The notes under the pieces: generated by a model
What the model saw: the letters and a program-made list of their open reading frames with translations, nothing else
Told to the model about the DNA's origin: nothing
The model's database searches: none
Assembly (NCBI GenBank): GCA_045653035.1
Contig: JAZOLO010000003.1
Coordinates: forward strand, 24,514 to 88,513
From: Eubacteriales bacterium
GTDB lineage: Bacteria > Bacillota > Clostridia > Oscillospirales > SIG627
Length of the DNA: 64,000 bases
Reading direction: 5' to 3'
Shown: positions 1-64,000 of the stretch, in pieces
Position numbering within the stretch: the stretch's first letter is position 1
Layout of the letters: the number at the start of each line of letters is the position of its first letter
Program-made: the position numbers and the translations under genes

Positions 1-1160
1 TTTTCAAGAATGTTAGTCATTGACTTGCAGCCATCCTTAGTGATAACTACACCCTTCTCCCATCTGGTACCGAAGGTAGGAGCGGAAATGAAGGTGTCAA
101 CCTGGAACGTCATATTTTCTTCAAGAATCCAGTCAGATGAGGTTTCCATCCAAGGTGCTTCAACTTCAATCATACCTGTACCGTGGCAAGGACCGTAAAC
201 GTAGTTCTTTTCAAATCCTCTGTCCTTAAACATCTGAAGGAATTCAAGGGGAACCTTGTTTGAAGGAATGCCTGCCTTGAGGTTCTTAACTGTCCAGTTG
301 TGCATCTCGTAGCAGAAGTCTATGTACTTTCTTCTCTCAGCATCAAGCTTACCCATGATAACCGGAAGACCTGTTGCGGGAGAATAACCGTCAATCTTAG
401 CGGAAAGGTTGAGCTGAACAACGTCACCCTTTTCGATTACTCTATAGCTGGGACGAGAAATAGCGTGGCTGGTAGACTTTCTGCTGAATACGTACATGGG
501 AAGTCCTTCGTATTCTGCACCGTTTTCATAGATAACTCTCTGAGCTACACCAACCATTGCAAGTTCGGTTACACCGGGACGAAGGTTCTTAATAACTTCT
601 TCTGTTGCAAGGTCAACAATTCTGAAGCCTTCCTGAATACAAGCAAGCTCGTTTTCGCTCTTAATCTTTCTGAGCTCAACCATGATATCGTTGCATACTG
701 AAATTTCAGCCTTGGGGAAGTTGTCACGAAGACCGTCGAGAATGGGAAGTGTGCACTCAACGTAGCTTCCAAGACCAATCTTGATGTTCTCACCTGTTAC
801 ACCGATAGACTTGAATGCTTCAGGGAATGTGTCGGGAACAAGCTCGGGATATGAGGGGTCAGCTGATTCACGGAATTCCTTGAGAACAAAAATCTTCTCA
901 ATCTTAGATGAGTTAGCTGCAACGTCTCTTGCGAAGATGGGAGATTCAGGTCCTACGAGAAGACATGCATCGCCTGTTGCGGAAATAGCAACACCTGCTC
1001 TTTCAAAAAGAGGCCAGAAGCCACTGAAGTATCTTGCGTTAGCGTAGTCGGATTCAGTGCTTACAACGAGCATTACGTCGAGTCCGCGGTCTCTAACCAT
1101 TTTCGCAGCCTTCTGAATTCTTTCCTTGTACTCATAATCGGGAATACAAATTCTTGCCAT
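1..1160 (-). CDS. M24-family metallopeptidase (Xaa-Pro aminopeptidase / creatinase-like), C-terminus cut by window edge
   Basis: Absent from the ORF track because it runs off the window. My reverse translation from the ATG at 1160 reads MARICIPDYEYKERIQKAAKMVRDRGLDVMLVVSTESDYANARYF... and stays open to position 1. It ends ...YGPCHGTGMIEVEAPW..., which fits a creatinase-like N-domain plus a pita-bread fold. The plus-strand ORFs at 10-1047 are antisense artefacts. Confidence 0.75.
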   Translation of the reverse strand, partial: MARICIPDYEYKERIQKAAKMVRDRGLDVMLVVSTESDYANARYFSGFWPLFERAGVAISATGDACLLVGPESPIFARDVAANSSKIEKIFVLKEFRESADPSYPELVPDTFPEAFKSIGVTGENIKIGLGSYVECTLPILDGLRDNFPKAEISVCNDIMVELRKIKSENELACIQEGFRIVDLATEEVIKNLRPGVTELAMVGVAQRVIYENGAEYEGLPMYVFSRKSTSHAISRPSYRVIEKGDVVQLNLSAKIDGYSPATGLPVIMGKLDAERRKYIDFCYEMHNWTVKNLKAGIPSNKVPLEFLQMFKDRGFEKNYVYGPCHGTGMIEVEAPWMETSSDWILEENMTFQVDTFISAPTFGTRWEKGVVITKDGCKSMTNILE

Positions 1161-1276
1161 AATTTTATCTCCTTTTATTTCTTTTTAATGCACCAAACGT
1201 GCATTTTATTTTTTACAGTTTTATTATACAAAATATATCTATGTTTGTATTTAGAATATTTTAAGTATTTTTTGCA

Positions 1277-1300
1277 CAATATTAAATATTTTTAATATTG
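1277..1300. promoter_or_regulatory. Perfect 10-bp inverted repeat CAATATTAAA-N4-TTTAATATTG overlapping a putative -35 (TTGCAT 1298-1303) of the AraC gene; candidate operator
   Basis: Read directly from the sequence. A TTGCAT-17-TATCAT promoter-like arrangement follows. The context is AT-rich, so a chance palindrome is possible. Confidence 0.3.
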
Positions 1301-1348
1301 CATAAATGAGGTTTCTGTGTTATCATTATATAAATGCGGAGGATTATT

Positions 1349-2221
1349 ATGGACTATAAGCTTAAAAGATTTGAAAAAGTTATTGATATAACAAGGATAG
1401 CCAACATACACTACTTTGAATTTACAAGAGAGTTTCACACGCTCAAAGACCGACATGAATTCAGAGAGCTTATCTACGTTGACAGCGGTTATATAGAAGT
1501 TAATGCCGAGGACTACATAGGGATAGTCAAAGAAGGCGAAGTCATCGTACACCGTGAGAATGAGACCCACTCAATATCCTGTCCTCTTGACGATGCTCCA
1601 AACGTTATAATTATCGGCTTTGAGTGCAAAAGCTCATCACTTGACGAGTTTGCCTCCACCCCTCACATTCTCACTGATGAGCTTCAGAGACTTCTTACAG
1701 ACATTATCAAGGAAGGACGAAACGTGTTTCTTCCCCCTTACGACGTGCCCAATCTTCGCGATATGAAGAAAAGGCGTGACTTTCCTTACGGGGCTGACCA
1801 GATGATAAAAATAAAGCTTGAAGCATTTTTTATTGAGCTCATCCGAAACAAAAGCAGTGTTGCAAATATTGAAATAGCCTCTGTAAGTGACGTAAAAATG
1901 CAAGAGGTGAAGCACTACATAGACGAGAACTTTAGAGAGAAGATAGGACTTGACGAGCTTTGCTTCCTTTACGGCACAAATAAAACCTCCCTTTGTGCAG
2001 GCTTCAAGGAGACTTACGGATATACCGTTATAAACTACATAAACAAGCTTAAAATAAAAGAAGCAAAAAAACTTCTCCGCGAGGGTAAATATAATCTTAC
2101 ACAGATTTCTACCGAGGTGGGTTTTTCATCAATCCACTATTTTTCAAGAATATTCAAGCAGTACGAAAATCAGTCACCCTCCTCTTACATTAAGTCTATA
2201 AAATCAAAACTGATGATATAA
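1349..2221 (+). CDS. AraC/XylS-family transcriptional regulator (N-terminal cupin-like sensor, C-terminal double HTH)
   Basis: The C-terminus GLDELCFLYGTNKTSLCAGFKETYGYTVINYINKLKIKEAKKLLREGKYNLTQISTEVGFSSIHYFSRIFKQ is a typical AraC HTH. GGAGG lies 6 nt before the ATG at 1349, and the track start at 1334 contains that RBS. Confidence 0.85.
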   Translation: MDYKLKRFEKVIDITRIANIHYFEFTREFHTLKDRHEFRELIYVDSGYIEVNAEDYIGIVKEGEVIVHRENETHSISCPLDDAPNVIIIGFECKSSSLDEFASTPHILTDELQRLLTDIIKEGRNVFLPPYDVPNLRDMKKRRDFPYGADQMIKIKLEAFFIELIRNKSSVANIEIASVSDVKMQEVKHYIDENFREKIGLDELCFLYGTNKTSLCAGFKETYGYTVINYINKLKIKEAKKLLREGKYNLTQISTEVGFSSIHYFSRIFKQYENQSPSSYIKSIKSKLMI

Positions 2222-2266
2222 TAAATATCCACCCGCATAGCGGGCGGTATTTCATTGTCTAAGAAA

Positions 2267-2294
2267 ACAGCACCCAACTTTTGTTGAGTGCTGT
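2267..2294. terminator. Hairpin ACAGCACCCAAC-TTTT-GTTGAGTGCTGT between convergent AraC and rpsI; probable bidirectional terminator
   Basis: 12-bp stem with one mismatch. It is flanked by an A-run upstream and GATTTTAAT downstream. Confidence 0.55.
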
Positions 2295-2322
2295 GATTTT
2301 AATAATCGCCGTAAAGCTGTAA

Positions 2323-2730
2323 TTATCTCTTTGAAAACTGAGGAGCACGACGTGCGGCTTTGAGACCGTACTTCTTTCTTTCCTTCATTCTGGGGTCACG
2401 AGTGATGAGACCTGCCTTCTTGAGGATTGTATGGTACACATCGCTGTTAGCCTTGTCGAGAGCTGTTGCTATACCGTGACGGATAGCACCTGCCTGACCT
2501 GATACACCGCCACCCTTAACTGTACATACAACGTCAAACTTGCCTGCGGTTGCTGTTACTGTGAAGGGCTGGTTTACTACGAGCTTGAGAGTGTCAAGTC
2601 CGAAGTACTCGTCCATTGTTCTGTTATTGATCTTAACGTCGCCTGTACCGGGATAAAGACGAACTCTTGCAACAGATTTCTTTCTTCTGCCTGTACCGTA
2701 GAAGTAAGGCTTTGCACTTGTATAATTCAT
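2323..2730 (-). CDS. rpsI: 30S ribosomal protein S9
   Basis: Contains [15 protein letters not shown]...[19 protein letters not shown]-like core and the C-terminal RRAPQFSKR. Confidence 0.97.
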
Positions 2731-2747
2731 TCTTCCGTCCTCCCCTA

Positions 2748-3179
2748 TTACTTAACAGTTACTTCAACAGGCTGCTGTGCTGCCTGCTTATGCTCTGCAC
2801 CTGCATATACTTTAAGACGAGTAAGGCTCTTTGTGCCGATTACCGTCTTGGGAAGCATTCCCTTAACTGCAAGTGTGATAGCCATCTCGGGCTTTGTTGC
2901 AAGAAGAGTTTTGTAATCAATCTCCTTGAGTCCGCCGATGTAACCTGTGTGATGCTTATAAGTTTTCTGAGTGAGCTTGTTGCCTGAAAGCTTTACCTTT
3001 GCGGCGTTAACTACGATAACGAATTCACCGCAATCAACGTGAGGAGTAAATTCAGGTCTGTGCTTGCCGCGAAGTATATCTGCAGCCATAACCGCTACCT
3101 TACCGAGGGTCTTGCCTTCAGCGTCGATAACGTACCACTTACGCTCAACTGTTTCTGCTTTTGCCATAAATGTTGACAT
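2748..3179 (-). CDS. rplM: 50S ribosomal protein L13
   Basis: Reads [29 protein letters not shown]...[26 protein letters not shown] lies 7 nt upstream of the ATG at 3179; the track start at 3194 includes the RBS. Confidence 0.95.
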
Positions 3180-3217
3180 AGCTTGTTCCTCCATAATTTG
3201 TTTTTATTTACCTGTAT

Positions 3218-3246
3218 ATTATAACGAGGGATTGTCTATTTGTCAA
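3218..3246 (-). promoter_or_regulatory. Consensus sigma-A promoter TTGACA-17-TATAAT for rplM-rpsI
   Basis: The reverse strand reads TTGACAaatagacaatccctcgtTATAAT. The -10 is at 3218-3223 and the -35 at 3241-3246. Confidence 0.75.
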
Positions 3247-3270
3247 CACATTTTTTAAAAGTTTTTAATT

Positions 3271-3320
3271 TATTTTCTCCTATCTCGTTATTTCTCTTGT
3301 TTTCTCGTTTTATCTCGTTT
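3271..3320. repeat. Four to five tandem 10-bp units (TATCTCGTTA / TTTCTCTTGT / TTTCTCGTTT / TATCTCGTTT), helically phased, upstream of the rplM promoter
   Basis: Seen directly. The unit boundaries fall at 3281, 3291, 3301 and 3311, with a degenerate unit at 3271. Confidence 0.6.
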
Positions 3321-3349
3321 TTACTAACTTAAAAAATTACGTTTTTGGA

Positions 3350-3377
3350 TTGACAATCAGGCTTTTTATGGTATAAT
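3350..3377 (+). promoter_or_regulatory. Sigma-A promoter TTGACA-16-TGgTATAAT for ttcA
   Basis: TTGACA at 3350-3355, TATAAT at 3372-3377, with an extended -10 TG. Confidence 0.7.
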
Positions 3378-3397
3378 TCTCATGCGAGGTAAATAAA

Positions 3398-4123
3398 ATG
3401 GATATAAAACTTATACTCAGCTACACAAGACGTGCAGTTGACAGCTACAACATGATAGAGGACGGCGACAGGATAGCCGTTGGAATTTCGGGTGGAAAAG
3501 ACTCCCTGACGCTTCTTTGTGCACTCGCACATCTTAAGAAGTTTTACCCAAAATACTTTGAAATTGTTGCGGTATCAATAGATATGGGCTTTGAAGGCAC
3601 GGACTATTCGGGCGTTGAAGCACTCTGCCGTGACCTTGGAGTTGAGTTCAAAATAATAAAAACACAGATATACGAAATCATCTTTAACGTAAGGAAAGAG
3701 GAGAGTCCTTGTTCGCTTTGTTCTAGAATGAGGCGTGGTGCATTAAATGACGCGGCAGACGAGCTTCATTGCAATAAGGTAGCTCTCGGGCATCATATGG
3801 ACGACGTTATAGAAACTTATATGCTTAACCTTTTTTATGCGGGAAAAATCGGTACGTTCTCCCCTGTTACCTATCTTGACCGTTCGGGGATAACCTGTAT
3901 CAGACCTCTCATTTACGTTCCTGAAAAGGATATAAGGTACTTTTCCTCGAAGCATGAACTTCCAACCTTCAAGAGTGCGTGTCCTGCCGACGGAAATACC
4001 GAGCGTGAAAATATGAAAAAAAGGCTCTCCGACCTTGGGCGTGAGATACCAGACATAAAAAACAAAATTTTCGGTGCAATACAGAGGGCGGAAATAAGCG
4101 GATTTCATCCTTTGAAAAAGTGA
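3398..4123 (+). CDS. ttcA: PP-loop ATPase, tRNA 2-thiocytidine biosynthesis TtcA family
   Basis: Has the PP-loop GISGGKDSLTLL and the Cys motifs CSLCSRMRRG and ...ACPADG. Confidence 0.8.
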   Translation: MDIKLILSYTRRAVDSYNMIEDGDRIAVGISGGKDSLTLLCALAHLKKFYPKYFEIVAVSIDMGFEGTDYSGVEALCRDLGVEFKIIKTQIYEIIFNVRKEESPCSLCSRMRRGALNDAADELHCNKVALGHHMDDVIETYMLNLFYAGKIGTFSPVTYLDRSGITCIRPLIYVPEKDIRYFSSKHELPTFKSACPADGNTERENMKKRLSDLGREIPDIKNKIFGAIQRAEISGFHPLKK

Positions 4124-4178
4124 ATTAAACGTGGCTTTTTGCATATACTGACATCAATATGATTTTTTGGAGGCTGTC

Positions 4179-4346
4179 ATGGAAGCGAAAAAAAGTAAGA
4201 AAAGCTACAAGAAAATAACCGAGCGTTTTTGCCCTAATCTTGGGGATAACGCAGTTATAATAAAAACTGTAAGCTCTACATGCGAAACATATAGCTGTAT
4301 GTCACAGAGTGAATGTAAAAGTGAAAATTGTATGCATAAAAAATGA
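4179..4346 (+). CDS. Unannotated 55-aa lysine-rich, five-cysteine small protein
   Basis: Below the track cutoff. GGAGG at 4169-4173 lies 5 nt before the ATG. Translation: MEAKKSKKSYKKITERFCPNLGDNAVIIKTVSSTCETYSCMSQSECKSENCMHKK. The TGA stop is embedded in a terminator hairpin. Confidence 0.55.
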   Translation: MEAKKSKKSYKKITERFCPNLGDNAVIIKTVSSTCETYSCMSQSECKSENCMHKK

Positions 4347-4369
4347 AGGCAAAAAGCCTTCATTTTTTT
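4344..4369. terminator. Intrinsic terminator TGAAGGC-AAAAA-GCCTTCA + T7
   Basis: 7-bp GC-containing stem followed by a T-run. It lies between the small ORF (+) and the convergent AI-2E gene (-). Confidence 0.75.
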
Positions 4370-4388
4370 GTATAAAGAAATTTAATTG

Positions 4389-5600
4389 TCAAGCTTCTTT
4401 TTTTGTTTCAGTTTCTTCTATTGCGGGTTCGGGAATAGTGTGAAAATATTCTTCAATTCCTACAGGCATTTTTTTAACCGCAAGACGCCTGTCCACTAGT
4501 CTTTCAACAAGAACGTAGGCTACCGAGAAAATCGGTACGCCGATAATCATTCCTGCAAATCCAAAGAGACCGCTCATTATAACGATTGCGACAAGAATCC
4601 AGAAAGCTGAAAGTCCCATTGAACCGCCGAGGATTTTAGGACCTATGAAATTTCCGTCAAGCTGTTGGATAAGAAGAATTGCAATAAGGAATGGTATTAC
4701 CTCACGGGGGTTTACCATAAGAAGAATAAATGCACTGGGGATTGCACCGATAAACGGTCCGAAAAAAGGAATAATGTTTGTGATACCTACTATAACACTA
4801 ATAAGAAGTGCGTAATCAAGTCTTAGTATCAGCATGACGATATAACAAAGCACTCCTATTATAGCCGAGTCTATAATCTTACCCTTAATGAAGCCACCTA
4901 CCGAATCGTCAAGCAATTCAAAAAAGTCAGATATTCTCTGTACCCATTTTGTATTAAAGAATGCACATATAAGCTTTTTCGACTGCGCCAAAAGATGCTC
5001 CTTACGGGATATCATGTAAATTGATACAAAAATGGAAAGAATAAGATTAACGAATACTACTGATACATCCTTAATGAGAAGTATTGCCTTGGGAACAAGC
5101 TCTGTTATATATTTCACTGCCATGTCCACAAATTCATCAAGTACACTTACAACGCGTTGAACGAGTCCGTAGTATTTGCTCGATGCATCGGGAAGTGAAT
5201 TAGCCCATTTTTCAAGGGCAGCCTGATATGAGGTAAGGTTACTTGCAAACGTTTCAAAGCTTGAATAAAGCTGAGGAATAATTACGTAAAGGAGAGCTGA
5301 AAGAAGAAGCAATGCCAGTACGTAAGCGAGTAAAACAGAAATAAATCTTCTTACTCTTGACATATCCTTCTTTGCTTTTTTGAAAAGAAATACCTTTTTT
5401 TCAAAGAAATTTACAATAGGGTTTATAAGATATGCTATTGCAAAACCTATGATTATAGGATTTATAATAGAAATAAACTTTCCTATTGCCAAAGAAATTG
5501 CTCCTATATTAAAAATAAAATATACTATGAACGCACACACTGTTACGGTAATCGTAGTATATATTGACATAAAGAAATATTTATTAGGCTGTCTTTTCAA
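4389..5600 (-). CDS. AI-2E family transporter (PerM/UPF0118) membrane protein
   Basis: Multi-TM protein with the family-typical ...ITNIIPFFGPFIGAIPSAFILL... and ...IQQLDGNFIGPKILG... segments. It uses a TTG start with GGGAG 7 nt upstream. Confidence 0.8.
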   Translation of the reverse strand: MKRQPNKYFFMSIYTTITVTVCAFIVYFIFNIGAISLAIGKFISIINPIIIGFAIAYLINPIVNFFEKKVFLFKKAKKDMSRVRRFISVLLAYVLALLLLSALLYVIIPQLYSSFETFASNLTSYQAALEKWANSLPDASSKYYGLVQRVVSVLDEFVDMAVKYITELVPKAILLIKDVSVVFVNLILSIFVSIYMISRKEHLLAQSKKLICAFFNTKWVQRISDFFELLDDSVGGFIKGKIIDSAIIGVLCYIVMLILRLDYALLISVIVGITNIIPFFGPFIGAIPSAFILLMVNPREVIPFLIAILLIQQLDGNFIGPKILGGSMGLSAFWILVAIVIMSGLFGFAGMIIGVPIFSVAYVLVERLVDRRLAVKKMPVGIEEYFHTIPEPAIEETETKKEA

Positions 5601-5713
5601 GTTTTCACTCCCTTTTTTTATAATTATAAACGAAAGTTTTTAAAACTGCAATAGTTTTGAAAAAAAATCTGTTTTATTTAAATATAGTTACACTATCCTC
5701 TACAGTAAAAAAA

Positions 5714-5742
5714 GAGTTTTCCTTACGGAAAACTCTTTTTTT
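5714..5742. terminator. Perfect bidirectional terminator A-run GAGTTTTCC-TTAC-GGAAAACTC T-run, ending the 12-kb operon
   Basis: 9-bp perfect stem flanked by A7 and T7. It starts immediately after the stop at 5744. Confidence 0.85.
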
Positions 5743-5743
5743 A

Positions 5744-6772
5744 TTAGCCAACGATACCTGAACGCTCAATACCTTGAATGAGATACTTCTGTAAATAGCT
5801 GTAGAACAGAAGCAAAGGAAGGATAATGAGAAGTCCGCAAGTGTTAGTGATACATGACTCATACAGTGTCTGGGCAGCGAAATCTTCACCTGCAAGGCTT
5901 GAAGGAACCTTTACTATTCGAGGCATGAGTATTGCACCCGACTGTGTAAAGAACAAGTCTGTATAGAAGTTATCTGTCCACTGCCATGAGAACGCAAAGA
6001 GGAAGATTGTTATCATCATGGGAATAGAAATAGGAAGGATAATCTTAACAAAGGTTCCAAATACGTTTTCTCCGTCAATGTACGCTGCTTCTTCAAGCTC
6101 GTCGGGTACGCCCTTAAAGAACTGTCTCATCATGAATATGTAAAGACCGTTCTTAAATGCCATACCGCCTATTGAAAGTATAACCAGAGGCCAGTAGGAG
6201 TTGATAAGGTCGATGGTCGATGCTTCGAGGTTAAACAGCTCTGCAATACCTCCGTATATACCGAAAATATCGAAGAACTTGAAGTTCATGTACATTGAAA
6301 GCTTTACTGTGTCATGAGGAACTATCATAGTAAGGATAACTGCCATGAATACAAGCTTGTTACCACGGAATTTGAACTTTGCAAGACCGTATCCGATGAT
6401 TGAACATATAAGGGTCTGTACGAAAGCACAAAGTGTTGAAAGTACAAATGTGTTGAAGAAAGCAGTGAAGTATTGGTTTTCTCTTATTATGTACTTGTAG
6501 GTATCAAGTGTGGGGTATTTCGGAATAAGTCTAACCGTCGCATCAACAAGGTCGTCACGGCTCATAAATGAACCGAAAATCTTGACAAAGAACGGGAAAA
6601 TAATAATATAAGAAATACCGATGAGAAGAAGGTATCTGAAAATCTTCCAAACTACCTGCACTGCAAAGGACGAAGAAAGATACTTTGCCTTAAATCTCTC
6701 AGCAATACTTGTTCTCTCAAATTCTACTTTAATCTTATTTTTGCTGTTTTTAAGAATCTTAGGTGAATCCAT
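5744..6772 (-). CDS. Carbohydrate ABC transporter permease, MalG-like (pair 2)
   Basis: Contains an EAA-loop segment LEEAAYIDGENVFGTFVKIILPISIPMM and has 6 TM helices. AGGAGG RBS present. Confidence 0.85.
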   Translation of the reverse strand: MDSPKILKNSKNKIKVEFERTSIAERFKAKYLSSSFAVQVVWKIFRYLLLIGISYIIIFPFFVKIFGSFMSRDDLVDATVRLIPKYPTLDTYKYIIRENQYFTAFFNTFVLSTLCAFVQTLICSIIGYGLAKFKFRGNKLVFMAVILTMIVPHDTVKLSMYMNFKFFDIFGIYGGIAELFNLEASTIDLINSYWPLVILSIGGMAFKNGLYIFMMRQFFKGVPDELEEAAYIDGENVFGTFVKIILPISIPMMITIFLFAFSWQWTDNFYTDLFFTQSGAILMPRIVKVPSSLAGEDFAAQTLYESCITNTCGLLIILPLLLFYSYLQKYLIQGIERSGIVG

Positions 6773-6790
6773 TTACTATTTCCTCCTTTC

Positions 6791-7771
6791 TTAGTCTCTT
6801 CTCTGGTAGAATATGTACATTGATAGAAGACCTGCTACAATCGCTATCATTGCAATAACGATGAGGAAGTACATCCAGCTCATTGCTGAGCTTAAAACCT
6901 GTCCGTTTGCTGCTTCTCTGTACACTCTGTCAATATACGTCATTACCTGGTTTGACTCAGATGTAAATGAGTCAATTACAGTATAAATTGTATTTACCAA
7001 AATCATAGGGCTTATCATAGGGAAGGTTATCTTCCAGAATGTTTCCCAAGAGGAGGCACCGTCTATTCGGCATGACTCATAAATTGCGGGGTTGATTGAC
7101 TGAAGACCTGCAAGAAATATAAGCATCTGTACACCTGAACGGTTTACTATGTTATAAATATCGTTTACAAGTCCTGCAACGTAATCAACAAGTCCACGAC
7201 CTACTTTCATGTTAGCAAAGAGCTTTTGTATATCCATTGCGGAGATAATCTCGTTTGCAGTGGTCTGGCTTCCTTCGGCACCTGTTGAGATACCGTCAGA
7301 GGAGCCCATGTAGGTCATCATTGAGTTAGACTGGTCAATTGAATCGATAATACCTGTTGAAAGAATAACGGGGATAAAGAAGATAGCACGGAAAAGTGTT
7401 CTGCCGGGCATCTTATCGTTAAGCATAATCGCCATAAAAAGTGAAAATATAACGATTGCTGGGATATCAAGTACGAGCTGTCTTATACCTGCAACAAGCG
7501 TCGTAACGTAACCAGCATCTTCAAAAAGTGCTTCCTGGAAGTTGTCCCAACCTACGTAAATAAGGTCGTAACCACCCGTTGCCTGAATTTCAAGCTCATG
7601 GAAGCTGAATCTTATTGAGTCGAAAATAATGGGAACATATACTGCTATAAATACTGCTACGAAGGGAAGGACAAACCACCAGCCCGCACGAGCTTTTTTT
7701 CTGTCCAGTGATGCCGGCTTTTTCTTCTTCTTCTTTGCCGGTGCTACTATAACTTTTGCATCTGCGTTCAT
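6791..7771 (-). CDS. Sugar ABC transporter permease, MalF-like (pair 2) with an enlarged extracytoplasmic loop
   Basis: Contains YESCRIDGASSWETFWKITFPMISPM (EAA loop) and a K-rich N-terminus. GGGAGGAG RBS present. Confidence 0.85.
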   Translation of the reverse strand: MNADAKVIVAPAKKKKKKPASLDRKKARAGWWFVLPFVAVFIAVYVPIIFDSIRFSFHELEIQATGGYDLIYVGWDNFQEALFEDAGYVTTLVAGIRQLVLDIPAIVIFSLFMAIMLNDKMPGRTLFRAIFFIPVILSTGIIDSIDQSNSMMTYMGSSDGISTGAEGSQTTANEIISAMDIQKLFANMKVGRGLVDYVAGLVNDIYNIVNRSGVQMLIFLAGLQSINPAIYESCRIDGASSWETFWKITFPMISPMILVNTIYTVIDSFTSESNQVMTYIDRVYREAANGQVLSSAMSWMYFLIVIAMIAIVAGLLSMYIFYQRRD

Positions 7772-7789
7772 TTTATCTCCTCCCTTTCC

Positions 7790-10615
7790 TTATGCTGCTA
7801 CAAACTCGGCAAGTGCTACCACATTGCCGTTTGTAGTTACTGTATCGTTATCAAGGTCAACAGTATACTCTGTATTACCGTTGTTTACTGTTATTGTTGA
7901 AGCATTGTAATCAAGTATAATGATAATTCCGTTGTCGTATGTCATTTCAACGACTCTATCGTTATATGAGTGAGCTGTTACAATAGCATTCTGAACGGGA
8001 CTGAGAACCTTATTTACAAGCTTGTAGGTTTCTACCATATCGTCGTACCAGATATGATATCTGATAGAGTAGTACTTGTTGTATTCTTCGCTTGTCTTAA
8101 GAACGGAAGCGTTCTGATAAGAAAGAAGGAAGTAAAGGCTTGCACCGTTTTCGATAGTCTTCATTATGCTGCTGTTGAAGTCACCTGCAAGGTTGATAGC
8201 AGTTCCCGCAAAGTTCTTGTAGCCGTGGAATACCATACCTACAAAGGGAATTGCCTCGCTTGCAACGTAACGGTTACTACTATCAAGGGGAACGTCAATG
8301 ATATCTGTAGCATATCCAACTACGTATGAGTTTCCTTGATTTACCATGATGCTGTAATCGTCCTTCTGAACCTCAGCAAGAAGCTCAAGTACTCTTTCCT
8401 TGGAGTCCTCACGGTTGAGTGAGTTTTCCTTATTGTGGTCAGAGTTAAGGTCTGAACCGAGTGTACCGAATGAAATGCTCTTTGTGTTGAATTCCTTGAA
8501 ATCATCCTTGAAATATCCGTAGAAGTCACTATACTTCGAAGGAGAAATCATAAGTCTCTTATCGTTGAGGAATGACTGATATACAGGATCGTAAGTTCTG
8601 TGAACAGCTGAACGATTGTCTACAGTCTTAATTGTATCTTCCTTGATATCAAACTTGTCAAATCTTGAGAAGTTTGAGATGTAAACGAAGTCATAATCAG
8701 GGAATACCTTAACGCCGTTATCATTTGCAAATTTTACAAGATCAACAAGACCTTTCTTTCCGCCGATTTCCTTTTCTACCTTAGCTCTTGTGGGAGCTGT
8801 GGAAGCAAGACCTCCGTTTGCCCAACCCGAATACTTAATAGAAATGTTGTCGACGCCGTCTTTCTTGAGGCTTTCGATCATTGTCTTGGCGTTATCGAAG
8901 GTTGTAAGAGGCTTCTTTACGTCTACGGGAACACCGAGAATTCTTTCTGTAGTGTCAATAGCACCGAACGTTTCGATGTAAAGCTCAATGTCTTCTTCTC
9001 TGTCTGTTCTCTTAAGCTGTCCTGTCTTTTCAAGATAGTCACGGTAAATAGCAGCCATGTTAACATAGTTTGCTTCTTCGCCGTCCATCATGATGTACTT
9101 GATTCTGTAGTTGCCTGTGTACTTCTTATCAGTTTCTACAGTCCATGTTGCGGTAAGTCCCGATACCGAGATACCATCAAGAGGATATGTATCCTTGGGT
9201 CTGGGGAAAACGTTGATAGAAGTTGCAAAATACTTATTAAGTATACCGCCAGAGGCTGTGGTTATCTCTGCAAGAGAGTCACCCTCTGTGATTATTGCAA
9301 GGAATCCCTTGGGGTCTGCACCAACTATTTCAACTTCCTGTACAGTGCCATCTTCCAAAGTCACATATTCGTAAGAAACTGTTTTTGTGTTCTCTACCAT
9401 ACCGAAAACGGGGAGAGTCCAATTTTCCATGTTTGCAATAGACTTCTGTGAATAGAAAGAATAGTCCTCGCCGTAAAGTCTGTTGGTAATAGTTGTTGCA
9501 ATATCAGAAGCGCTGTCTTCAAATCTTACAAGAGTACCTGAACCGTCGGGAAGAACAACGTAACCGTTTTCGTTCTGGTTATATGCTCCCATGTAAGGAA
9601 GAATCTTAATATTAGTAAGCGAATACTGCTTTGCATCATAGCGAATACCGCGGGCAGGAAGTCTTACTTCAAGGCCGTCTTCTGTTAAATAATATTCAAG
9701 TGCCATGCGGAATACCGCAGGGTTTTTGGTAGAGCCTGTGTAACCTGTAAGGTCATGGTCGTAAAGAACGTCATCATAAGTATAGTTTGTATACGTTGTG
9801 ATGAAGTTTTCAAACATTTTAAGCTCACGTTCTACTCTTGTAACGGTGGGGTCAATAACGTAAACCGCCATCTGTCTTGTAATAGGAAGTGTGTTGTAAA
9901 GTGTCTGAATTTCGCTTTCTGTAAGACCGGGCTGGGTAGCATCCTTCAACAGATAGTAAGACTTAAATCTGTTATACATATCTGTTTCGCCCGACTCAGC
10001 AAGAGGTGCAAGAACGAATTCTTCAAATCTTGCCTTTTCAATCATCATGGGAAGTGTACGCTTTGTAGTTCCCTGTCCGATTGTATATTCTACTCTTATA
10101 CCACCACGGATTTTGCTCATCTTTATCTGGCTGAGCTCTGCGGCACTTGCATAAGAATTCATCGATTTATCTTCACCAGCGTCGTTATAGTTAACGATTA
10201 TCTGGCTGAGAAGTGCTTTTCTTTCTGTAGCCTTGTTGTCTTTGTTTGAAATGTCATAGGGGTTTGTGGAAAGGTACTGACCTGTAGTGGTGTTCACTAC
10301 CTGTACTTCACCTGTTTCCTTGTGATAGTACAAATCATATCCGAAGTTGGAATAAACAAGCTCCATTGTAGCAAGTTTTTCTTCGTTGGACGAATATTTT
10401 TTGTTTTCATAATCTTCACTGAGTACCGAATTAGTGGTGGTTGTGGTCTCCTTCTCTTCGGTCTCCTCGGTTTCTTCCGTTGTCTCTTCGGTGATTGTCT
10501 CCGCCTCGGGAGTATCAGTCTCGTCTGCGAGAACAGGAAGTGTTACTACTGATGAAAGGGTTGCAAACATCATTATGAATGCAAGCATCATCGCAATGAA
10601 TTTTATATTTTTCAT
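7790..10615 (-). CDS. Large secreted protein of unknown function (~940 aa); from memory resembles DUF5696-type proteins, possible TIM-barrel glycosidase-like core
   Basis: Signal peptide MKNIKFIAMMLAFIMMFATLSSVVTLPVLA/DE, then an acidic Thr/Glu linker. Central segment ...ISIKYSGWANGGLASTAP...VKVFPDYDFVY.... AGGAGG precedes the ATG at 10615; the track start at 10684 is an upstream extension. Confidence 0.6.
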   Translation of the reverse strand: MKNIKFIAMMLAFIMMFATLSSVVTLPVLADETDTPEAETITEETTEETEETEEKETTTTTNSVLSEDYENKKYSSNEEKLATMELVYSNFGYDLYYHKETGEVQVVNTTTGQYLSTNPYDISNKDNKATERKALLSQIIVNYNDAGEDKSMNSYASAAELSQIKMSKIRGGIRVEYTIGQGTTKRTLPMMIEKARFEEFVLAPLAESGETDMYNRFKSYYLLKDATQPGLTESEIQTLYNTLPITRQMAVYVIDPTVTRVERELKMFENFITTYTNYTYDDVLYDHDLTGYTGSTKNPAVFRMALEYYLTEDGLEVRLPARGIRYDAKQYSLTNIKILPYMGAYNQNENGYVVLPDGSGTLVRFEDSASDIATTITNRLYGEDYSFYSQKSIANMENWTLPVFGMVENTKTVSYEYVTLEDGTVQEVEIVGADPKGFLAIITEGDSLAEITTASGGILNKYFATSINVFPRPKDTYPLDGISVSGLTATWTVETDKKYTGNYRIKYIMMDGEEANYVNMAAIYRDYLEKTGQLKRTDREEDIELYIETFGAIDTTERILGVPVDVKKPLTTFDNAKTMIESLKKDGVDNISIKYSGWANGGLASTAPTRAKVEKEIGGKKGLVDLVKFANDNGVKVFPDYDFVYISNFSRFDKFDIKEDTIKTVDNRSAVHRTYDPVYQSFLNDKRLMISPSKYSDFYGYFKDDFKEFNTKSISFGTLGSDLNSDHNKENSLNREDSKERVLELLAEVQKDDYSIMVNQGNSYVVGYATDIIDVPLDSSNRYVASEAIPFVGMVFHGYKNFAGTAINLAGDFNSSIMKTIENGASLYFLLSYQNASVLKTSEEYNKYYSIRYHIWYDDMVETYKLVNKVLSPVQNAIVTAHSYNDRVVEMTYDNGIIIILDYNASTITVNNGNTEYTVDLDNDTVTTNGNVVALAEFVAA

Positions 10616-10634
10616 TTTTATCCTCCTGTTCTTA

Positions 10635-12770
10635 TTATAATCGATACGAAAGCTCGATGTAGACGTTAGAAACGAATGAAACAATCTTTGCTACAAGTCC
10701 TGAGAAGAGTACGCCAAGGAAGATGATTATTGCCATACCAACGATTGTTCCGATACATGTAATAACGTTCTTACCAAGTGCGTAGTCGTGGATAACGCTC
10801 ATTGCAAAGAAGATAAGGAAGCCTGCCCATACAAACCCTATAGAGTTTATAAGTGTTATAACCGCACCTTCTTCAAAAAGAAGAACGTTTGAAATTGCGG
10901 TAGCAGGAATCATCATCATAGGAATGGGAAGCATTGCATAACCCGTTGCCATGAAAATGTCCTTCATGCTGCCTTCACCCTCGAAAAGAGTGGTGAGACA
11001 CCAGTTAGCAATACACCAGAGAATGTAAGGCATGAGAACGCCAAGTGTTTCTCCGATATAGCTGAGACCCTCGGTTTCGGGTGCATGAATGTAAGCTGTA
11101 CCCGAAGAGCTGTAAATAAATCCGATAATAGTAAATACTACTATTGTAAGAGAAGCCTTCATGCTCCCTCGTTTTTCGTGCTTCATATCCCAAAAACCGT
11201 CGAAGGGGTGGAATATGATATGACAAGCATAAAGGAGCGTTTCCTTATAGCTTCTCTTGTCCTTCATTTTCTGTCCTGCAACGTTAACCTTATTTGCATA
11301 TTTGAAGAACTTGCCAACAAGGAAGAAGAATACTATAATTACAAGAGGAACAACGAGAATCCAGTCACTCATCCAAGCCTTTCTTATCTGTTTGAATGAG
11401 TTGGAATATTTTTCAACAGCGTGTGCATACTTGTACATTTCCATTGCTTCGTCATATCTGCCCTGACGGAAGTAGCTGTCGCCGATTCCGATATATGCCA
11501 TGTCAAAGTTGGAGTTACGCTGAAGAATTGCTTCCCAGTAAACAACTGCCTGGTCGTACTTTCTGTCTTCGGTGTTACGAAGAGCTTCAACAAGGAGGTC
11601 GCCGTATTCTGTTCTCTTGTAAGTAGTGATGGTATCGTTAGACTTATCAAGGATTACAAGCTCGTCACCCTTGTATGCGATACACTGAATGTTAGCTATG
11701 TTACCAAGCTGTGAGCCCTTATCGCCGAATATGTAAAGAAGCTTACCATCTTGGTCGTATGTAAATACCTTACTTCTCTTTTCGTCAATTATAGACCACA
11801 TTCCTGCAGGGCCGAGTGCTACGTCGATAATTTTGGAGGGACCTATAATGTTATACCCTTCCATTTCGTTCATCTGAACCATAACTTCACCAGAAGGAGG
11901 ATAGAAGCCGTTACGGTTCATAACGTCCTGTCCGGAGGGGTTAAGCTTCTTAACGGGAGCATAGTCTGCAGATTTATCCTTGTTGTCTATTGCATTTTGC
12001 TGTGAGGTTGAATCGATAGTGGATGTTGTAACGTAGATAAATCCTACGTCATCAATTGTAAGGTTGTTATACTCTGTAGGAACATACTGTGTGCTCTGTG
12101 CTCTCTGTGCCTTTGTTTGGAATTTTCTCCAAAATATATCAAGAGCAGAGGGAGTTGTCTTCTGAGCACCAAGGAATCCGAGGAACGAACCGTCAGAATT
12201 CATTGAAATTACACCGTAGGTTGTAGTTGAAGATACTACGTAAATTCTTCCCGCAGTATCAACTGCAACTGCTACAGGTGTGTAAATATGTCCTTCAGGA
12301 AATACGTCACTTTCCGGTTCGGGGATTATTCTCTTGAAAGCACCGTCTTCTCTGTTGAAAACAACTATTCTGTGGTTCTGTGAGTCTGCAACGTAAATTT
12401 CGATTTCGTTTACAAACACGCCCTCTGGAGCAGAGAGTGTATCGTATACACCATGCTCGTTATAAAAGGCAGAAATACCGAACTGTGTTTCCCAATTCTC
12501 GTTTACAACGATTACTCGGTTATTTTTTGTGTCAACGATGTAAACCATTTCGTGAGAATCCACGAAAATGTCCTTGGGGCTGTTGAGCTTCGTTTCGAGA
12601 GTAAGATCATCTGAATCGATGAGTCTGTCGGGAACGTAAGCATCTGGAGAAAGAGCCATAAAGCCATCAATGTCATAAGTGTAGGTCGCATAGGGCACCG
12701 CAGCAAAAATGCTAGGTGCTACCATCAAGGCAACAAGGAGGGCTAAAAGAATAACTCTGAGTTTTTTCAT
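10635..12770 (-). CDS. Exported NHL-type six-bladed beta-propeller + TPR + C-terminal Yip1-like polytopic membrane domain fusion protein (711 aa)
   Basis: Signal peptide MKKLRVILLALLVALMVAPSIFA. Six blade-like repeats, for example SPKDIFVDSHEMVYIVDTKNNRVIVVN and APEGVFVNEIEIYVADSQNHRIVVFN. TPR-like segment YDQAVVYWEAILQRNSNFDMAYIGIGDSYFRQGRYDEAMEMYKYA. About 6 TM helices in the last ~230 aa. Confidence 0.65.
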   Translation of the reverse strand: MKKLRVILLALLVALMVAPSIFAAVPYATYTYDIDGFMALSPDAYVPDRLIDSDDLTLETKLNSPKDIFVDSHEMVYIVDTKNNRVIVVNENWETQFGISAFYNEHGVYDTLSAPEGVFVNEIEIYVADSQNHRIVVFNREDGAFKRIIPEPESDVFPEGHIYTPVAVAVDTAGRIYVVSSTTTYGVISMNSDGSFLGFLGAQKTTPSALDIFWRKFQTKAQRAQSTQYVPTEYNNLTIDDVGFIYVTTSTIDSTSQQNAIDNKDKSADYAPVKKLNPSGQDVMNRNGFYPPSGEVMVQMNEMEGYNIIGPSKIIDVALGPAGMWSIIDEKRSKVFTYDQDGKLLYIFGDKGSQLGNIANIQCIAYKGDELVILDKSNDTITTYKRTEYGDLLVEALRNTEDRKYDQAVVYWEAILQRNSNFDMAYIGIGDSYFRQGRYDEAMEMYKYAHAVEKYSNSFKQIRKAWMSDWILVVPLVIIVFFFLVGKFFKYANKVNVAGQKMKDKRSYKETLLYACHIIFHPFDGFWDMKHEKRGSMKASLTIVVFTIIGFIYSSSGTAYIHAPETEGLSYIGETLGVLMPYILWCIANWCLTTLFEGEGSMKDIFMATGYAMLPIPMMMIPATAISNVLLFEEGAVITLINSIGFVWAGFLIFFAMSVIHDYALGKNVITCIGTIVGMAIIIFLGVLFSGLVAKIVSFVSNVYIELSYRL

Positions 12771-12784
12771 TTTCTTTACCTCCT

Positions 12785-13657
12785 TTAGTCCTTCATACCG
12801 GACGATGACATCGTCTCAATAACGTTACTCTGTGAAACCACGAATACTGTGATAGGCACTACCATCATAACAACGGTAGATGCAGCGGAAGCACCTGCTC
12901 GGGCAATACCACCTGTTACTATCTGGCTTATCGCATAGGGGAAGGTTTTAAGTTCTTCACTAAATACGTAAACCGACGCACCTTGATTCCAAAGTCCCTG
13001 GAAGGAGAATATAATAAGTGTGAGCCAAGCAGGCTTAACCATGGGCATTACCAGCGTCCAGAGAATGTGCCATTCGGAAGCACCGTCAAGACGGGCTGAT
13101 TCAAGAACTGAATCGGGAACGGAGGTTTCCATGAACTGCTTCATAAGGTAAAGACCCATTGTTGAACCCATAGCGGGAACGATAATTGCGAAATATGTAT
13201 CCACCCATCCGAGCGCTGACATAGTAATAAAGTTTGTAATACCCGCAACTGTTGTGTTGAACATGAGTGAATACACGATTACGTTGAAAAGGAACTTTCT
13301 TCCTGGGAATTTAATTTTAGCAAGCGAATAGGCTGCGAAGGAAGAAAGCATAACGTTACCGAACGTACCAAGTGTAGAGATGAATACCGTATTGAAAATG
13401 TATCTTGAGAAAGGAACCCAAGATGTTGACATCAGTTGGAAAAGGTCGGTAAAGTTTTTCATTGTGGGGTTAACTACGTATAGTCTGGGGGGGAACATCC
13501 ACAACTCGTTCAAGGGCTTGAGAGCCTGTACTATTGTGTAGTACATAGGGAAGAACATGAACACACCAAAGGCAAGCAATACGCCGTTGATGCTGAGGTC
13601 TCCTGCGAAAGAACGGTTGAGAGCATGATTATGTTTTTTAATTCTAAGCTTTGCCAT
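12785..13657 (-). CDS. Carbohydrate ABC transporter permease, MalG-like (pair 1)
   Basis: Contains LESARLDGASEWHILWTLVMPMVKPA (EAA loop) and has 6 TM helices. Confidence 0.88.
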   Translation of the reverse strand: MAKLRIKKHNHALNRSFAGDLSINGVLLAFGVFMFFPMYYTIVQALKPLNELWMFPPRLYVVNPTMKNFTDLFQLMSTSWVPFSRYIFNTVFISTLGTFGNVMLSSFAAYSLAKIKFPGRKFLFNVIVYSLMFNTTVAGITNFITMSALGWVDTYFAIIVPAMGSTMGLYLMKQFMETSVPDSVLESARLDGASEWHILWTLVMPMVKPAWLTLIIFSFQGLWNQGASVYVFSEELKTFPYAISQIVTGGIARAGASAASTVVMMVVPITVFVVSQSNVIETMSSSGMKD

Positions 13658-13658
13658 A

Positions 13659-14615
13659 CTACTGACCTACCTTCGACAAAAGTTTTTTAATTACCATGTT
13701 ACTTCCTATCATCATGAAGAAGAGGACTGTCGCGATTGCAGATGCATATCCCATTTCAAATCGCTGTCCGCCGTAGTCGTCAAGATGATGCATGATAGTG
13801 TGTGCAGAATACTCAGGGCTGGGGAAGCCTACGAGTGCCGTAATAATGCTTCCGAAGCCAAAGGATGAGGTTATAGACATAACTGCACCGAACATCATCT
13901 GAGGCTTCATTGAAGGAAGTGTTATAGACCACAGCTCCTGCCATCTGTTCTTGATACCGTCCATTGCACCCGCTTCATAAAGGCTTCTATCCACTATCTG
14001 GAAACCTGCAATAAAGGAAAGGAAAGAAGTACCAAGGCTCGTCCACAAAGCTACTATAATTACAAGAGGCATTATGTAGCTTGTGTTAGTAAAGAACTGA
14101 ATGGGTGAACTGATAATACCTGTATTTATGAGAAACGCGTTTACAAGACCGTACTGGTCACCTGAAAACAGCGTTGTCCAGATAAGATATACGTTACCTG
14201 AAATAGAGGGAGCATAGAATATAAGGGTTACCAGAGCTCTCATTTTAGGAGAGAGCTCATTGATAAACCACGCAAACAGAAGTGATAAAAGATAGGAAAC
14301 AGGTCCTGTGATTGCTGCGAATATCAGAGTGTTTTTAAGAGCAAGGAGGAAGATATCGTCATCAAGGAAGAGTCTTACGTAGTTGTCCATAAAAACGAAA
14401 TCGGGAAATTCCAGCATGTTAAAGTTCGTTAAACTGATTATAACCGATAATATAACGGGAGCAACCGTAAATACTAAAAAGATAAGATAGAAGGGAGCAA
14501 GAAGCAGGTATGCCACGTAGTTCTTCTTCATCTCATTCCACGTGTACTGAGCCTTTGTCATTTCGTGAACCGAAACTGGCTTTTTCTTGGCAACCGCCGC
14601 TTTTGTATTAGCCAT
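13659..14615 (-). CDS. Sugar ABC transporter permease, MalF-like (pair 1)
   Basis: Contains YEAGAMDGIKNRWQELWSITLPSMKP (EAA loop). There is a 1-nt gap to the next gene. Confidence 0.88.
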   Translation of the reverse strand: MANTKAAVAKKKPVSVHEMTKAQYTWNEMKKNYVAYLLLAPFYLIFLVFTVAPVILSVIISLTNFNMLEFPDFVFMDNYVRLFLDDDIFLLALKNTLIFAAITGPVSYLLSLLFAWFINELSPKMRALVTLIFYAPSISGNVYLIWTTLFSGDQYGLVNAFLINTGIISSPIQFFTNTSYIMPLVIIVALWTSLGTSFLSFIAGFQIVDRSLYEAGAMDGIKNRWQELWSITLPSMKPQMMFGAVMSITSSFGFGSIITALVGFPSPEYSAHTIMHHLDDYGGQRFEMGYASAIATVLFFMMIGSNMVIKKLLSKVGQ

Positions 14616-14656
14616 TGATTTTTCTCCTTTTTAAGTTTTCTTACTGCGGCAGTTCT

Positions 14657-17600
14657 TTAAGACTTTTTGAAGTCTTCAAGTGTCGGCAGATCAAATTCTT
14701 CGCGTTTTCTGGAAAGCTCTGCATTGATTACGTCGATATAGCTGAGCATTTCTTCAACAGGGTTTGCATCGTCGTTGTACGCTGCAAGGAACGCAAAGTT
14801 TACGTAACGGGTTATGATATAACCACCAGGCATTTCGGGAGTTACGGCAAGGTTATCAAACTGGTCGCGAAGTGCTGCAAGAACCTCCGGTGACCAAGGC
14901 TGATTTTCGAGAGCAGCAAGGTTTGCTGTTGCATACTGTCCTGAAGGACCGAGAAGGGTTACAAGCTCGTTACCGTAAGTGGTTTGTGCGTATTCGTCTG
15001 TCCACCACTTCATAAACTTCCATGCTCTTTCCTCGTCGCCCTGTGCACCTCTCATCATCATTACACAGGTTATAGTGGAAACAGAATTGTAGTTGATGCT
15101 TTCTATTTCCTTTTCACCAGTTTCAAGGTTATAAATTATATCTCCATTTTCATCGGTCTTATATGTTGCTGTGCCGGGAAGACGCGTTATCTTCCAAAGA
15201 CCACTGATTTCCGGAGCGAATATTTGGAGCTGGTTGTATGATGTATATGCAGTTACCGCAATAGGCATTTCTCCTGATCTGAAGCGGTTTGCAAAGTCAA
15301 AGGTCAAGGGGAAAGAGTACATGGTAAAGTACTCGCAAACCTCCTTGAAGCAGTCAAGTGCTGTATTGGAGTCGAGGTTTATCTGCATACCGCGTGTAAG
15401 ATATGCGTCTTCTGCGTCAAACCCTGCCGCTACAACCTCCTCTTCACTGAGTGCATCCTTGTACATAGGCTCGTCTCTCTGATACATGAGCATAGTGGCA
15501 CCGGCTAGGTTAGATGGGAAGCCTGCCTGAAGGTTGTTGGACTGGAGTATGGGAAGAATTCCGTAAAGGTCGTCCCAAGTCTTGGGAATCTTCATATCAA
15601 GCTCTGCGAACACATCAAGTCTTACGAAAAGCATGTTAAATGTTTCCGTTTCGGGAAGTCCATAAACCTCACCGTAAAGAGTGAGAGGAATCATTGCGGT
15701 ATCACTGAATCTCTCTTTTACTTCGTCCATTCCCTCCATATTTGTTATGGGAAGAACTGCGCTTCTGATAGCATAGTTGATACATGTATCAGCAGTATTC
15801 TGAATCGAAACGTCAGGACCTGTTCCTGCAAGAGTTGCGGGAAGTAGTGAACCTGCCGCAACAAGCTTTAAGTTAACGGGAACGCCGTATTCGGCAGTAA
15901 AGTCAGTAAGCATTGAACGGATGATCTGTGCTTGGTCACGACCTGCTGTCATCCAAACCTGAAGGGGATCTTCGTTGTCCTCTGACTGATCCATTGCCCC
16001 AAGATTATTGTAATCGCTGATAAAGCTCATTACGAAAGATGAAAGCTCATATTTAAGAGCAGCAAAGAAACCAGCGTTTGCGGTTGGAAGCTCCTTGTTG
16101 TCAGCGGGCTGAACCTGAATGTAGTCGAGAAGGAGGGGCTGTGAACGAGCTGTCTGAATCCATGTACCAAGTGAACCAATGTTGTCTTTCAAGGTTCCGA
16201 GGTTAGGAGCTACATCGTCGTCATCGGATCCCATTAGGTCAAGAATAAGAGCAATCTTATCAAGAAGAACTGAATCTTCACCCTTCTGACCTGTTATTAT
16301 TTCAAGTCTCTTCGATATATCGGTAAGGCGTTTGCCTTCTTCTACAAGACCGTTCATGACGTCTGGCATAAGAGCTGTAAATCCGTAGTCGCGATAGATA
16401 TCGGGGTTGGGACCGGTAACCATTATAATTTTAAGGTAGTAATTATTGATGTTTACCATGCACTCATCAACTTCACGAAGTATTTCAGCCATATCGCCAA
16501 GAACTACTTCAAGTCTCACAATGTGCTTACCCTTTGTAAGATAGAAGCTAAAGGGATCAATAACTGTTTTACCTTTCTTATCTTGTGAATCAATTCCAAG
16601 GAATTGTGTCTGCCATGATGAGTCGTAGTTAAACGAAATATCATTTGCTTCAGCGAAAGGTACTTTTCCGTCTATGTAAATTCTACGTGAAACAAACATA
16701 CCTGCAAGTGTGTCCTGCTTGAAGCGCGTTGCTATATTGTAAAGTCCGTCTTCGGGAACTTCGATTTCCCACTCAATCCACTGACCATTGGACTGCCACT
16801 TTGTTCCACCTATAGTATTAAGGAAAACTTTAGAAGCGTTCTGGGGTTCGTTTGATGCTGATGTTCTGTCTGTAATTGCATAGATTGACTGGTCAGAGGT
16901 ACGGAAGGCGTGTTCCGCCTGATACTTTACAGGCTTTACTGAGGAAGGTGCTTTATAGCCCTTGTCCGCATATTCCTTCTCAACCTCAGGATAAGATGCC
17001 TGACCTTCACTGAAATATACTCTGACAGATTTTATAATCATGCCTTCTTTGATACCATTTATGGTAACTGTGTGTTCGCCCTGTCCGAGATAGTACTTAA
17101 GAGGCTCTGAATAGTAACCTGTTGTGTCATAAACGAAACGCTTTGACCAAGTGGGACGAGCCGCTTTTGCCGGTTTTATTTCATTGCCGTTGATATCGTG
17201 AAGAAATCCGCGGTCAAATCTTGTGTCGTATTCATCAACCCATGTTCCTACGAAAGAGATAGACCTTGTCTCTGAATAAGGATATGCACCGTCAACCATT
17301 ATTGCACGTTCAATGTTATTTGAACTTGCGGAAGCAGCCATATACTCTACCTCAAAGTTATAAAACCCTTCTGTTTCGATGTTAAAGCCAAACGTAAGTT
17401 CAGACGATGCGGTCGTAAGTAAAACTCCCTCAACATCCTCCATTCCGGCTTTTGCATCTGAAATAAGCTCTTCAAGGTATTTTTCGTTGTATTTATTGTG
17501 CTCTTCTGTCTTATCTGCCACGTTAGGTGTCATCTTATCGGTAATTTCAAGTTGAGCTGAATACTTAACTGTAAGCTCATCGGCGAGCTCCTCAGCATTA

Positions 17601-17890
17601 AGAATTCTTACGTCGTCCGTGGTTTTATCAGCAACCACGTCTATATATGTAAGGCGCTTAACATCCTTACCATTCTGAGGTACCTCCACATCGTTAAGGT
17701 ACTCCTGATAGCTCAACGCAGAAAGCAGAGCCTTAACCTCTGCCAGCTCTTCCTCGGGAGACTTATCGCCTGTATCGACAGGCAACGTTCCAGCATAGGA
17801 CTCAGCAAGTGCAGCTGTGCCAAGCTGTGTGGCAAGCATCACTATAACCAAGAGAGCTGCAAGGGATCTTGAAAAAGGTGATCTAAACAT
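14657..17890 (-). CDS. Giant (1077 aa) extracellular solute-binding protein: signal peptide, two tandem CBM-like beta-sandwich modules, C-terminal family-1 sugar-binding domain
   Basis: Signal MFRSPFSRSLAALLVIVMLATQLGTAALA/ES has no lipobox Cys. There is an internal duplication (…FGFNIETEGFYNFEVEY…IMVDG…YYLGQGEHTVTI… versus …WIEWEIEVPEDGLYNIATRF…IYIDG…FYLTKGKHIVRL…). The last ~450 aa look like a CUT1 binding protein. AGGAGG RBS present. Confidence 0.7.
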   Translation of the reverse strand: MFRSPFSRSLAALLVIVMLATQLGTAALAESYAGTLPVDTGDKSPEEELAEVKALLSALSYQEYLNDVEVPQNGKDVKRLTYIDVVADKTTDDVRILNAEELADELTVKYSAQLEITDKMTPNVADKTEEHNKYNEKYLEELISDAKAGMEDVEGVLLTTASSELTFGFNIETEGFYNFEVEYMAASASSNNIERAIMVDGAYPYSETRSISFVGTWVDEYDTRFDRGFLHDINGNEIKPAKAARPTWSKRFVYDTTGYYSEPLKYYLGQGEHTVTINGIKEGMIIKSVRVYFSEGQASYPEVEKEYADKGYKAPSSVKPVKYQAEHAFRTSDQSIYAITDRTSASNEPQNASKVFLNTIGGTKWQSNGQWIEWEIEVPEDGLYNIATRFKQDTLAGMFVSRRIYIDGKVPFAEANDISFNYDSSWQTQFLGIDSQDKKGKTVIDPFSFYLTKGKHIVRLEVVLGDMAEILREVDECMVNINNYYLKIIMVTGPNPDIYRDYGFTALMPDVMNGLVEEGKRLTDISKRLEIITGQKGEDSVLLDKIALILDLMGSDDDDVAPNLGTLKDNIGSLGTWIQTARSQPLLLDYIQVQPADNKELPTANAGFFAALKYELSSFVMSFISDYNNLGAMDQSEDNEDPLQVWMTAGRDQAQIIRSMLTDFTAEYGVPVNLKLVAAGSLLPATLAGTGPDVSIQNTADTCINYAIRSAVLPITNMEGMDEVKERFSDTAMIPLTLYGEVYGLPETETFNMLFVRLDVFAELDMKIPKTWDDLYGILPILQSNNLQAGFPSNLAGATMLMYQRDEPMYKDALSEEEVVAAGFDAEDAYLTRGMQINLDSNTALDCFKEVCEYFTMYSFPLTFDFANRFRSGEMPIAVTAYTSYNQLQIFAPEISGLWKITRLPGTATYKTDENGDIIYNLETGEKEIESINYNSVSTITCVMMMRGAQGDEERAWKFMKWWTDEYAQTTYGNELVTLLGPSGQYATANLAALENQPWSPEVLAALRDQFDNLAVTPEMPGGYIITRYVNFAFLAAYNDDANPVEEMLSYIDVINAELSRKREEFDLPTLEDFKKS

Positions 17891-18076
17891 TACTTTTCCT
17901 CCTGAAAGTTTTGGGTTGAATTACTCTAACACTGTCCGAAATTATTTACGACGTGTTAGACACACATCGTCAAAAACGGTCAAAATAGCTGATTTAAAGC
18001 ACTATTTCAGGCTAAATTTGACACACAGATTTTTAACTGTTCACAAAATAGCCCAGTTTGAGTATTTTACTAGGTA

Positions 18077-18105
18077 AGTATATCATCAACACCTGATTTT
18101 GTCAA
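18077..18105 (-). promoter_or_regulatory. Sigma-A promoter TTGACA-17-TATACT for the 12-kb operon, leaving a ~180-nt leader
   Basis: The reverse strand reads TTGACAaaatcaggtgttgatgaTATACT. The -10 is at 18077-18082 and the -35 at 18100-18105. Confidence 0.6.
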
Positions 18106-18158
18106 GTATGACCATATTTAGTTGCTCTATTATATATATATTAACAGTATTTTACATA

Positions 18159-18173
18159 TTAACAAATTGTTAA
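18159..18173. promoter_or_regulatory. Perfect palindrome TTAACAA-A-TTGTTAA upstream of the operon promoter; candidate regulator site
   Basis: Seen directly. Additional TTAACA half-sites lie at about 18141 and 18445. Confidence 0.3.
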
Positions 18174-18263
18174 CAACGCACGTTCGAGGAAGTTAAAATA
18201 TAAATTTTATAAAAGTGCACAAAAATTAATATAATAATATATCATACTATTTTTAATACCAAG

Positions 18264-18300
18264 AAAACCCCCGATTTTTAGGGGGGTTTTTAGCTTTTTT
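18264..18300. terminator. Orphan GC-rich hairpin AAAACCCCC-N8-GGGGGGTTTT + T-rich tail in a gene-free AT-rich region
   Basis: C5/G5-6 stem flanked by A and T runs. The T-tail TTTTTAGCTTTTTTT is stronger on the plus strand. No annotated gene ends here. Confidence 0.55.
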
Positions 18301-18549
18301 TACTTTGTAATTTATAACTATTATATCTTTTATTCACAACTTTTTATTTTATTATAGTTTATATTTATATTTTAAACACACAATAAATTATTATATACTG
18401 CCAAATATGTTTGTGAAAATCAATACAATGTATTTGTTCAACATTAACAATTTATCTTTTTTAGTTTCGTCATTTAAGATATCAAATATTTTCAAATTGC
18501 TTCAAAAAAACAACCAAAAACAGACATAAAAATGGAAAATAATATAAAT

Positions 18550-18570
18550 ATATGACATTTTTTGTCATAT
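18550..18570 (-). terminator. AT-rich hairpin ATATGACA-N5-TGTCATAT at the mnmA stop, followed by a U-rich tract on the minus strand
   Basis: 8-bp perfect stem overlapping the stop codon. Weak, all-AT-rich stem. Confidence 0.4.
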
Positions 18571-19604
18571 TACACAATATATCCCCCAAACAACACTCTT
18601 CCCTCTTCGTCGTAAAACACTGCCGACTGTCCTGAAGACGGTTTTTTGATGAGAATGCTTGGTATAACCTCCGCGTACTCATCAGAAACATTCACCTTAC
18701 ATGGAATAAGTGGCGAACGATAGCGTGGGCGAAGAAAACACGACACCTCGCCACGTGTTTCCTTTATTCCGACAAAGTTTAAAGAGCGTATTTTGAAGAA
18801 AGCGGAACTGTTATCTTCCTCATACCCTAGTACTACCTCGTTTGTTTCGGGTCGTATTTCGGTAACATAAACAGGTCTGCCAAGTGCTATCCCCAGTCCC
18901 TTGCGTTGACCTACAGTGTACGCGGCAATACCGTTATGAACGCCGAGCACCTTTCCGTCAAGATTCACAAAATTTCCTTTTGTAAAAGCTCTTTCCAATC
19001 CTTCTTCATCAAGATTTTCTTTAAGATATGATATATAATCATCATTTGGAATAAAACATATTTCCTGACTTTCGCAAATCTCTTCCACAAGTGCCGATTC
19101 TTTTACATTTGTTATAACCTCACTTTTAAGTGCACTCCCGAGAGGTGCTATAAATCTGGAAAGTTGCTCTTGCGAAAGTTGCCACAAGAAGTAGCTCTGG
19201 TCCTTCTTCGTATCCTCTGCCGACACCAAAGTAAAGCGGTCGCGATACTTTTCTACCTTTACGTAGTGACCCGTAGCAATTAAGTTTATTCCAAGCGAGT
19301 CTGCAACACGAACAAGGCTATGAAATTTTATTTTTCTGTTGCAAACCACACAGGGATTAGGCGTTCTGCCTGAAACGTATTCGTTTACAAAGTAGTCCTC
19401 TACTTCCCTTTTAAAGTTTTCACTATAATCCGCCACATGCAGCTTTATACCGAGCTTTTCTGCTGCCGACTTCGCCTTTTCAAGTGGGGCCGTCGGATGA
19501 AGCACAAGTACTACACCTTCTACCTCATAGCCTTTTTCCTGTAAAACCCGACATGCCCAAGTGCTGTCAATCCCGCCTGACATTCCAAGGAGTACCTTTT
19601 CCAT
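18570..19604 (-). CDS. mnmA: tRNA 2-thiouridine(34) synthase
   Basis: N-terminal PP-loop LLGMSGGIDSTWA, plus ...TPNPCVVCNRKIKF... and ...DQSYFLW.... Confidence 0.93.
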   Translation of the reverse strand: MEKVLLGMSGGIDSTWACRVLQEKGYEVEGVVLVLHPTAPLEKAKSAAEKLGIKLHVADYSENFKREVEDYFVNEYVSGRTPNPCVVCNRKIKFHSLVRVADSLGINLIATGHYVKVEKYRDRFTLVSAEDTKKDQSYFLWQLSQEQLSRFIAPLGSALKSEVITNVKESALVEEICESQEICFIPNDDYISYLKENLDEEGLERAFTKGNFVNLDGKVLGVHNGIAAYTVGQRKGLGIALGRPVYVTEIRPETNEVVLGYEEDNSSAFFKIRSLNFVGIKETRGEVSCFLRPRYRSPLIPCKVNVSDEYAEVIPSILIKKPSSGQSAVFYDEEGRVLFGGYIV

Positions 19605-20047
19605 TATTTTGCTCCGTATCTGCGGCTTTGTTGTACCGCCGCTTCATCACATCTTTCGTTATAGCCATGACCGTCATGTCCCTTTACCCATAAAAAGGAC
19701 ACCTCGTGTCGGTTAAGTTGAAAAACCAAACGTTTCCACAAATCAACGTTAAGAACAGGCTTTCCGTCGGCTTTTCTCCAGTTTTTATTCTGCCATGATT
19801 CAAGCCAGCCCTTATTTATGGCATCCACCACGTATTTTGAGTCTGATACTATATCAACCTCGCACTCTGTTTTCAAGGCTTCAAGAGCTGAAACAACCGC
19901 TGTAAGCTCCATTCTGTTATTTGTGGTTTCCTCTTCTCCGTCCGAGATGAGCTTTTCATTTTCGTTATATACAAGTATTGCACACCAACCGCCGGGACCT
20001 GGATTTCCGCTACACGCACCGTCGGTATATACTGTTACCTTTTTCAT
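19604..20047 (-). CDS. rnhA: Ribonuclease HI
   Basis: Reads MKKVTVYTDGACSGNPGPGGW...NNRMELTAV...DSKYV...W.KGH.G...NE.CD. GAGG RBS precedes the ATG at 20047. The stop overlaps the mnmA start (TAATG). Confidence 0.9.
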   Translation of the reverse strand: MKKVTVYTDGACSGNPGPGGWCAILVYNENEKLISDGEEETTNNRMELTAVVSALEALKTECEVDIVSDSKYVVDAINKGWLESWQNKNWRKADGKPVLNVDLWKRLVFQLNRHEVSFLWVKGHDGHGYNERCDEAAVQQSRRYGAK

Positions 20048-20107
20048 TTTTACCTCTGAATATCTTATTTTTATAATTTTAACATAATTTATTCTTAAGG
20101 TCAATAG

Positions 20108-20130
20108 AAAAAAAGAGCCCCGAAGGGCCC
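20108..20130 (-). terminator. Intrinsic terminator GGGCCC-UUCG-GGGCUC + U7 (minus strand) after the DUF4830-like gene
   Basis: 6-bp stem with a UUCG tetraloop and a U7 tail when read on the minus strand. Confidence 0.7.
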
Positions 20131-20613
20131 TTAAATCTGATTTTGGGTATCTGTTAAGACAGTTTGGCTCCCATCGGTTACTGCAAGGGACACATCTCCT
20201 GCTATAACGCGGTTTTTATATACGATAATAGTCGCCACAGCCTTGCCGTCCTTGTGGTTTGTTACAGTATAGGTATAAAGCTTTACTTTTTTTCCCTTGT
20301 ACTTTTCAAGATTAAGTCCCTCTGTCTTTTGAAGAGAATTATATCTTTTGTATATTTCGTCAAACTCTTCGGGAATCCTTATATCCGCTACCGTTTCCGA
20401 GTCTTCCAGTATATCCCAACCAAGTCTTTCAAGAAACTTGACCCTATCCTCTTTCCCTTTTACGTTTTTATATTCTACACTGGCAACAGTTTGAACCGAA
20501 TCAGTTTTGTCGGTGGCAGGAACAAGAGCAACTGTCGTTATCATTGCGGCGGCACAAAGAGTCATTACTCCGATATATTTCAAGGTAGTTGCTTTCAAAG
20601 TATAAACAAACAT
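20131..20613 (-). CDS. Membrane-anchored DUF4830-like protein
   Basis: N-terminal TM helix, then IPEEFDEIYKRYNSLQKTEGLNLEKYKGKKVKLYTYTV, which matches my memory of the DUF4830 pattern. Confidence 0.55.
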   Translation of the reverse strand: MFVYTLKATTLKYIGVMTLCAAAMITTVALVPATDKTDSVQTVASVEYKNVKGKEDRVKFLERLGWDILEDSETVADIRIPEEFDEIYKRYNSLQKTEGLNLEKYKGKKVKLYTYTVTNHKDGKAVATIIVYKNRVIAGDVSLAVTDGSQTVLTDTQNQI

Positions 20614-20663
20614 AAACTTACTCCTAATCTTTTTTAGTGTATTCTATGTTCGTTTTTTTATAT

Positions 20664-21380
20664 TTATGCCATGTTTTTGAGAAGTGAGTTTATTTCATCG
20701 GGAGTGAGCTCTCGCGTCTCTCCCCTTTCCAGTGTCCTATCAAGGGCAATCTCGTCAAACTGTACTCTTTCAAGATAGGTAACCGTCTTTCCTACCGCTT
20801 CAAGCATTCTTTTTATCTGGTGGAACTTTCCCTCGCATATAGTGATATAACCCTTTTGAGCGTCAGGTGCGATTTCAAGCTTTGCAGGAAGTGTATTTTT
20901 CTTTTCACCTATGTCAACACCATCCTCAAAAGTCCGAGCGTCTTCTTCGGTCATAGGAGCGTCGGTTTCGAAATAGTATTTTTTGTAAACGTGTCTTTTG
21001 GGAGAAAGGAGATAATGGGAAAGCTCCCCGTTATCGGTAAGTATAACAAGACCGAGAGTGTCCTTATCAAGTCTTCCTACAGGAAATACCTTGTAGTATT
21101 TTATTTTCTCGGGTAAAAGCTCCATAATAGTAGGGTCTCTCATATCCTCGGTAGAACAAACGTAACCGTCGGGCTTATTCATCATGTAATAGTGATATTC
21201 CGAGTAGCTTAGCCTATCACCGCGACACTCCACCTTGGATTTTTCGGGGTTTATTTTTTTTCCGATATCACGCTCTGCTTTGCCGTCAACCGTCACACAG
21301 CCCTTTTTTATAAGTCCGTGGGCTTCGTTCCGTGTGAGTGCAAGAGCTGATGCAACGTATTTATCAAGTCTTACCGTCAT
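20664..21380 (-). CDS. Pseudouridine synthase, RsuA/RluB family (S4 domain + catalytic GRLDKDTLGL)
   Basis: S4-like N-terminus MTVRLDKYVASALALTRNEAHGLIKKG; catalytic motif PVGRLDKDTLGLVILTDNGEL. Confidence 0.88.
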   Translation of the reverse strand: MTVRLDKYVASALALTRNEAHGLIKKGCVTVDGKAERDIGKKINPEKSKVECRGDRLSYSEYHYYMMNKPDGYVCSTEDMRDPTIMELLPEKIKYYKVFPVGRLDKDTLGLVILTDNGELSHYLLSPKRHVYKKYYFETDAPMTEEDARTFEDGVDIGEKKNTLPAKLEIAPDAQKGYITICEGKFHQIKRMLEAVGKTVTYLERVQFDEIALDRTLERGETRELTPDEINSLLKNMA

Positions 21381-21392
21381 AACAAGCTCCTT

Positions 21393-23276
21393 TTACATAA
21401 GAGTATCAAGAAAATAATAAAGCTCGTCAAGCTTGTTCTGGAGCTCCGTCTTTTCTTTATCTGCCTCCATCAGTGCAGTATAGTCGGTTGCAAGCTCACC
21501 AGACATCTTTGCTTCTATTACTGAAATTCTATCTTCAAGTTCATTTATCTCTTTTTCGGTTTTTTCGATATCCCTTTCCCGCTTTCTTTCCTTCGCCTTT
21601 ACGTCACGTCTTAAGAGGAAATCCTCTTTTGATGAGGTATAGTTTTGTGTCTCTACTGTTTCCGATTCAGAATTACCCGAGTTCTTCTGAATATATTCCT
21701 CATATCCGTGTTCAAAAACGGTGCCTCCAACGTCGTTTATTTTAAGAATTCGTGTAGAAAGCTTCTTTATGAAATATCGGTCGTGAGATACCGCGATAAC
21801 CGTACCCTTAAATTCGGATATGGCATCCTCAAGAGTTTCTCTTGAGGCTATGTCAAGGTGGTTTGTGGGCTCGTCCAAAACGAGAAGGTTGACTTTGGAA
21901 AGCATGAGCTTTGCAAGAGTAAGCCTTGCCTTTTCGCCACCGCTGAGCACCGACACCTTCTTCATTACGTCATCACCTACAAATCTAAAGAGAGCAAGAG
22001 CTGAACGCACCTCGGTCATTGTAAGGGAGGAATATTCATTCCACAGCTCGTCGAGGACGGTATTATCGGGTGATAAATTCTGGTTTTCTTGGTCGTAATA
22101 GCCCATTTTTACGTTGGTGCCGTATTCAAACTCTCCAAAATAATCAGAGATTACAGAATTCAGTATTTTAAGAAGCGTAGATTTACCGCTACCGTTCTTT
22201 CCAAGAATAAAAAATCTGTCGCTTCTCTTTACTTCAAAGGATAGCTCTGAGAAAAGACGTTTTTGACCAAAGGCTTTTCCGAGCCCCCTTACGCTCAAAA
22301 CGTCATTACCCGAGCGTATCGCCTCACCAAACGAAAAGGATATTCCTTTTGGCAAATCCTCGGGACGTTCAAGCTTATCCATTCGCTCAATAGCCTTTTC
22401 ACGGCTTTCGGCGGCAATTATATTTCTTTCTCTGTTCCAGCGTCTTTGCTGTTCTATATAGGCTTTGAGACGTGCTATTTCCTTTTGCTGGTTCTCGTAG
22501 TGACGCCGGTATATCTCACGATCCTTTTTCTTCTTTTCAGCAAATACAGTATAAGAACCGTTGTAAAGAGTAGCGTGAGTGTTTTCGATATCAAGAGTCT
22601 TATTCGTTACCGAATCAAGAAAATATCTGTCGTGGGATATAACTATAACTGTTGTTTTCAGGCCTTTGATATAGTTTTCAAGCCATTCCACAGATTCAAT
22701 ATCAAGATGGTTTGTAGGTTCGTCAAGTATAAGGATATCGTAGTTTTGCAAAATAAGTCCTACAAGGGCAAGTGCCGTTTTCTGTCCTCCGCTGAGACTG
22801 TTTATCGGAAGGTTAAAAAACTTTTCTCCGAAGCCCATTTTTTGAAGAACCGACTTAGTCCTGCTAACGTACTCGTAACCGCCCTCGCTTTTGTATTTTT
22901 CAAGAAGGGTTGTATAGATGTCGGCTTCGTTTAACGCATTATCGCCATTTTGCATACTGACTTCAAGCTCGTCAAGTCTTTTTTTCATGTCGGTAAGGTA
23001 CGAAAAGTTTGTAAGCATTTCTTCAAGCACGCTTCTGTCCGAGTCGATAACCGCGTACTGGTCGAGATATCCTATTTTAGCACCGCCCTCAATGAAAACA
23101 TCTCCCTTGTCGGCAGATTTTTTGCCTGTTATAATTTTCATGAGAGTGGTTTTTCCTGCTCCGTTTACTCCTACAACGCCAACCTTGTCTCCTTTTTCAA
23201 CGGAAAAGGAGACATTATCAAGAAGCAATTGTGTGCCAAAGGAAAGTGAAATGTTTTTACAGCTTATACTAATCAT
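21393..23276 (-). CDS. ABC-F family ATPase (two ABC domains with linker and a C-terminal coiled coil)
   Basis: Two Walker A motifs (GVNGAGKTT and GKNGSGKST), two LSGG signatures, and no TM segments. Confidence 0.9.
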   Translation of the reverse strand: MISISCKNISLSFGTQLLLDNVSFSVEKGDKVGVVGVNGAGKTTLMKIITGKKSADKGDVFIEGGAKIGYLDQYAVIDSDRSVLEEMLTNFSYLTDMKKRLDELEVSMQNGDNALNEADIYTTLLEKYKSEGGYEYVSRTKSVLQKMGFGEKFFNLPINSLSGGQKTALALVGLILQNYDILILDEPTNHLDIESVEWLENYIKGLKTTVIVISHDRYFLDSVTNKTLDIENTHATLYNGSYTVFAEKKKKDREIYRRHYENQQKEIARLKAYIEQQRRWNRERNIIAAESREKAIERMDKLERPEDLPKGISFSFGEAIRSGNDVLSVRGLGKAFGQKRLFSELSFEVKRSDRFFILGKNGSGKSTLLKILNSVISDYFGEFEYGTNVKMGYYDQENQNLSPDNTVLDELWNEYSSLTMTEVRSALALFRFVGDDVMKKVSVLSGGEKARLTLAKLMLSKVNLLVLDEPTNHLDIASRETLEDAISEFKGTVIAVSHDRYFIKKLSTRILKINDVGGTVFEHGYEEYIQKNSGNSESETVETQNYTSSKEDFLLRRDVKAKERKRERDIEKTEKEINELEDRISVIEAKMSGELATDYTALMEADKEKTELQNKLDELYYFLDTLM

Positions 23277-23300
23277 TTTTATTTCTCTAATATTTTTCTA

Positions 23301-23329
23301 TTGAAATAATTTATAAAATTTGATATAAT
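23301..23329 (+). promoter_or_regulatory. Sigma-A promoter TTGAAA-17-TGaTATAAT upstream of ppa
   Basis: TTGAAA at 23301-23306 and TATAAT at 23324-23329, with an extended -10 TG. Confidence 0.6.
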
Positions 23330-23429
23330 GAATTACAAGGTGCTTTTATTGTACCATATTTTTATAAAAAATTCAATAATTGCTTAATTTTTTTGAGTTT
23401 TTATTTAATAAACGTAAGGGAGTGTTATT

Positions 23430-23963
23430 ATGGCAAACATCTGGCACGATATATCGCCAAAAAGAATCAATGCCGATGATTTCATCTGCGTTGTTGAAAT
23501 TTCAAAAGGAAGTAAGAAAAAATACGAGCTTGATAAAGAAACAGGCTATATTATTCTTGACAGAATACTTTATACATCCACCCATTATCCTGCAAATTAC
23601 GGATTTATCCCCAGAACTCTCGGTGATGATAACGACCCTCTCGACGTTCTTCTTCTCTGTGCAGAGCCCCTTGAGCCATTAACTCTTGTGAGAGCTTACC
23701 CCATTGGTGTAATATCTATGATAGACAACGGAAGAAACGACGAGAAGATAATCGCAATTCCCTTTGACGACCCCAACAATAATCAGTACACAAATATTGA
23801 TCAGCTCCCCTCTCACGTATTCGATGAAATGAGACACTTCTTTACAGTTTACAAGAGCCTTGAAAAGAAGGAAACTGCCGTAAACGAGGTGCAGGACAGA
23901 GAGATTGCTATAAGCGTAATAAAGACGGCAATAGATAACTATATTGAGAATTTTTGTAAGTAA
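23430..23963 (+). CDS. ppa: Inorganic pyrophosphatase, family I
   Basis: Contains ...VVEISKGSKKKYELDKETG...YPANYGFIPRTLGDDNDPLDVL.... Confidence 0.93.
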   Translation: MANIWHDISPKRINADDFICVVEISKGSKKKYELDKETGYIILDRILYTSTHYPANYGFIPRTLGDDNDPLDVLLLCAEPLEPLTLVRAYPIGVISMIDNGRNDEKIIAIPFDDPNNNQYTNIDQLPSHVFDEMRHFFTVYKSLEKKETAVNEVQDREIAISVIKTAIDNYIENFCK

Positions 23964-23997
23964 AATAAAGGCATCGCTTAAGCGATGCCTTTATTTT
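23962..23997. terminator. Bidirectional terminator AAAATAAAGGCATCGC-TTAA-GCGATGCCTTTATTTT between ppa and rsmG
   Basis: Perfect long stem flanked by A and T runs. Confidence 0.85.
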
Positions 23998-24760
23998 ACA
24001 GCGGTTTCTTCGTTATTGCAGAATAGAGTCTCGGATACACAGGAGGTGTGGATTTCACCTTTTCAATTACTATCATGTAGCGTTTTGCAGATACGAAGTC
24101 AAGAAGTGCTTCTTTGTCCTCGGGGAAACGTTCAGTGTCTATATCGAACTTTATTTCATCTACTCTCTTGATTCTTCCGCCAAGCTTCACGATTCCCGCC
24201 TTTGCTTCAAGAAGCTCCTCCTCGGCGGTTGCCGCCTTCATAGAAATAAAGGTGCCTCCCACCTTCACAAAGGGCATGCAAAGCTCTACAAGCACATTTA
24301 GTCTTGCCATGGCACGGGCTGTAACTACGTCAAACCTTTCACGAAGGCTTCCGTTTTTACCTGCAACGTCCTCGGCTCTTGCGGCAACGGTGGTAACCTT
24401 TTCAAGTCCAAGCTTTTCGGCAGTTGCCTTTACGTATCTTATCTTCTTTTCAGTACTGTCAACCATAGTTATATCAATATCGGGACGTGCGATTTTTATG
24501 GGAAGTCCGGGAAAGCCTCCGCCACACCCGATATCTGCCATTTTTATTCCCTCTTTTTTCATTTCGGGAAGTTGTAGAATTGAAAGGGAGTCAGCGAAGT
24601 GCTTTGTTGCAATTCCCACAGGGTCAACGATTGACGTTACGTTTACCTTTTTGTTTTCCTCAACAAGTATTTCAGCAAGGTTATCAAAGGAAGAAAGCTG
24701 TTCTTCCGTAAGTATGGGAATACCAAAAAAAGAGGAAATGATTTCTTTTATTTTTTCCAT
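23996..24760 (-). CDS. rsmG: 16S rRNA (guanine527-N7)-methyltransferase
   Basis: GidB-like. SAM motif ADIGCGGGFPGLPIKI. Confidence 0.9.
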   Translation of the reverse strand: MEKIKEIISSFFGIPILTEEQLSSFDNLAEILVEENKKVNVTSIVDPVGIATKHFADSLSILQLPEMKKEGIKMADIGCGGGFPGLPIKIARPDIDITMVDSTEKKIRYVKATAEKLGLEKVTTVAARAEDVAGKNGSLRERFDVVTARAMARLNVLVELCMPFVKVGGTFISMKAATAEEELLEAKAGIVKLGGRIKRVDEIKFDIDTERFPEDKEALLDFVSAKRYMIVIEKVKSTPPVYPRLYSAITKKPL

Positions 24761-24769
24761 ATTTCACCG

Positions 24770-26653
24770 TCATTTCATGTTGAAGTATATTAAAAGCACC
24801 GATATATCCGCAGGGCTTATTCCTGAAATACGGGAAGCCTGTCCGATATTGAGGGGCTTTATTTTATTGAGCTTCTGAGATGCCTCTATTCTGATACCCT
24901 TGACAGTGGTATAGTCTATATCCTGAGGAAGCTTTTTGTTTTCAAGCTTTTTGAAGGCTTCTATTTCAAGCTCCTGCTTTTTGATATATCCCTTATACTT
25001 AATTTCGGTCTCAGCACGTCTCATTGCCTCTTTTGAAAGAGTGGGGCGTGTTTTATCAACGCGACTTAGTATCTCATAATTCAGCTCGGGACGTCTTACA
25101 AGGTCGCCGTAGCGTATACCCGTTGTAACGGGTGCAGAATTGTTCTCACAAAGTATTCTGTCAAGCTCTGACGAGGGTGCGATAAAGGTGCTTTCCGCCC
25201 TCTCTATCTCACGGTCTATTTCCTCGAAAAGCTTCATCTTTACTTCATATCTCTCGTCGTCAATAAGCCCTGCGAATCTTCCGTATTCTATAAGACGGCG
25301 GTCTGCATTATCCTGTCTTAAAAGAAGTCTGTACTCGCAACGAGATGTCATTATTCTGTAAGGCTCGTTTGTTCCTTTTGTTACAAGGTCATCAATAAGA
25401 GTCCCGATATACGATGATGCTCTTGTTAGTATCATGGGCTCTCGTCCTTGAAGGCTCAGGGATGCATTTATTCCTGCAACAAGTCCCTGTGCCGCCGCTT
25501 CCTCGTAGCCCGAGGTGCCGTTGAACTGTCCTGCACCATAAAGACCTTCTATCTCCTTGAATTCAAGGGTAGGAAGAAGTTGGGTCGGGTCTGCAAGGTC
25601 GTACTCTATCGCATAAGCTGTACGCATTACCTCTGCGTTTTCAAGTCCCTTTATGGAGTGGAGAATCTTGAGCTGTACGTCCTCGGGAAGTGATGAGCTG
25701 AGTCCCTGTACGTATACCTCGTCTGTATCTCTGCCCATAGGCTCAAGGAAAAGCTGATGCCTTTCCTTGTCGGAAAATCTTACAACCTTATCCTCTATAC
25801 TGGGACAGTATCGAGGTCCTACACCTCTGATATTACCCGAATAAAGTGGGGAGCGGTGAAGGTTTTCTTTTATAATATTGTGAGTGCTTTCATTAGTATA
25901 AACTGTATAGCAATTATACTGTTCCCTTGCCTGAAACTCGTCTTTATCAGTATAATAGGAGTAGCAGTACGGCTCTTTGTCGCCGGGCTGTACCTCGGTT
26001 TTTTCATAGTCTATACTGTCTTTATGGATACGTGCGGGAGTACCTGTCTTAAAGCGGAGCATCTTCATGCCAAGCTTTTCAAGGGACTCTGTTAAGAAAG
26101 ATGCAGGAAACATATTATCGGGACCAGATGAAAAGCTCACGTCACCAACTATAACTCTTGCGTTAAGATAAGTGCCTGTGGAAATTATAACTTTTTTCGC
26201 GTGCCACTCGGCACCGTAGCGTGTTGTAACAGAAAGTCCGCCCTCTTCACGCTCAACCGATACAATTTCAGCCTGTATAAGACGAAGATTCTCGGTCTTT
26301 TCGATAGTCTTCTTCATAAGGGTCTGATAGGCTCTGCGGTCTGCCTGCATACGAAGAGAGTGCACGGCAGGGCCTTTTCCGAGGTTGAGCATACGGCTTT
26401 GCATACACACCTTGTCGGCGGCTCGACCCATCTCACCGCCAAGGGCATCAATCTCATAAACAAGGTGTCCCTTTCCCGTACCTCCGATAGACGGATTACA
26501 GGGCATATTTCCTACTGCGTCAAGATTGAGGGTAAAGAGTATGGTACTGCATCCCATTCGGGCTGCCGCCAATGCCGCCTCTATTCCTGCGTGACCTGCT
26601 CCTATTACTATAATATCTGTATTTCCAGCGTAATATCTTTGAGTATCTGTCAT
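24770..26653 (-). CDS. mnmG: tRNA uridine 5-carboxymethylaminomethyl modification enzyme
   Basis: FAD motif [22 protein letters not shown]. The ATG at 26653 lies 1 nt after the mnmE stop; the track start at 26668 is a GTG inside mnmE. Confidence 0.95.
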
Positions 26654-26654
26654 T

Positions 26655-28040
26655 TTATTTTCCCACACAAAACTTTGAGAATATTTCGTTTACTACTTTT
26701 TCGGCAACCGTTCTTGAGTCAATCTCTCCCACGATATTCACAGCTCTTTCAAGTTCAATCGCTCCCATGTCCTTCATTCCGTCCTTAACAAGGTGCTCTG
26801 CTTCGTCAAGTGTCTTAACCGTCTTTTTGAGGGAGGTAATCTGACGGATGTTTGTTATTACCTCACCACGCTCAACTGCGTTCTCTGAGGTAATAAAGCC
26901 TTCTATTACGGCTTTCTTCAAGGTGTCGATTCCCTCACCCGTTTTGCCCGAAATGGCAAAGCCACAACCTAGCTCCTTTTCAATGAGTTCTTTTTCAAGA
27001 ACGCTTGCAAGGTCGCTTTTGGTGAACACAGGGATAATAACCTTATCTTCTGCTTTTTTCAGTTCTTCTATAATCTCCCTGTCACTGTCGTCAAGAGGAC
27101 GGGATAGGTCAAAAAGAGGAAGGATAAGCTCGGTTGAGTCTTCAGAAATCTTTTCCTTTGCGATGTCCACACCCACCTTCTCGATTTCGTCCGATGTGTC
27201 TTTTCTGATACCTGCAGTATCAAAAAGGCGAAGTACAACGCCGTCAATCTCGACACTCTGTTCAAGAACGTCTCGGGTTGTACCCGGTATATCGGTAACG
27301 ATAGCTTTTTTTGCAGAAAGAAGCAAGTTAAAGAAAGAGGATTTGCCAACGTTGGGCTTTCCTACGATCACTGTGTTTATTCCGTGCGCTACTGCGTGTC
27401 CGCTTTTATAGGTAGATATAAGTGACGTGCATTTAGCACGAGTATCGTTTATTTTGTCAAGGAGAGTTATATCATCCATATCCTCGAGGTCTTCCTCGGG
27501 ATAGTCGATAGAAGCGTAAAGAGAGGAGATAAGTGATATGATTTCACCCGTTATTTCTTCAAGCTTTTCAGAAAGCACGCCGTCAATATGACGTGCTGAA
27601 AGACGTACTGCCCTCTCACCCTCTGCCGTAAGAAGGTCACCTATAGCTTCCGCTTCGGTAAGACTGATTTTATTATTTATAAATGCGCGTCGTGTAAATT
27701 CCCCCGCATCTGCCATTCTTGCACCTTTTTCGAGGACAGCAGAAAGAACCATGGCTGTTACGGTATAACCTCCGTGGCATGAGATTTCCACCATATCCTC
27801 ACCCGTAAAGCTACGGGGGGCTACAAAATAGGTGAGCATTCCGCTGTCAATATTTGATTTTTCATCATAAATATCACCGTATACCGCATAGCGTTCGGGG
27901 TAGCTTTTAAGAGCTTTTCCTGATTTTGCGGAAAATATCTTTTCTGAAAGCTCAATAGCACCGCTTCCCGATATTCTTATTACGGCAATACCGCCCTGAC
28001 CTCTTGGAGTAGATACGGCGGCAATTATATCACTTAACAT
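26655..28040 (-). CDS. mnmE: tRNA modification GTPase
   Basis: Contains ...[19 protein letters not shown]..., the G-domain GKPNVGKSS and DTAGIR, and the C-terminal CVGK. Confidence 0.95.
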
Positions 28041-28061
28041 AATGCTCCTTATAAAAACAAT

Positions 28062-28094
28062 GGGTAAATTCAGGGCAAGAGCCTGAATTTACCC
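28062..28094 (-). terminator. 13-bp perfect hairpin GGGTAAATTCAGG-N7-CCTGAATTTACCC between jag and mnmE
   Basis: Seen directly. On the minus strand it is followed by ATTGTTTTTAT. Confidence 0.5.
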
Positions 28095-28101
28095 TTTTTC
28101 T

Positions 28102-28917
28102 TTAATAAATATCGCTTTCGTCGGGGTCTGCTAATCCCAGTTCTTCTATGCTCTTTGCCTTTACAACGGGTTGCTTTGAAACGCCACCGCCTGCATAGGT
28201 CAAAGGGATATCGGGATCAAGTGCCTTTTTGGGGGCTTTATCTACTTTTTTAACCTCTGCACTCTTCTGGACTTTGGGTTTCTGGTTTCTCTGATTTTCA
28301 GGTGAAACCACAACCTTACGCTGATCACCTGAGCCTACCGAGAAGGTAGTAACTCCTTCGATGTTCTGTACCTCTGAATGAATAGTACGGCGCTCGTATG
28401 CACTCATAGGTTCAAGGGCAATATTTCTGCCCTGTCTCTTTGCTCTTGCGGCAGTCTTCTGTGCAAGCTTACGAAGTGCGTCCTGACGCTTTTCACGGTA
28501 GTTTTCAACGTCTACCACGTATCTGCGGTAGCCTTCAACACCTTTGTTTGCTGCGAGGTTTGTGAGATACTGGAGAGCCTCAAGAATTTCTCCGTGGTGA
28601 CCGATAATAAGTCCCATATCGTCGCCTGTCACGCTGATAGTTGCTTCCTTATCCGAATTCTCGGTAAACACAATATCGTCAGTGGAAAGGTCAAGGTCCT
28701 GAAGTACGGTTTTTACAAAGTTCAAAGCAAGCTCGTCGGGAGTTTCTTCTATCTTCACTCTGATTTTCGCATCCTGTGCTCCTATTCCGAAAAGTCCTTT
28801 CTTTGACTCTGATACGACCTCGTATTTAAGGTCTTCTTTTCTAATGCCTGTCTGCTCGGATGCAAGTTCAATTGCTTCTTCCACAGATTTGGCAGATATA
28901 ACTAATTCTTTTGCCAA
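28102..28917 (-). CDS. jag: Jag/KhpB RNA-binding protein (Jag_N, KH, R3H)
   Basis: R3H region LEPMSAYERRTIHSEVQ. It holds the conserved position downstream of yidC. Confidence 0.88.
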   Translation of the reverse strand: MAKELVISAKSVEEAIELASEQTGIRKEDLKYEVVSESKKGLFGIGAQDAKIRVKIEETPDELALNFVKTVLQDLDLSTDDIVFTENSDKEATISVTGDDMGLIIGHHGEILEALQYLTNLAANKGVEGYRRYVVDVENYREKRQDALRKLAQKTAARAKRQGRNIALEPMSAYERRTIHSEVQNIEGVTTFSVGSGDQRKVVVSPENQRNQKPKVQKSAEVKKVDKAPKKALDPDIPLTYAGGGVSKQPVVKAKSIEELGLADPDESDIY

Positions 28918-28944
28918 CGGAAATTTCCTCCCAAAATAAATATA

Positions 28945-30051
28945 TTACTTCAGAGGCGCTTTGGGGATAATTGAGTCTCCCTTGGGCTCATCCTCTTCTT
29001 CGTCTGATAAAATGCTACTATTTGCTGTACTCTCTACAGGTGTTTCGTCATCGTCGTCATCAAAGATAAGTGACTTACGGTTTGTATTTTCAGATGCCTT
29101 GTAGGGCTTTGATTTGTTCTGTGCGGCGTATGCCTTTTCTGCTGCACGAAGCTCCTCCTCCGTCATTGCGGGAATGGGAAACATACGGCTTAAGATAAAC
29201 TGCTGAATGAACGACAGAATGGAGCGGTAAGTCCAATAAAGACCCATTACTGCAGGCCAACGGAAAGCAAGGTACGCCGAGAAGAGAGGCATCATGATAT
29301 TCATGAGCTTCATGCTGGATTCCGCTTCTGCATTGGTGGGTGACTGATAGGTAAACTTACGGGTAAGCTTCTGACCGTAATATGCCGAAAGGAAGGTTAT
29401 AACAGGGATAATGAGAAGCTGATAAGCTCCGTCAAACGCCTTCATAGGAGTCATGGACAGGTCGAGGAAGTTACCAAACATAGAGAAGTTGGGAATAACG
29501 TAGCCTTCAACGGCTTCCTTTATAGATGCTACGTTACCGTTTGCTATAATCTCTCTTATAAGAGGTATTTCAAACTGTGAAAGCTGTTTTACACCCATCG
29601 AAGCATAGGTTTCTGCAAAGGTGGGTGAAATTCCCTCAACTATTCCCTTGAGGTTCATAATAAGGCTCTCGTCCATACCCGAAACGTATGAAAGAGGTCT
29701 CTGAATTACGTAGAAAAGGGCGATAAGAATGGGGAACTGTATAAGAAGAGGAAGACATCCCGAAAGAGGACTGAAGTTTTCCTCCTGATAGAGCTTCTGT
29801 ATCTCCTCTTGCATCTTCATCTGAGTAGCACGGTCTGTTCTGCCCGCATACTTCTTGCGGATAGCCGCTTCCTTAGGACGAAGCTTTGCCTGTTTCTGAG
29901 AGTTCTTTTGCTGTTTTATTCCAAAAGGGAAAAGTAAAATCTGCACGATAAGTGAAAAGAGAAGAAGCGCTACTGCGTAGCCGCCGAAATTCTCACAAAT
30001 ACCGTAGCACAGTTTCATTAGCCAGCCAAAGGCTTTATAAATAATCTGCAT
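28945..30051 (-). CDS. yidC: Membrane protein insertase YidC/Oxa1 family
   Basis: Contains ...KLRPKEAAIRKKYAG...QEEIQKLYQEENFSPLSGCLPLLIQFPILIALF.... Confidence 0.92.
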   Translation of the reverse strand: MQIIYKAFGWLMKLCYGICENFGGYAVALLLFSLIVQILLFPFGIKQQKNSQKQAKLRPKEAAIRKKYAGRTDRATQMKMQEEIQKLYQEENFSPLSGCLPLLIQFPILIALFYVIQRPLSYVSGMDESLIMNLKGIVEGISPTFAETYASMGVKQLSQFEIPLIREIIANGNVASIKEAVEGYVIPNFSMFGNFLDLSMTPMKAFDGAYQLLIIPVITFLSAYYGQKLTRKFTYQSPTNAEAESSMKLMNIMMPLFSAYLAFRWPAVMGLYWTYRSILSFIQQFILSRMFPIPAMTEEELRAAEKAYAAQNKSKPYKASENTNRKSLIFDDDDDETPVESTANSSILSDEEEDEPKGDSIIPKAPLK

Positions 30052-30072
30052 TTATTGCTCCTTTAATTTTAT

Positions 30073-30282
30073 TCAAGGGACGGGGTCATAACCGCCCTTG
30101 CAAAACGGATTGCATCTCAGTATTCGCCACAAGGTAAGAAAAAGACCCTTGAAAGCTCCGTGCTTTTCAAACGCCTCTATTGCATACTGTGAGCAAGTAG
30201 GCGTAAAACGACAGCAAGGCGGGAAAAGAGGAGAAATAAACTTTCGGTAAAGTTTAATAAAAAAAATAAAAACATGTTTCAT
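30073..30282 (-). CDS. yidD: Membrane protein insertion efficiency factor
   Basis: Contains [26 protein letters not shown]...[15 protein letters not shown]. Confidence 0.93.
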
Positions 30283-30644
30283 TGTTCTTTTCCTGTGACA
30301 CCAAGTTCTTCAAATGCACGTTTCACGTCCCGTAGGACGTCCTGCATACGGGTGGTTTTCAAAAAGCATCTTTTTCTTGCAACAAAAACGAAATAGTAAG
30401 GCTTCGTGTTTATATCGCTCCCCTCAAGTATGAGAGTGCGGTAAGCCTCACGAATAATACGGCGCGCTCTGTTGCGCTCTACTGCACCGCCCATCTTTTT
30501 ACTTGCGGTTATCCCTATCATGGCATGTGGCAGATTATTGTTCTTACGGCAATATACTGCCACAGTCGGTTGTGGGGAGCTTTTAGCCTTCAAGTACATG
30601 CGGGTAAATACCGAATTATTCTTGATTGTAAATATTTTTTCCAT
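30279..30644 (-). CDS. rnpA: Ribonuclease P protein component
   Basis: Contains ...[25 protein letters not shown].... It overlaps yidD by 4 nt. Confidence 0.92.
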
Positions 30645-30743
30645 ATTTCCTCAAATAAAAGGAAAAACCCCCGAATAAAGCCGCCCACAGTTAATGGGTT
30701 CGGAATTCTTATCGGCGGTTTAACATCTGCACTATCTGCTATC

Positions 30744-30878
30744 TTAATAAGTAAGACGTGCTCTTCCTTTTGCTCTGCGTCTCTTGAGAACCTTTCTTCC
30801 GTTAGCAGTCTTCATTCTCTTACGGAAACCGTGTTCCATCTTTCTCTGTCTCTTCTTAGGCTGGTATGTTCTAAGCAT
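30744..30878 (-). CDS. rpmH: 50S ribosomal protein L34 (44 aa; below ORF-track cutoff)
   Basis: My translation is [52 protein letters not shown] lies 7 nt upstream. Confidence 0.95.
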
Positions 30879-30944
30879 ATCTGCACCTCCTTTTATAGCC
30901 ATCACGTAAAGATACGCGTGTTGTCAATTTTTTCGTCGCATATC

Positions 30945-30973
30945 ATTATACAAATTTTTATGCGACTTGTCAA
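30945..30973 (-). promoter_or_regulatory. Consensus sigma-A promoter TTGACA-17-TATAAT for rpmH, bracketed by an 8-bp inverted repeat GTCGCATA / TATGCGAC (30935-30942, 30959-30966)
   Basis: The reverse strand reads TTGACAagtcgcataaaaatttgTATAATgatatgcgac. Confidence 0.7.
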
Positions 30974-31000
30974 TAGTTTTTTTGTTTTTTCTTTCGCAAG

Positions 31001-31032
31001 TTTTGAGTGGCACGTTGCCATGCCACTCAAAA
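31001..31032. other. 12-bp perfect hairpin TTTTGAGTGGCA-N8-TGCCACTCAAAA just after the lipoprotein gene stop; terminator-like but without a U-tract on the minus strand
   Basis: Seen directly. The loop also contains a nested TGGCA-CGT-TGCCA alternative pairing. Confidence 0.4.
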
Positions 31033-31041
31033 CATGCATTT

Positions 31042-32943
31042 TTATTCTTCTGTTACTGTTTCTAATTCAGCTTCTGCTGTTTCCTCACCCTCGGGGAGTA
31101 CTTCGCCCTCAGCAAGCTCGGGATTGAGAAGTGCCGCTTCTTCTCTTCTCTTCTTTTCTTCCTTGGAAATTACCGAGTTATCTATCGCGGTTGTTCCCCC
31201 GGGACGTGTTGCCGAGAATGTTGAAAAGGTTCCGTTAAGGCTTGTAAGAAGTGCGTTATAGGTTTCTAAATAAGGCTCGTCCTCTTCAACGGGATAAAGT
31301 CCGAGTACGTCTTCGTATTTACCCATCCTTGTGGTTGCTTCCTCAAGTACTGCATCAATTTCAACTTCGCCTTTCATAAGACCGTAAATGTATTCTTTGG
31401 CTATTCTGTTGATTTCGGTGAATGCCTTTTCGTCTTCACCGTCTAGCTCCTCGGAATATCCGATGAATGCACTTGCCTTGATATTAAGATTTCTCTGAAT
31501 TGAATTCTGTTGGTAGTTTGCACCAAGCTCTTGGGGTACGTAACCGATAAGGCTGTTACCAAATCTTTCAAATGCTATATTATAATCATTTGTAAGCTTT
31601 GTAATAGTTTCGCCGTCAAGATTTACTTCATAGTGAACGTTTTCTACACCGAAGGTAATAAGATTACGAAGATCTTCATTGGTGCAGAAGCCAGAGATAA
31701 GCTGAACTGCACGGCTGGGATACTTACAAGATGTGCTTACTACGAATGTAGAACCAAATGCATCCTTTGTGGTTACCTTGGGATATGTGTAGGTATAGTA
31801 TGAATACTTGTCTGACTTGTCTCCGAGCTGTGCCTTAATCTCGTCAAGAGTTCCCTGGAAGATACCAACTGCGAAATCGGTAGTCTTGGGGTCTGCTCCC
31901 TCCGCACCAAAGAAACCAGAAGCACGGTATTTGCTCATCTTCTTGAAGTGAAGATATGCAACACCTGAGTTCATACCTGAACCTATATCGAATGTGAATT
32001 CAAGCTCATTGGAATTTGTTGCTGTTGCTTCTATATTTTTTGTACCGTACGCTGGGAAGTTATCCATGTCGTTGTTGTAGAAGTCGAAGCTCTGGATAGC
32101 CTTAGGAGGTGCCAAAAATACTGTGCACTTCTCATTTGCCTTAACGGTGTCAAGCCACTCATCAAGTGAGTTGAGCGTAGGAGGGATATCTGTGGGAAGC
32201 TCAAGTCCGTACTTTTCAACGAGATCTGTTCTGAACGCATAATAATAACCTTCGTTGCTATCGGCACCAAGCTTTCTGTTAGCAGGTACACCATAGTATG
32301 AACCTGCTACCTTTGCAACTGCAACAGTGAGGGGGTTTACGTACTTGGTAATGATGCTGTATGTACTTGTAAGAGGTGATGAAATATCAGCTATTCTCTC
32401 ACGCTCGATGAGGTCGAGATAATATTTGTAGTCATCTACAAGGAAAAGGTCTAGCTGAACATCGTCGGACATGGTAACGCTGATCTCTTCCATTGATTCT
32501 CCGCGTGCTTCATTCCACTTCTCGTATTCTCTCTGGGCACGCTTTTTTTCCTTCTGCTGGTCGATAGTCAGAGCCTTAGCAGCAAGTCTTGCCGCCTTTG
32601 CCGCAGCAGTAGCAGCCTTTTCTGCAAGCTCTGTTCTTTCTATCTGCTCGTCAACGGAAACAAATGCGTTTTCTATCGTTTCACTGTAGTCCTCTGCACT
32701 GAGCAAATGGAGCTCAACAGTAGTCTTATACTTATCCTCTGTTATCCTATTGATTTCAGACTCTACAAGGGCTATTGCTTCGTCTGTAGTACCCTCTTCC
32801 TTTATTCCGTAAAGGGTGAGAGTTATTGCAGGAATAGAGCTTGTTTCTTCTTCGTAGTCGGTGTCTACATCCGAGCAGGAAGTAAGAAGAACCGACGTAC
32901 ACATTGCTACAAGAAGGAGCAAGCTTATAATCTTATTTCTCAT
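31042..32943 (-). CDS. Orphan extracellular solute-binding lipoprotein (LplA/YtcQ-like, ~633 aa) with an acidic C-terminal tail
   Basis: Lipobox in MRNKIISLLLLVAMCTSVLLTSC/SD. GAGGAGG RBS precedes the ATG at 32943. Large sugar-binding-protein-like body. No permease genes are adjacent. Confidence 0.65.
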   Translation of the reverse strand: MRNKIISLLLLVAMCTSVLLTSCSDVDTDYEEETSSIPAITLTLYGIKEEGTTDEAIALVESEINRITEDKYKTTVELHLLSAEDYSETIENAFVSVDEQIERTELAEKAATAAAKAARLAAKALTIDQQKEKKRAQREYEKWNEARGESMEEISVTMSDDVQLDLFLVDDYKYYLDLIERERIADISSPLTSTYSIITKYVNPLTVAVAKVAGSYYGVPANRKLGADSNEGYYYAFRTDLVEKYGLELPTDIPPTLNSLDEWLDTVKANEKCTVFLAPPKAIQSFDFYNNDMDNFPAYGTKNIEATATNSNELEFTFDIGSGMNSGVAYLHFKKMSKYRASGFFGAEGADPKTTDFAVGIFQGTLDEIKAQLGDKSDKYSYYTYTYPKVTTKDAFGSTFVVSTSCKYPSRAVQLISGFCTNEDLRNLITFGVENVHYEVNLDGETITKLTNDYNIAFERFGNSLIGYVPQELGANYQQNSIQRNLNIKASAFIGYSEELDGEDEKAFTEINRIAKEYIYGLMKGEVEIDAVLEEATTRMGKYEDVLGLYPVEEDEPYLETYNALLTSLNGTFSTFSATRPGGTTAIDNSVISKEEKKRREEAALLNPELAEGEVLPEGEETAEAELETVTEE

Positions 32944-33020
32944 GGGAAACCTCCTCAATATAATACAAAGAAAATTAGCTGTGACGGGCATTCGCACGGC
33001 ACTATATCATAAACAAAGTT

Positions 33021-33049
33021 ATTTTACACTATTGTGAGCTTTATGTCAA
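33021..33049 (-). promoter_or_regulatory. Sigma-A promoter TTGACA-17-TAAAAT for the orphan lipoprotein gene
   Basis: The reverse strand reads TTGACAtaaagctcacaatagtgTAAAAT. Confidence 0.6.
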
Positions 33050-33109
33050 GTGAGAAAATACCCAATTCACAGGGCAATATTTTATGAAAAGTCACAACTT
33101 GTGGAAATT

Positions 33110-33802
33110 TTACAAACATTTAATAATTTCAGAAAGGGCTTCGCCTGCCTGAATTGATGCCGACTCCGAAAAGGTGTCGTAGCTCATGCCTGCATTGTTA
33201 TCGGCAAAATCCGAAATACTCCTTATTACGAGAAAGGGTACTTCGTTAAGAATACAGGTTTGTGAAATGGAAGCTCCCTCCATTTCGACGCACGAGCCCG
33301 AGAGCTCTTCTCTGAGGTAACGGCTCTTTTCGCTGTCCTCCACAAAAGAGTCTCCGCTGACAATACGCCCTGTAACGTAGTTCTTTATTTTGCCCAGACT
33401 CTTAAGCTTTTTACAAGCAGCTTCAGCAAGTGAAACAAGATTTTCGTCACATTTAAAAACACTTGTTTTCAAATTAACATCCTCTTCCAGAAGGGACATA
33501 GGATAAAAATCGTGATAGGTAGTATCTCTTGCCACCACCATGTCAAGAACAGAAAGACTTTTGTCAAGTCCTCCTGCTATTCCTACGTTTATAACGTAAT
33601 CGGGTGAAAAGCGGTCAATCAATCGCTGAGTTGCAACCGCACTGTTCACTTTACCTATTCCCGACACCGTAGCTATTATAAGGTGTCCCGAATATATACA
33701 CTTATATATCGCATTTTTGGAGTCAATAAGACTTGCCCCGAAATTTTCTCTTATATATGCTATCTCTTTATCCATAGCACATATTACGGCAACCGTACTC
33801 AT
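33110..33802 (-). CDS. mtnN: 5'-methylthioadenosine/S-adenosylhomocysteine nucleosidase
   Basis: Contains ...VAVICAMDKEI..., ...SGIGKVNSAVATQRLI..., ...GIAGGL... and ...VEMEGASI.... Confidence 0.9.
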   Translation of the reverse strand: MSTVAVICAMDKEIAYIRENFGASLIDSKNAIYKCIYSGHLIIATVSGIGKVNSAVATQRLIDRFSPDYVINVGIAGGLDKSLSVLDMVVARDTTYHDFYPMSLLEEDVNLKTSVFKCDENLVSLAEAACKKLKSLGKIKNYVTGRIVSGDSFVEDSEKSRYLREELSGSCVEMEGASISQTCILNEVPFLVIRSISDFADNNAGMSYDTFSESASIQAGEALSEIIKCL

Positions 33803-33811
33803 TTTACCACC

Positions 33812-34954
33812 TCAATCAAGATAGTCGCGAAGCTTCTTGGAACGGCTTGGATGTCTGAGCTTTCTGAGTGCCTTCGCTTCAATCTGTCTTATACGCTCTC
33901 TTGTGATGTTGAACTCGCGTCCAACCTCCTCAAGGGTTCTGGTTCTTCCGTCCTCAAGCCCGAAGCGAAGCTTCAGAACGCTCTTTTCGCGTGGGGTTAA
34001 GGTATTGAGCACCTCTTCAAGCTGTTCGCGGAACATTGTAAAGCTTACAGCGTCGGCAGGTGCAGGTGCTTCGTCATCGGGAATGAAGTCTCCAAGATGA
34101 CTGTCCTCCTCCTCACCGATAGGAGTTTCAAGAGATACCGGCTCCTGTGCTACCTTAAGAATATCACGCACCTTGTCTACGGGCATTCCTATTGCCTCTG
34201 AAATTTCCTCGGGAGTAGCGTCATGTCCCTCCTCCTGTAAAATCTGTCTTGATGCTCTCTGTACCTTATGTATGGTTTCCACCATGTGTACAGGAATTCT
34301 TATGGTTCTTGCCTGGTCAGCAATAGCTCTTGTTATTGCCTGTCTTATCCACCAGGTTGCGTAGGTTGAAAACTTATATGCCTTTGTGTAGTCGAACTTT
34401 TCAACCGCCTTCATTAGTCCGAGGTTTCCCTCCTGTATAAGGTCAAGGAAGTACATTCCGCGTCCCATGTATCTCTTTGCTATACTTACAACAAGCCTGA
34501 GATTTGCTTCTACAAGAAGCTGTTTTGCCTCCTCATCGCCTTCAAGCATTTTCTGAGAAAGCTCAATTTCTCGCTCCGTTTCGAGAAGTGGCACCTTGCC
34601 TATCTCCTTAAGATACATTCTTACGTGGTCTTCAATAGCAAGTCCTTCACTTGTGAGGGCGTTTTCCATGTCCTCGGAGGTTTCAAGTGTTTCAACCTCT
34701 TCTATATCGGAATCGTCAAAGCCGTCAACGTCAGGGTAGGCATCTATTATTTCAATGCCCATTGCCTCCATCGTTTCGTATACCTTCTCCATTGCCTCTG
34801 GGTCTATATCAACGCCCTCGAGTGCTTCCATTATTTCAAGAGGAGTAACGCTTCCTCTTGCCTTGACTTTTTTGATGAACGCCAGTATTTCTGGCTTTAA
34901 GTCCTTTGACTGTAAGGTTATTTCGGAGTCCTTCTCCATGTTGCTCGCTGTCAT
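33812..34954 (-). CDS. sigA: RNA polymerase sigma-70 factor, group 1 (canonical-looking SigA; distal copy)
   Basis: Regions 1.1-4.2 are all present. They include [115 protein letters not shown]. Confidence 0.9.
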
Positions 34955-34991
34955 TTTACAATAGTCCCTTTCTTTTTATACAACTGATATA

Positions 34992-36116
34992 TTATCTAAA
35001 GCCTTTAAATTTCGATATTCTTGTTGGATGCCTGAGCTTCCTGAGTGCCTTTGCCTCTATTTGCCTTATTCGCTCTCTTGTAATATTAAACTCACGTCCC
35101 ACCTCTTCAAGAGTCCTCGGTATACCGTCGTCAAGGCCAAAACGCATTCTTATAACATTTTCTTCTCTGTCGGTAAGAGTTTTAAGAACCTCGCTTATCT
35201 GCTCTTTAAGCATTGTTTTTCCTACAATTTCATCGGGCTCGGGTGAGCCTTCGTCAGCAATAAATTCACCAATACTGCTCTCCTCGTCCTCGCCTACAGG
35301 GCTGTCTATCGAAATAGGTTCCTGTGCCATTTGCATTATCTCACGAACCTTGTCTACAGGAAGCCCCGACATCTCTGCTATCTGCTCGGTAGTCGCCTCT
35401 CTTCCGTTTTCCTGTAAAATCTGCCTTGCACATCGCTGTATCCTGTGCATAGTCTCTACCATGTGCACGGGAATTCTGATGGTTCTTGACTGGTCGGCAA
35501 GAGCTCTTGTTATCGCCTGTCTTATCCACCATGTAGCATAGGTAGAAAATTTATATCCCTTGGTATAATCAAATTTCTCAACTGCTTTTATAAGTCCCGA
35601 ATTGCCCTCCTGTATAAGGTCAAGAAAGCCCATTCCGCGACCTATGTATTTTTTAGCAATACTTACAACAAGTCTTAGATTTGCTTCTACCAGTATATTT
35701 CTCGCCTCAATGTCACCCTCAGAAATACGCTTGGCAAGCTCTACCTCCTCATCGCCCGAAAGAAGCTTTACCTTACCTATATCCTTAAGATACATCTTTA
35801 CGTGGTCTTCTATTGGGAGAGCATCTCCTGCAAGAAGACTCTCCACTTCTTCTACAGGATTAAGCTCCTCGTTTTCGACATCAAAGGGGTCGAAATCATC
35901 AGGAGTATCCTCCGAGAAATCTGCGAACGTTACCTCCACTCCCATTTCCTCAAGCTTACGGTATACCTTTTCCGCTTCTTCGTCGGATAGTGCCCCTGAT
36001 TCAATTACTTCAAGAATTTCCTCGCTGTCAAGTGTGCCTTTTTTTCTCGCCTTGGCAAGAAGCTCACTTATTTCAAATTTGTCTTCAGTATTTGGATTAT
36101 GATTTCTTTTATTCAT
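34992..36116 (-). CDS. RNA polymerase sigma-70 factor, group-1-like paralog (dnaG-adjacent copy, divergent region 3.2 and C-terminus)
   Basis: Full-length architecture with region 4.2 identical to the neighbouring copy. It differs at [14 protein letters not shown] and [23 protein letters not shown], and the C-terminus is [13 protein letters not shown]. Confidence 0.85.
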
Positions 36117-36136
36117 AGTCCTATTCCTTTCAACTT

Positions 36137-37870
36137 TTATTTTTTGGACTTCTTGAGTTCTTCTATTCTTTTGAAAAAGTCATCCTCCGAATTATCTTCG
36201 GAGCTTTTCTTTAATGCATTCGCAAGTTCTATGGCTACCTCTATGCTGTTGTTTGAAAGCTCACGTCGTTTTACTGTCATTTGTGTTATACGTCCCATCT
36301 CATCTGTACTGAATACTTCACCGAAGGTTGACATTCCATTGCCTTCCCTGTCCCGAATAAGCTCACGGTAAACCTTCTTCGTAAATTCACACCTGAAAAT
36401 CTCCTCCGAAACAATACCCGAAAGCTCTGGTGCGTCAAGAAATTCAGGGCGTATCATGAGAAGACCTAAAAGATTTTCTTCCTTCTTTACAGTGGAGAGA
36501 TTCTTTGCACTGTCAAGGTTAACACTGTCCTTGTAACCGATGCTTTTATTTATTTCTTCTTTTATAAAATCCTTTTGTGCCTTTTCTGCCTTCCTTTTCT
36601 GTCTCTTTTTCGTTTCGTTTCTTATAATGTCTGCGGAAATACCCGACATCTCTGATATCTTCTGTATAAATATTTCCCTCTCAATTTCACTGTATACACC
36701 CGACAGCATACTGCAGGAGTCGCTGACAAATGCAAGCTTTTGTTCAGGAACAGTTAAATCGTATTTTGATGCTATGTTGCTAAGTGCATAATCTATATGC
36801 CCGTCAGAGCCACGAAGCAGCTTCTCAAAGGAGCTTTTTCCGTATTTTTTTATGTATTCGTCGGGATCCTTTGCACCCTCTACCTTTACCACCTTAACAC
36901 GAAGTCCTACCTCACCAAGCATGTCGATAGCTCTTTTTGTGGCTCTCTGCCCCGCTTCGTCGGAATCATAGCAAAGATAAACGGTTGTAGCATAGCGTGA
37001 AATAATTCTCGTTTGCTCAGATGTTAGTGCCGTACCGAGAGTGGCTACCGCATTCACAAAGCCTGCCTGCTGAAGTGCCACTACGTCCATATAGCCCTCG
37101 CAAAGTATCAATGACGAGTCGGTGTTATTTTTCGCCTGATTCAAGGCATAAAGGTTTTTGCTCTTTTTGAAAACGGGAGTGTCGGAGGAGTTAAGATATT
37201 TTGGCTCTCCGTCCCCTATTATTCTGCCGCCAAAGGCAATGACGTTGCCAGACAAATCGAAAATCGGGAACATTATTCTGTTTCTGAAATAGTCAAATAA
37301 TCTGCCTGTCTTCTGGGATACACCTGCAAGGAAGCCGTTTCTTAGTTCTTCCTTTTCAAAGCCCTTTGACATGAGATAACCCGTAAGACTGTCCCAAGAG
37401 TTATCAGCATAGCCTATACCGAAACGCTTTATGGTGGACGGGGTAAGTCCTCTGCCTGTAATATAACTTAGGGCATCTCTGTTTTCGGACGCTATAAGTG
37501 AGTCATAAAAGAAACGCGCCGCAAGCTTATTCATCTCAAAATATCTGTCACGATTGATTTTCGGTACGTTTCTTCCGTCGTCGGGAACGGTAAGACCGGC
37601 TCTGGCTGCAAGGTGCTCTATCGCTGTCATGTAGTCAACGTTTTCCATCTTCATTACAAAGGTTATAACGTCGCCTCCCGCACCGCAACCGAAGCAATAG
37701 AAGTTTTCAGCGTTTCTGAAAACTGTAAATGAGGGGGTGCGTTCACTGTGAAAAGGGCAACAGCCTACAAGATTTGACCCAGCCCTTTTAAGGGATACGT
37801 AGCCTGATATTACGTCTTCAATATTGCATCTCGCCTTAAGCTCTTGCAAAAATTCCTGTGGCAAAGCCAA
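36137..37870 (-). CDS. dnaG: DNA primase
   Basis: Zinc ribbon [14 protein letters not shown]...[15 protein letters not shown], and a TOPRIM domain [10 protein letters not shown] prefer the TTG at 37870 (GGAGG 7 nt upstream) over the track GTG at 37879, which abuts the RBS. Confidence 0.92.
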
Positions 37871-37942
37871 ATCATACACCTCCTTTATTTTATCCTTCTA
37901 TATTATTTATACGCAAAAAAAGACGAAAATCCTTTTTATTTT

Positions 37943-39463
37943 TTATAAAAAGTTAAAATATTTTCTGTCAATGCTCCTCAGCTGTACCGCTTCAAGCACG
38001 TGAGCCTTCTCCACACTCTCCGAAAGTGAGAGGTCTGCAATGGTTCTTGCAACCTTAACTATTCTGTCATAACCTCTTGCAGAAAGGGTGAGTCTTTCAA
38101 AAGCCATCTTCAAAAGGTTCTCCGCTTCCTTTGAAAAAGCACAGTACTCTTTCTTGTCGGCGTATTTCAGGTCAATACCAAGTGCGTTTTTACGCTCTGT
38201 AGCAAAAGCACGTGCCAAGTTCACTCTCTTTCTTATTTCCGCCGAGGTCTCTGCCGAGGACGGTGCATTCATTTCGTCAAACTTTACGGCAGGTACTTCT
38301 ATCTGTATATCAATTCTGTCAAGTAAGGGTCCCGATATTTTGTCAAGATACTTTTTCACTGTAGTTCTTGAACAGGTACACTCCTTGTAATCACTGCCGA
38401 AATATCCGCATGGACAGGGATTCATGGCACAAACCATTATAAAGTCACTGGGGTAAGTAAGCTTATAGTTTGCACGGGCAACGGTTATCTTGCCGTCCTC
38501 AATGGGCTGACGGAGTGCCTCAATGGTCTTTTTATTAAACTCGGTAAGCTCGTCAAGAAAAAGTACTCCGTTGTGAGCAAGGGACACTTCACCCGGTTGG
38601 GGGGTTATGCCTCCTCCCACTATTCCCACGTGGGAAACTGTGTGATGAGGTGAACGGAAGGGTCTCGTATTTATAATCGGTGTTTTTTCATTTAATGCTC
38701 CCGTTACCGAATGTATTTTCGTTGCCTCTATTATTTCTTCATAGGTCATGTCGGGAAGAATTCCCACAAGAGCCTTGGAAAGCATACTCTTGCCCGAGCC
38801 GGGAGGTCCTATGAGAAGCACGTTTTGACCGCCTGCCGCCGCTACCTCCATGGCTCTTTTTGCTTTTTCCTGTCCTTTTATATCAGCAAAATCTACAAGT
38901 GGTGACGTGCGTGTAGTAACAAGCTCCTCGTTATAGAGGGTAGGTATAATCATTTCCTTACCATTAAGGTGAGAAATAAGCTCAGCTATATGCTTTACGC
39001 CGTATATTTCAATATCCTTTAAAACCGAGGCTTCAACGGCATTTTCATAAGGCAAAAACACCCTCTTCTTACCTGCCTGTCTTGCGGTAATGCACATAGG
39101 AAGTGCACCCGATACGGGTCGGAGTTCTCCTTTGAGAGAAAGCTCTCCAATAAATACCGCATCGTCGGTAAAGATATTTTCAAGCACCGAGTGCTTAAGA
39201 AGTGCTACAAGCATGGCAAGGTCGTAGGACGAGCCCGTTTTCTTTTTATCGGCGGGGGCAAGGTTAAAGGTTACTCTGTTCTTTATGTAGGGTAATGAAT
39301 TATTGGTGGTTACAGAATGTATTCTGTCTGTTGCTTCCTTTACGGAAGTATCGGGAAGTCCTATGACAGATACCTCAGGAATTCCCCTTTCAGAGTTACA
39401 TTCGACAAGCACCTCGAAGCCTTCAATTCCGTTCATTGCAACGGTATAGACAGTATTTACCAT
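37943..39463 (-). CDS. comM: YifB/ComM family Mg-chelatase-like AAA+ ATPase
   Basis: Lon-protease-like N-domain, Walker A GPPGSGKSM, ...LFLDELTEF..., and a Cys cluster CPCGYFGSDYKECTC. Confidence 0.9.
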   Translation of the reverse strand: MVNTVYTVAMNGIEGFEVLVECNSERGIPEVSVIGLPDTSVKEATDRIHSVTTNNSLPYIKNRVTFNLAPADKKKTGSSYDLAMLVALLKHSVLENIFTDDAVFIGELSLKGELRPVSGALPMCITARQAGKKRVFLPYENAVEASVLKDIEIYGVKHIAELISHLNGKEMIIPTLYNEELVTTRTSPLVDFADIKGQEKAKRAMEVAAAGGQNVLLIGPPGSGKSMLSKALVGILPDMTYEEIIEATKIHSVTGALNEKTPIINTRPFRSPHHTVSHVGIVGGGITPQPGEVSLAHNGVLFLDELTEFNKKTIEALRQPIEDGKITVARANYKLTYPSDFIMVCAMNPCPCGYFGSDYKECTCSRTTVKKYLDKISGPLLDRIDIQIEVPAVKFDEMNAPSSAETSAEIRKRVNLARAFATERKNALGIDLKYADKKEYCAFSKEAENLLKMAFERLTLSARGYDRIVKVARTIADLSLSESVEKAHVLEAVQLRSIDRKYFNFL

Positions 39464-39496
39464 TTTGCCTCCACAAAATTTATTCTAATGATGTAT

Positions 39497-40225
39497 TTAA
39501 GCTTTTATCTGTAATATGAGATTATAAATAATCGGTATAAGTATTGAAGGAAGCATATTTCCTACCTTAAACTTCTTTCCAAATGCTAGATTTATGCCTA
39601 TAGCAAATATCAGAACAGAACCGATGTAACTCATATCGGGCACCATATTCCCCACAAGGTATGGCTCAATAAATCTCGAAAGTATCGTTATTCCCCCTTG
39701 ATAAATGGCAAGAGGAATAACCGCAAACATAGCACCCACACCGAGAGTAGATGTAAAAACTATTGCGATAACACCGTCGAGAATAGATTTTGCAAAAAGG
39801 GTTGTGGGGTCGCCCGAAAGTCCGTCCTGAAGTGAGCCCATTATCGCCATAGCACCAACGCAGATAACGAGGGTGTTAGTGACAAAGGCTTCTACAAAAT
39901 GTCCGTTCTCCCCTGCCTTGACACTCTTTTTAAGCTTTTCACCAAGGGTTTCAAGTCTGTCCTCTATTCTTATAATCTCACCGAGTATTGAGCCTATAAC
40001 AAGGCTGAATATCATGAGCATTGTGCCTTTTGTGGAAATAACGCCGTCTTTTACAGAGAGGAGTCCTGCAAGTGCACCCGATGCACCTATGAACATGGTA
40101 GAAAGTCCAAGAACCTTCATTATCATGTCCTGAAGTCTCATGCTGAGACCTTTTTTTATAAAAAGACCGATAAAGCCTCCTAAAAGTACGGCTATAACGT
40201 TTACTATTGTTCCAAGTCCTATCAT
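39497..40225 (-). CDS. DUF554 family membrane protein (YdfK/YqgA-like)
   Basis: Starts MIGLGTIVNVIAVLLGGFIGL.... Polytopic, with a typical DUF554 N-terminus. Confidence 0.75.
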   Translation of the reverse strand: MIGLGTIVNVIAVLLGGFIGLFIKKGLSMRLQDMIMKVLGLSTMFIGASGALAGLLSVKDGVISTKGTMLMIFSLVIGSILGEIIRIEDRLETLGEKLKKSVKAGENGHFVEAFVTNTLVICVGAMAIMGSLQDGLSGDPTTLFAKSILDGVIAIVFTSTLGVGAMFAVIPLAIYQGGITILSRFIEPYLVGNMVPDMSYIGSVLIFAIGINLAFGKKFKVGNMLPSILIPIIYNLILQIKA

Positions 40226-40242
40226 TTATTTATACCTTTGAA

Positions 40243-40269
40243 ATGAGGGCTGTGAAAAACAGCCCTCAT
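40243..40269. terminator. 11-bp perfect hairpin ATGAGGGCTGT-N5-ACAGCCCTCAT downstream of ileS
   Basis: Seen directly. The T-tract (ACTTTTTATT) is better on the plus strand; the minus-strand tail is only TTCAAAGG. Confidence 0.5.
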
Positions 40270-40380
40270 ACTTTTTATTACACAGGAAATTGCATCGCAA
40301 TTGCTTGTAAAAAACAAAGTCTACCTATGAAAAATCGTGAGCGTCAGCGAACATAATTTCAGCTGCCGGAGGCGACTTTT

Positions 40381-43300
40381 TTATATTTTCTTTACTCCGA
40401 GCTTTACCTTTTCTCCGTTGATATCCCATTCCTTTTCGTAGCCGTCGCAAGCGGAGTCTACCGCAATGCCGTCTGCCAGAACGTCGGTGGATATTTCTTC
40501 CTTGTTTCTAAGAATAAGGTCAGAAATCTTGCTGTTTTCAGATACATATACTATTATATGGTCCATAACGTCGAAGTCTGCTTCCTTACGCATGGTCTGT
40601 ATCTTGCTTATTACCTCTCGCACGTTTCCCTCCTCGATAAGCTCGGGAGTGAGAGTGGTATCAAGTACAACTGTAACGCCCTTGTAGGTAACAGCCCAAA
40701 AGCCTTCCTTCTGCTTAAGCTCGATGAGAAGATCCTCCTCTGCAAGGGCTATCGCATCTCCGTCGAAGGAAAGTGCGATAACACCGCTACGGTCAAGCTC
40801 TGCTTTTGCTTCGCTTCCGTTAACGTTTGCAAGGTATTCTCTTATCTTATTTAAGTGCTTGCCGTACTTGGGACCAACTGTCTTAAGCTGAGGCTTGAAG
40901 GAGTAGGAAATGTACTCTGATGCATCGTCGATAAATTCAACGCTCTTTACGTTAAGCTCCTCTGTGATAATGTCATGGTAAAGACTATCGGGAACAAAAT
41001 CACACTTAACGAACATTCTTGAAATGGGCTGACGGTTCTTGATTACGGCACCGTTTCTTGCGGCACGTCCGTTTACAACGATGTCAAGAACTGCATTCAT
41101 GTTTGCTTCAAGAGTCTTATCAATCATAGAAGTATTAACCTCGGGGAATGAACAGAGGTGAATACTTTCGGGAGCGTCCTTATCAATGGAACGTACAAGG
41201 TTGAGATAAATATCCTCTGCCATAAAGGGTATCATGGGAGCTGCAGCCTTCGCTACGGAAACAAGGGCTGTATAAAGGGTCATATAAGCCGCAATCTTAT
41301 CATCAGTCATACCCTGTACCCAGTATCTTTCGCGTGAACGGCGAACGTACCAGTTACTCATTTCATCAACAAAGCTATCAAGTGCCTTTGCCGCCTCGGG
41401 AATCTTGTAGTTTTCAAGACAGCTATCAACCTCGCCCACCATTGTGTTGAGCTTAGAAAGAAGCCACTTATCCATAAGGGTAAGCTTGTCATAATCGAGT
41501 GTGTGCTTTGTAGCATCAAATTCGTCGATATTAGCATAAAGAACGAAGAATGCATAGGTATTCCAAAGAGTACCCATGAACTTACGCTGTCCCTCGATTA
41601 CTGCCTTGCCGTGGAAACGGTTAGGAAGCCAGGGTGCGGAGTTGGTGTAGAAGTACCAGCGAATAGCGTCTGCACCGTAGGTTTCAAGTGCTTCAAAGGG
41701 GTCAACGGGATTTCCCTTGTCGTCGGACATCTTCTGTCCGTTTACATCCTGAACGTGACCGTGAACTATTACGTTCTTATAGGGTGCTTTATTGAAAATA
41801 AGAGTTGAAAATGCAAGGAGTGAATAGAACCAGCCTCTTGTCTGGTCAACCGCCTCCGAAATGAAGTCGGCGGGGAACTGTGACTCGAAGAGCTCCTTGT
41901 TCTCAAAGGGATAGTGATGCTGTGCGAAGGGCATTGCACCCGAGTCGAACCAGCAGTCGATAACCTCGGGAACTCGCTTCATCTGTTTTCCGCACTTTTC
42001 ACACTTGATAGTAACGGCGTCAACGTAGGGACGGTGAAGCTCTATATCGTCGGGACAGTTATCGGACATAGACTTAAGCTCCTCGATAGAGCCGATAGCG
42101 TGCTGATGTCCGCATTCACAAGTCCAGATATTAAGGGGTGTTCCCCAATATCTGTTACGGCTTATTGCCCAATCCTGTACGTTTTCAAGCCAGTCACCAA
42201 ATCTTCCCTTACCAATGCTTTCGGGAATCCAGTTGATAGTATTATTGTTCTTTATAAGGTCGTCCTTAACGTCTGTCATCTTGATATACCAGCTTTCGCG
42301 TGCATAATAGATGAGAGGCGTATCGCAACGCCAACAGAAGGGATAGCTGTGCTCGTAGTTAGGAGCGTCAAAGAGAAGTCCTCTGGAGTTTAAGTCCTTA
42401 AGAACCTCTTTATCCGCATCCTTGCAGAACATTCCGCCGAAAGGAGTGTTTGCAGTCATTTCACCCTTTGCATCAACTGTCTGAACAAAGGGAAGGTCAT
42501 ATTTTCTTCCAACGTTGTAGTCGTCTTCACCGAATGCAGGTGCGATATGAACGATACCTGTACCGTCGGTAAGAGTAACGTAGCGGTCGCAAACGATATA
42601 GTAAGCCTTCTTATTCGGCTTCATATCGTAAAGAGGAACGTACTCAAGTCCTTCAAGGTCAGTACCCTTGTACTTCTCAAGGATAGTATACTCAGTCTTT
42701 ATAACAGAGGAAACGAGTGCCTCTGCCATGTAATAGGTTTCGCCCTCTGTTTCAAGCTTTACGTAGGTTTCATCGGGGTTAACGCAAAGTGCTACGTTTG
42801 AGGGAAGTGTCCAAGGGGTAGTTGTCCATGCAAGTATATAAACCTTATCCTCGCCCTTAACCGGGAACTTAGCAACGGCTGAGCGTTCCTTTACGTCCTT
42901 GTAGCCCTGCGCTACCTCGTGCGAGGAAAGAGGAGTACCACATCTGGGGCAATATGGTACAATCTTAAAGCCCTGATAAAGGAGTCCCTTCTCCCATATT
43001 TTCTTAAGAGCCCACCATTCGGACTCGATGAAGCTGTTTTCGTAGGTTACGTAGGGGTTATCCATATCAGCCCAGAATCCAACAGTTGAGGAGAAATCCT
43101 CCCACATTCCCTTATATTTCCAAACGCTTTCCTTACACTTGCCGATGAAGGGGTCGAGACCGTATTCTTCAATCTGCTCCTTGCCGTCAAGACCGAGAAG
43201 CTTTTCAACCTCAAGCTCAACGGGAAGTCCGTGAGTATCCCAGCCTGCCTTACGGGGTACAAAGTTACCCTTCATAGTACGGTGACGGGGAATCATATCC

Positions 43301-43494
43301 TTGATTACACGGGTAAGTACGTGACCGATATGGGGCTTACCGTTTGCCGTAGGAGGTCCGTCATAGAACACGTAGGGGCGTGTCTTGTCGGCAGATTCCA
43401 TGGACTTTTCAAATATTCTGTTTTCCTTCCAGAATTTTTCAACTTTCTTTTCTCTCTCGACGAAGTTCATGTTCGTCGGAACCTTATTGTACAT
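40381..43494 (-). CDS. ileS: Isoleucine--tRNA ligase, long (type 2-like, 1037 aa)
   Basis: HIGH motif PTANGKPHIGHV, KMSKS variant in ...GQKMSDDKGN..., and a CP1 editing domain. Confidence 0.95.
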   Translation of the reverse strand: MYNKVPTNMNFVEREKKVEKFWKENRIFEKSMESADKTRPYVFYDGPPTANGKPHIGHVLTRVIKDMIPRHRTMKGNFVPRKAGWDTHGLPVELEVEKLLGLDGKEQIEEYGLDPFIGKCKESVWKYKGMWEDFSSTVGFWADMDNPYVTYENSFIESEWWALKKIWEKGLLYQGFKIVPYCPRCGTPLSSHEVAQGYKDVKERSAVAKFPVKGEDKVYILAWTTTPWTLPSNVALCVNPDETYVKLETEGETYYMAEALVSSVIKTEYTILEKYKGTDLEGLEYVPLYDMKPNKKAYYIVCDRYVTLTDGTGIVHIAPAFGEDDYNVGRKYDLPFVQTVDAKGEMTANTPFGGMFCKDADKEVLKDLNSRGLLFDAPNYEHSYPFCWRCDTPLIYYARESWYIKMTDVKDDLIKNNNTINWIPESIGKGRFGDWLENVQDWAISRNRYWGTPLNIWTCECGHQHAIGSIEELKSMSDNCPDDIELHRPYVDAVTIKCEKCGKQMKRVPEVIDCWFDSGAMPFAQHHYPFENKELFESQFPADFISEAVDQTRGWFYSLLAFSTLIFNKAPYKNVIVHGHVQDVNGQKMSDDKGNPVDPFEALETYGADAIRWYFYTNSAPWLPNRFHGKAVIEGQRKFMGTLWNTYAFFVLYANIDEFDATKHTLDYDKLTLMDKWLLSKLNTMVGEVDSCLENYKIPEAAKALDSFVDEMSNWYVRRSRERYWVQGMTDDKIAAYMTLYTALVSVAKAAAPMIPFMAEDIYLNLVRSIDKDAPESIHLCSFPEVNTSMIDKTLEANMNAVLDIVVNGRAARNGAVIKNRQPISRMFVKCDFVPDSLYHDIITEELNVKSVEFIDDASEYISYSFKPQLKTVGPKYGKHLNKIREYLANVNGSEAKAELDRSGVIALSFDGDAIALAEEDLLIELKQKEGFWAVTYKGVTVVLDTTLTPELIEEGNVREVISKIQTMRKEADFDVMDHIIVYVSENSKISDLILRNKEEISTDVLADGIAVDSACDGYEKEWDINGEKVKLGVKKI

Positions 43495-43538
43495 CTATAT
43501 ATCCTCCAAAAGAATTATAGGTTTTTTTCATAAATTAT

Positions 43539-43567
43539 ATTTTAGCATAAAAAGTTTGTAAAGTCAA
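43539..43567 (-). promoter_or_regulatory. Sigma-A promoter TTGACT-17-TAAAAT for ileS (leader only ~40 nt)
   Basis: The reverse strand reads TTGACTttacaaactttttatgcTAAAAT. The -35 overlaps the stop codon of the upstream lipoprotein gene. Confidence 0.6.
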
Positions 43568-44157
43568 TCAATAATTCCTATTTTCTTAGCCCACTTTTCC
43601 TCTAAAGTATACTGCACACCGTCAATTTCTACGGAATACACACTTTCCGACCATTTGTAAACGGAGTATGAGGATACGAGAGGTAAATCCGTTTCAAACA
43701 ATCCGCAAATCTCACCGTGATGCACTCCTCTTTCAAAGCCAAGCTCCTTCGGCTCTCTGCCGTAAAAGACGTAGAAGGAAAAATCCTCTGCGTCCTTTCC
43801 CGTAAGCTTATCTGACTTTTTGATAAGGCTTTCCGTAATTCTGCCGTCTTTTAGTTCTTTTCTCTCTACAAAAAAGTACTCGGTACATTCCTCAAAAAGC
43901 ACGTCAAGGGATTTATATTCTTCGGTTACGTAATACTTTTCCCCTACTGCAATAATACTGTCGTTTTCAAGGAGCAGTACGTCACCTGACTTTGCAGTTT
44001 TTCCAAGATAGGAATATCTGTGTGAGTTTTCAAGGGGATAAAAAACTTTACCGTCCGAGCGAGTGACGGTGTTATCCTCGTTTTCGGTAAACGAAAATCC
44101 CGACGAGCAAGAAACAAAAATTAAAACACAGACTAAAAAAACGAATATCCTTTTCAT
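43564..44157 (-). CDS. Lipoprotein of unknown function (197 aa)
   Basis: Lipobox in MKRIFVFLVCVLIFVSC/SS. I recognise no other motif. Confidence 0.6.
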   Translation of the reverse strand: MKRIFVFLVCVLIFVSCSSGFSFTENEDNTVTRSDGKVFYPLENSHRYSYLGKTAKSGDVLLLENDSIIAVGEKYYVTEEYKSLDVLFEECTEYFFVERKELKDGRITESLIKKSDKLTGKDAEDFSFYVFYGREPKELGFERGVHHGEICGLFETDLPLVSSYSVYKWSESVYSVEIDGVQYTLEEKWAKKIGIID

Positions 44158-44167
44158 GATGACCTTT

Positions 44168-45727
44168 CTACATAAGAGGAGCTATAATTTTGAGAATATA
44201 CCCTCTTATCTTAATAATAAGCTTTTCTTTTTTTATGGTTTTTTCTGTAATTCTTCGGCATTTTTTAAGGGTTTTCTTAAAGTCCCTGTCAATGTCCGAA
44301 ATCGAATCGGTATACGCCATATATGTTGCACATTCAAAATGGTGGTAAAGGCTTCGGTAGTCGAGATTTATCGTACCCACTACCGCCTCCCTAGAGTCTG
44401 CAGAGAACACCTTGGCATGAACGAAGCCACAGGTATATTCGTAGATATTTACCCCAGAGAAAAGAAGTGATTTATAGTGAGTTTTTGCAAGTGCCCATGC
44501 ACCCTTTTTGTCTGGAATTCCTGGAAGAATTATATTCACCGAAACGCCTCTTTCGGCGGCAAATTTGATTGCCGTTTCCATTTCGGAATCAAGAATGAGA
44601 TAAGGGGTCATTATATACACGTGAGAGGTGGCACGGCTTAAAATATCCATGTATACCCTCTCCCCTATCTTGTCAATATCAACGGGCGAGTCAGAAAACG
44701 GAATTACAAAACCGCGGTGCTCTGATTTGTGGTTCTTTATTTTAAGATAAGGCTCGTAGCTTTCCTCCTTGGTATCCAGCTCCCACATCTGAAGAAACAT
44801 AAGAGTAAAGCTTTTTACTGCCTCTCCGCGAATTTTCACGGCACAGTCCTTCCAGTGACCGAACCTTGATGTGACGTTTATATACTCATCTGCAAGGTTT
44901 ATGCCACCGTTGAATGCTACCTTGCCGTCAATAACAAGGATTTTTCTATGGTCTCGGTAGTTGTAGTGAGTAGAAAGAAAGGGCGTTATGGGAGAAAACA
45001 TTTTGCACTTTATTCCCTTTTTATGAAGCTCTTTCGGGTAAGAGTGAGGAAGCTTTGAAAACTCACAGGTGCCGTCATAAAGGACTCTTACCTCTACCCC
45101 TTCGTTTACTTTTCTTTCAAGTATTTCAAGGACTTTTCCCCACATCTCTCCTTCTGCTATTATAAAGTATTCGAGGAAAATGAAGTACTCTGCCTTTTCA
45201 AGCTCGTTTATCAGTGCTTCAAGCTTTTCTTCACCTGATGGAAGATATACCGTTTCGGTGTTTTCGTAAGGAGGATTTGTACCTCTTGACAGAAGATAAT
45301 TTGAAAGAGAGGCGACACCTTTGTCAAGACTCTCGATTTTTTTAACAACGTGGGTGTTTCTGGGAATTACCGTCATATTTCGGCGGGAGAGAGTATCAAA
45401 TCTTTCTTTAAGTGCCCTGTGTCCGAAATCACTTCTGGTATACGCAAAAAGTAGACAACCAAAAATGGGTAGTGCCATAATAAGAACAAGCCACGTAATT
45501 TTTGCCGTAGGGTTCATGGGACAATTCACAATATAAAAAACGGCGGCGGTTATAAGAATGGCGTTTCCTCCCCAAATCTGTGGGAGAAAGCCTTCAAAAA
45601 CGTAAAAAGAAAAGAACAGAATAATAAGCTGTAATAGAAACAGTAGAGTGATTATTCCAAGTCTTGAAAAAAGAATGCGTCCTATTTTCTGCTTGTAATC
45701 TTTTGTTAGCTTCTTTCGTTTCTTCAT
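44168..45727 (-). CDS. cls: Cardiolipin synthase (two PLD/HKD motifs)
   Basis: HKD motifs HRKILVIDGKVAFNGGINL and HAKVFSADSREAVVGTINLD, plus N-terminal TM helices. GGAGGTG RBS precedes the ATG at 45727. Confidence 0.9.
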   Translation of the reverse strand: MKKRKKLTKDYKQKIGRILFSRLGIITLLFLLQLIILFFSFYVFEGFLPQIWGGNAILITAAVFYIVNCPMNPTAKITWLVLIMALPIFGCLLFAYTRSDFGHRALKERFDTLSRRNMTVIPRNTHVVKKIESLDKGVASLSNYLLSRGTNPPYENTETVYLPSGEEKLEALINELEKAEYFIFLEYFIIAEGEMWGKVLEILERKVNEGVEVRVLYDGTCEFSKLPHSYPKELHKKGIKCKMFSPITPFLSTHYNYRDHRKILVIDGKVAFNGGINLADEYINVTSRFGHWKDCAVKIRGEAVKSFTLMFLQMWELDTKEESYEPYLKIKNHKSEHRGFVIPFSDSPVDIDKIGERVYMDILSRATSHVYIMTPYLILDSEMETAIKFAAERGVSVNIILPGIPDKKGAWALAKTHYKSLLFSGVNIYEYTCGFVHAKVFSADSREAVVGTINLDYRSLYHHFECATYMAYTDSISDIDRDFKKTLKKCRRITEKTIKKEKLIIKIRGYILKIIAPLM

Positions 45728-45892
45728 TCTGTCACCTCCCACCTATATAATGTTAAAACTTTAGTAAAATAATGTCAAGAGAAAAACATTTAATTTTTTT
45801 AATTGATATGTATTGATTTGATGAGAAAACCGTGATAATATAGAATATAATAGATAAGTGTTTGTAAATTGATATAAGAACGGAGTAAAATA

Positions 45893-47308
45893 ATGCGTAA
45901 GACAAAAATAATATGCACCATAGGACCTGCATGTGCAAACGAATCGGTACTTACAAGAATGTGTAAGAACGGAATGAACGTTGCAAGACTGAATTTTTCT
46001 CATTCAACTCACGAGGAACACAAAAAGGTCATTGAACTTATAAAAGCAGTACGCGAAAAGCTTTCACTCCCCATTGCTATAATGCTTGACACAAAAGGTC
46101 CTGAATACAGAATAAAAACCTTTGAAAATAAGAAGATAAGCGTTACCGAGGGTGACCGCTTCACCTTTACCACAAGAGATATTGTAGGAAACGAGACCAT
46201 CGTATCTGTAAATTACGAGCATCTGACAGAGGATTTATCTGTAGGTGACACCATTATGGTAAACAACGGACTCGTTCAGTTTTCAGTTGACGAGATTGAG
46301 GACACCGAGGTTCATTGTACAGTAACGGTAGGTGGCGAAATTTCCGATAGAAAGAGCATGAATTTTCCCAACAAGGTGCTCAAGCACGATTATTTAAGCA
46401 GTCAGGACAAGGAAGACCTCCTTTTCGGAATTCAAAATGATATAGATTTTGTTGCGGCATCGTTCGTATCTTCAAAAAAAGATGCTCTTGATATCAGAAA
46501 TTTTCTTGACGAAAACGGCGGTAAGGATATCAGTATAATTGCCAAAATTGAAAACCGTGCAGGTGTTGACAACATCGACGAAATATGCGAGATTGCCGAT
46601 GGAATAATGGTTGCAAGAGGCGACCTCGGCGTTGAAATTCCCTTCGTTGAAGTGCCTACCGTACAGAAGTTTCTCATAAGCAAATGCAGACTTCTAGGTA
46701 AGAGGGTTATTACCGCCACCGAAATGCTTGAATCCATGATACACAATGCAAGACCTACAAGGGCGGAAATCTCCGACGTCGCAAATGCCGTTTATGACGG
46801 TTCTTCTGCTATAATGCTGTCGGGCGAGACTGCAACGGGGAAATATCCTGCCGAAGCAGTAAAGAACATGGCAGAGATTGCTGAATTTACCGAAAAGCAT
46901 ATCGACTACAAGCACTGGTTTGCAACCACGAAATATGAAATAAAGAATAATCTTGATGCTATCTCCCACTCGGTTTGTGCCATGGCAATAGACGTTAATG
47001 CAAAATGCATCGTGGTAAACTCCATTTCGGGACGCACAGCACGAATGGTAAGCCGTTTTAGATGTCCTGCGGATATTCTGGGACTTACCACAAACGAGAA
47101 AGCGTACAGACAGCTCAACATGAGCTGGGGCGTTACTCCAGTGCTTACACAGGAATATCCCGCTATTGATATTGTCTTTTATGAGGCACTCAATGAAGCG
47201 AAGAGGGTTTTCAAGCTTGAAAAGGACGACAACGTTGTCATGACAGGCGGACAGATAGGCGGAGCACCGGGTAATACGAATATGATTAAAGTTGAAAAAG
47301 TAAAGTGA
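45893..47308 (+). CDS. pyk: Pyruvate kinase
   Basis: Contains MRKTKIICTIGPA..., ...MNVARLNFSHS..., ...MVARGDLGVEIP... and ...ATEMLESM.... Confidence 0.96.
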   Translation: MRKTKIICTIGPACANESVLTRMCKNGMNVARLNFSHSTHEEHKKVIELIKAVREKLSLPIAIMLDTKGPEYRIKTFENKKISVTEGDRFTFTTRDIVGNETIVSVNYEHLTEDLSVGDTIMVNNGLVQFSVDEIEDTEVHCTVTVGGEISDRKSMNFPNKVLKHDYLSSQDKEDLLFGIQNDIDFVAASFVSSKKDALDIRNFLDENGGKDISIIAKIENRAGVDNIDEICEIADGIMVARGDLGVEIPFVEVPTVQKFLISKCRLLGKRVITATEMLESMIHNARPTRAEISDVANAVYDGSSAIMLSGETATGKYPAEAVKNMAEIAEFTEKHIDYKHWFATTKYEIKNNLDAISHSVCAMAIDVNAKCIVVNSISGRTARMVSRFRCPADILGLTTNEKAYRQLNMSWGVTPVLTQEYPAIDIVFYEALNEAKRVFKLEKDDNVVMTGGQIGGAPGNTNMIKVEKVK

Positions 47309-47336
47309 AGACTATCGTCTTCACTTTACTTTTTTA
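47303..47336. terminator. Bidirectional terminator AAGTGAAGAC-TATC-GTCTTCACTT + T-run between pyk and the aminopeptidase gene
   Basis: 10-bp perfect stem overlapping both stop codons. Confidence 0.8.
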
Positions 47337-48626
47337 TTCAATTATAAAGTCATTTCCGATTTTTCTTATATGAGCAGAAAAGAATGTTTCAAAAGCACGC
47401 ACCGCATATTCGGTGTCCCTTGCTCCTGCAGTTTCATAGGACGAGTGCATTGCAAGCTGAGGAAGTCCTATATCTACTCCTGTGACAGGAACGTTCGATA
47501 TGGCAATATGTCCAAGAGTTGAGCCGCCTGCAATATCGGCACGGTTTATATATGAGCCCACAGGCACGTCGCACATTCTGCAAATCTCACGGAATACCGC
47601 CTCGCCTTCACCGTCGGTAATGTATCTCATCTGTGCGTTTCGCTTTATCACGATACCCGAATTGAGATACATCTTATTGTTCTCCGAGAAAAGCTCGGGG
47701 TGATTGGGGTGTACTCCGTGTGCATTGTCGGCAGATACAAGAAAAGAGTTTGCAAGAAGTCGGAGATAATCTTCGCTATTACCGCCAAGGCAAAGAGATA
47801 TACGGCGAAGCGTATCTGAAAGAAACACCGACCCTGCACCTTCAGCTGTACCGCTTCCCACCTCTTCGCTGTTGAAGAGTGCGAGAATGGGCATATTTAC
47901 CTCATCGTCAGACAAAAGGAAGCCTGAAAGGGAGCAAAAAACACATTGAAGGTCGTCGAGTCTGGGGGATGACAGAAACTCATCGGATATTCCCCATATT
48001 CTTCCCTTTTCGCGGTTTACAAGGTAAAGGTCGTGAGAGACAATATTCTCCCTTTCAACGCCTGCACTCTCTGCAAGGAGTGACAGAAGCTTATTAGTAC
48101 CGTCTTTCTCTCCTGCAAGAGCCTGCATATCCACGTTAAGCGTCAGCTTGTTGTCAGGTGCTTGCATAAGGTGAGGGGGAACAGAAGGGATAAGTGCTAT
48201 ATCTTTTTCACTATTCACAATCTTAGATACAAGCCTTTTTCCGTCCCGTGCAATAACTCTTCCTGCAACGCCGAGAGGTCTATCAAGCCAAGACGTAAGC
48301 ACGGGAGCGCCGTATCTTTCAATCGAAAGCTTCAGGTAGCCCCCCGATAATTCAAACGAAGGCGAAAGCTTAAAGGAGGGGCTGTCGGTATGGGCTGCCA
48401 CAATCTGAAATCCGTCAAACCCCGAGTCTGGCACTCTGAAAGCAATAATAGATGCATCGCCTTTGGTGACAAAATATGCTCCTGCCCTTTCTATATTCCA
48501 CTTTTCATTCTCGAAAAGCTCGGTATAACCGTCCTCGATAAGACGCATTTTAACATTTTTTACTACGTGAAAGGGTGTGGGAGAGTCGTATATAAAATCA
48601 ATAAGGTCACGGTTGAAGTTTTCCAT
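47334..48626 (-). CDS. M18 family aminopeptidase
   Basis: Contains ...DFIYDSPTPFHVV... and ...AAHTDSPSFKL.... The overall length and pattern fit M18. Confidence 0.85.
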   Translation of the reverse strand: MENFNRDLIDFIYDSPTPFHVVKNVKMRLIEDGYTELFENEKWNIERAGAYFVTKGDASIIAFRVPDSGFDGFQIVAAHTDSPSFKLSPSFELSGGYLKLSIERYGAPVLTSWLDRPLGVAGRVIARDGKRLVSKIVNSEKDIALIPSVPPHLMQAPDNKLTLNVDMQALAGEKDGTNKLLSLLAESAGVERENIVSHDLYLVNREKGRIWGISDEFLSSPRLDDLQCVFCSLSGFLLSDDEVNMPILALFNSEEVGSGTAEGAGSVFLSDTLRRISLCLGGNSEDYLRLLANSFLVSADNAHGVHPNHPELFSENNKMYLNSGIVIKRNAQMRYITDGEGEAVFREICRMCDVPVGSYINRADIAGGSTLGHIAISNVPVTGVDIGLPQLAMHSSYETAGARDTEYAVRAFETFFSAHIRKIGNDFIIE

Positions 48627-48629
48627 AAA

Positions 48630-48971
48630 CTAATTGTTCTCCAGTTTTCTGTAATAAGAAAAGTGTGCAACCACGGTTCTTTCTTCGCCTTTTTCATCGT
48701 CAAAGCCCGATATGATAATTCCGTTACGGCTCATAAGCTCGGCCGTGGTTATCTCCTCGGCGTTTCCGTGAAAGACGACCTTTCCTTCACAGCAGATTAT
48801 AAAGGCTTTATCCTTTATGGAAATAGAACCGCTTTTGCCAACGAGTATTTCTTCGTTATCTATTCTTTCGGTTACCGATTCTATAATGAGATTATTGAAC
48901 TTTTCAGCCATTTTCATATTATAGGCACGGCTTCCGGGCTTTGGCTCGAACATTCTTGAAAAGAATGACAT
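48630..48971 (-). CDS. Hypothetical protein (113 aa), translationally coupled between the ABC ATPase and the aminopeptidase
   Basis: Starts MSFFSRMFEPKPGSRAYNMKMAEKFNNLIIESV.... The ATG at 48971 lies 1 nt after the ATPase stop. The 157-aa track version overlaps the ATPase gene and is an over-extension. Confidence 0.55.
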   Translation of the reverse strand: MSFFSRMFEPKPGSRAYNMKMAEKFNNLIIESVTERIDNEEILVGKSGSISIKDKAFIICCEGKVVFHGNAEEITTAELMSRNGIIISGFDDEKGEERTVVAHFSYYRKLENN

Positions 48972-48972
48972 A

Positions 48973-49704
48973 TTAAAGCACCTTTGAAAGAAAATCTCGA
49001 AGTCTTGGGTTCTTGGGGTTTCCGAAGAATTCCTCGGGAGTTCCCTCCTCTGCAATCTGACCTGCATCAATAAAGAGGACTCTTGAGCCGACTTCTTTTG
49101 CAAAGCCCATTTCGTGTGTTACCACTACCATGGTCATTCCCTCCTCGGCAAGCTCCTTCATAAGCTCAAGAACTTCGCCTACCATTTCGGGGTCAAGGGC
49201 TGACGTGGGCTCGTCAAAGAGAAGAACGTCGGGTGACATTGCAAGAGCACGAACTATGGCAACTCTCTGCTTTTGCCCTCCTGAAAGCTGTGAAGGGTAC
49301 GCCTTTGCCTTATCAGCAAGTCCTATTCTTTCGAGAAGATCCATTGCCTTTTTCTCCGCTTCTGCCTTTGGCATAAGACCGAGCTTTATAGGGGCAAGGG
49401 TGATGTTTTCCATTATGGTTTTGTGAGGGAATAAGTTGAAGTGCTGGAATACCATTCCCATCTTCTGTCTTATCTTATTTATCTCTCTGCCCTTGTGAGA
49501 GATTTTTTTGCCGTCAAACCATATCTCTCCGTCGGTAGGAACTTCAAGCATGTTAAGGCATCGGAGGAAGGTGCTCTTACCACCACCTGACGGTCCTATT
49601 ACTACTACCTTTTCACCTTTTTCAATTTTTATGTCTATTCCGCGAAGAACCTTTATTTCGTTTTCTTTGCCAAAGCTTTTGACAAGATTTTTAACCTCTA
49701 TCAC
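48973..49704 (-). CDS. Amino-acid ABC transporter ATP-binding protein (GlnQ/HisP-like)
   Basis: Walker [10 protein letters not shown], signature [15 protein letters not shown], and Walker [15 protein letters not shown] start at 49704 with AGGAGG upstream. Confidence 0.92.
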
Positions 49705-51082
49705 TGCGACGAAGCCTCCTTTCAAGAAGGGATACAAGATAAGAAAGACCGAGTACAAGTACAAGGTATATAACTGCTATTGCAATAAGAGGCATAAAGT
49801 TACTGTATGTTATACTTCTTATCTTAAGACCGCCACGTGTAAGGTCTGCAACACCTATGTAGAACGCAACGGAGGTTTCTTTAAGAAGTGCAATAAATTC
49901 GTTTGCCAGGGCGGGAAGTACCGCCTTTATAGCCTGAGGGATTATAATGTACCACATGGTTGCAACGTAGTTGAAGCCAAGGCTTCGACCTGCTACAAGC
50001 TGACCGACGTCAATGGACATTATACCGCCTCGGACAATTTCAGCAACGTATGCACCTGAGTTTATACCGAAGCAGAGTACTGCCGCCGTAAACTTTTCAA
50101 CTCCTGCAGGGAGAAGTATTACGAAGTATATAATGAGAAGCTGAATCATAACGGGCGTTCCGCGCATTACAGTAAGATAAAGACGGAATACCGTATCAAG
50201 AAACTTCATTTTTCCTGTCTTCTGATAAGTACATCTTACTATGGCAACGATAAAGCCGATAGCAAGTCCAAGGAGAAGAGAAAGTGCCGTAATGGAAAGA
50301 GTTGTACCAAGCCCCTTTGCAAGATAAGTCCAACGGTTTTCCTCTATAAAGTTACGGTAGAACTCATCCTTAAAGTCGTTATAGGCACGTAGAATAGGTG
50401 ACGAGGTGTCGGGCTTCTTGGAATCGTAATTCTTGAGCTTAAAGCAATCTATACAACCGTTACGAAGGGAAGTTCTGTTGGAAATATCTATAGTCTCGCC
50501 GTTAACTGTAATTTCCTTTACACTGTTAACAAACTTCTTTGCCGAAACAATTCCGCCAAGCACCTTGTCCACCATGGCGTCGTCAAGGTAAAGAGTTAGT
50601 CCCTTATCCTCTGTCTCATAAATAGACATTTCCACATCGCCCGAAAGCTTTTCAGATGCTTCGACAAGAGAGAGAAGCTTCGGTCTTATTTCTAGAAGGA
50701 TAGCCGTAGCATTCTTGGTCTTACCCGTTACGGGGTCGGTGAGGTCAATATTCAGAAGCTCGTTGATATTATCCTTTACGGGGGTAAGTATATCAACGGT
50801 CTCGTAACTACATTTGAGTATAATATTTTTTTCAAAGCCGTACTCTATCTCGTTTACCTTGATAGTAGTATTTTCGGCAACGTACTTTGAACAGGGCGCT
50901 ATGTTGTTTGGAAGATTTAAAAATTCTTCGTCAACCATCTTCTGCGCTTCTTCAATTGTTATTTTTGTTTCTACTGTGTTGTTTTGTCTTTCAACAAATA
51001 TAGCTACAGAAAAAGCTGCTAGTACAATAGCTATTACTGCAAAAACTGCCACAAGGGCGCGCAGGTGTTTATTTTTAATCAT
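49691..51082 (-). CDS. Amino-acid ABC transporter permease (HisM/GlnP family core) with a ~240-aa N-terminal membrane-anchored extracytoplasmic extension
   Basis: The C-terminal ~220 aa is typical of a polar-amino-acid permease (...[20 protein letters not shown]...[16 protein letters not shown]...[23 protein letters not shown]...). The N-terminal 240 aa has one TM helix plus a soluble domain I cannot assign. Confidence 0.8.
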
Positions 51083-51106
51083 TTGGATTTGCCTTCCTTT
51101 TAACGC

Positions 51107-51141
51107 AAAAAAATAGGAAAGCTCAAGACGTTCCTATTTTT
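51107..51141 (-). terminator. Hairpin AATAGGAA-N11-TTCCTATT with flanking A7/T5 between the binding-protein and permease genes; probable partial terminator
   Basis: Seen directly. There is a U7 tail on the minus strand. Confidence 0.55.
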
Positions 51142-51173
51142 CTGCATTATCTTAAATGTTCGTGTTTAAAAGA

Positions 51174-51995
51174 TTACTTGATGTACTTAGCAACGATTTC
51201 TGCAATCTTTCCGTTTTCAGTAAGTGCAAGAATTGCCTCGTTGAGTCTGTCAAGAAGCTCTGTGTTTTCCTTGTTAACGCAGATAGCATAGTCCTCGTCA
51301 GCGTAGGAGGTTTCAAGAATCTTGAGACCTTCGTTTGCTGCAACAAGTGCCTTAGCGGGCTCGTTGTCGATGATAACGCAATCAAGGTCGCCACCTACAA
51401 GTGCGATAACTGCTTCGTTGCCGTTGCTGTATGCGGTAACTCTTTCTGCACCGAAGTCATCTGTAGCGTAGATATCACCTGTTGTACCCTGCTGAACACC
51501 TACCTTGTAGGTAGCGCCGTCTGCATAGAGGTCGTCAACTGTAGCGATAGCGGAATCTTCCTTAACGATGATGGACTGTACGCCTGTTGCGTAGCTGTTT
51601 GTGAAGTTGATTTCAAGAAGTCTTGCTTCGGTAACTGACATACCTGCCATAGCGAAATCAACAGCACCTTTCATAACGGCAGTGATGATTGTGTCGAATT
51701 CCATATCCTGAATTTCAAGAGTCATGCCGAGGTATTCAGCAATAGCTGCTGCAATCTCAGCATCGATACCTACGATTACGCCGTCCTGATAGTACTCATA
51801 GGGCTGGAAGTAAGCGTTGGTAGCCATCTTGATAACAGGCTTTTCTTCGGGAACTTCGGGAGTCTCGTTGTTTTCGGGTACTTCAACGTTTTCTACTTCA
51901 TTGTTGTTTTCTTCTGCTGTCTCGTTACATGCTACAAGTGCGAATGACATCATGAGCATGGAGATAGCAAGAACTACTGAAAGAAACTTTTTCAT
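51174..51995 (-). CDS. Amino-acid ABC transporter substrate-binding lipoprotein
   Basis: Lipobox in MKKFLSVVLAISMLMMSFALVAC/NE. The body is SBP family 3-like (...IKMATNAYFQPYEY...). Confidence 0.88.
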   Translation of the reverse strand: MKKFLSVVLAISMLMMSFALVACNETAEENNNEVENVEVPENNETPEVPEEKPVIKMATNAYFQPYEYYQDGVIVGIDAEIAAAIAEYLGMTLEIQDMEFDTIITAVMKGAVDFAMAGMSVTEARLLEINFTNSYATGVQSIIVKEDSAIATVDDLYADGATYKVGVQQGTTGDIYATDDFGAERVTAYSNGNEAVIALVGGDLDCVIIDNEPAKALVAANEGLKILETSYADEDYAICVNKENTELLDRLNEAILALTENGKIAEIVAKYIK

Positions 51996-52034
51996 GGTTT
52001 TGTTTTCTCCTTAAAATATAATGTTGATACGAAG

Positions 52035-52062
52035 ATTATACATCATTCCGCTAAAAAATCAA
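52035..52062 (-). promoter_or_regulatory. Sigma-A promoter TTGATT-16-TGtATAAT for the amino-acid ABC operon
   Basis: The reverse strand reads TTGATTttttagcggaatgaTGTATAAT. Confidence 0.6.
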
Positions 52063-52085
52063 CCTTTTTTTGCAAAAAAAATATT

Positions 52086-52120
52086 TTTTATGCACTTTTA
52101 CCCGAAACAGGTGCATAAAA
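52086..52120. repeat. 10-bp inverted repeat TTTTATGCAC-N15-GTGCATAAAA in the divergent intergenic region
   Basis: Seen directly. Each arm contains a TTATNCAC core. Confidence 0.6.
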
Positions 52121-52307
52121 TATCTTGTATATGTAACATTTTTGTGCATATTTATTCAAATTATCGTATTTTTATTCATGTTATAAAAGCACGAAAAGTA
52201 TCTAAAAATGTTCACAATGTAAGCGTTTACGATTTTGTAGTAAATTTTTAACTGTTTTTTTGCATATTCATTTTATCCTTGTATACAGGAGATTTTTGCA
52301 CTTTTGC

Positions 52308-52325
52308 TTGTTAAAAAATTATCAA
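52308..52325. promoter_or_regulatory. Rex-box-like site TTGTTAAAAAATTATCAA upstream of the rnf promoter
   Basis: One mismatch to my recollection of the clostridial Rex consensus TTGTTAANNNNTTAACAA. Confidence 0.3.
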
Positions 52326-52381
52326 TCCTATGAACTTTTTAAACAAAGTTGAAAAAAATCGAAAAATCATCATTTTAGGTG

Positions 52382-52410
52382 TTGCAAACTTGAGAAAAAA
52401 GTGCTAAAAT
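52382..52410 (+). promoter_or_regulatory. Sigma-A promoter TTGCAA-17-TGcTAAAAT for rnfCDGEAB
   Basis: TTGCAA at 52382-52387 and TAAAAT at 52405-52410, with an extended -10 TG. Confidence 0.65.
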
Positions 52411-52440
52411 ATACACAAATGAAAAAAGGAGGGCAAAACA

Positions 52441-53739
52441 ATGTCTTTAACCTTTAAAGGTGGACTTCATCCTGAAGAGAATAAAATCACATCTAAATGT
52501 CCTATTGAAATCATGCCCGAGCCTGCAACAGTTTCTATCGCCATGTCTCAGCACATAGGTGCACCCTGTACTCCGCTTGTAAAAAAAGGAGACCGAGTTC
52601 TTAAAGGGCAGCTTATAGGTATGGCTGATGGGGGGCTTGTATGTCCAGTTCATTCCAGCATTTCGGGAACGGTTACGGGAATAGTTGACAGAGTGGGCAG
52701 TGCAGGGCAAAAGGTCGTGCACGTAGAAATAGAAAACGACTATAAATCCGAGCTCTCTCCCAATATATTGGAAAATACAAAATCTCTTGAAGAGCATACC
52801 TTCGAGGAAATAGTAGAAATAGTAAAAAATGCAGGTGTTGCAGGTATGGGAGGTGCAGCATTCCCTACCCATTTTAAAATCTTCACCGCTAAAGATAAGG
52901 TAACAAAGCTTATTGTAAACTGTTCTGAGTGTGAGCCTTACATTACGGCAAACCACCGTCTTATGCTTGAAAAGCCCGAGGAAATCATAAACGGTATCAG
53001 AGTTGTTATGCACGCGCTTGGACTCAAGGAGTGCAATATTGCTGTAGAGGACAACAAAAAGGACGCTATAACCGTTCTTGAAAATGTTCTTTCGGGTGAC
53101 AGCAATATTTCAATAAGGGTAGTAAAAACAAAATATCCCCAAGGCGATGAAAGACAGCTTATATATGCCATCGACAAAATAGAAATCCCTACAGGAAAGC
53201 TTCCAGCCGACGTGGGACGCATTGTTCTTAACGCCGAGACCTGTGCGGCAATATGGCATGCGTTTTCACAAGGTTTACCTGTCATAAACAGAATTATAAC
53301 TGTAACAGGCGACTGTGTCGCAAATCCTAAGAATCTTCTGGTACCAATCGGTACTTCCATTTCAGATATTATCACATACTGTGGAGGCTACACAGGAGAA
53401 ATCGAGAAAATAATCAGCGGCGGTCCTATGATGGGAATGGCTCAATGGGATAAAAACGCACCTGTTGTAAAGGGCACTGCTTCAGTTCTCTGCCTTAAAA
53501 AGAAGGGAAAGAAAAGTCAAGCTGAAAGCTGCATACACTGCGGTAAGTGCGTAGGCTCATGTCCCATGCATCTCATGCCACTTTACCTTGCTTCCTTTGC
53601 AAAGCTCGGCGACTATGAGGCGTGTCGAGAATTCGACGTGCTCAGCTGTGTTGAATGTGGCTGCTGTACTTATCAGTGTCCCGGAAACGTTCCAATAGTT
53701 CAATACATAAGAACTGCCAAGGGTAAACTCAAAAAATAG
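52441..53739 (+). CDS. rnfC: Rnf complex subunit C
   Basis: Contains ...GVAGMGGAAFPTH... and two 4Fe-4S motifs, CIHCGKCVGSCP and CVECGCCTYQCP. Confidence 0.95.
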   Translation: MSLTFKGGLHPEENKITSKCPIEIMPEPATVSIAMSQHIGAPCTPLVKKGDRVLKGQLIGMADGGLVCPVHSSISGTVTGIVDRVGSAGQKVVHVEIENDYKSELSPNILENTKSLEEHTFEEIVEIVKNAGVAGMGGAAFPTHFKIFTAKDKVTKLIVNCSECEPYITANHRLMLEKPEEIINGIRVVMHALGLKECNIAVEDNKKDAITVLENVLSGDSNISIRVVKTKYPQGDERQLIYAIDKIEIPTGKLPADVGRIVLNAETCAAIWHAFSQGLPVINRIITVTGDCVANPKNLLVPIGTSISDIITYCGGYTGEIEKIISGGPMMGMAQWDKNAPVVKGTASVLCLKKKGKKSQAESCIHCGKCVGSCPMHLMPLYLASFAKLGDYEACREFDVLSCVECGCCTYQCPGNVPIVQYIRTAKGKLKK

Positions 53740-53755
53740 ATAAGGAGAATTAACT

Positions 53756-54733
53756 ATGAGTCTTCTAAAGGTTTCTGCTTCCCCTCATATAAGGCATGAG
53801 GATACTGCAAGGGTGCTTATGGGTGACGTTATCATTGCCCTTTTCCCTCTTCTTATATGGGGTACATACATTTTCGGATTGAGAGTACTTACCGTAACGG
53901 CAGTATCTGTAATAAGCTGTGTGCTTTCGGAGTATATATTTAATCTCATAATTAAAAAGCCCTCCCCTGTCGGAGACCTTTCTGCCATTGTCAGCGGTCT
54001 TCTTCTTGCATACAACCTTCCGGCATCCGCTCCCCTTTGGCTTCCTGCTGTTGGCGGTGTTTTTGCAATGGTAGTAGTAAAAGGACTTTTCGGAGGAATA
54101 GGTAAAAACTTCATGAATCCCGTGCTTGCGGCACGTATATTCCTCTTTGCTTCATGGCCCTCTCACATGACGGCTTACAGCGAGGCGCTTCACCGACTTC
54201 CCCTTTTTGGAGAGGTTGACTCTGTTTCATCTGCCACCACTCTCACAATTCTCAAATCAGGTCAGATGACAGATAAGAGTATTTCAGATTTATTTATAGG
54301 CAACATGTCGGGCTGTATCGGTGAGATTTCGGCTCTCCTCATTCTTGTGGGCGGTCTTTATCTTTTAGTGCGCCGTGTTATTACATGGCACATTCCCGTA
54401 TCCTTTATTGCAACGGTAGCATTGCTCGCTTTTCTGTGTGCACCTCCTGCACTTGACAAAATACCCTTCGTGCTTTCTGAGCTTTTTAGCGGAGGTCTTA
54501 TGCTCGGTGCAGTATTCATGGCTACCGACTATGTAACCTCCCCTGTAACTCCGAAAGGAAGAATAATTTACGGTATAGGCTGCGGATTCCTTACTGTATT
54601 TATCAGAATATTCGGCGGATATCCCGAAGGTGTTTCATTTGCTATCGTTATCATGAATCTTTTCGTGTGGTATCTTGACCGCGGCACAAAGCCCACTAAA
54701 TTCGGAGGAGGTAAAAAGCATGCAAAAGCTTAA
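53756..54733 (+). CDS. rnfD: Rnf complex subunit D
   Basis: Polytopic membrane protein. Starts LKVSASPHIRHEDT... and carries the flavin-attachment region ...SSATTL.... Confidence 0.93.
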   Translation: MSLLKVSASPHIRHEDTARVLMGDVIIALFPLLIWGTYIFGLRVLTVTAVSVISCVLSEYIFNLIIKKPSPVGDLSAIVSGLLLAYNLPASAPLWLPAVGGVFAMVVVKGLFGGIGKNFMNPVLAARIFLFASWPSHMTAYSEALHRLPLFGEVDSVSSATTLTILKSGQMTDKSISDLFIGNMSGCIGEISALLILVGGLYLLVRRVITWHIPVSFIATVALLAFLCAPPALDKIPFVLSELFSGGLMLGAVFMATDYVTSPVTPKGRIIYGIGCGFLTVFIRIFGGYPEGVSFAIVIMNLFVWYLDRGTKPTKFGGGKKHAKA

Positions 54734-55277
54734 GTTTTTAAAGCCCGCTCTTCCCTTGACCGTTATCTGTGTGGTTATTGCTTTTATTCTTGCATTCGTC
54801 AATGCTGTAACAGCTGACAAAATTGCACAAAACGTACTCAAGGAAAAGGAAGAGGCTATTCTTAAAATTTTCCCAAAAACCGATTCCTTTGAGGTTGCTG
54901 AGAATGAATTTTATGCTGACTGTGTAAACGATGCGGGTGCAGTAAATGATAAAGACGGAAACATTATTGGCTATTACGCCGACGTTTCTCCCATCGGCTT
55001 TAAGGGAGAAATTTCACTTATTGTAGGCTGTGACCTTGAAGGAAAGGTTATTCGTGCTTTTTGCCTTTCGACCACAGAAACCCCTGCTGTGGGTACAAGA
55101 GCTACAGAGGATGCTTATCTTCAGAAATATACTTCACTTACTGCAAACGAAGCTGAAAAAGTTGATACCATTACAGGAGCTACTATCAGCTCAAAGGCAG
55201 TAAGACATGGTGTTTACGATGCCACACTTACAATTCAAAAGATAATAGAGGAGGGAAAAACCGATGTCGAAGATTAA
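54720..55277 (+). CDS. rnfG: Rnf complex subunit G
   Basis: Single N-terminal TM helix and the FMN-binding motif ...VDTITGATISSKAV.... GGAGGAGG RBS precedes the ATG at 54720. Confidence 0.9.
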   Translation: MQKLKFLKPALPLTVICVVIAFILAFVNAVTADKIAQNVLKEKEEAILKIFPKTDSFEVAENEFYADCVNDAGAVNDKDGNIIGYYADVSPIGFKGEISLIVGCDLEGKVIRAFCLSTTETPAVGTRATEDAYLQKYTSLTANEAEKVDTITGATISSKAVRHGVYDATLTIQKIIEEGKTDVED

Positions 55278-55878
55278 AAAGCTTTTTACCGATGGTCTGT
55301 TTGACAAAAACCCCATCCTCGTTCAGCTTCTCGGTACCTGTGCGACTCTTGCTGTAACAACGTCTGTTTCAAACGGTATTGCCATGGGTCTTTCCACAAC
55401 AGCTGTGCTTATATGCTCAAACGTTTTTATCTCAATCCTTAGAAAATTCATTCCAGGCGAAGTGAGAATTGCATCATATATAGTTGTTATTTCAGGCTTT
55501 GTTACTGCTATAGAGCTTCTTATCAAAGCATTTCTGCCCGAAATAAACAAATCACTCGGCGTGTTTATTCCTCTTATAGTTGTAAACTGCATTATCCTTT
55601 CGAGAGCAGAGTCCTTTGCCTCAAAGAACACTCCTTTTTTTGCTGCACTTGACGGAGTGGCAATGGGAGGCGGATTTACAATGGCCCTTGTAATTGTTTC
55701 AGCAATACGTGAGGTAATAGGCTCAGGCACTCTTCTCGGCATCAAGCTTCTTCCTGCATCTTACCAGCCTGCTCTTATTTTCATTATGTCCGCAGGTGCT
55801 TTCTTTACCCTCGCATTTGTAGTTGCGGCTATGAATAAGATACTTGCAGTTATAAAGAAGAAAAAGGAGGTAAAGTAA
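55264..55878 (+). CDS. rnfE: Rnf complex subunit E
   Basis: Contains ...NPILVQLLGTCATLAVT... and ...FIPLIVVNCIIL.... Confidence 0.93.
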   Translation: MSKIKKLFTDGLFDKNPILVQLLGTCATLAVTTSVSNGIAMGLSTTAVLICSNVFISILRKFIPGEVRIASYIVVISGFVTAIELLIKAFLPEINKSLGVFIPLIVVNCIILSRAESFASKNTPFFAALDGVAMGGGFTMALVIVSAIREVIGSGTLLGIKLLPASYQPALIFIMSAGAFFTLAFVVAAMNKILAVIKKKKEVK

Positions 55879-55879
55879 C

Positions 55880-56458
55880 ATGAAAGAAATACTTCTAATC
55901 GCCTTTGCGGCAATAATCACCGAAAACTTTATCTTCTCACGATTTCTCGGTATATGCCCTTTCCTCGGAGTTTCCGAGAAGCCCTCAACGGCCACAGGTA
56001 TGGGTCTTGCAGTAATGTTCGTTATGACCGTTTCATCGGCACTTACCTGGCTTGTTTACGAGTACATACTCGTTCCTTCAGGGCTTGAATACATTAAAAC
56101 CATTGCGTTCATTCTCATTATTGCGGCACTTGTCCAGATAATTGAGATGTTCCTCAAAAAATTTATCCCTGCCCTTTATCAGGCACTGGGAATTTATCTT
56201 CCTCTCATTACTACAAACTGTGCGGTTCTCGGTGCTGCACTTCTCAACGTGCAAAACGGATTCAGCTTTTTAGAGTCTGTTGTTTTCGGTCTGTCTGCGG
56301 CAATAGGCTTCACAGTTGCCCTTCTCATTTTCGCAGGTGTCCGTGAAAGGCTGAGATTTTCAACCCCTCCTGCCGCCTTCAAGGGAATACCAATTCTTCT
56401 TGTATCAGCAGGACTTATAGCGATGGCTTTTTCAGGCTTTGCAGGAATAACCCTATAA
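55880..56458 (+). CDS. rnfA: Rnf complex subunit A
   Basis: Contains ...ENFIFSRFLGICPFLGVS... and ...YLPLITTNCAVLG.... Confidence 0.93.
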   Translation: MKEILLIAFAAIITENFIFSRFLGICPFLGVSEKPSTATGMGLAVMFVMTVSSALTWLVYEYILVPSGLEYIKTIAFILIIAALVQIIEMFLKKFIPALYQALGIYLPLITTNCAVLGAALLNVQNGFSFLESVVFGLSAAIGFTVALLIFAGVRERLRFSTPPAAFKGIPILLVSAGLIAMAFSGFAGITL

Positions 56459-56470
56459 GGAGTGTGAAAA

Positions 56471-57295
56471 ATGAGTGAATACATAATAAATATACTTCTT
56501 GCGGTAGTATGGTTTCTTGTAATAGGCAGTGCTCTTGGCATAGCACTTGCCCTTGCCGCAAAGTTCATGAAAGTAAAAGAAGACCCCAGAATACAAGAAA
56601 TAGCCGATAATCTTCCTCAGGCAAATTGTGGAGGCTGCGGTTATGCTGGATGCGGGGCATTTGCAACAGCGGTAGCAAGTGGTGAAGTAAGCCCTACAAA
56701 GTGTGCGGTAGCATCAAAGGAAGCTATTTCAAAGATAGCAGCTATAATGGGCATTCAACCAGAAACACAGGTAAGAATGCGTGCACAGGTAATGTGCAGC
56801 GGAACTCGCGATCACGCTAAGCTCAAATACGAGTATGAGGGCATACAAGACTGCATATCAGCAGTAAGACTTGCAGGCGGAAACAAGCTTTGTCCAAATG
56901 GCTGTATGGGATTTGGAAGCTGTGTTGAGGCTTGTAAATTCGATGCAATAAAAATCATAAACGGCACAGCGGCGGTAGACTACACAAAGTGCCAGGCCTG
57001 CGGTGCATGTGTTTCAGCTTGTCCCAAGGGACTTATTTCTCTTATTCCTTTTGAAGCAAAATATTGGGTTGGTTGTAAGTGTACCGAAAAAGGCGCTTCC
57101 ACAAAAACCTGGTGCGACGTAGGATGTATCGGCTGTAAAATATGTGAAAAGAACTGTGAAAGCGGTGCAATCAAAGTAGAGAACAATCTTGCAAGAATTG
57201 ACTATTCTCTTTGTAACTCATGTGGTAAGTGCTTTGAGGTTTGTCCTAGACACATTATATGGTCTTCTGAAGTGCACCCTGCACAAAGCATATAA
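56471..57295 (+). CDS. rnfB: Rnf complex subunit B
   Basis: N-terminal TM helix, the motif CGGCGYAGCGAFA, and several ferredoxin-type CxxCxxCxxxCP motifs. Confidence 0.93.
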   Translation: MSEYIINILLAVVWFLVIGSALGIALALAAKFMKVKEDPRIQEIADNLPQANCGGCGYAGCGAFATAVASGEVSPTKCAVASKEAISKIAAIMGIQPETQVRMRAQVMCSGTRDHAKLKYEYEGIQDCISAVRLAGGNKLCPNGCMGFGSCVEACKFDAIKIINGTAAVDYTKCQACGACVSACPKGLISLIPFEAKYWVGCKCTEKGASTKTWCDVGCIGCKICEKNCESGAIKVENNLARIDYSLCNSCGKCFEVCPRHIIWSSEVHPAQSI

Positions 57296-57352
57296 AAAAC
57301 TATAGACAATTTTGAGAATAAGTGTTAAAATATGTTATACGCTGTTCTCACC

Positions 57353-57384
57353 AAAAAAGTCGGGAGAATATCTCCCGACTTTTT
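57353..57384 (+). terminator. Intrinsic terminator A6-GTCGGGAGA-AAT-TCTCCCGAC-T5 after rnfB
   Basis: 9-bp perfect stem with a T-run. Confidence 0.8.
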
Positions 57385-57388
57385 GAAT

Positions 57389-57420
57389 AAAATGGGGAGA
57401 GTGACCTCTCCCCATTTTAT
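57389..57420 (-). terminator. Intrinsic terminator ATGGGGAGAG-TGAC-CTCTCCCCAT after spoVG
   Basis: 10-bp perfect stem. The minus-strand tail is TTTATTC. Confidence 0.75.
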
Positions 57421-57423
57421 CAG

Positions 57424-57711
57424 TTATTCTTCTGTCGTTTCGGCATTTTTTACATTTGCCAACTCTTCTCTGTAAGCAGCAAGAACAGCTTCCTCGATCT
57501 CTGTTCTAAATTCCGCGTTGATAGGATGTGCAATGTCGCGGTAAGTTCCATCAGAATTCTTGCGACTTGGCATTACAATGAAATATCTGTCATTAGCGTA
57601 AATCACCTTGATGTCGTGTACTGCCAGTTGAGCGTCGAAAGTAAGCGATACTACCGCCTTAAGAGGACCCTCATCGAACGTCTTTCTGATTTTGATGTCT
57701 GTGATCTTCAT
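57424..57711 (-). CDS. spoVG: Septation/RNA-binding regulator SpoVG
   Basis: Reads MKITDIKIRKTFDEGPLKAVVSLTFDAQLAVHDIKVI...FIVMPSRK..DGTYRDIAHPIN. AAGGAG RBS precedes the ATG at 57711. Confidence 0.93.
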   Translation of the reverse strand: MKITDIKIRKTFDEGPLKAVVSLTFDAQLAVHDIKVIYANDRYFIVMPSRKNSDGTYRDIAHPINAEFRTEIEEAVLAAYREELANVKNAETTEE

Positions 57712-57807
57712 AATACTTTGGCTCCTTTTCTGTTTGTACATTTTAAATAATTTTTTACCAAAATAAAATAATTATATATTCAATATTACCACACGAAAGG
57801 CGTAAAG

Positions 57808-59163
57808 ATGTTAACAAAGTGTAAATTTTTATATAACAAATATATAAATAACAAAATTTGTCTGATACTGGGCATCGGCGGAGTAAGCATGTCTTCCATT
57901 GCTTTGATGTTAAAAAACATGGGATATTTTGTAAAAGGATACGATGCAAAAAAAGGTCAGTACACCTCTCTTGTAGAAAATGCCGGAATAGAGGTTTGTT
58001 ACGGCGACGAGATGCCAAGCCTTGAAAACGTTGGAGCTGTAGTATACACCGCCGCAATAAAAGAGGACTTCCCTCTCCTTGCTCGTGCGAGAAGCGAGGG
58101 AATACATACAGTTGTAAGAGCACCTTTTCTAGGTGAGCTTATGAAGTGCTACGAGAACAGAATAGGCATTTCAGGCACTCACGGTAAATCCACCACATCG
58201 GGCATGATTTCAGAAATTTTTCTTGATGCAGGACTTGACCCTACCATTATGATAGGTGCAGACCTTCCCTCGATAAACGGAGGATTTCGTATGGGACAGG
58301 GTGATACCTTTGTTTTCGAGGCGTGTGAGTACAAAGACTCATTTCTCTCCTTCACACCCACAGTTTCGGTAGTTCTTAACGTTGAGCTTGACCATACCGA
58401 TTACTTCAAGAGTCTTGACCAGATGAAGGACTCTTATTCAAAATTTATGAATATTTCACAAAGAGCGATAGTTTGTGCGGACAGCGAAAATGCCCTTTCG
58501 GCAGCAAGTAAAATGAATGGGGACGTTATCCCCTATTCGGTATCAGGCAAGGGCAAAGTGAACGCCGAGAACGTAAAACTCGTTCATGGCTTTGCTGAAT
58601 TTGACGTGACAGTTGACGGGGAATTCTTTATACATGTAAAGCTTTCTGTACCTGGAATCTTTCAGGTGTCAAATGCACTTGCCTCAATAGCTGTATCACG
58701 TCTTATGGGCATTGATGCCGAAAGTATAGCAAAGGGACTTCAAAACTTCAAGGGAGTAGGCAGACGATTTCAGTACAGAAAGAACCTTAACGGTGCAGAC
58801 GTTTACGACGACTATGCACATCATCCAGACGAAATAAAAGCAACTATAGAAACAGCAAGAACTCTTGAAAAAGACCGCGTTATCGTAGTATATCAGCCTC
58901 ATACATACTCTAGAACGCACGACCTTTTAGAGGATTTTGCAAAGAGCTTCGCGAGCTGTGACGAGGTTATTTTTGCCGACATATATGCGGCAAGAGAAAA
59001 GAATACATACGGCATTTCTTCAAAGGATTTAGCAGACAGGATTCCTCACTCCAAATATCTTGGTGACTTTGAAAAAATCGAGAAATACATACGCGACACA
59101 GTAAAAGAAAACGACCTTGTACACATAATGGGAGCAGGAAATATTATTGATATAAAAATATAA
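57808..59163 (+). CDS. murC: UDP-N-acetylmuramate--L-alanine ligase
   Basis: Contains ...ILGIGGVSMSSIALML... and ...ISGTHGKSTTSGM.... Mur ligase central and C-terminal domains present. Confidence 0.9.
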   Translation: MLTKCKFLYNKYINNKICLILGIGGVSMSSIALMLKNMGYFVKGYDAKKGQYTSLVENAGIEVCYGDEMPSLENVGAVVYTAAIKEDFPLLARARSEGIHTVVRAPFLGELMKCYENRIGISGTHGKSTTSGMISEIFLDAGLDPTIMIGADLPSINGGFRMGQGDTFVFEACEYKDSFLSFTPTVSVVLNVELDHTDYFKSLDQMKDSYSKFMNISQRAIVCADSENALSAASKMNGDVIPYSVSGKGKVNAENVKLVHGFAEFDVTVDGEFFIHVKLSVPGIFQVSNALASIAVSRLMGIDAESIAKGLQNFKGVGRRFQYRKNLNGADVYDDYAHHPDEIKATIETARTLEKDRVIVVYQPHTYSRTHDLLEDFAKSFASCDEVIFADIYAAREKNTYGISSKDLADRIPHSKYLGDFEKIEKYIRDTVKENDLVHIMGAGNIIDIKI

Positions 59164-59186
59164 ACTATAATTTGTGAAAAACGCTG

Positions 59187-59215
59187 TTGATTTCATGAAT
59201 TCAATATGTTATAAT
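59187..59215 (+). promoter_or_regulatory. Sigma-A promoter TTGATT-17-TGtTATAAT for ychF
   Basis: TTGATT at 59187-59192 and TATAAT at 59210-59215, with an extended -10 TG. Confidence 0.6.
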
Positions 59216-59268
59216 ACCATTTGTTATACATTAGAATACTTTTTGAAAATTAAGGAGATTTAAAATAT

Positions 59269-60372
59269 ATGAAACTTGGTATAGTAGGACTTCCAAACGT
59301 TGGTAAATCCACTCTTTTTAACGCTATAACAGGTGCGGGAGCAGAAGCGGCAAATTACCCCTTCTGTACTATTGACCCTAACGTTGGTGTAGTAACAGTG
59401 CCCGACGAAAGACTTGACGTGCTTGCAAAGATGTATTCACCCGAAAAGATAACAAAGGCGATAATAGAATTCGTTGATATTGCAGGACTTGTTAAAGGGG
59501 CTGCTGCAGGTGAAGGACTTGGAAACAAGTTTTTATCACACATTCGTGAGGTAGATGCTATTGTTCACGTAGTGCGTTGCTTTGAAAACGACGACGTAGT
59601 TCACGTAAATTCAAAAATCGACCCTCTTGATGACATCAGTACCATAAACACCGAGCTTATCCTTTCAGATATAGAAATTCTTGAAAGAAGAATAGACAGA
59701 GCCACAAAGGCACTCAAGGGTGACAAGAGCGTTCAGGTGGAGCTTGATTTTCTTAATAAATTAAAAGCTCATCTTGACGGTGGTGAAAGTGCAAGAAGCC
59801 TTGAAAGAACAGAAGACGAGGAAAAGTTCATGTCAGACATTCCCCTCCTTTCGGCAAAGCCTGTAATATATGCGGCAAACATCGGTGAAAACGACATTCC
59901 TGACATGGATGACCTTGAAAATAAGAATGAACACTTCAAGACGGTAGCTGATTTTGCAAGAAGTGAAAATTCGGGTGTTCTCCCCATTTGTGCTAATATC
60001 GAGGCGGAGATTGCCGAGCTTGACGATGATGAAAAGGCAATGTTCCTTGAAGACCTTGGACTCAAAACGTCAGGACTTGACAGACTTATAAAGGAAAGCT
60101 ATTCACTTCTCGGTCTTATCAGCTTCCTCACGGCAGGTGAGCCTGAAGTTCGTGCATGGACTATTAAGAAGGGTACTAAAGCACCTCAGGCGGCAGGTAA
60201 GATACACTCGGATATCGAAAGAGGATTTATCAGAGCAGAAATCATTTCATTCGAGGACCTTGTTTTAACAGGCTCGTTGGCTTCGGCAAAGGATAAAGGA
60301 CTTGTAAGAAGCGAAGGTAAGGACTATGTTATGAAGGACGGAGACGTTACTCTTTTCAGATTTAACGTATAA
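59269..60372 (+). CDS. ychF: Redox-regulated ATPase YchF
   Basis: Starts MKLGIVGLPNVGKSTLFNAIT...ANYPFCTIDPNVG.... C-terminal TGS-like domain ...RAWTIKKGTKAPQAAGKIHSDIERGFIRAE.... Confidence 0.95.
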   Translation: MKLGIVGLPNVGKSTLFNAITGAGAEAANYPFCTIDPNVGVVTVPDERLDVLAKMYSPEKITKAIIEFVDIAGLVKGAAAGEGLGNKFLSHIREVDAIVHVVRCFENDDVVHVNSKIDPLDDISTINTELILSDIEILERRIDRATKALKGDKSVQVELDFLNKLKAHLDGGESARSLERTEDEEKFMSDIPLLSAKPVIYAANIGENDIPDMDDLENKNEHFKTVADFARSENSGVLPICANIEAEIAELDDDEKAMFLEDLGLKTSGLDRLIKESYSLLGLISFLTAGEPEVRAWTIKKGTKAPQAAGKIHSDIERGFIRAEIISFEDLVLTGSLASAKDKGLVRSEGKDYVMKDGDVTLFRFNV

Positions 60373-60404
60373 AAAACAAATATTATCTCATAGCCTATTG
60401 GTAT

Positions 60405-60439
60405 AAAAAACGTTGAAGGTCAAAGCCTTCAACGTTTTT
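60405..60439. terminator. Bidirectional terminator A6-CGTTGAAGG-N6-CCTTCAACG-T5
   Basis: 9-bp perfect stem between the convergent ychF and SLOG-like genes. Confidence 0.8.
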
Positions 60440-60884
60440 ATATATTCCATTCTCCATATATATCAATCATATCAACTGCACTCTTTTTCATTGCTTTCGC
60501 CATAGCATAAGCTCTGAATGCATTTGTGGGTGACCCGTTTCTTATGAAGTAACAAAAGGCAGTGCTACTTTCCTTCGCCATATACTCGTTTCTAAGTATT
60601 TTTGCATAAGAGGAAAATACTCCCTCCAAAGGTAGTGTTATCACCTCGTCATAAAGGCTTTCATCATATTTGTCACCCTCCAATGGATACAATACCACTT
60701 TTATCAGAGGATAAACTCTTTTCGCTTTTTGCAAAAACTTTGCTATAATAACGTCATTTTTTCCGTCGCACGTTACGAGGAATTCGGTAAGTCCGCATTC
60801 AAAAAATACAGCTGCACTCTTTATCAAAAGCTTTTCCATTGTTTTAGCATCACAGCATTCATCGACAAAAAAAGATGCTATCAT
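60438..60884 (-). CDS. Hypothetical protein (148 aa), tentatively SLOG/DUF1273 (YpsA-like) fold
   Basis: By eye the pattern ...ECGLTEFLVTCDGKNDVIIAKFLQKAKRVYPLIKVVLYPLEG...YDEV...RNEYM...S...FCYF...G.T... parallels YpsA-type proteins. The usual Gly-rich loop is absent. GGGGAG RBS present. Confidence 0.35.
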   Translation of the reverse strand: MIASFFVDECCDAKTMEKLLIKSAAVFFECGLTEFLVTCDGKNDVIIAKFLQKAKRVYPLIKVVLYPLEGDKYDESLYDEVITLPLEGVFSSYAKILRNEYMAKESSTAFCYFIRNGSPTNAFRAYAMAKAMKKSAVDMIDIYGEWNI

Positions 60885-60900
60885 AAATTTCTCCCCACAA

Positions 60901-60938
60901 AAATAAAAAGTGCGTACCTCCGAAAAGAGATACGCACT
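60901..60938 (-). terminator. Strong minus-strand intrinsic terminator AGUGCGUAUCUC-UUUUCG-GAGGUACGCACU + UUUUUAUUU located ~15 nt upstream of the RBS of the 60438-60884 gene
   Basis: 12-bp stem (one G-U, on the minus strand only) with a U-rich tail. Only ~20 nt separate it from the start codon. Confidence 0.65.
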
Positions 60939-60966
60939 AAAAAACGTTTCTACTCTTTCTCAAAAG

Positions 60967-61115
60967 GTTGCTAAAACTTTTTAATACACCTTATTAAGCT
61001 AATAAAAACAAAACAAAGCATACGAGCAAGAGCAAACGCTTTTTACATAGCGTTCGCTTGTTTTGTTTTTATTATTAAAAAAATAAAGTATATTTTATTA
61101 AAAAGTTTTAGCAAT
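60967..61115. mobile_element. 149-bp MITE-like nested palindrome with 19-bp perfect terminal inverted repeats and AAAAG/AAAAG flanking direct repeats
   Basis: The TIR TTGCTAAAACTTTTTAATA (60968-60986) pairs with TATTAAAAAGTTTTAGCAA (61096-61114). The inner 16-bp IR is AATAAAAACAAAACAA (61001-61016) / TTGTTTTGTTTTTATT (61058-61073). The innermost pair is AACGCT/AGCGTT. The flanks are AAAAG at 60962-60966 and 61116-61120. Confidence 0.5.
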
Positions 61116-61167
61116 AAAAGTATAACACAATAATGGTAAAATTACAAGTTTTATTTACCATATTCGC

Positions 61168-61194
61168 GTTATGACATTCTATGAATGTCATAAC
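61168..61194. promoter_or_regulatory. Perfect 12-bp inverted repeat GTTATGACATTC-TAT-GAATGTCATAAC upstream of the XRE gene; candidate autoregulatory operator
   Basis: Seen directly. A TATAAT lies at 61211-61216, placing the IR over the -35 region. Confidence 0.55.
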
Positions 61195-61258
61195 ACTAAG
61201 AATTATAGCATATAATTTCATTGTTGACAAGCACAAAATGTCAAAAAGAGGAAATTTT

Positions 61259-61498
61259 ATGTTTATAAACAAAACTTGTGATGGATTGAATAATATTTGT
61301 GGCAAAAATATTGCTAAGTTTCGCATGAAGCTAGGAATTTCTCAAAGAGAACTCGCCGACAAAATGCAACTTGTAGGAATTGATATTGATAAAAATGCTA
61401 TCCAACGAATTGAATGTGGGAAACGGTTTGTCACCGATATTGAAGTAATTGCATTTGCTAAAGTATTTAATATAACTTTTGAAGAGCTCTTAATTTAA
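61259..61498 (+). CDS. XRE-family helix-turn-helix transcriptional regulator (79 aa)
   Basis: HTH segment NIAKFRMKLGISQRELADKMQLVGIDIDKNAIQRIECGKR. AGAGGA RBS precedes the ATG at 61259; the track start at 61181 is an over-extension. Confidence 0.85.
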   Translation: MFINKTCDGLNNICGKNIAKFRMKLGISQRELADKMQLVGIDIDKNAIQRIECGKRFVTDIEVIAFAKVFNITFEELLI

Positions 61499-61523
61499 TC
61501 TGGTAAATAGTTTTTAGTAAAAT

Positions 61524-61570
61524 AAATCTCTTTGTCTATAGCTTTTTGACTATAGGTGAGGAGATTTTTT
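61524..61570 (+). terminator. Intrinsic terminator AAATCTC...CTATAG-N8-CTATAG...GAGATTT + T7 after the XRE gene
   Basis: Two-tier stem followed by TTTTTTTATTT. Confidence 0.65.
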
Positions 61571-61678
61571 TATTTATACCATATCACGGTTTTACTTTAT
61601 TTCATTATTTATAATACAAAGTTTTTTCTATTCATAATATGTTTACAATAAAAATATAGAAAAACTTTCAAAAGACTA

Positions 61679-61707
61679 TTGACTTTTTTTGTAATCGGTG
61701 GTAAATT
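61679..61707 (+). promoter_or_regulatory. Sigma-A promoter TTGACT-17-TAAATT for hrcA-grpE-dnaK
   Basis: TTGACT at 61679-61684 and TAAATT at 61702-61707. Confidence 0.65.
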
Positions 61708-61718
61708 TATAACGTAAG

Positions 61719-61745
61719 TTAGCACTTGGTGCAAGAGAGTGCTAA
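61719..61745 (+). promoter_or_regulatory. CIRCE operator TTAGCACTT-N9-GAGTGCTAA (HrcA binding site)
   Basis: Matches the CIRCE consensus TTAGCACTC-N9-GAGTGCTAA with one mismatch. It lies between the promoter and hrcA. Confidence 0.92.
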
Positions 61746-61771
61746 ATCCAACAAAGAAAGACGGTGAAGCG

Positions 61772-62803
61772 ATGGATTTAAACGAAAGAAAAAGAAGGAT
61801 ACTGAAATCCATTGTCGATACGTATATCTCATCGGGAGAGCCTGTAGGCTCCAAGTATTTAAGCGATGCTTTGGGCTTTGAGCTTTCTTCTGCTACTATA
61901 AGAAACGAGATGAGCGAGCTTGAAAGTCTTGGGCTTTTAGAGCAGCCTCACACCTCGGCAGGACGAGTTCCCTCAAGCCTTGGATACAAGATGTACGTTG
62001 ACAGTCTGATGAACCAATACTCCTTATCTCTTGAGGAAATCAACGTGCTCAACGACGTCATGAACTCAAGGCTTCATCATCTCTCAGAGATAGTAGGAGA
62101 CCTTACAAGAGTTCTTTCGGATATGACGGATTACACCGCCTTTGCATATACTGCAAAGCCAAGGGCAAGTACCATTGTCAGATACGAGGGTGTATATCTA
62201 TCCCCCAGAAATTTTCTCCTGGTAATGATTACCTCACAGGATAACGTAAAGACAAGACAGATAAAAACCGATATCACTCTCACAAGCGAAGTGCTTACGG
62301 TTATTATAAAGCTTCTTAATGAAAATCTCTCCTCGGTAAATATAGAGCAGATGAATTTAGAGGATATTTACGCACTTGAGGACAAGTTCGGAGTTTACAG
62401 AGGTCTTCTTTCGGATATATTAAGAATAGTGGTAGATACTGTCAGAGGAGAGAACGAAAAAGAGGTTTACCTTGACGGAATGTCAAATATTTTAAAGCAT
62501 CCCGACTTTGCGGATATTTCAAAAACGAGAAGTCTTATTTCACTGCTTGAAGACAAGGAGGACCTTATCCGCATGATAACCGACCCCTCGGTAGGTCACG
62601 ACGGACTCAACGTACTTATCGGTGACGATACCTTTGAGGAGGGTCTTAATAAAACAAGCTGTGTATACCATAAATTCAATATAGGAGATAACATGACGGG
62701 TGTTCTTGGACTTATCGGTCCAAAACGAATGGACTACTCGGGAGTTATAGCAAGACTTGAATACGTAGTAAGAAATCTTATCGGCGACGAGGAATCTAAT
62801 TAA
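61772..62803 (+). CDS. hrcA: Heat-inducible transcription repressor HrcA
   Basis: Starts MDLNERKRRILKSIVDTYISSGEPVGSKYL.... The track start at 61739 is a GTG inside CIRCE. Confidence 0.93.
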   Translation: MDLNERKRRILKSIVDTYISSGEPVGSKYLSDALGFELSSATIRNEMSELESLGLLEQPHTSAGRVPSSLGYKMYVDSLMNQYSLSLEEINVLNDVMNSRLHHLSEIVGDLTRVLSDMTDYTAFAYTAKPRASTIVRYEGVYLSPRNFLLVMITSQDNVKTRQIKTDITLTSEVLTVIIKLLNENLSSVNIEQMNLEDIYALEDKFGVYRGLLSDILRIVVDTVRGENEKEVYLDGMSNILKHPDFADISKTRSLISLLEDKEDLIRMITDPSVGHDGLNVLIGDDTFEEGLNKTSCVYHKFNIGDNMTGVLGLIGPKRMDYSGVIARLEYVVRNLIGDEESN

Positions 62804-62823
62804 CTTATCAGAAAGGACAAGAC

Positions 62824-63342
62824 ATGGCAGAAGAAAAGAAAGAGCTTGAAACCGAGGAAGCTGTAGAAAATGCTGAGGAAACAGTGACCGAGGAAGAAGC
62901 AGTAGCAGAAGAAAAGACAGTAACTGCTAGCGAGTATGCTGAGCTTTATGACAAATATCTGAGAAACATTGCAGAATTTGACAACTACAAGAAGCGTACT
63001 CAAAAAGAAAAAGATGAAATTTATTCCATAGCAAAGGCAGACGTGGTAACGTCGCTTCTTCCCGTTATCGACAACTTTGAGAGAGCTGAAAAGTTCTCGA
63101 AGGATGCGGGTGTCGAGGAAGGAATGGCACTTATCAAAAAGCAATTTGCGGAATTTCTTAAAAAAATCGGAGTTGAAGAAATTGAGGCGGAAATGAAGCC
63201 CTTTGACCCCAACTTCCACAACGCTGTTCTCCATGAGGACAAAGAGGATATTCCCGAAAACACCGTAGTCGAGGTGCTTCAGAAGGGATATATTCTAGGT
63301 GAAAAGGTAATACGACATGCGATGGTTAAAGTCGCAAACTAA
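62824..63342 (+). CDS. grpE: Nucleotide exchange factor GrpE
   Basis: Acidic N-terminus, then ...YLRNIAEFDNYKKRTQKE... and ...FDPNFHNAV.... Confidence 0.93.
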   Translation: MAEEKKELETEEAVENAEETVTEEEAVAEEKTVTASEYAELYDKYLRNIAEFDNYKKRTQKEKDEIYSIAKADVVTSLLPVIDNFERAEKFSKDAGVEEGMALIKKQFAEFLKKIGVEEIEAEMKPFDPNFHNAVLHEDKEDIPENTVVEVLQKGYILGEKVIRHAMVKVAN

Positions 63343-63346
63343 ATAA

Positions 63347-64000
<654 letters not shown>

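Follow-up and report, generated by a model that had tools for sequence, protein, structure and literature searches.

A seven-gene operon with two importer-type permease pairs, a giant binding protein and a DUF5696 protein as a probable core for carbohydrate capture and import in Bacillota

Seven open reading frames on the minus strand are packed within positions 5744-17890 of the window, that is, the whole 64-kb stretch of DNA that was analysed, where an earlier note made from the sequence had placed them (Table 1). The note had given intergenic gaps of 1-41 nt, and these were measured as 41, 1, 14, 19, 18 and 18 nt; the single promoter and single terminator that it saw bracketing the genes were likewise recovered. 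The predicted promoter, with an extended -10 element (TGATATACT), was kept as TTGACA-17-TGnTATACT in five relatives (loci L004-L008), at -218 to -230 from the start codon. At the other end, the hairpin GAGTTTTCC-GTAA-GGAAAACTC is flanked by A and T runs, starts 1 nt past the last stop codon and is retained in L004, whilst the hairpin downstream of mnmA is conserved across six sequences. An AGGAGG-type ribosome-binding site had been ascribed to every gene, which held for six of the seven starts (GGAGG/AGGAG-type), that of the 290-aa permease being weaker (GAAGGTAGG).

Table 1. Features of the operon and its borders, in window positions
Feature	Position	Strand	Length	Basis
Intrinsic-terminator-like hairpin	5714..5742	-		Read from sequence
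Permease 2b, UgpE/MalG-type	5744..6772	-	342 aa	Pfam BPD_transp_1/NCBIfam; EAA loop at residue 228
Permease 2a, UgpA/MalF-type	6791..7771	-	326 aa	Pfam BPD_transp_1/NCBIfam; EAA loop at residue 232
DUF5696 protein	7790..10615	-	941 aa (from ATG)	PF18952, E 3.6e-160
NHL-TPR-Yip1 membrane protein	10635..12770	-	711 aa	Pfam Yip1 5e-14, NHL 1e-8, TPR 1e-6
Permease 1b, UgpE/MalG-type	12785..13657	-	290 aa	Pfam BPD_transp_1/NCBIfam; EAA loop at residue 186
Permease 1a, UgpA/MalF-type	13659..14615	-	318 aa	Pfam BPD_transp_1; NCBIfam UgpA 1.3e-18
Giant secreted binding protein	14657..17890	-	1077 aa	Pfam SBP_bac_8, AF2, Foldseek
5' leader	17891..18076	-	~186 nt	Six-sequence alignment, both ends invariant
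Predicted sigma-70-type promoter, TTGACA-17-TATACT	18077..18105	-		Consensus scan, 11/12 matches + TG
Terminator-like hairpin CCCCC-N8-GGGGG	18268..18285	-		Closes upstream mnmA; 5' boundary of unit

The invariant ends of the leader in the six-sequence alignment were AGTAAAATACTCAAACTGG, directly after the -10 element, and GTGTTAGAGTA..ATCAACCCAAAAC..AGGAGG ahead of the ATG. A possible long-range ATACTC/GAGTAT pairing showed no covariation in this alignment, the leader matched no Rfam family, and no cre site was found in it. The short gaps, the single promoter and terminator and the invariant gene order described below support the view that the seven genes are one functional unit.

The 1077-aa product of the first gene begins with a type I signal peptide without a lipobox, followed by helices. 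Its AF2 model (pLDDT 82) contains the two tandem beta-sandwich modules already noted (residues 156-292 and 321-463), a four-helix bundle (467-582) and a C-terminal CUT1 MBP-like domain (643-1077), the Pfam SBP_bac_8 match spanning residues 660-973 (E 1.4e-13). PDB sequence searches returned MalE2 and other sugar binding proteins, the top Foldseek matches of the binding domain were oligosaccharide binding proteins, and NCBIfam gave a weak match to GanS. Amongst 43 orthologues, CBM_35 was called in 8 and Golvesin_C in 15, and a lipobox was absent from 42; the beta-sandwich modules are, judged from such comparisons, predicted to be CBM35/Golvesin_C-like.

The two MalF/MalG-like pairs that had been proposed were upheld, in that all four permeases matched BPD_transp_1, were of the UgpA or UgpE type and carried an EAA loop, that of permease 1a reading EAGAMDG...LP at residue 214. 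Permease 2a, which has an extracytoplasmic insertion of ~90 aa, is only 24% identical to permease 1a. Identity to the first-pair permease of Butyrivibrio and Paenibacillus was 57% and 44%, respectively, for permease 1a, and permease 2a was 39% and 34% identical to the corresponding second-pair permeases. The operon lacks an ATPase gene, as the note had recognized, and none of the MsmX/UgpC type was found within the 64-kb window; in Paenibacillus cellulosilyticus, a ugpC-type ATPase gene lies in cis, directly upstream of the cassette. ABC systems of type I that combine BPD_transp_1 permeases with MBP-like binding proteins act as importers. The suggestion that the system might be an exporter is disfavoured because its architecture is that of a type I importer, as judged from the EAA loops, the MBP-like binding protein and the ATPase gene of P. 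cellulosilyticus.

Between the two permease pairs lie two further genes. The first encodes the anticipated NHL-propeller/TPR/Yip1 fusion, all three domains being called by Pfam in the 711-aa protein and its PDB sequence matches being NHL and TPR structures. A signal peptide is followed by an extracellular NHL beta-propeller (~55-400), a TPR region (~400-460), a transmembrane helix (471-489), a cytoplasmic HPFDGFWD motif and a multi-pass Yip1 domain (518-685), the latter part as read from the hydropathy profile. NHL and Yip1 are fused in L085 and in the Oscillospiraceae loci, and are separate genes in most of the distant relatives (L084, L088-L093). This fusion and fission, together with the gene order, leads us to infer that the seven proteins may physically associate.

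The second gene encodes the exported protein of ~940 aa previously described as being of unclear function, which was assigned here to Pfam DUF5696. The mechanical open reading frame begins with a TTG at 10684 (964 aa), and as homologues have 940-946 aa the ATG start was taken. A signal/anchor helix, a Thr/Glu-rich linker and an extra domain (66-300) precede a core which in the AF2 model (pLDDT 84, pTM 0.81) consists of a beta-sandwich (300-510), a (beta/alpha)8 barrel (~545-875) and a C-terminal beta-sandwich (879-934). This order of domains is modelled with confidence as a three-domain fold like that of GH129 NagBb (alpha-N-acetylgalactosaminidase), the GH129-like DagB (3,6-anhydro-D-galactosidase) and the GH101 endo-alpha-GalNAc-ases (PMC8106489, PMC5698469). 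Foldseek matches to these groups ranged from E 1e-25 to 1e-13 (5opq/8rzk, E 2.7e-25; 5wzn, E ~4e-21 and TM 0.73), with target TM-scores of 0.67-0.74 for GH129 and GH129-like structures and ~0.3 for the longer GH101 chains; the model also matched GH36 and GH31. Shared with them is a conserved Asp after strand beta4, D726 in DUF5696, which is most likely the candidate nucleophile as placed in the model. However, sequence identity to GH129/GH101 is only 9-12% with no family-level match, and DUF5696 differs further in its signal/anchor, linker and extra N-terminal domain of ~235 residues. NagBb is intracellular, whereas the DUF5696 protein is secreted. Profile comparison with NagBb was borderline (E 0.003), a GWAxxG region being common to both, and our literature search found no paper mentioning DUF5696.

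Conservation was assessed over 149 very diverse DUF5696 sequences. D357, D384, R735, N762, H797, N808 and E822 were conserved in at least 147 of these, and D475 in 148, the exception being a Gln in P. cellulosilyticus. D726 was kept in 139 and replaced by N or S in 10, and position 778, the candidate acid/base, was D or E in only 122, with Tyr in Butyrivibrio. DUF5696 might instead be catalytically dead, its GH129-like fold serving as a glycan-binding or structural platform in a cassette devoted purely to capture and import, with cleavage performed by enzymes encoded elsewhere. The variation at positions 726 and 778 is consistent with this, as is the fact that the true GHs accompanying the core vary with the lineage, and neither Pfam, CAZy-type profiles nor PDB sequence searches placed the protein in a GH family. 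The near-invariant residues, however, look like an active-site constellation, and the protein's own orthologue group retains D726 in 40 of 42 members and D or E at position 778 in all 42. We therefore consider a dead DUF5696 rather unlikely and favour a putative GH129/GH101-like glycosidase, as suggested by the model.

All 70 related loci that are complete share one arrangement of the cassette, the other 13 being interrupted solely by contig ends, and L086 and L087 have this order as well. It was also kept, with position-by-position orthology at 26-35% identity, in eight distant loci of Lachnospiraceae and Paenibacillaceae; distant carriers, with ~27% identity, comprise Butyrivibrio, Acetatifactor, Roseburia, Paenibacillus and Cohnella. 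Housekeeping genes (mnmA, rnhA, rplM/rpsI, mnmE/mnmG and similar) flank the cassette in the window and in its closest relatives. Neither a GH nor a regulator, a second binding protein or an ATPase gene adjoins it in the window or lies less than 10 kb away in the ~80 closest loci. In distant relatives, the neighbours include GH26, GH113, GH53 and GH43 genes without signal peptides, a lipoprotein GH53 and a lipoprotein GH43, and LacI or HK/RR two-component regulators. As backbone-cleaving GHs of several families accompany one and the same core, it is difficult to assign DUF5696 one fixed substrate.

The note had pointed out that the second permease pair lacks a dedicated binding protein. This is true of this operon but not of most of the distant relatives, which have a second, canonical lipoprotein binding protein adjoining the cassette and orthologous between loci. 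Since these relatives supply such a protein, the idea of the propeller-Yip1 protein as its stand-in becomes less necessary. This second binding protein would also fit two independent CUT1 importers, with the binding protein of the second encoded elsewhere and NHL-Yip1 and DUF5696 as co-transcribed passengers of no joint machine, as would the completeness and low mutual identity of the two pairs and the '2 x ABC' loci amongst Roseburia gpPULs (PMC5320581). Nevertheless, the order SBP-P1a-P1b-NHL/Yip1-DUF5696-P2a-P2b does not vary between Oscillospiraceae and Paenibacillaceae, the accessory genes lying between the pairs without exception, none of the loci examined keeps one half of the cassette alone, and Yip1-NHL and DUF5696 matches co-occur exclusively in the plasmid collection, making independent importers quite improbable.

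CUT1 importers served by a shared ATPase (MsmX/MsmK/UgpC), such as GanSPQ and AraNPQ of Bacillus subtilis with MsmX, resemble the cassette in their MalF/MalG-type heterodimers with EAA loops, MBP-like domain and ATPase gene outside the operon. They differ in that the cassette has two non-identical permease pairs per operon, a non-lipoprotein binding protein of 1077 aa with two putatively CBM35-like modules and a helical bundle, and two obligatory extra genes between the pairs. Bacteroidota Sus-like systems combine SusC/SusD with surface glycan-binding proteins and surface GHs. The likeness to these is one of logic, a constant transport and capture core being joined in each locus by variable substrate-specific enzymes and regulators, whereas the relatives of the cassette, known here from their genes, are all Bacillota with uptake via ABC importers, and searches of Pfam and NCBIfam gave no match of any of the seven proteins to a SusC/TonB-dependent-transporter or SusD family.

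For a bacterial membrane protein of the Yip1 family whose gene accompanies an ABC transporter there is a precedent in Bacillus YknW, which is reported to modulate how the YknXYZ ABC complex assembles (PMC4887032, citing Yamada et al. 2012). YknYZ is a MacB-type exporter that works with a membrane-fusion protein and gives protection from a peptide toxin. In the cassette, by contrast, the Yip1 partners are type I sugar importers, and an extracellular NHL propeller and TPR are fused or coupled to Yip1. The gpPULs of Roseburia and Eubacterium rectale (Sheridan et al. 2016, PMC5320581), which include a three-GH53 arabinogalactan gpPUL in R. faecis/R. hominis, likewise join a transporter to a putative glycan-degrading enzyme, and relatives of the cassette lie in loci with GH53, GH43 or GH26/GH113 and LacI or HK/RR regulators. 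The seven-gene core is not described in the text of that paper; locus L092 is from a Roseburia MAG. The window locus falls below the minimum gpPUL definition published there because no regulator or recognized CAZy-family enzyme adjoins it.

A role in remodelling, recycling or exporting the cell's own envelope or extracellular polysaccharide, rather than in handling a nutrient, would explain the housekeeping neighbourhood and absent regulator in this lineage, and is in keeping with the missing cre site and the strong, conserved consensus promoter, but is very improbable given the importer architecture and the ties of the core in relatives to LacI or HK/RR regulators and cytoplasmic plant-glycan GHs.

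We thus favour, with a probability of roughly 60%, the reading that the operon encodes the conserved core of an apparatus with several components by which Bacillota capture and import carbohydrate. The composite capture, processing and uptake machine envisaged in the earlier note gains from the glycosidase fold of DUF5696, the CBM35-like modules and the GH and regulator neighbours of relatives, whilst its own locus lends it neither a regulator nor a recognized GH. The tool results identify two distinct CUT1-type type I translocators, P1a/P1b and P2a/P2b, each with predicted ATPase-docking EAA loops, and both would be energised by an ATPase of the MsmX/UgpC type that they share and whose gene would lie elsewhere in the genome. 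The CBM35-like modules of the non-lipidated binding protein may catch a glycan chain, which surface-exposed DUF5696, given its fold, could trim or cleave, and the MBP-like domain would then pass an oligosaccharide to a translocator. Speaking against this reading is a giant binding protein without a lipid anchor to hold it at the cell; by analogy with YknW and YknXYZ, NHL-TPR-Yip1 may be a membrane-embedded organiser keeping soluble ectoproteins at the translocators. Fairly long oligosaccharides would be imported and finished in the cytoplasm, as the cytoplasmic endo-type GHs of relatives suggest. The cassette, of constant gene order in hundreds of Bacillota species and uncharacterised to date, appears to be a substrate-flexible core, paired in relatives with mannan (GH26/GH113), beta-1,4-galactan (GH53) or GH43 enzymes.

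The seven minus-strand genes of the cassette were recovered in the ORF listing as a consecutive run, in the order giant binding protein (1077 aa), first UgpA/UgpE-type permease pair (P1a and P1b), NHL-TPR-Yip1 protein, DUF5696 protein and second permease pair (P2a and P2b). Their spacing measured 41, 1, 14, 19, 18 and 18 nt, in agreement with the 1-41 nt given in the earlier note, and its single promoter and 3' terminator were likewise located. An AGGAGG-type ribosome-binding site had been attributed to each gene; strong GGAGG-type sites were found at six of the seven starts, with the weaker GAAGGTAGG at that of the 290-aa permease. For the fifth gene, an ATG start was retained and a TTG rejected, as homologues are 940-946 aa long. 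Internal promoters or terminators dividing the operon were rejected because gaps of at most 41 nt are too short; promoter-scan matches within the genes were at background (48 found, 35.8 +/- 5.7 expected). A weak Rfam match to the TD-2 sRNA overlapped the terminator along with the final codons of the gene for the 342-aa permease; the hairpin is thus most likely to have produced it by chance.

Positions of features in the window and, where named, in related loci
Feature	Position	Strand	Remark
AraC-type gene nearest the cassette	1334-2221		behind three other genes, opposite strand
TD-2 sRNA match	5673-5766	minus	31.5 bits, gathering score 48.7, E 0.2
3' terminator hairpin	5742-5714		
Seven-gene cassette	5744-17890	minus	
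DUF5696 start, ATG	10615	minus	941 aa
DUF5696 start, TTG (rejected)	10684	minus	
Non-coding DNA 5' of operon	17891-18300	minus	
Promoter, TTGACA-17-TATACT	18105-18077		with TG extension
G+C hairpin	18285-18268		separate, terminates mnmA upstream of operon
Dense core-gene block holding the cassette	18570-28040, 36137-47308		
ABC-F protein gene	21393-23276		
651-aa ORF	31042-32997	minus	no Pfam match at E <= 1e-5
GlnQ-like ATPase gene	48973-49764		
463-aa BPD_transp_1 protein and GlnQ-like ATPase together	48973-51082	minus	
Conserved 325-327-aa protein (Paenibacillaceae)	L091 15652-16629, L093 15659-16642		3' of GH26
Roseburia repeat copies	L092 16090-16518, 18042-19016		

Approximately 250 nt of upstream DNA, including the promoter motif, was conserved in five relatives, in which the proteins are only about 75-92% identical. 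The non-coding DNA 5' of the operon was unusually conserved, at 73-88% nucleotide identity against these relatives (L004-L008), and its invariant blocks comprised TTTTTGTGCA, TTATTATATATATAAT, the promoter, a 19-nt AGTAAAATACTCAAACTGG directly 3' of the -10 and a further leader block, GTGTTAGAGTA..ATCAACCCAAAAC, 5' of the ribosome-binding site. A 5' ATACTC/AAC in the leader is able to pair with GTT/GAGTAT near the ribosome-binding site, covariation being absent there; RNAalifold returned weak structure and no covariation for the leader alignment as a whole. Scanning of the leader and operon against Rfam and for cre sites gave no credible match. Either an operator or a leader RNA may account for this conservation.

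Two MalF-like/MalG-like pairs had been proposed, and both were recognised by Pfam and NCBIfam, as four BPD_transp_1 permeases. Each of the four carries the EAA-x2-DG-x10-14-P motif (at residues 214 in P1a, 186 in P1b, 232 in P2a and 228 in P2b), hence both pairs should dock an ATPase. A CUT1 importer requires two permeases with EAA coupling loops, and the cassette supplies such a set twice, giving two complete type I importer translocators. P1a was 57% and 44% identical to its first-pair counterpart in distant relatives and P2a 39% and 34% identical to that of the second pair, with only 24% identity between P1a and P2a; this position-by-position orthology and the low P1a/P2a identity indicate that the pairs diverged before the cassette spread.

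The absence of an ATPase, also claimed previously, was upheld, in that a search of the 64-kb window, and of 10 kb around approximately 80 related loci, gave no MsmX/UgpC-type gene; in Paenibacillus cellulosilyticus, a ugpC-type gene lies directly 5' of the cassette. An ATPase encoded elsewhere in the window was rejected, the only candidates being the ABC-F protein and a GlnQ-like protein situated beside its own permease. The gene for a 463-aa protein precedes the GlnQ-like gene, and the two would form a separate amino-acid-type ABC importer; as its BPD_transp_1 domain is confined to residues 272-459, the 463-aa protein may be a fused binding protein and permease.

The 1077-aa protein was established as a binding protein by Pfam (SBP_bac_8 at residues 660-973, E 1.4e-13), NCBIfam and PDB sequence searches, the last of which matched sugar binding proteins, MalE2 among them. 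Its AlphaFold2 model, for which 43 orthologues were used (pLDDT 82), contained the two tandem beta-sandwich modules that had been predicted (residues 156-292 and 321-463), in addition to a signal helix, a four-helix bundle (467-582) and an MBP-like domain (643-1077), the best Foldseek matches of which were oligosaccharide-binding CUT1 proteins and MBP (target TM-score 0.70-0.81). This domain dominated the Foldseek search with the whole model, which did not resolve the N-terminal modules, and Pfam searches of the orthologues were substituted; 8 of the 43 gave CBM_35 matches to the beta-sandwiches and 15 gave Golvesin_C matches. The protein is thus an MBP-like domain fused to CBM35-like modules. 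Monoderm binding proteins are typically, though not by definition, lipid-anchored through a lipobox cysteine. An AXA-type signal peptide with no lipobox was present in 42 of the 43 orthologues, and a non-lipidated giant binding protein is unusual for a monoderm; the MalE-like (cluster B) extracytoplasmic binding protein of a CUT1 importer is present here, but without its usual lipid anchor.

The secreted protein of approximately 940 aa, described earlier as being of unclear function, was assigned by Pfam to DUF5696 (PF18952, E 3.6e-160). No relative was found among PDB sequences by phmmer, nor any mention of DUF5696 or PF18952 in the literature searched. Its AlphaFold2 model (42 orthologues, pLDDT 84, pTM 0.81) comprised a beta-sandwich, a (beta/alpha)8 barrel and a C-terminal beta-sandwich, the same three-domain architecture as has been described for the 3,6-anhydro-D-galactosidase DagB (PMC5698469). 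Foldseek matched the model to the GH129-like DagB (5opq/8rzk, E 2.7e-25) and to the GH129 enzyme NagBb (5wzn/5wzr, approximately 4e-21), with target TM-scores of 0.67-0.74; GH101, GH36 and GH31 enzymes ranked lower, and identity in the structural alignments was 9-12%. The three-domain architecture is common to GH129, GH101 and DUF5696, but DUF5696 lacks family-level sequence similarity to characterised members. A 42-sequence DUF5696 profile matched NagBb, an alpha-N-acetylgalactosaminidase of GH129, at E 0.003; the aligned stretch was some 130 residues long and held a shared GWAxxG region. As modelled, DUF5696 has a GH129/GH101-like fold.

Among 149 diverse DUF5696 members, D357, D384, D475, R735, N762, H797, N808 and E822 were essentially invariant, D726 (after strand beta4) was kept in 139, and position 778 (after beta6; D778 here) was D or E in 122. 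NagBb and DagB possess a catalytic Asp nucleophile and a Glu/Asp acid-base (D435/E478 and D486/E517, respectively), to which D726 and D778 would be equivalent as judged by strand position in the model. DUF5696 is a putative enzyme, with these residues the candidate catalytic pair. A non-catalytic DUF5696 is an alternative that appears unlikely. In many DUF5696 members the C-terminus is extended by 500-1500 aa (for instance P0186, P0206 and P0239), and Pfam revealed no extra domains in five such relatives; in some loci (L062 and L077) the extension leaves P2a and P2b 2-3 kb further downstream.

The NHL-propeller/TPR/Yip1 composition suggested for the 711-aa protein was reproduced by Pfam, with Yip1 (PF04893, E 5.2e-14) spanning profile positions 3-170 of 173 alongside NHL repeats and TPR, and hydrophobic segments located from residue 535 to 694. 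The cassette pairs a secreted protein of predicted GH129/GH101-like fold with a Yip1 membrane protein bearing an extracellular propeller. In most of the distant loci, NHL and Yip1 come from two genes that overlap, and in P. cellulosilyticus and the Oscillospiraceae loci they form one fused protein; such alternation between fusion and fission speaks for a physical partnership. The multi-pass Yip1 domain is shared with YknW of Bacillus, reported to modulate how the YknXYZ ABC complex assembles (PMC4887032). However, the partners of YknW are a MacB-type exporter and a membrane-fusion protein, whereas the cassette supplies permeases of type I importers; Pfam and NCBIfam identified neither a MacB/FtsX nor an HlyD-type gene among the operon's seven. 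A link of bacterial Yip1/NHL proteins to sugar ABC importers was not found in the literature searched, nor was anything pertinent to CBM35-bearing binding proteins.

In 83 related loci (the best-scoring 80 and three others), tblastn with the seven window proteins showed the identical one-strand order of binding protein, P1a, P1b, Yip1 protein, DUF5696, P2a and P2b in 70, the other 13 being cut by contig ends. The best-scoring 80 are biased to close relatives, and the eight distant loci examined all agree. The components co-occur obligatorily and in a fixed order. Across related loci, identity was highest for the permeases (55-73%) and lower for the ectoproteins (34-55%). One human-gut species had the same order, and it was kept at 26-35% identity on plasmid pNP243 of Butyrivibrio fibrisolvens D1 and the P. 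cellulosilyticus megaplasmid, and in Acetatifactor, Roseburia, Paenibacillus alkalitolerans, P. catalpae, Cohnella nanjingensis and a JGI metagenome contig. All relatives were Bacillota. At least 576 genomes encode a DUF5696 relative (one genome per species scanned), an exhaustive HMM search gave 5952 DUF5696 clusters at 50% identity, and among the genomes are numerous Oscillospiraceae and Lachnospiraceae from the rumen and from chicken and human guts; the dual-translocator architecture is widespread. A defence or phage origin, or an exporter, was rejected on the grounds of importer-type components and only two plasmid matches, both in chromid-like replicons.

The cassette of the window is preceded by mnmA, rnhA, DUF4830 and rluB-like genes and followed by AI-2E, PP-loop and rplM genes. 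Here and in close relatives the flanks are of a housekeeping nature (mnmA, rnhA, rluB-like, ABC-F, AI-2E and rplM/rpsI, with mnmE/mnmG, dnaG, ileS and pyk), and no glycoside hydrolase (GH), regulator, second binding protein or MsmX-like ATPase was found within 10 kb. The core-gene block also includes genes for a pseudouridine synthase, a Mg-chelatase-like/ComM protein and cardiolipin synthase, and the 651-aa ORF lies among housekeeping genes. This setting is unlike the accessory, regulated loci of Lachnospiraceae and Paenibacillaceae. In Paenibacillaceae, genes for LacI and a 455-aa lipoprotein binding protein lie 5' and GH26 and/or GH113 3'; in Roseburia, LacI and a 346-aa GH53 lie 5', and a lipoprotein binding protein and an 800-aa lipoprotein GH53 3'; and in Butyrivibrio and Acetatifactor, a histidine kinase (with a response regulator in Butyrivibrio) and GH43 lie 5', and two binding proteins 3'. 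The small GH26, GH113, GH53 and GH43 proteins lack a signal peptide and so would act on imported oligosaccharides. Companion binding proteins carry lipoboxes and are orthologous across lineages (27-30% identity between classes), with 67-73% identity among Lachnospiraceae although their GH partners differ. The occurrence of the core in distant sugar loci with varying enzymes indicates that it behaves as a chassis with lineage-specific enzymes.

Two other features were observed in these loci. The Paenibacillaceae protein encoded 3' of GH26 (68% mutual identity) has no recorded Pfam hit. In Roseburia, the C-terminal 140-180 or so residues of the 631-aa companion binding protein recur twice in the C-terminal part of the 800-aa GH53 (42-55% identity), which suggests a shared binding or anchoring module.

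The two translocators could also be separate importers, the genes between them being passengers; the gene order, which stays rigid from class to class, and the occurrence in sugar loci speak against this, making it improbable. The same order and contexts render a cell-envelope role of the cassette more improbable still.

A Gram-positive polysaccharide utilisation locus (gpPUL) has been defined as at least one polysaccharide-degrading enzyme together with a system for carbohydrate transport and a regulator of transcription (Sheridan et al. 2016, PMC5320581); an arabinogalactan gpPUL with three GH53 in R. faecis and R. hominis, and '2 x ABC' gpPULs, were also reported (PMC5320581). Of the strains tested, R. 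faecis M72/1 alone grew on type 1 arabinogalactan. Of the analogy to such a locus drawn in the earlier note, the transport system stands and the regulator does not, none being present at the window locus, whereas LacI or a histidine kinase/response regulator accompanies the cassette in Lachnospiraceae and Paenibacillaceae. As to the enzyme, DUF5696 is GH129/GH101-like in predicted fold and in no recognised GH family. The SusC (TonB-dependent transporter)/SusD pair of Bacteroidota Sus-like loci is unmatched by any of the seven proteins. CUT1 ABC importers that form part of Gram-positive glycan-utilisation systems are a known kind; the combination of dual translocators, a non-lipidated CBM-bearing binding protein, Yip1-NHL and a GH129-like DUF5696 appears to be undescribed. 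The gene order is rigid, and four component types lie outside any described ABC sugar importer.

In our preferred reading, held with moderate confidence, the cassette encodes an apparatus for carbohydrate capture and import. The CBM modules would capture a glycan, DUF5696 would trim it and the products would be delivered to one or both translocators, with a shared ATPase of MsmX type presumably providing the energy; the Yip1 protein may act as organiser, by analogy with YknW, and imported oligosaccharides would be finished in the cytoplasm. A bolder reading, with a probability of roughly 0.3, is a supercomplex of all seven proteins, in which the NHL-TPR-Yip1 protein scaffolds the CBM-bearing secreted binding protein and the GH129-like surface enzyme onto the two ABC translocators. 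If so, the assembly would be to Bacillota what the SusCD 'utilisome' is to Bacteroidota, a substrate-agnostic chassis re-tooled for mannan, galactan or arabinan/xylan by exchange of flanking enzymes.

For Gram-positive bacteria of gut and soil, capture and import of long oligosaccharides are much more poorly understood than the Sus paradigm of Bacteroidota, and the cassette has cultured carriers in Butyrivibrio fibrisolvens D1, Paenibacillus and Cohnella species and probably Roseburia. Should the model be right, it would give type I ABC importers a new accessory architecture and bacterial Yip1 proteins a role, DUF5696 would found a new glycoside hydrolase family, and the cassette would serve as a genomic marker of fibre-degrading capacity in uncultured Clostridia.

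Follow-up and report, generated by a model that had tools for sequence, protein, structure and literature searches.

A fused NHL propeller-TPR-Yip1 membrane protein in a conserved gene cluster with two MalFG-type permease pairs and a DUF5696 protein

ABC importers are the main route of complex-carbohydrate uptake in gut Firmicutes, and their composition beyond the solute-binding protein (SBP), permeases and ATPase is usually deemed known. In the 64,000 nucleotide stretch of DNA analysed here (the window), the gene for a 711 amino acid (AA) protein that joins an exported NHL beta-propeller to a Yip1 membrane domain lies between two pairs of ABC permease genes, and the locus raises the question of what such a protein does there. 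The initial annotation was aware of no characterised function for this architecture, and none was found in the literature searched: searches for the module as a whole found none, those for Yip1 with NHL repeats, solute-binding proteins or Paenibacillus gave unrelated papers only, and those for DUF5696, PF18952, or Yip1 with polysaccharide utilisation found nothing. New beyond that annotation are the relation between fused and split forms of the protein, the predicted GH129/GH101-like fold of its DUF5696 neighbour, and the glycoside hydrolase (GH) and sugar-regulator genes that neighbour the module in relatives.

Domain structure of the 711 AA protein

Gene 4 of the cluster (10635..12770, minus strand, as are all module genes and protein features given below; recognised from its ORF and by Pfam, phmmer, AF2 and Foldseek) is preceded by the Shine-Dalgarno sequence GGAGG, and the gaps on its two permease-bearing sides are 14 nt (to the upstream permease gene) and 19 nt. 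Its product begins MKKLRVILLALLVALMVAPSIFA, followed after the predicted IFA cleavage site by AVPY, and so has the positive n-region, hydrophobic core and I-F-A site of a signal peptide (AAs 1–23, 12702..12770; AF2 helix 2–21); this pattern is kept among the orthologues, which agree with the signal peptide initially proposed.

AAs 29–386 (11613..12686) form a predicted six-bladed NHL beta-propeller, as judged from the AF2 model, Foldseek and the invariant alignment columns. The Pfam NHL model gives 35.2 bits (cut-off 20; a single repeat passes alone), and phmmer matches the NHL domains of Pizza6, TRIM71, Brat and PknD in the PDB over AAs 60–205, down to E 1e-18. The AF2 model of the whole protein (pLDDT 83, pTM 0.68) has 4-stranded blades over AAs 29–386 that Foldseek aligns to complete six-bladed NHL domains with TM-scores of 0.72–0.77 (target-normalised) over 330–360 columns; in the model the blade number read by the initial annotation, six, is confirmed. 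Two conserved inserts, AAs 196–236 and 272–310, are of low confidence in this model. AAs 196–236 and 272–296 are the most conserved propeller segments and yet low-confidence inserts in the monomer model, as might be expected of partner-binding loops, and both inserts are absent from the propellers of PknD, TRIM71, Brat and Thin. The eukaryotic NHL proteins TRIM71, Brat and Thin also have a six-bladed propeller, but TRIM-NHL proteins act in the cytosol, where they bind RNA. The NHL propeller of Mycobacterium tuberculosis PknD is likewise six-bladed and extracytoplasmic, with one TM helix as its tether, but it is joined to a cytoplasmic kinase, whereas the window's propeller is joined to a TPR segment and a Yip1 bundle.

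The propeller might instead be an enzyme, an SMP-30/gluconolactonase- or strictosidine synthase-type lactonase, lyase or esterase acting on an extracellular glycan. In one source a homologue carries the name "sugar lactone lactonase YvrE", weak Pfam matches to SGL, Arylesterase, Phytase-like and SSL_N are seen in some homologues, and Foldseek also returns virginiamycin B lyase, at ranks 41–50. However, the window's protein has no match to Pfam SGL (PF08450), the structures that match it best are NHL domains without enzymatic function, and the propeller columns that are at least 90% conserved in our wide alignment (A3) are NHL-repeat Asp, Gly and Pro plus aromatics, with no conserved Glu/Asn/His set of the SGL metal-binding kind. 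Among the readings discussed here we give this one the lowest probability.

The propeller is followed by two predicted TPR motifs and a capping helix (AAs 388–469, 11364..11609; Pfam TPR_1/TPR_16, PDB and AF2). The Pfam TPR_1 match at AAs 425–450 is marginal (28.7 bits, cut-off 27.8) and the TPR_16 (AAs 403–449), TPR_2 and TPR_19 matches all fall under their own cut-offs; consensus TPRs in the PDB are matched by phmmer down to E 2.9e-17, and AF2 places five helices in this segment. The initial annotation was right to see TPR here, but its "two TPR-like helices" become five, two motifs and a cap, in the model. TM helix 1 (AAs 470–501, 11268..11363; hydropathy 464–492, AF2 helix 473–501) is the predicted membrane anchor of the ectodomain, and the following linker (AAs 502–536, 11163..11267) contains the invariant motif FHPFDGFWD..E.RG. 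Because K/R outnumber D/E by 11 to 5 in the loop that follows TM1, the predicted topology has the ectodomain outside and this linker, with its HPFDGFWD motif, in the cytoplasm.

The remainder, AAs 537–711 (10638..11162), is a predicted five-helix Yip1 membrane bundle. Pfam Yip1 (PF04893) matches AAs 518–685 with E 5e-14 and 52.9 bits (cut-off 28.6; profile positions 3–170 of 173), and the AF2 membrane helices, 473–501, 537–557, 571–596, 602–626, 632–661 and 665–710, are TM1 plus five, in line with the approximately six originally assigned to the C-terminal end. The polar motifs HPFDGFWD, NW..TTL.DGEG and H.Y..KN are strongly conserved on the predicted cytoplasmic face of the Yip1 part, which hints at more than passive anchoring. 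The NHL, TPR and Yip1 assignments thus all hold in both profile searches and structure comparison. The Yip1 region gives nothing against PDB sequences, even at E 10; Pfam and NCBIfam find no SBP profile in the protein, the fold of which is propeller plus TPR, and Pfam adds no extra known domain in the longer family members (757–1123 AAs).

The seven-gene cluster

The seven genes of the cluster are co-transcribed, a term that replaces the "co-translated" of the initial annotation. A promoter-like site, TTGACA-17-TATACT with a TG extension, lies upstream of the first gene (18077..18105, minus strand; a pattern match from a consensus scan only), and a bidirectional terminator-like hairpin (18268–18285) separates it from mnmA. 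Gene 1 (14657..17890; Pfam, PDB phmmer and conserved position) encodes a giant SBP of 1077 AAs with a signal peptide that lacks the lipobox Cys, a Pfam SBP_bac_8 domain at AAs 660–973 and an N-terminal extension of ~650 AAs with weak CBM35/Golvesin_C-like Pfam matches; phmmer matches it to maltose- and sugar-binding proteins in the PDB. Permeases A1 (gene 2, 13659..14615, MalF/UgpA-like) and A2 (gene 3, 12785..13657, MalG/UgpE-like) precede the 711 AA protein gene, and permeases B1 (gene 6, 6791..7771, MalF-like with a long extracellular insert) and B2 (gene 7, 5744..6772, MalG-like) follow the DUF5696 gene, so that by Pfam and NCBIfam there are indeed MalF/MalG-type pairs on both sides. A1 is 59–77% identical to its counterparts at distant loci. 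The ATPase-coupling EAA loop is present in the sequences of all four permeases, which suggests that they form working importers. No ABC transporter ATPase is encoded in the cluster or the scanned window ORFs; for the ABC_tran protein of 21393–23276 the ABC-F domain set (ABC_tran_Xtn, ABC_tran_CTD) speaks against such a role. The AI-2E transporter gene at 4389–5600 is not counted as part of the module, as it accompanies it in close relatives only and at a varying distance. No transcriptional regulator lies inside or adjoins the cluster, the nearest AraC-type gene (1334–2221) being beyond two unrelated genes, and an Rfam scan of 4000–19000 found nothing.

Gene 5 (7790..10615, with its ATG at 10615; Pfam, AF2 and Foldseek) encodes a 941 AA protein that matches Pfam DUF5696 at E 4e-160 and consists of an N-terminal hydrophobic helix, an acidic Thr/Glu-rich linker, and a beta-sandwich, TIM-barrel and second beta-sandwich. 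Its AF2 model (pLDDT 84, pTM 0.80) has a GH129/GH101-like glycosidase fold: Foldseek finds ZgGH129 at E 5e-26 and NagBb at a TM-score of 0.72, within a range of 0.65–0.72 (target-normalised). A single DUF5696 sequence has no match in the PDB, and a family profile matches NagBb weakly (E 7e-4) over ~130 residues around the first barrel strands. The overall fold predicted for DUF5696 is like that of GH129 (NagBb is an alpha-N-acetylgalactosaminidase and ZgGH129 a 3,6-anhydro-D-galactosidase) and GH101, but DUF5696 is only ~12% identical to them and carries an extra N-terminal domain of ~250 AAs. D357, D384, D726 and N808 are invariant in the DUF5696 alignment, and 37 of 45 sequences have D at position 786, where the window's clade has S followed by E; D726 and position 786 are candidate catalytic residues from the alignment.

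Conservation, fused and split genes, and glycan context

Homologues of the 711 AA protein at E ≤ 1e-30 fall into 1453 clusters (50% identity), from human-gut, ruminant-gut, termite-gut and bioreactor metagenomes as well as cultured Paenibacillus; the metagenome scan was run with a smaller alignment (A4), A3 being too divergent. Among 114 loci, the DUF5696 gene is directly downstream of the NHL-Yip1 gene in 98 of the 99 that could be assessed for it and permease A2 directly upstream in 93 of 96, so the link to the permeases and the 941 AA neighbour that was first suggested from the window is upheld. The order giant SBP, permease pair A, NHL-Yip1, DUF5696, permease pair B is found in 45 of 47 loci, and the synteny persists down to 31% identity. 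All-against-all ORF clustering of 25 genome loci reveals no conserved genes beyond the seven. One locus (L032) is reduced to NHL-Yip1, DUF5696 and permease pair B, with no recognisable SBP nearby, and on one contig (L055) the operon stops after NHL-Yip1, without DUF5696. The N-terminal extension of P0391, followed as a Rosetta-stone lead, does not resemble the giant SBP's N-terminal part. We note that an upstream gene pair that recurs in three loci resembles SufC/SufD by eye.

The initial annotation allowed that the fusion might be a strain-specific accident, with separate genes in all relatives and no linkage to transporters. Separate genes do exist, in five loci: the complete genome of a cultured Paenibacillus amylolyticus (CP107037.1), an Anaerotaenia torta assembly and three metagenome contigs. 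However, the two parts are fused across a very large Clostridia clade, and the transporter linkage is constant, fused or split; the fusion is old and widespread and not a strain accident. In the split loci an NHL-TPR-TM protein (486–501 AAs) and a Yip1 protein (204–213 AAs) are encoded at the equivalent position of the module by two ORFs; four of the loci have an overlap of 8–22 nt between them, and the fifth (L119) a gap of 1 nt. Their products align to AAs 19–501 and 499–710 of the window's protein; the separate Yip1 proteins, which also match Pfam Yip1, align from AAs 499–510 on, the separate NHL protein has TM helix 1 at its C-terminus, and the fusion junction is at about AAs 500–507. The separate genes in relatives show the window's protein to be a fusion of two partners, which as two proteins would make up a membrane accessory unit.

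In relatives, the module is neighboured by genes for GH10, GH43, an esterase and a CBM9-SBP, elsewhere by GH130 and GH42, by GH16, or by GH18, and AraC, LacI and HK-RR regulators and sensor-SBP sets occur near it. Classical GH neighbours of the module are confined to lineages other than the window's. The cluster of the window and its close relatives has no other CAZyme and no regulator and lies among the housekeeping genes mnmA, RNase H, mnmG/mnmE/yidC, groEL and proS, features that would suit a module that recycles or remodels the cell's own wall glycan, with NHL-Yip1 positioning the hydrolase, rather than one for nutrient uptake. We find such an envelope role very unlikely, as MalFG-type permeases and SBPs are importers of external solutes and the module of distant lineages lies inside typical inducible plant- or host-glycan loci (GH10, GH43, GH130, GH16 and GH18 with sugar regulators).

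The missing regulator of the window's cluster might also point to NHL-Yip1 as a regulatory sensor, in which the propeller senses a ligand, as has been proposed for the PknD NHL domain, and Yip1 gates or tunes the transporter. The phmmer match to the PknD NHL sensor domain (1rwi, E 2.5e-9) is consistent with this, and the conserved cytoplasmic-face motifs of Yip1 might reach the ATPase or the coupling helices of the permeases. But the protein has no recognisable output domain, relatives already have HK/AraC-RR, LacI and sensor-SBP sets beside the module, and a sensor leaves the strict DUF5696 adjacency unexplained, so that this role seems to us quite improbable.

The SBPs bear on a further alternative. 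In most lineages no lipobox is present in the giant SBP, whereas each small SBP that adjoins the module has one. Most other lineages have one or two such canonical lipoprotein SBPs beside pair B, in addition to the NHL and Yip1 proteins, but the window's clade has no ordinary SBP in cis for pair B. There, and at L032 with its pair B and no recognisable SBP, the propeller could be a tethered glycan receptor that binds an oligo- or polysaccharide and hands it to pair B, replacing or supplementing an SBP; beta-propellers are able to bind sugars, and the ectodomain is predicted to be tethered to the membrane beside the permeases. We nevertheless consider a receptor unlikely, since the lipoprotein SBPs beside pair B in other lineages speak, though not strictly, against the propeller as the only receptor of that pair, the same propeller family serves loci with very different CAZymes, unlike a specific receptor, and Foldseek finds its fold unlike that of any known ABC substrate-binding protein.

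Proposed role and relation to known systems

Our preferred reading, to which we give an even chance, is that NHL-Yip1 serves a glycan-importing ABC machine as an accessory or organising subunit, whatever the substrate, with presumed contact, docking and import direction. The module would serve Gram-positive glycan uptake with its giant SBP, two MalFG-type pairs, an extracellular GH129-like DUF5696 protein and an ATPase acting in trans. The Yip1 bundle would lie in the membrane beside the permeases as an adaptor, as YknW does for YknXYZ, and the propeller/TPR ectodomain would be a docking platform, independent of substrate, that keeps the DUF5696 enzyme at the transporter mouth, perhaps together with the non-lipidated giant SBP; oligosaccharides would then be released and captured beside the permeases.

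The occurrence of fused and split forms at the equivalent module position supports an accessory unit by the Rosetta-stone argument, and substrate independence is favoured both by the same ectodomain family accompanying differing CAZyme sets and by the TPR, which is a protein-binding module. The strict synteny, the glycosidase-like fold predicted for DUF5696 and the CAZyme and regulator neighbours of relatives also favour it. The giant SBP without a lipobox may need a tether, and the genes retained at L032 fit a working link of NHL-Yip1 with pair B and DUF5696, as guessed in the initial annotation. Several observations count against the accessory reading: DUF5696 is itself a lipoprotein in some lineages and needs no anchor there; L055 lacks DUF5696; the window's cluster lies among housekeeping genes without a regulator; the polar motifs of the Yip1 part hint at more than an anchor; the propeller may bind glycan; and the partner of YknW is a MacB-type exporter.

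For the Yip1 half, the nearest precedent in function is, by analogy, YknW. It is a Yip1-family subunit of the Bacillus YknWXYZ ABC exporter, with which it associates and whose assembly it modulates (PMC4887032, PMC4338810), so the initial statement that the Yip1 family has no established bacterial function is not wholly right. YknW of Bacillus subtilis and the window's protein are both polytopic Yip1-family proteins encoded in ABC transporter operons; however, YknW lacks an ectodomain, where the window's protein has a propeller and TPR, and its partners are a MacB-type exporter and a membrane-fusion protein (MFP) that protect against SDP toxin, whereas those of the module are MalFG-type importer permeases, an SBP and a glycosidase-like protein. 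Pfam and NCBIfam find no MFP or MacB among the window's module genes, the permeases being BPD_transp_1. To our knowledge, no Yip1 protein is a partner of a MalFG-type importer.

With CUT1 sugar ABC importers (the MalEFGK2 paradigm) and Gram-positive polysaccharide utilisation loci (gpPULs) the module shares MalF/MalG-like pairs with EAA loops, a sugar-binding protein, the lack of an ATPase gene in the locus and, near the modules of relatives, CAZymes and AraC, LacI/HK-RR regulators. Firmicutes sugar importers usually use a shared MsmX/MsmK ATPase, so that a locus ATPase gene is usually absent. The module differs in having two permease pairs in one operon, a binding protein of 950–1250 AAs that is mostly without a lipid anchor, and three extra conserved proteins, NHL-TPR-TM, Yip1 and DUF5696, which lie outside any described importer. 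A gpPUL is defined as having a carbohydrate transport system, at least one polysaccharide-degrading enzyme and a transcriptional regulator (PMC5320581); the window has the transport system, in two CUT1-type pairs and an SBP, and a candidate enzyme in DUF5696, with its predicted GH129/GH101-like fold and an invariant Asp, but not the regulator, and other lineages carry regulators.

The association of these three further proteins with two permease pairs and a giant SBP spans more than 1000 sequence clusters and is a conserved, unstudied part of carbohydrate capture in gut and soil Gram-positives. If the accessory role is true, they would be a new class of importer accessory subunits, bacterial Yip1 would gain a second, unrelated transporter partner, and the DUF5696 family a first context; the P. 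amylolyticus genome, with its split genes, makes the role open to direct genetic testing. A broader reading, possible but to us doubtful, is that the NHL-TPR-TM/Yip1 pair organises a stable cell-surface super-complex, a utilisome of single-membrane bacteria, with Yip1 bridging the two importers and the ectodomain docking the GH129-like enzyme and giant SBP, and that bacterial Yip1 proteins are general ABC assembly adaptors, for importers and the YknXYZ exporter alike. The Bacteroidota SusCD utilisome is a stable surface assembly with a glycosidase and glycan-binding proteins atop the transporter; the likeness is a functional analogy without homology, as SusCD lies in a diderm outer membrane and its transport is TonB-dependent, and an assembly of the present module is hypothetical. 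Eukaryotic Yip1/YIPF Golgi proteins belong to the same Pfam family, PF04893, and have the same five-helix membrane core, but they are related to Rab and vesicle trafficking, have no ABC context and carry no ectodomain.

The fused gene and its product

The NHL-TPR-TM-Yip1 protein is encoded by a single open reading frame of 711 codons (window 10635–12770, minus strand), the fourth of seven genes that all lie on that strand. The giant SBP gene (14657–17890) is first, and is followed by permease pair A (13659–14615 and 12785–13657), the fusion gene, the DUF5696 gene (7790–10615) and permease pair B (6791–7771 and 5744–6772). The intergenic gaps are 1–41 nt, a clear GGAGG-type ribosome-binding site precedes six of the seven genes (the fusion gene among them), and a promoter-like sequence pattern is found at 18105–18077 on the same strand. 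A hairpin at 18285–18268 stands between this sugar-uptake cluster and mnmA. The initial annotation called the fusion "co-translated" with the permeases; the correct term is co-transcribed. A 143 nt gap (5601–5743) separates the permease B2 gene from an AI-2E family transporter gene and, since no terminator-like site was found in this gap, the latter gene may share the cluster transcript in this genome. It lacks the module's conservation and was rejected as a member.

The elements first read from the sequence by eye, a signal peptide, NHL repeats, TPR helices and a TM/Yip1 region, are all present. The Pfam matches support each domain: Yip1 (E = 5e-14, amino acids 518–685), NHL (35.2 bits, cut-off 20) and TPR_1 (28.7 bits, cut-off 27.8). 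Searching PDB sequences recovers NHL propellers of both designed and natural origin (Pizza6, TRIM71, Brat, Thin and PknD) as well as consensus TPR proteins. An AlphaFold2 model built with 50 homologues (pLDDT 83, pTM 0.68) has an N-terminal helix (amino acids 2–21), β-strands grouped in fours (29–386), five helices (388–469), one long helix (473–501), two short amphipathic ones, and five more long helices (537–710). In Foldseek this model aligns with complete six-bladed NHL domains over 330–360 columns, with target-normalised TM scores of 0.72–0.77. The loop after TM1 is rich in lysine and arginine and, by hydropathy and charge, is cytoplasmic, so the propeller and TPR are expected to lie outside. 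The strongly conserved motifs FHPFDGFWD..E.RG, NW..TTL.(D/E)GEG and H.Y..KN are on the cytoplasmic face.

Conservation of the module and its split form

A word-indexed search gave more than 3795 homologues, the best 120 of which are all about 705–732 amino acids long with domains of the same kinds. When 1.84 billion cluster representatives were searched exhaustively, 1453 matched at E ≤ 1e-30; among the top 150 nearly all are full length, with identities down to 31%, so the fusion is not the strain-specific accident that had been considered. All named members in the two homologue lists and the GTDB loci are from uncultured Clostridia, Oscillospiraceae or Eubacteriales genomes. Databases already list the family under an automatically assigned name, NCBI calling its members 'YIP1 family protein'. 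One member of 1123 amino acids (P0391, at 10001–13372 of locus L032) has an in-frame N-terminal extension of two ~190-residue repeats, after which comes a segment resembling the signal peptide that the NHL protein normally has. The extension may be genuine, fused from an upstream secreted protein, or may reflect a stop codon missing from the assembly; if it is genuine, the topology would be odd.

Synteny was tallied in 114 loci, comprising 25 species genomes, 80 metagenome contigs (human-gut, termite-gut, ruminant, bioreactor and fermentation samples) and nine exact look-ups, with neighbours counted by tblastn using the seven window proteins. Some of these loci duplicate one another, so the counts are not independent. 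Of the 99 loci that could be assessed, 98 have the DUF5696 gene directly after the fusion homologue; the gene directly upstream is that of permease A2 in 93 of 96, and the complete seven-gene order is kept in 45 of 47. The proposed linkage to ABC permeases and a secreted neighbour is thus tight, and it is uniform down to 31–33% identity. Clustering of all other open reading frames gave no conserved neighbour beyond the seven genes. The loci compared define a conserved module of several proteins, within which the NHL-TPR-TM/Yip1 unit is tied most tightly to DUF5696 and permease pair B. Three loci depart from the usual order in informative ways. Locus L032 is reduced to the NHL-Yip1, DUF5696 and pair B genes, and at L031 pair B and a lipoprotein SBP are relocated upstream. 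L055 (2021–4186) is the one contig whose operon ends at the NHL-Yip1 gene with convergent unrelated genes next, and it lacks DUF5696 and pair B.

An outward search from one distant DUF5696 protein reached named Paenibacillus, Cohnella, Gorillibacterium and Anaerotaenia genomes and Tyzzerella and Acetatifactor metagenome-assembled genomes. Five loci, in P. amylolyticus CP107037.1 (at about 2.153–2.176 Mb), an A. torta assembly, an Acetatifactor-like contig and two other contigs, carry the module with split genes in the order giant SBP, permeases A1 and A2, NHL protein, Yip1 protein, DUF5696, permeases B1 and B2 (L118 begins too near a contig end to show the giant SBP). Three of these loci, L116, L117 and L119, also encode small SBPs after pair B; P. 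amylolyticus has instead a small lipoprotein SBP upstream of the giant SBP. In all five, the first split gene encodes 486–501 amino acids with a signal peptide, propeller, TPR and one C-terminal TM helix, and the second encodes 204–213 amino acids starting just ahead of the FHPFDGFW motif; the reading frames overlap by 8–22 nt in four loci and are 1 nt apart in L119. These proteins align with residues 19–501 and 499–710 of the window protein (31–44% identity), which is therefore a gene fusion, joined within the loop that follows TM1 on the cytoplasmic side. Where the parts are separate, Rosetta-stone reasoning predicts that they act as a complex. Separate genes in all relatives would have counted against the original reading; they are seen in these five loci, but the best 120 homologues are fused, and transporter linkage is found throughout.

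Partner proteins

The 1077 amino acid giant SBP has its SBP_bac_8 domain within the C-terminal 400 residues, and its ~650-residue N-terminal extension has only weak CBM35/Golvesin_C-like matches. Across lineages it mostly lacks a lipobox cysteine, as it does in the window, and every small SBP adjoining the module has a canonical one. In many lineages a hydrophobic-x-x-x-S-Y-x-x-Y-L motif directly follows the giant SBP signal peptide. All four permeases retain the EAA loop, and the window clade has no small SBP in cis for pair B. No transporter ATPase gene was found in the cluster or among the window reading frames scanned; Firmicutes sugar importers commonly share one MsmX/MsmK ATPase. We note that an unusually long 463 amino acid BPD_transp_1 permease encoded at 49691–51082 (minus strand) is unrelated to the cluster.

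In the 941 amino acid DUF5696 protein, a hydrophobic helix at the N-terminus and a disordered acidic Thr/Glu linker precede a body that is predicted well (pLDDT 84, pTM 0.80); the protein is a lipoprotein in some lineages and free of a lipid anchor in others. It has a three-domain glycosidase fold resembling GH129/GH101, and its best structural matches are GH129 enzymes (ZgGH129, E = 5e-26; NagBb, TM 0.72), with further matches to GH101, a Flavonifractor plautii galactosaminidase, GH36 and GH31. The single sequence had no match in the PDB; the family profile matched NagBb weakly (E = 7e-4) in the region of the first barrel strands. The 45 DUF5696 sequences compared, which range from the window clade to Paenibacillus, all share D357, D384, D726 and N808, and E822 is almost invariant; 37 carry Asp at position 786, where the window clade has Ser then Glu. 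D726 and D786 are reasonable candidates for the nucleophile and acid/base. No paper on DUF5696 (Pfam PF18952) was found in the literature searched, which omits most subscription journals.

Role of the NHL-Yip1 unit and its surroundings

The genes flanking the module differ among loci: GH43 in some; GH10, GH43, an esterase and a CBM9-bearing SBP in others; and, elsewhere, GH130 and GH42 with an HK/AraC response-regulator pair, GH16, GH18, a LacI regulator, and a ricin-lectin protein with AraC regulators. These relatives' loci are typical Gram-positive polysaccharide utilisation loci (as defined in PMC5320581) and appear to differ in specificity, and the GH129-like DUF5696 does not vary with the apparent substrate of the locus. 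We consider the NHL-TPR-TM/Yip1 unit most likely to be an accessory or organiser subunit independent of substrate, because TPRs are protein-binding modules, the propeller is best conserved in inserts (amino acids 196–236 and 272–296) that the monomer model fails to place, and one ectodomain family is common to loci with different CAZymes. A direct glycan-receptor role for that ectodomain is possible, and is the most plausible of four alternatives; next come a regulatory and then an enzymatic role of the NHL-Yip1 protein, with one in envelope recycling last. The protein is not itself an SBP.

The accessory reading also draws on YknW, the only bacterial Yip1 protein we found described, a subunit that modulates how an ABC transporter assembles (PMC4887032, PMC4338810). 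The partner transporter class differs, however, so the NHL-Yip1 locus is not YknW-type in the strict sense. As an accessory subunit, the Yip1 part would serve within the membrane as an adaptor to the permeases, while the propeller/TPR would provide a docking platform for DUF5696 and possibly also for the non-lipidated giant SBP. NHL, TPR, Yip1, MalFG permeases, SBP and the GH129-like fold are all known kinds of part; the literature searched, from which most subscription journals are absent, yielded nothing about the module or about a part for Yip1 proteins in taking up sugars. The NHL-Yip1 feature is real, very widespread and unstudied, and a cultured Paenibacillus with the module makes the mechanism we infer testable.

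The window locus, in whose cluster no regulator or classical GH was found, falls short of the full polysaccharide utilisation locus definition (PMC5320581), and we classify it as a sugar ABC-import locus whose accessory set is conserved but undescribed. Housekeeping genes surround it, with mnmG, mnmE, jag and yidC nearby. The rsmG-mnmG-mnmE-jag-yidC run (23996–30051, minus strand), typical of the region adjoining the chromosomal replication origin, places the cluster in a housekeeping neighbourhood. Also on the minus strand are a 651 amino acid reading frame (31042–32997) with no Pfam family at E ≤ 1e-5 and, just downstream of dnaG, two tandem full-length primary-type sigma-70 genes with regions 1.1 to 4 (33812–34954 and 34992–36116).
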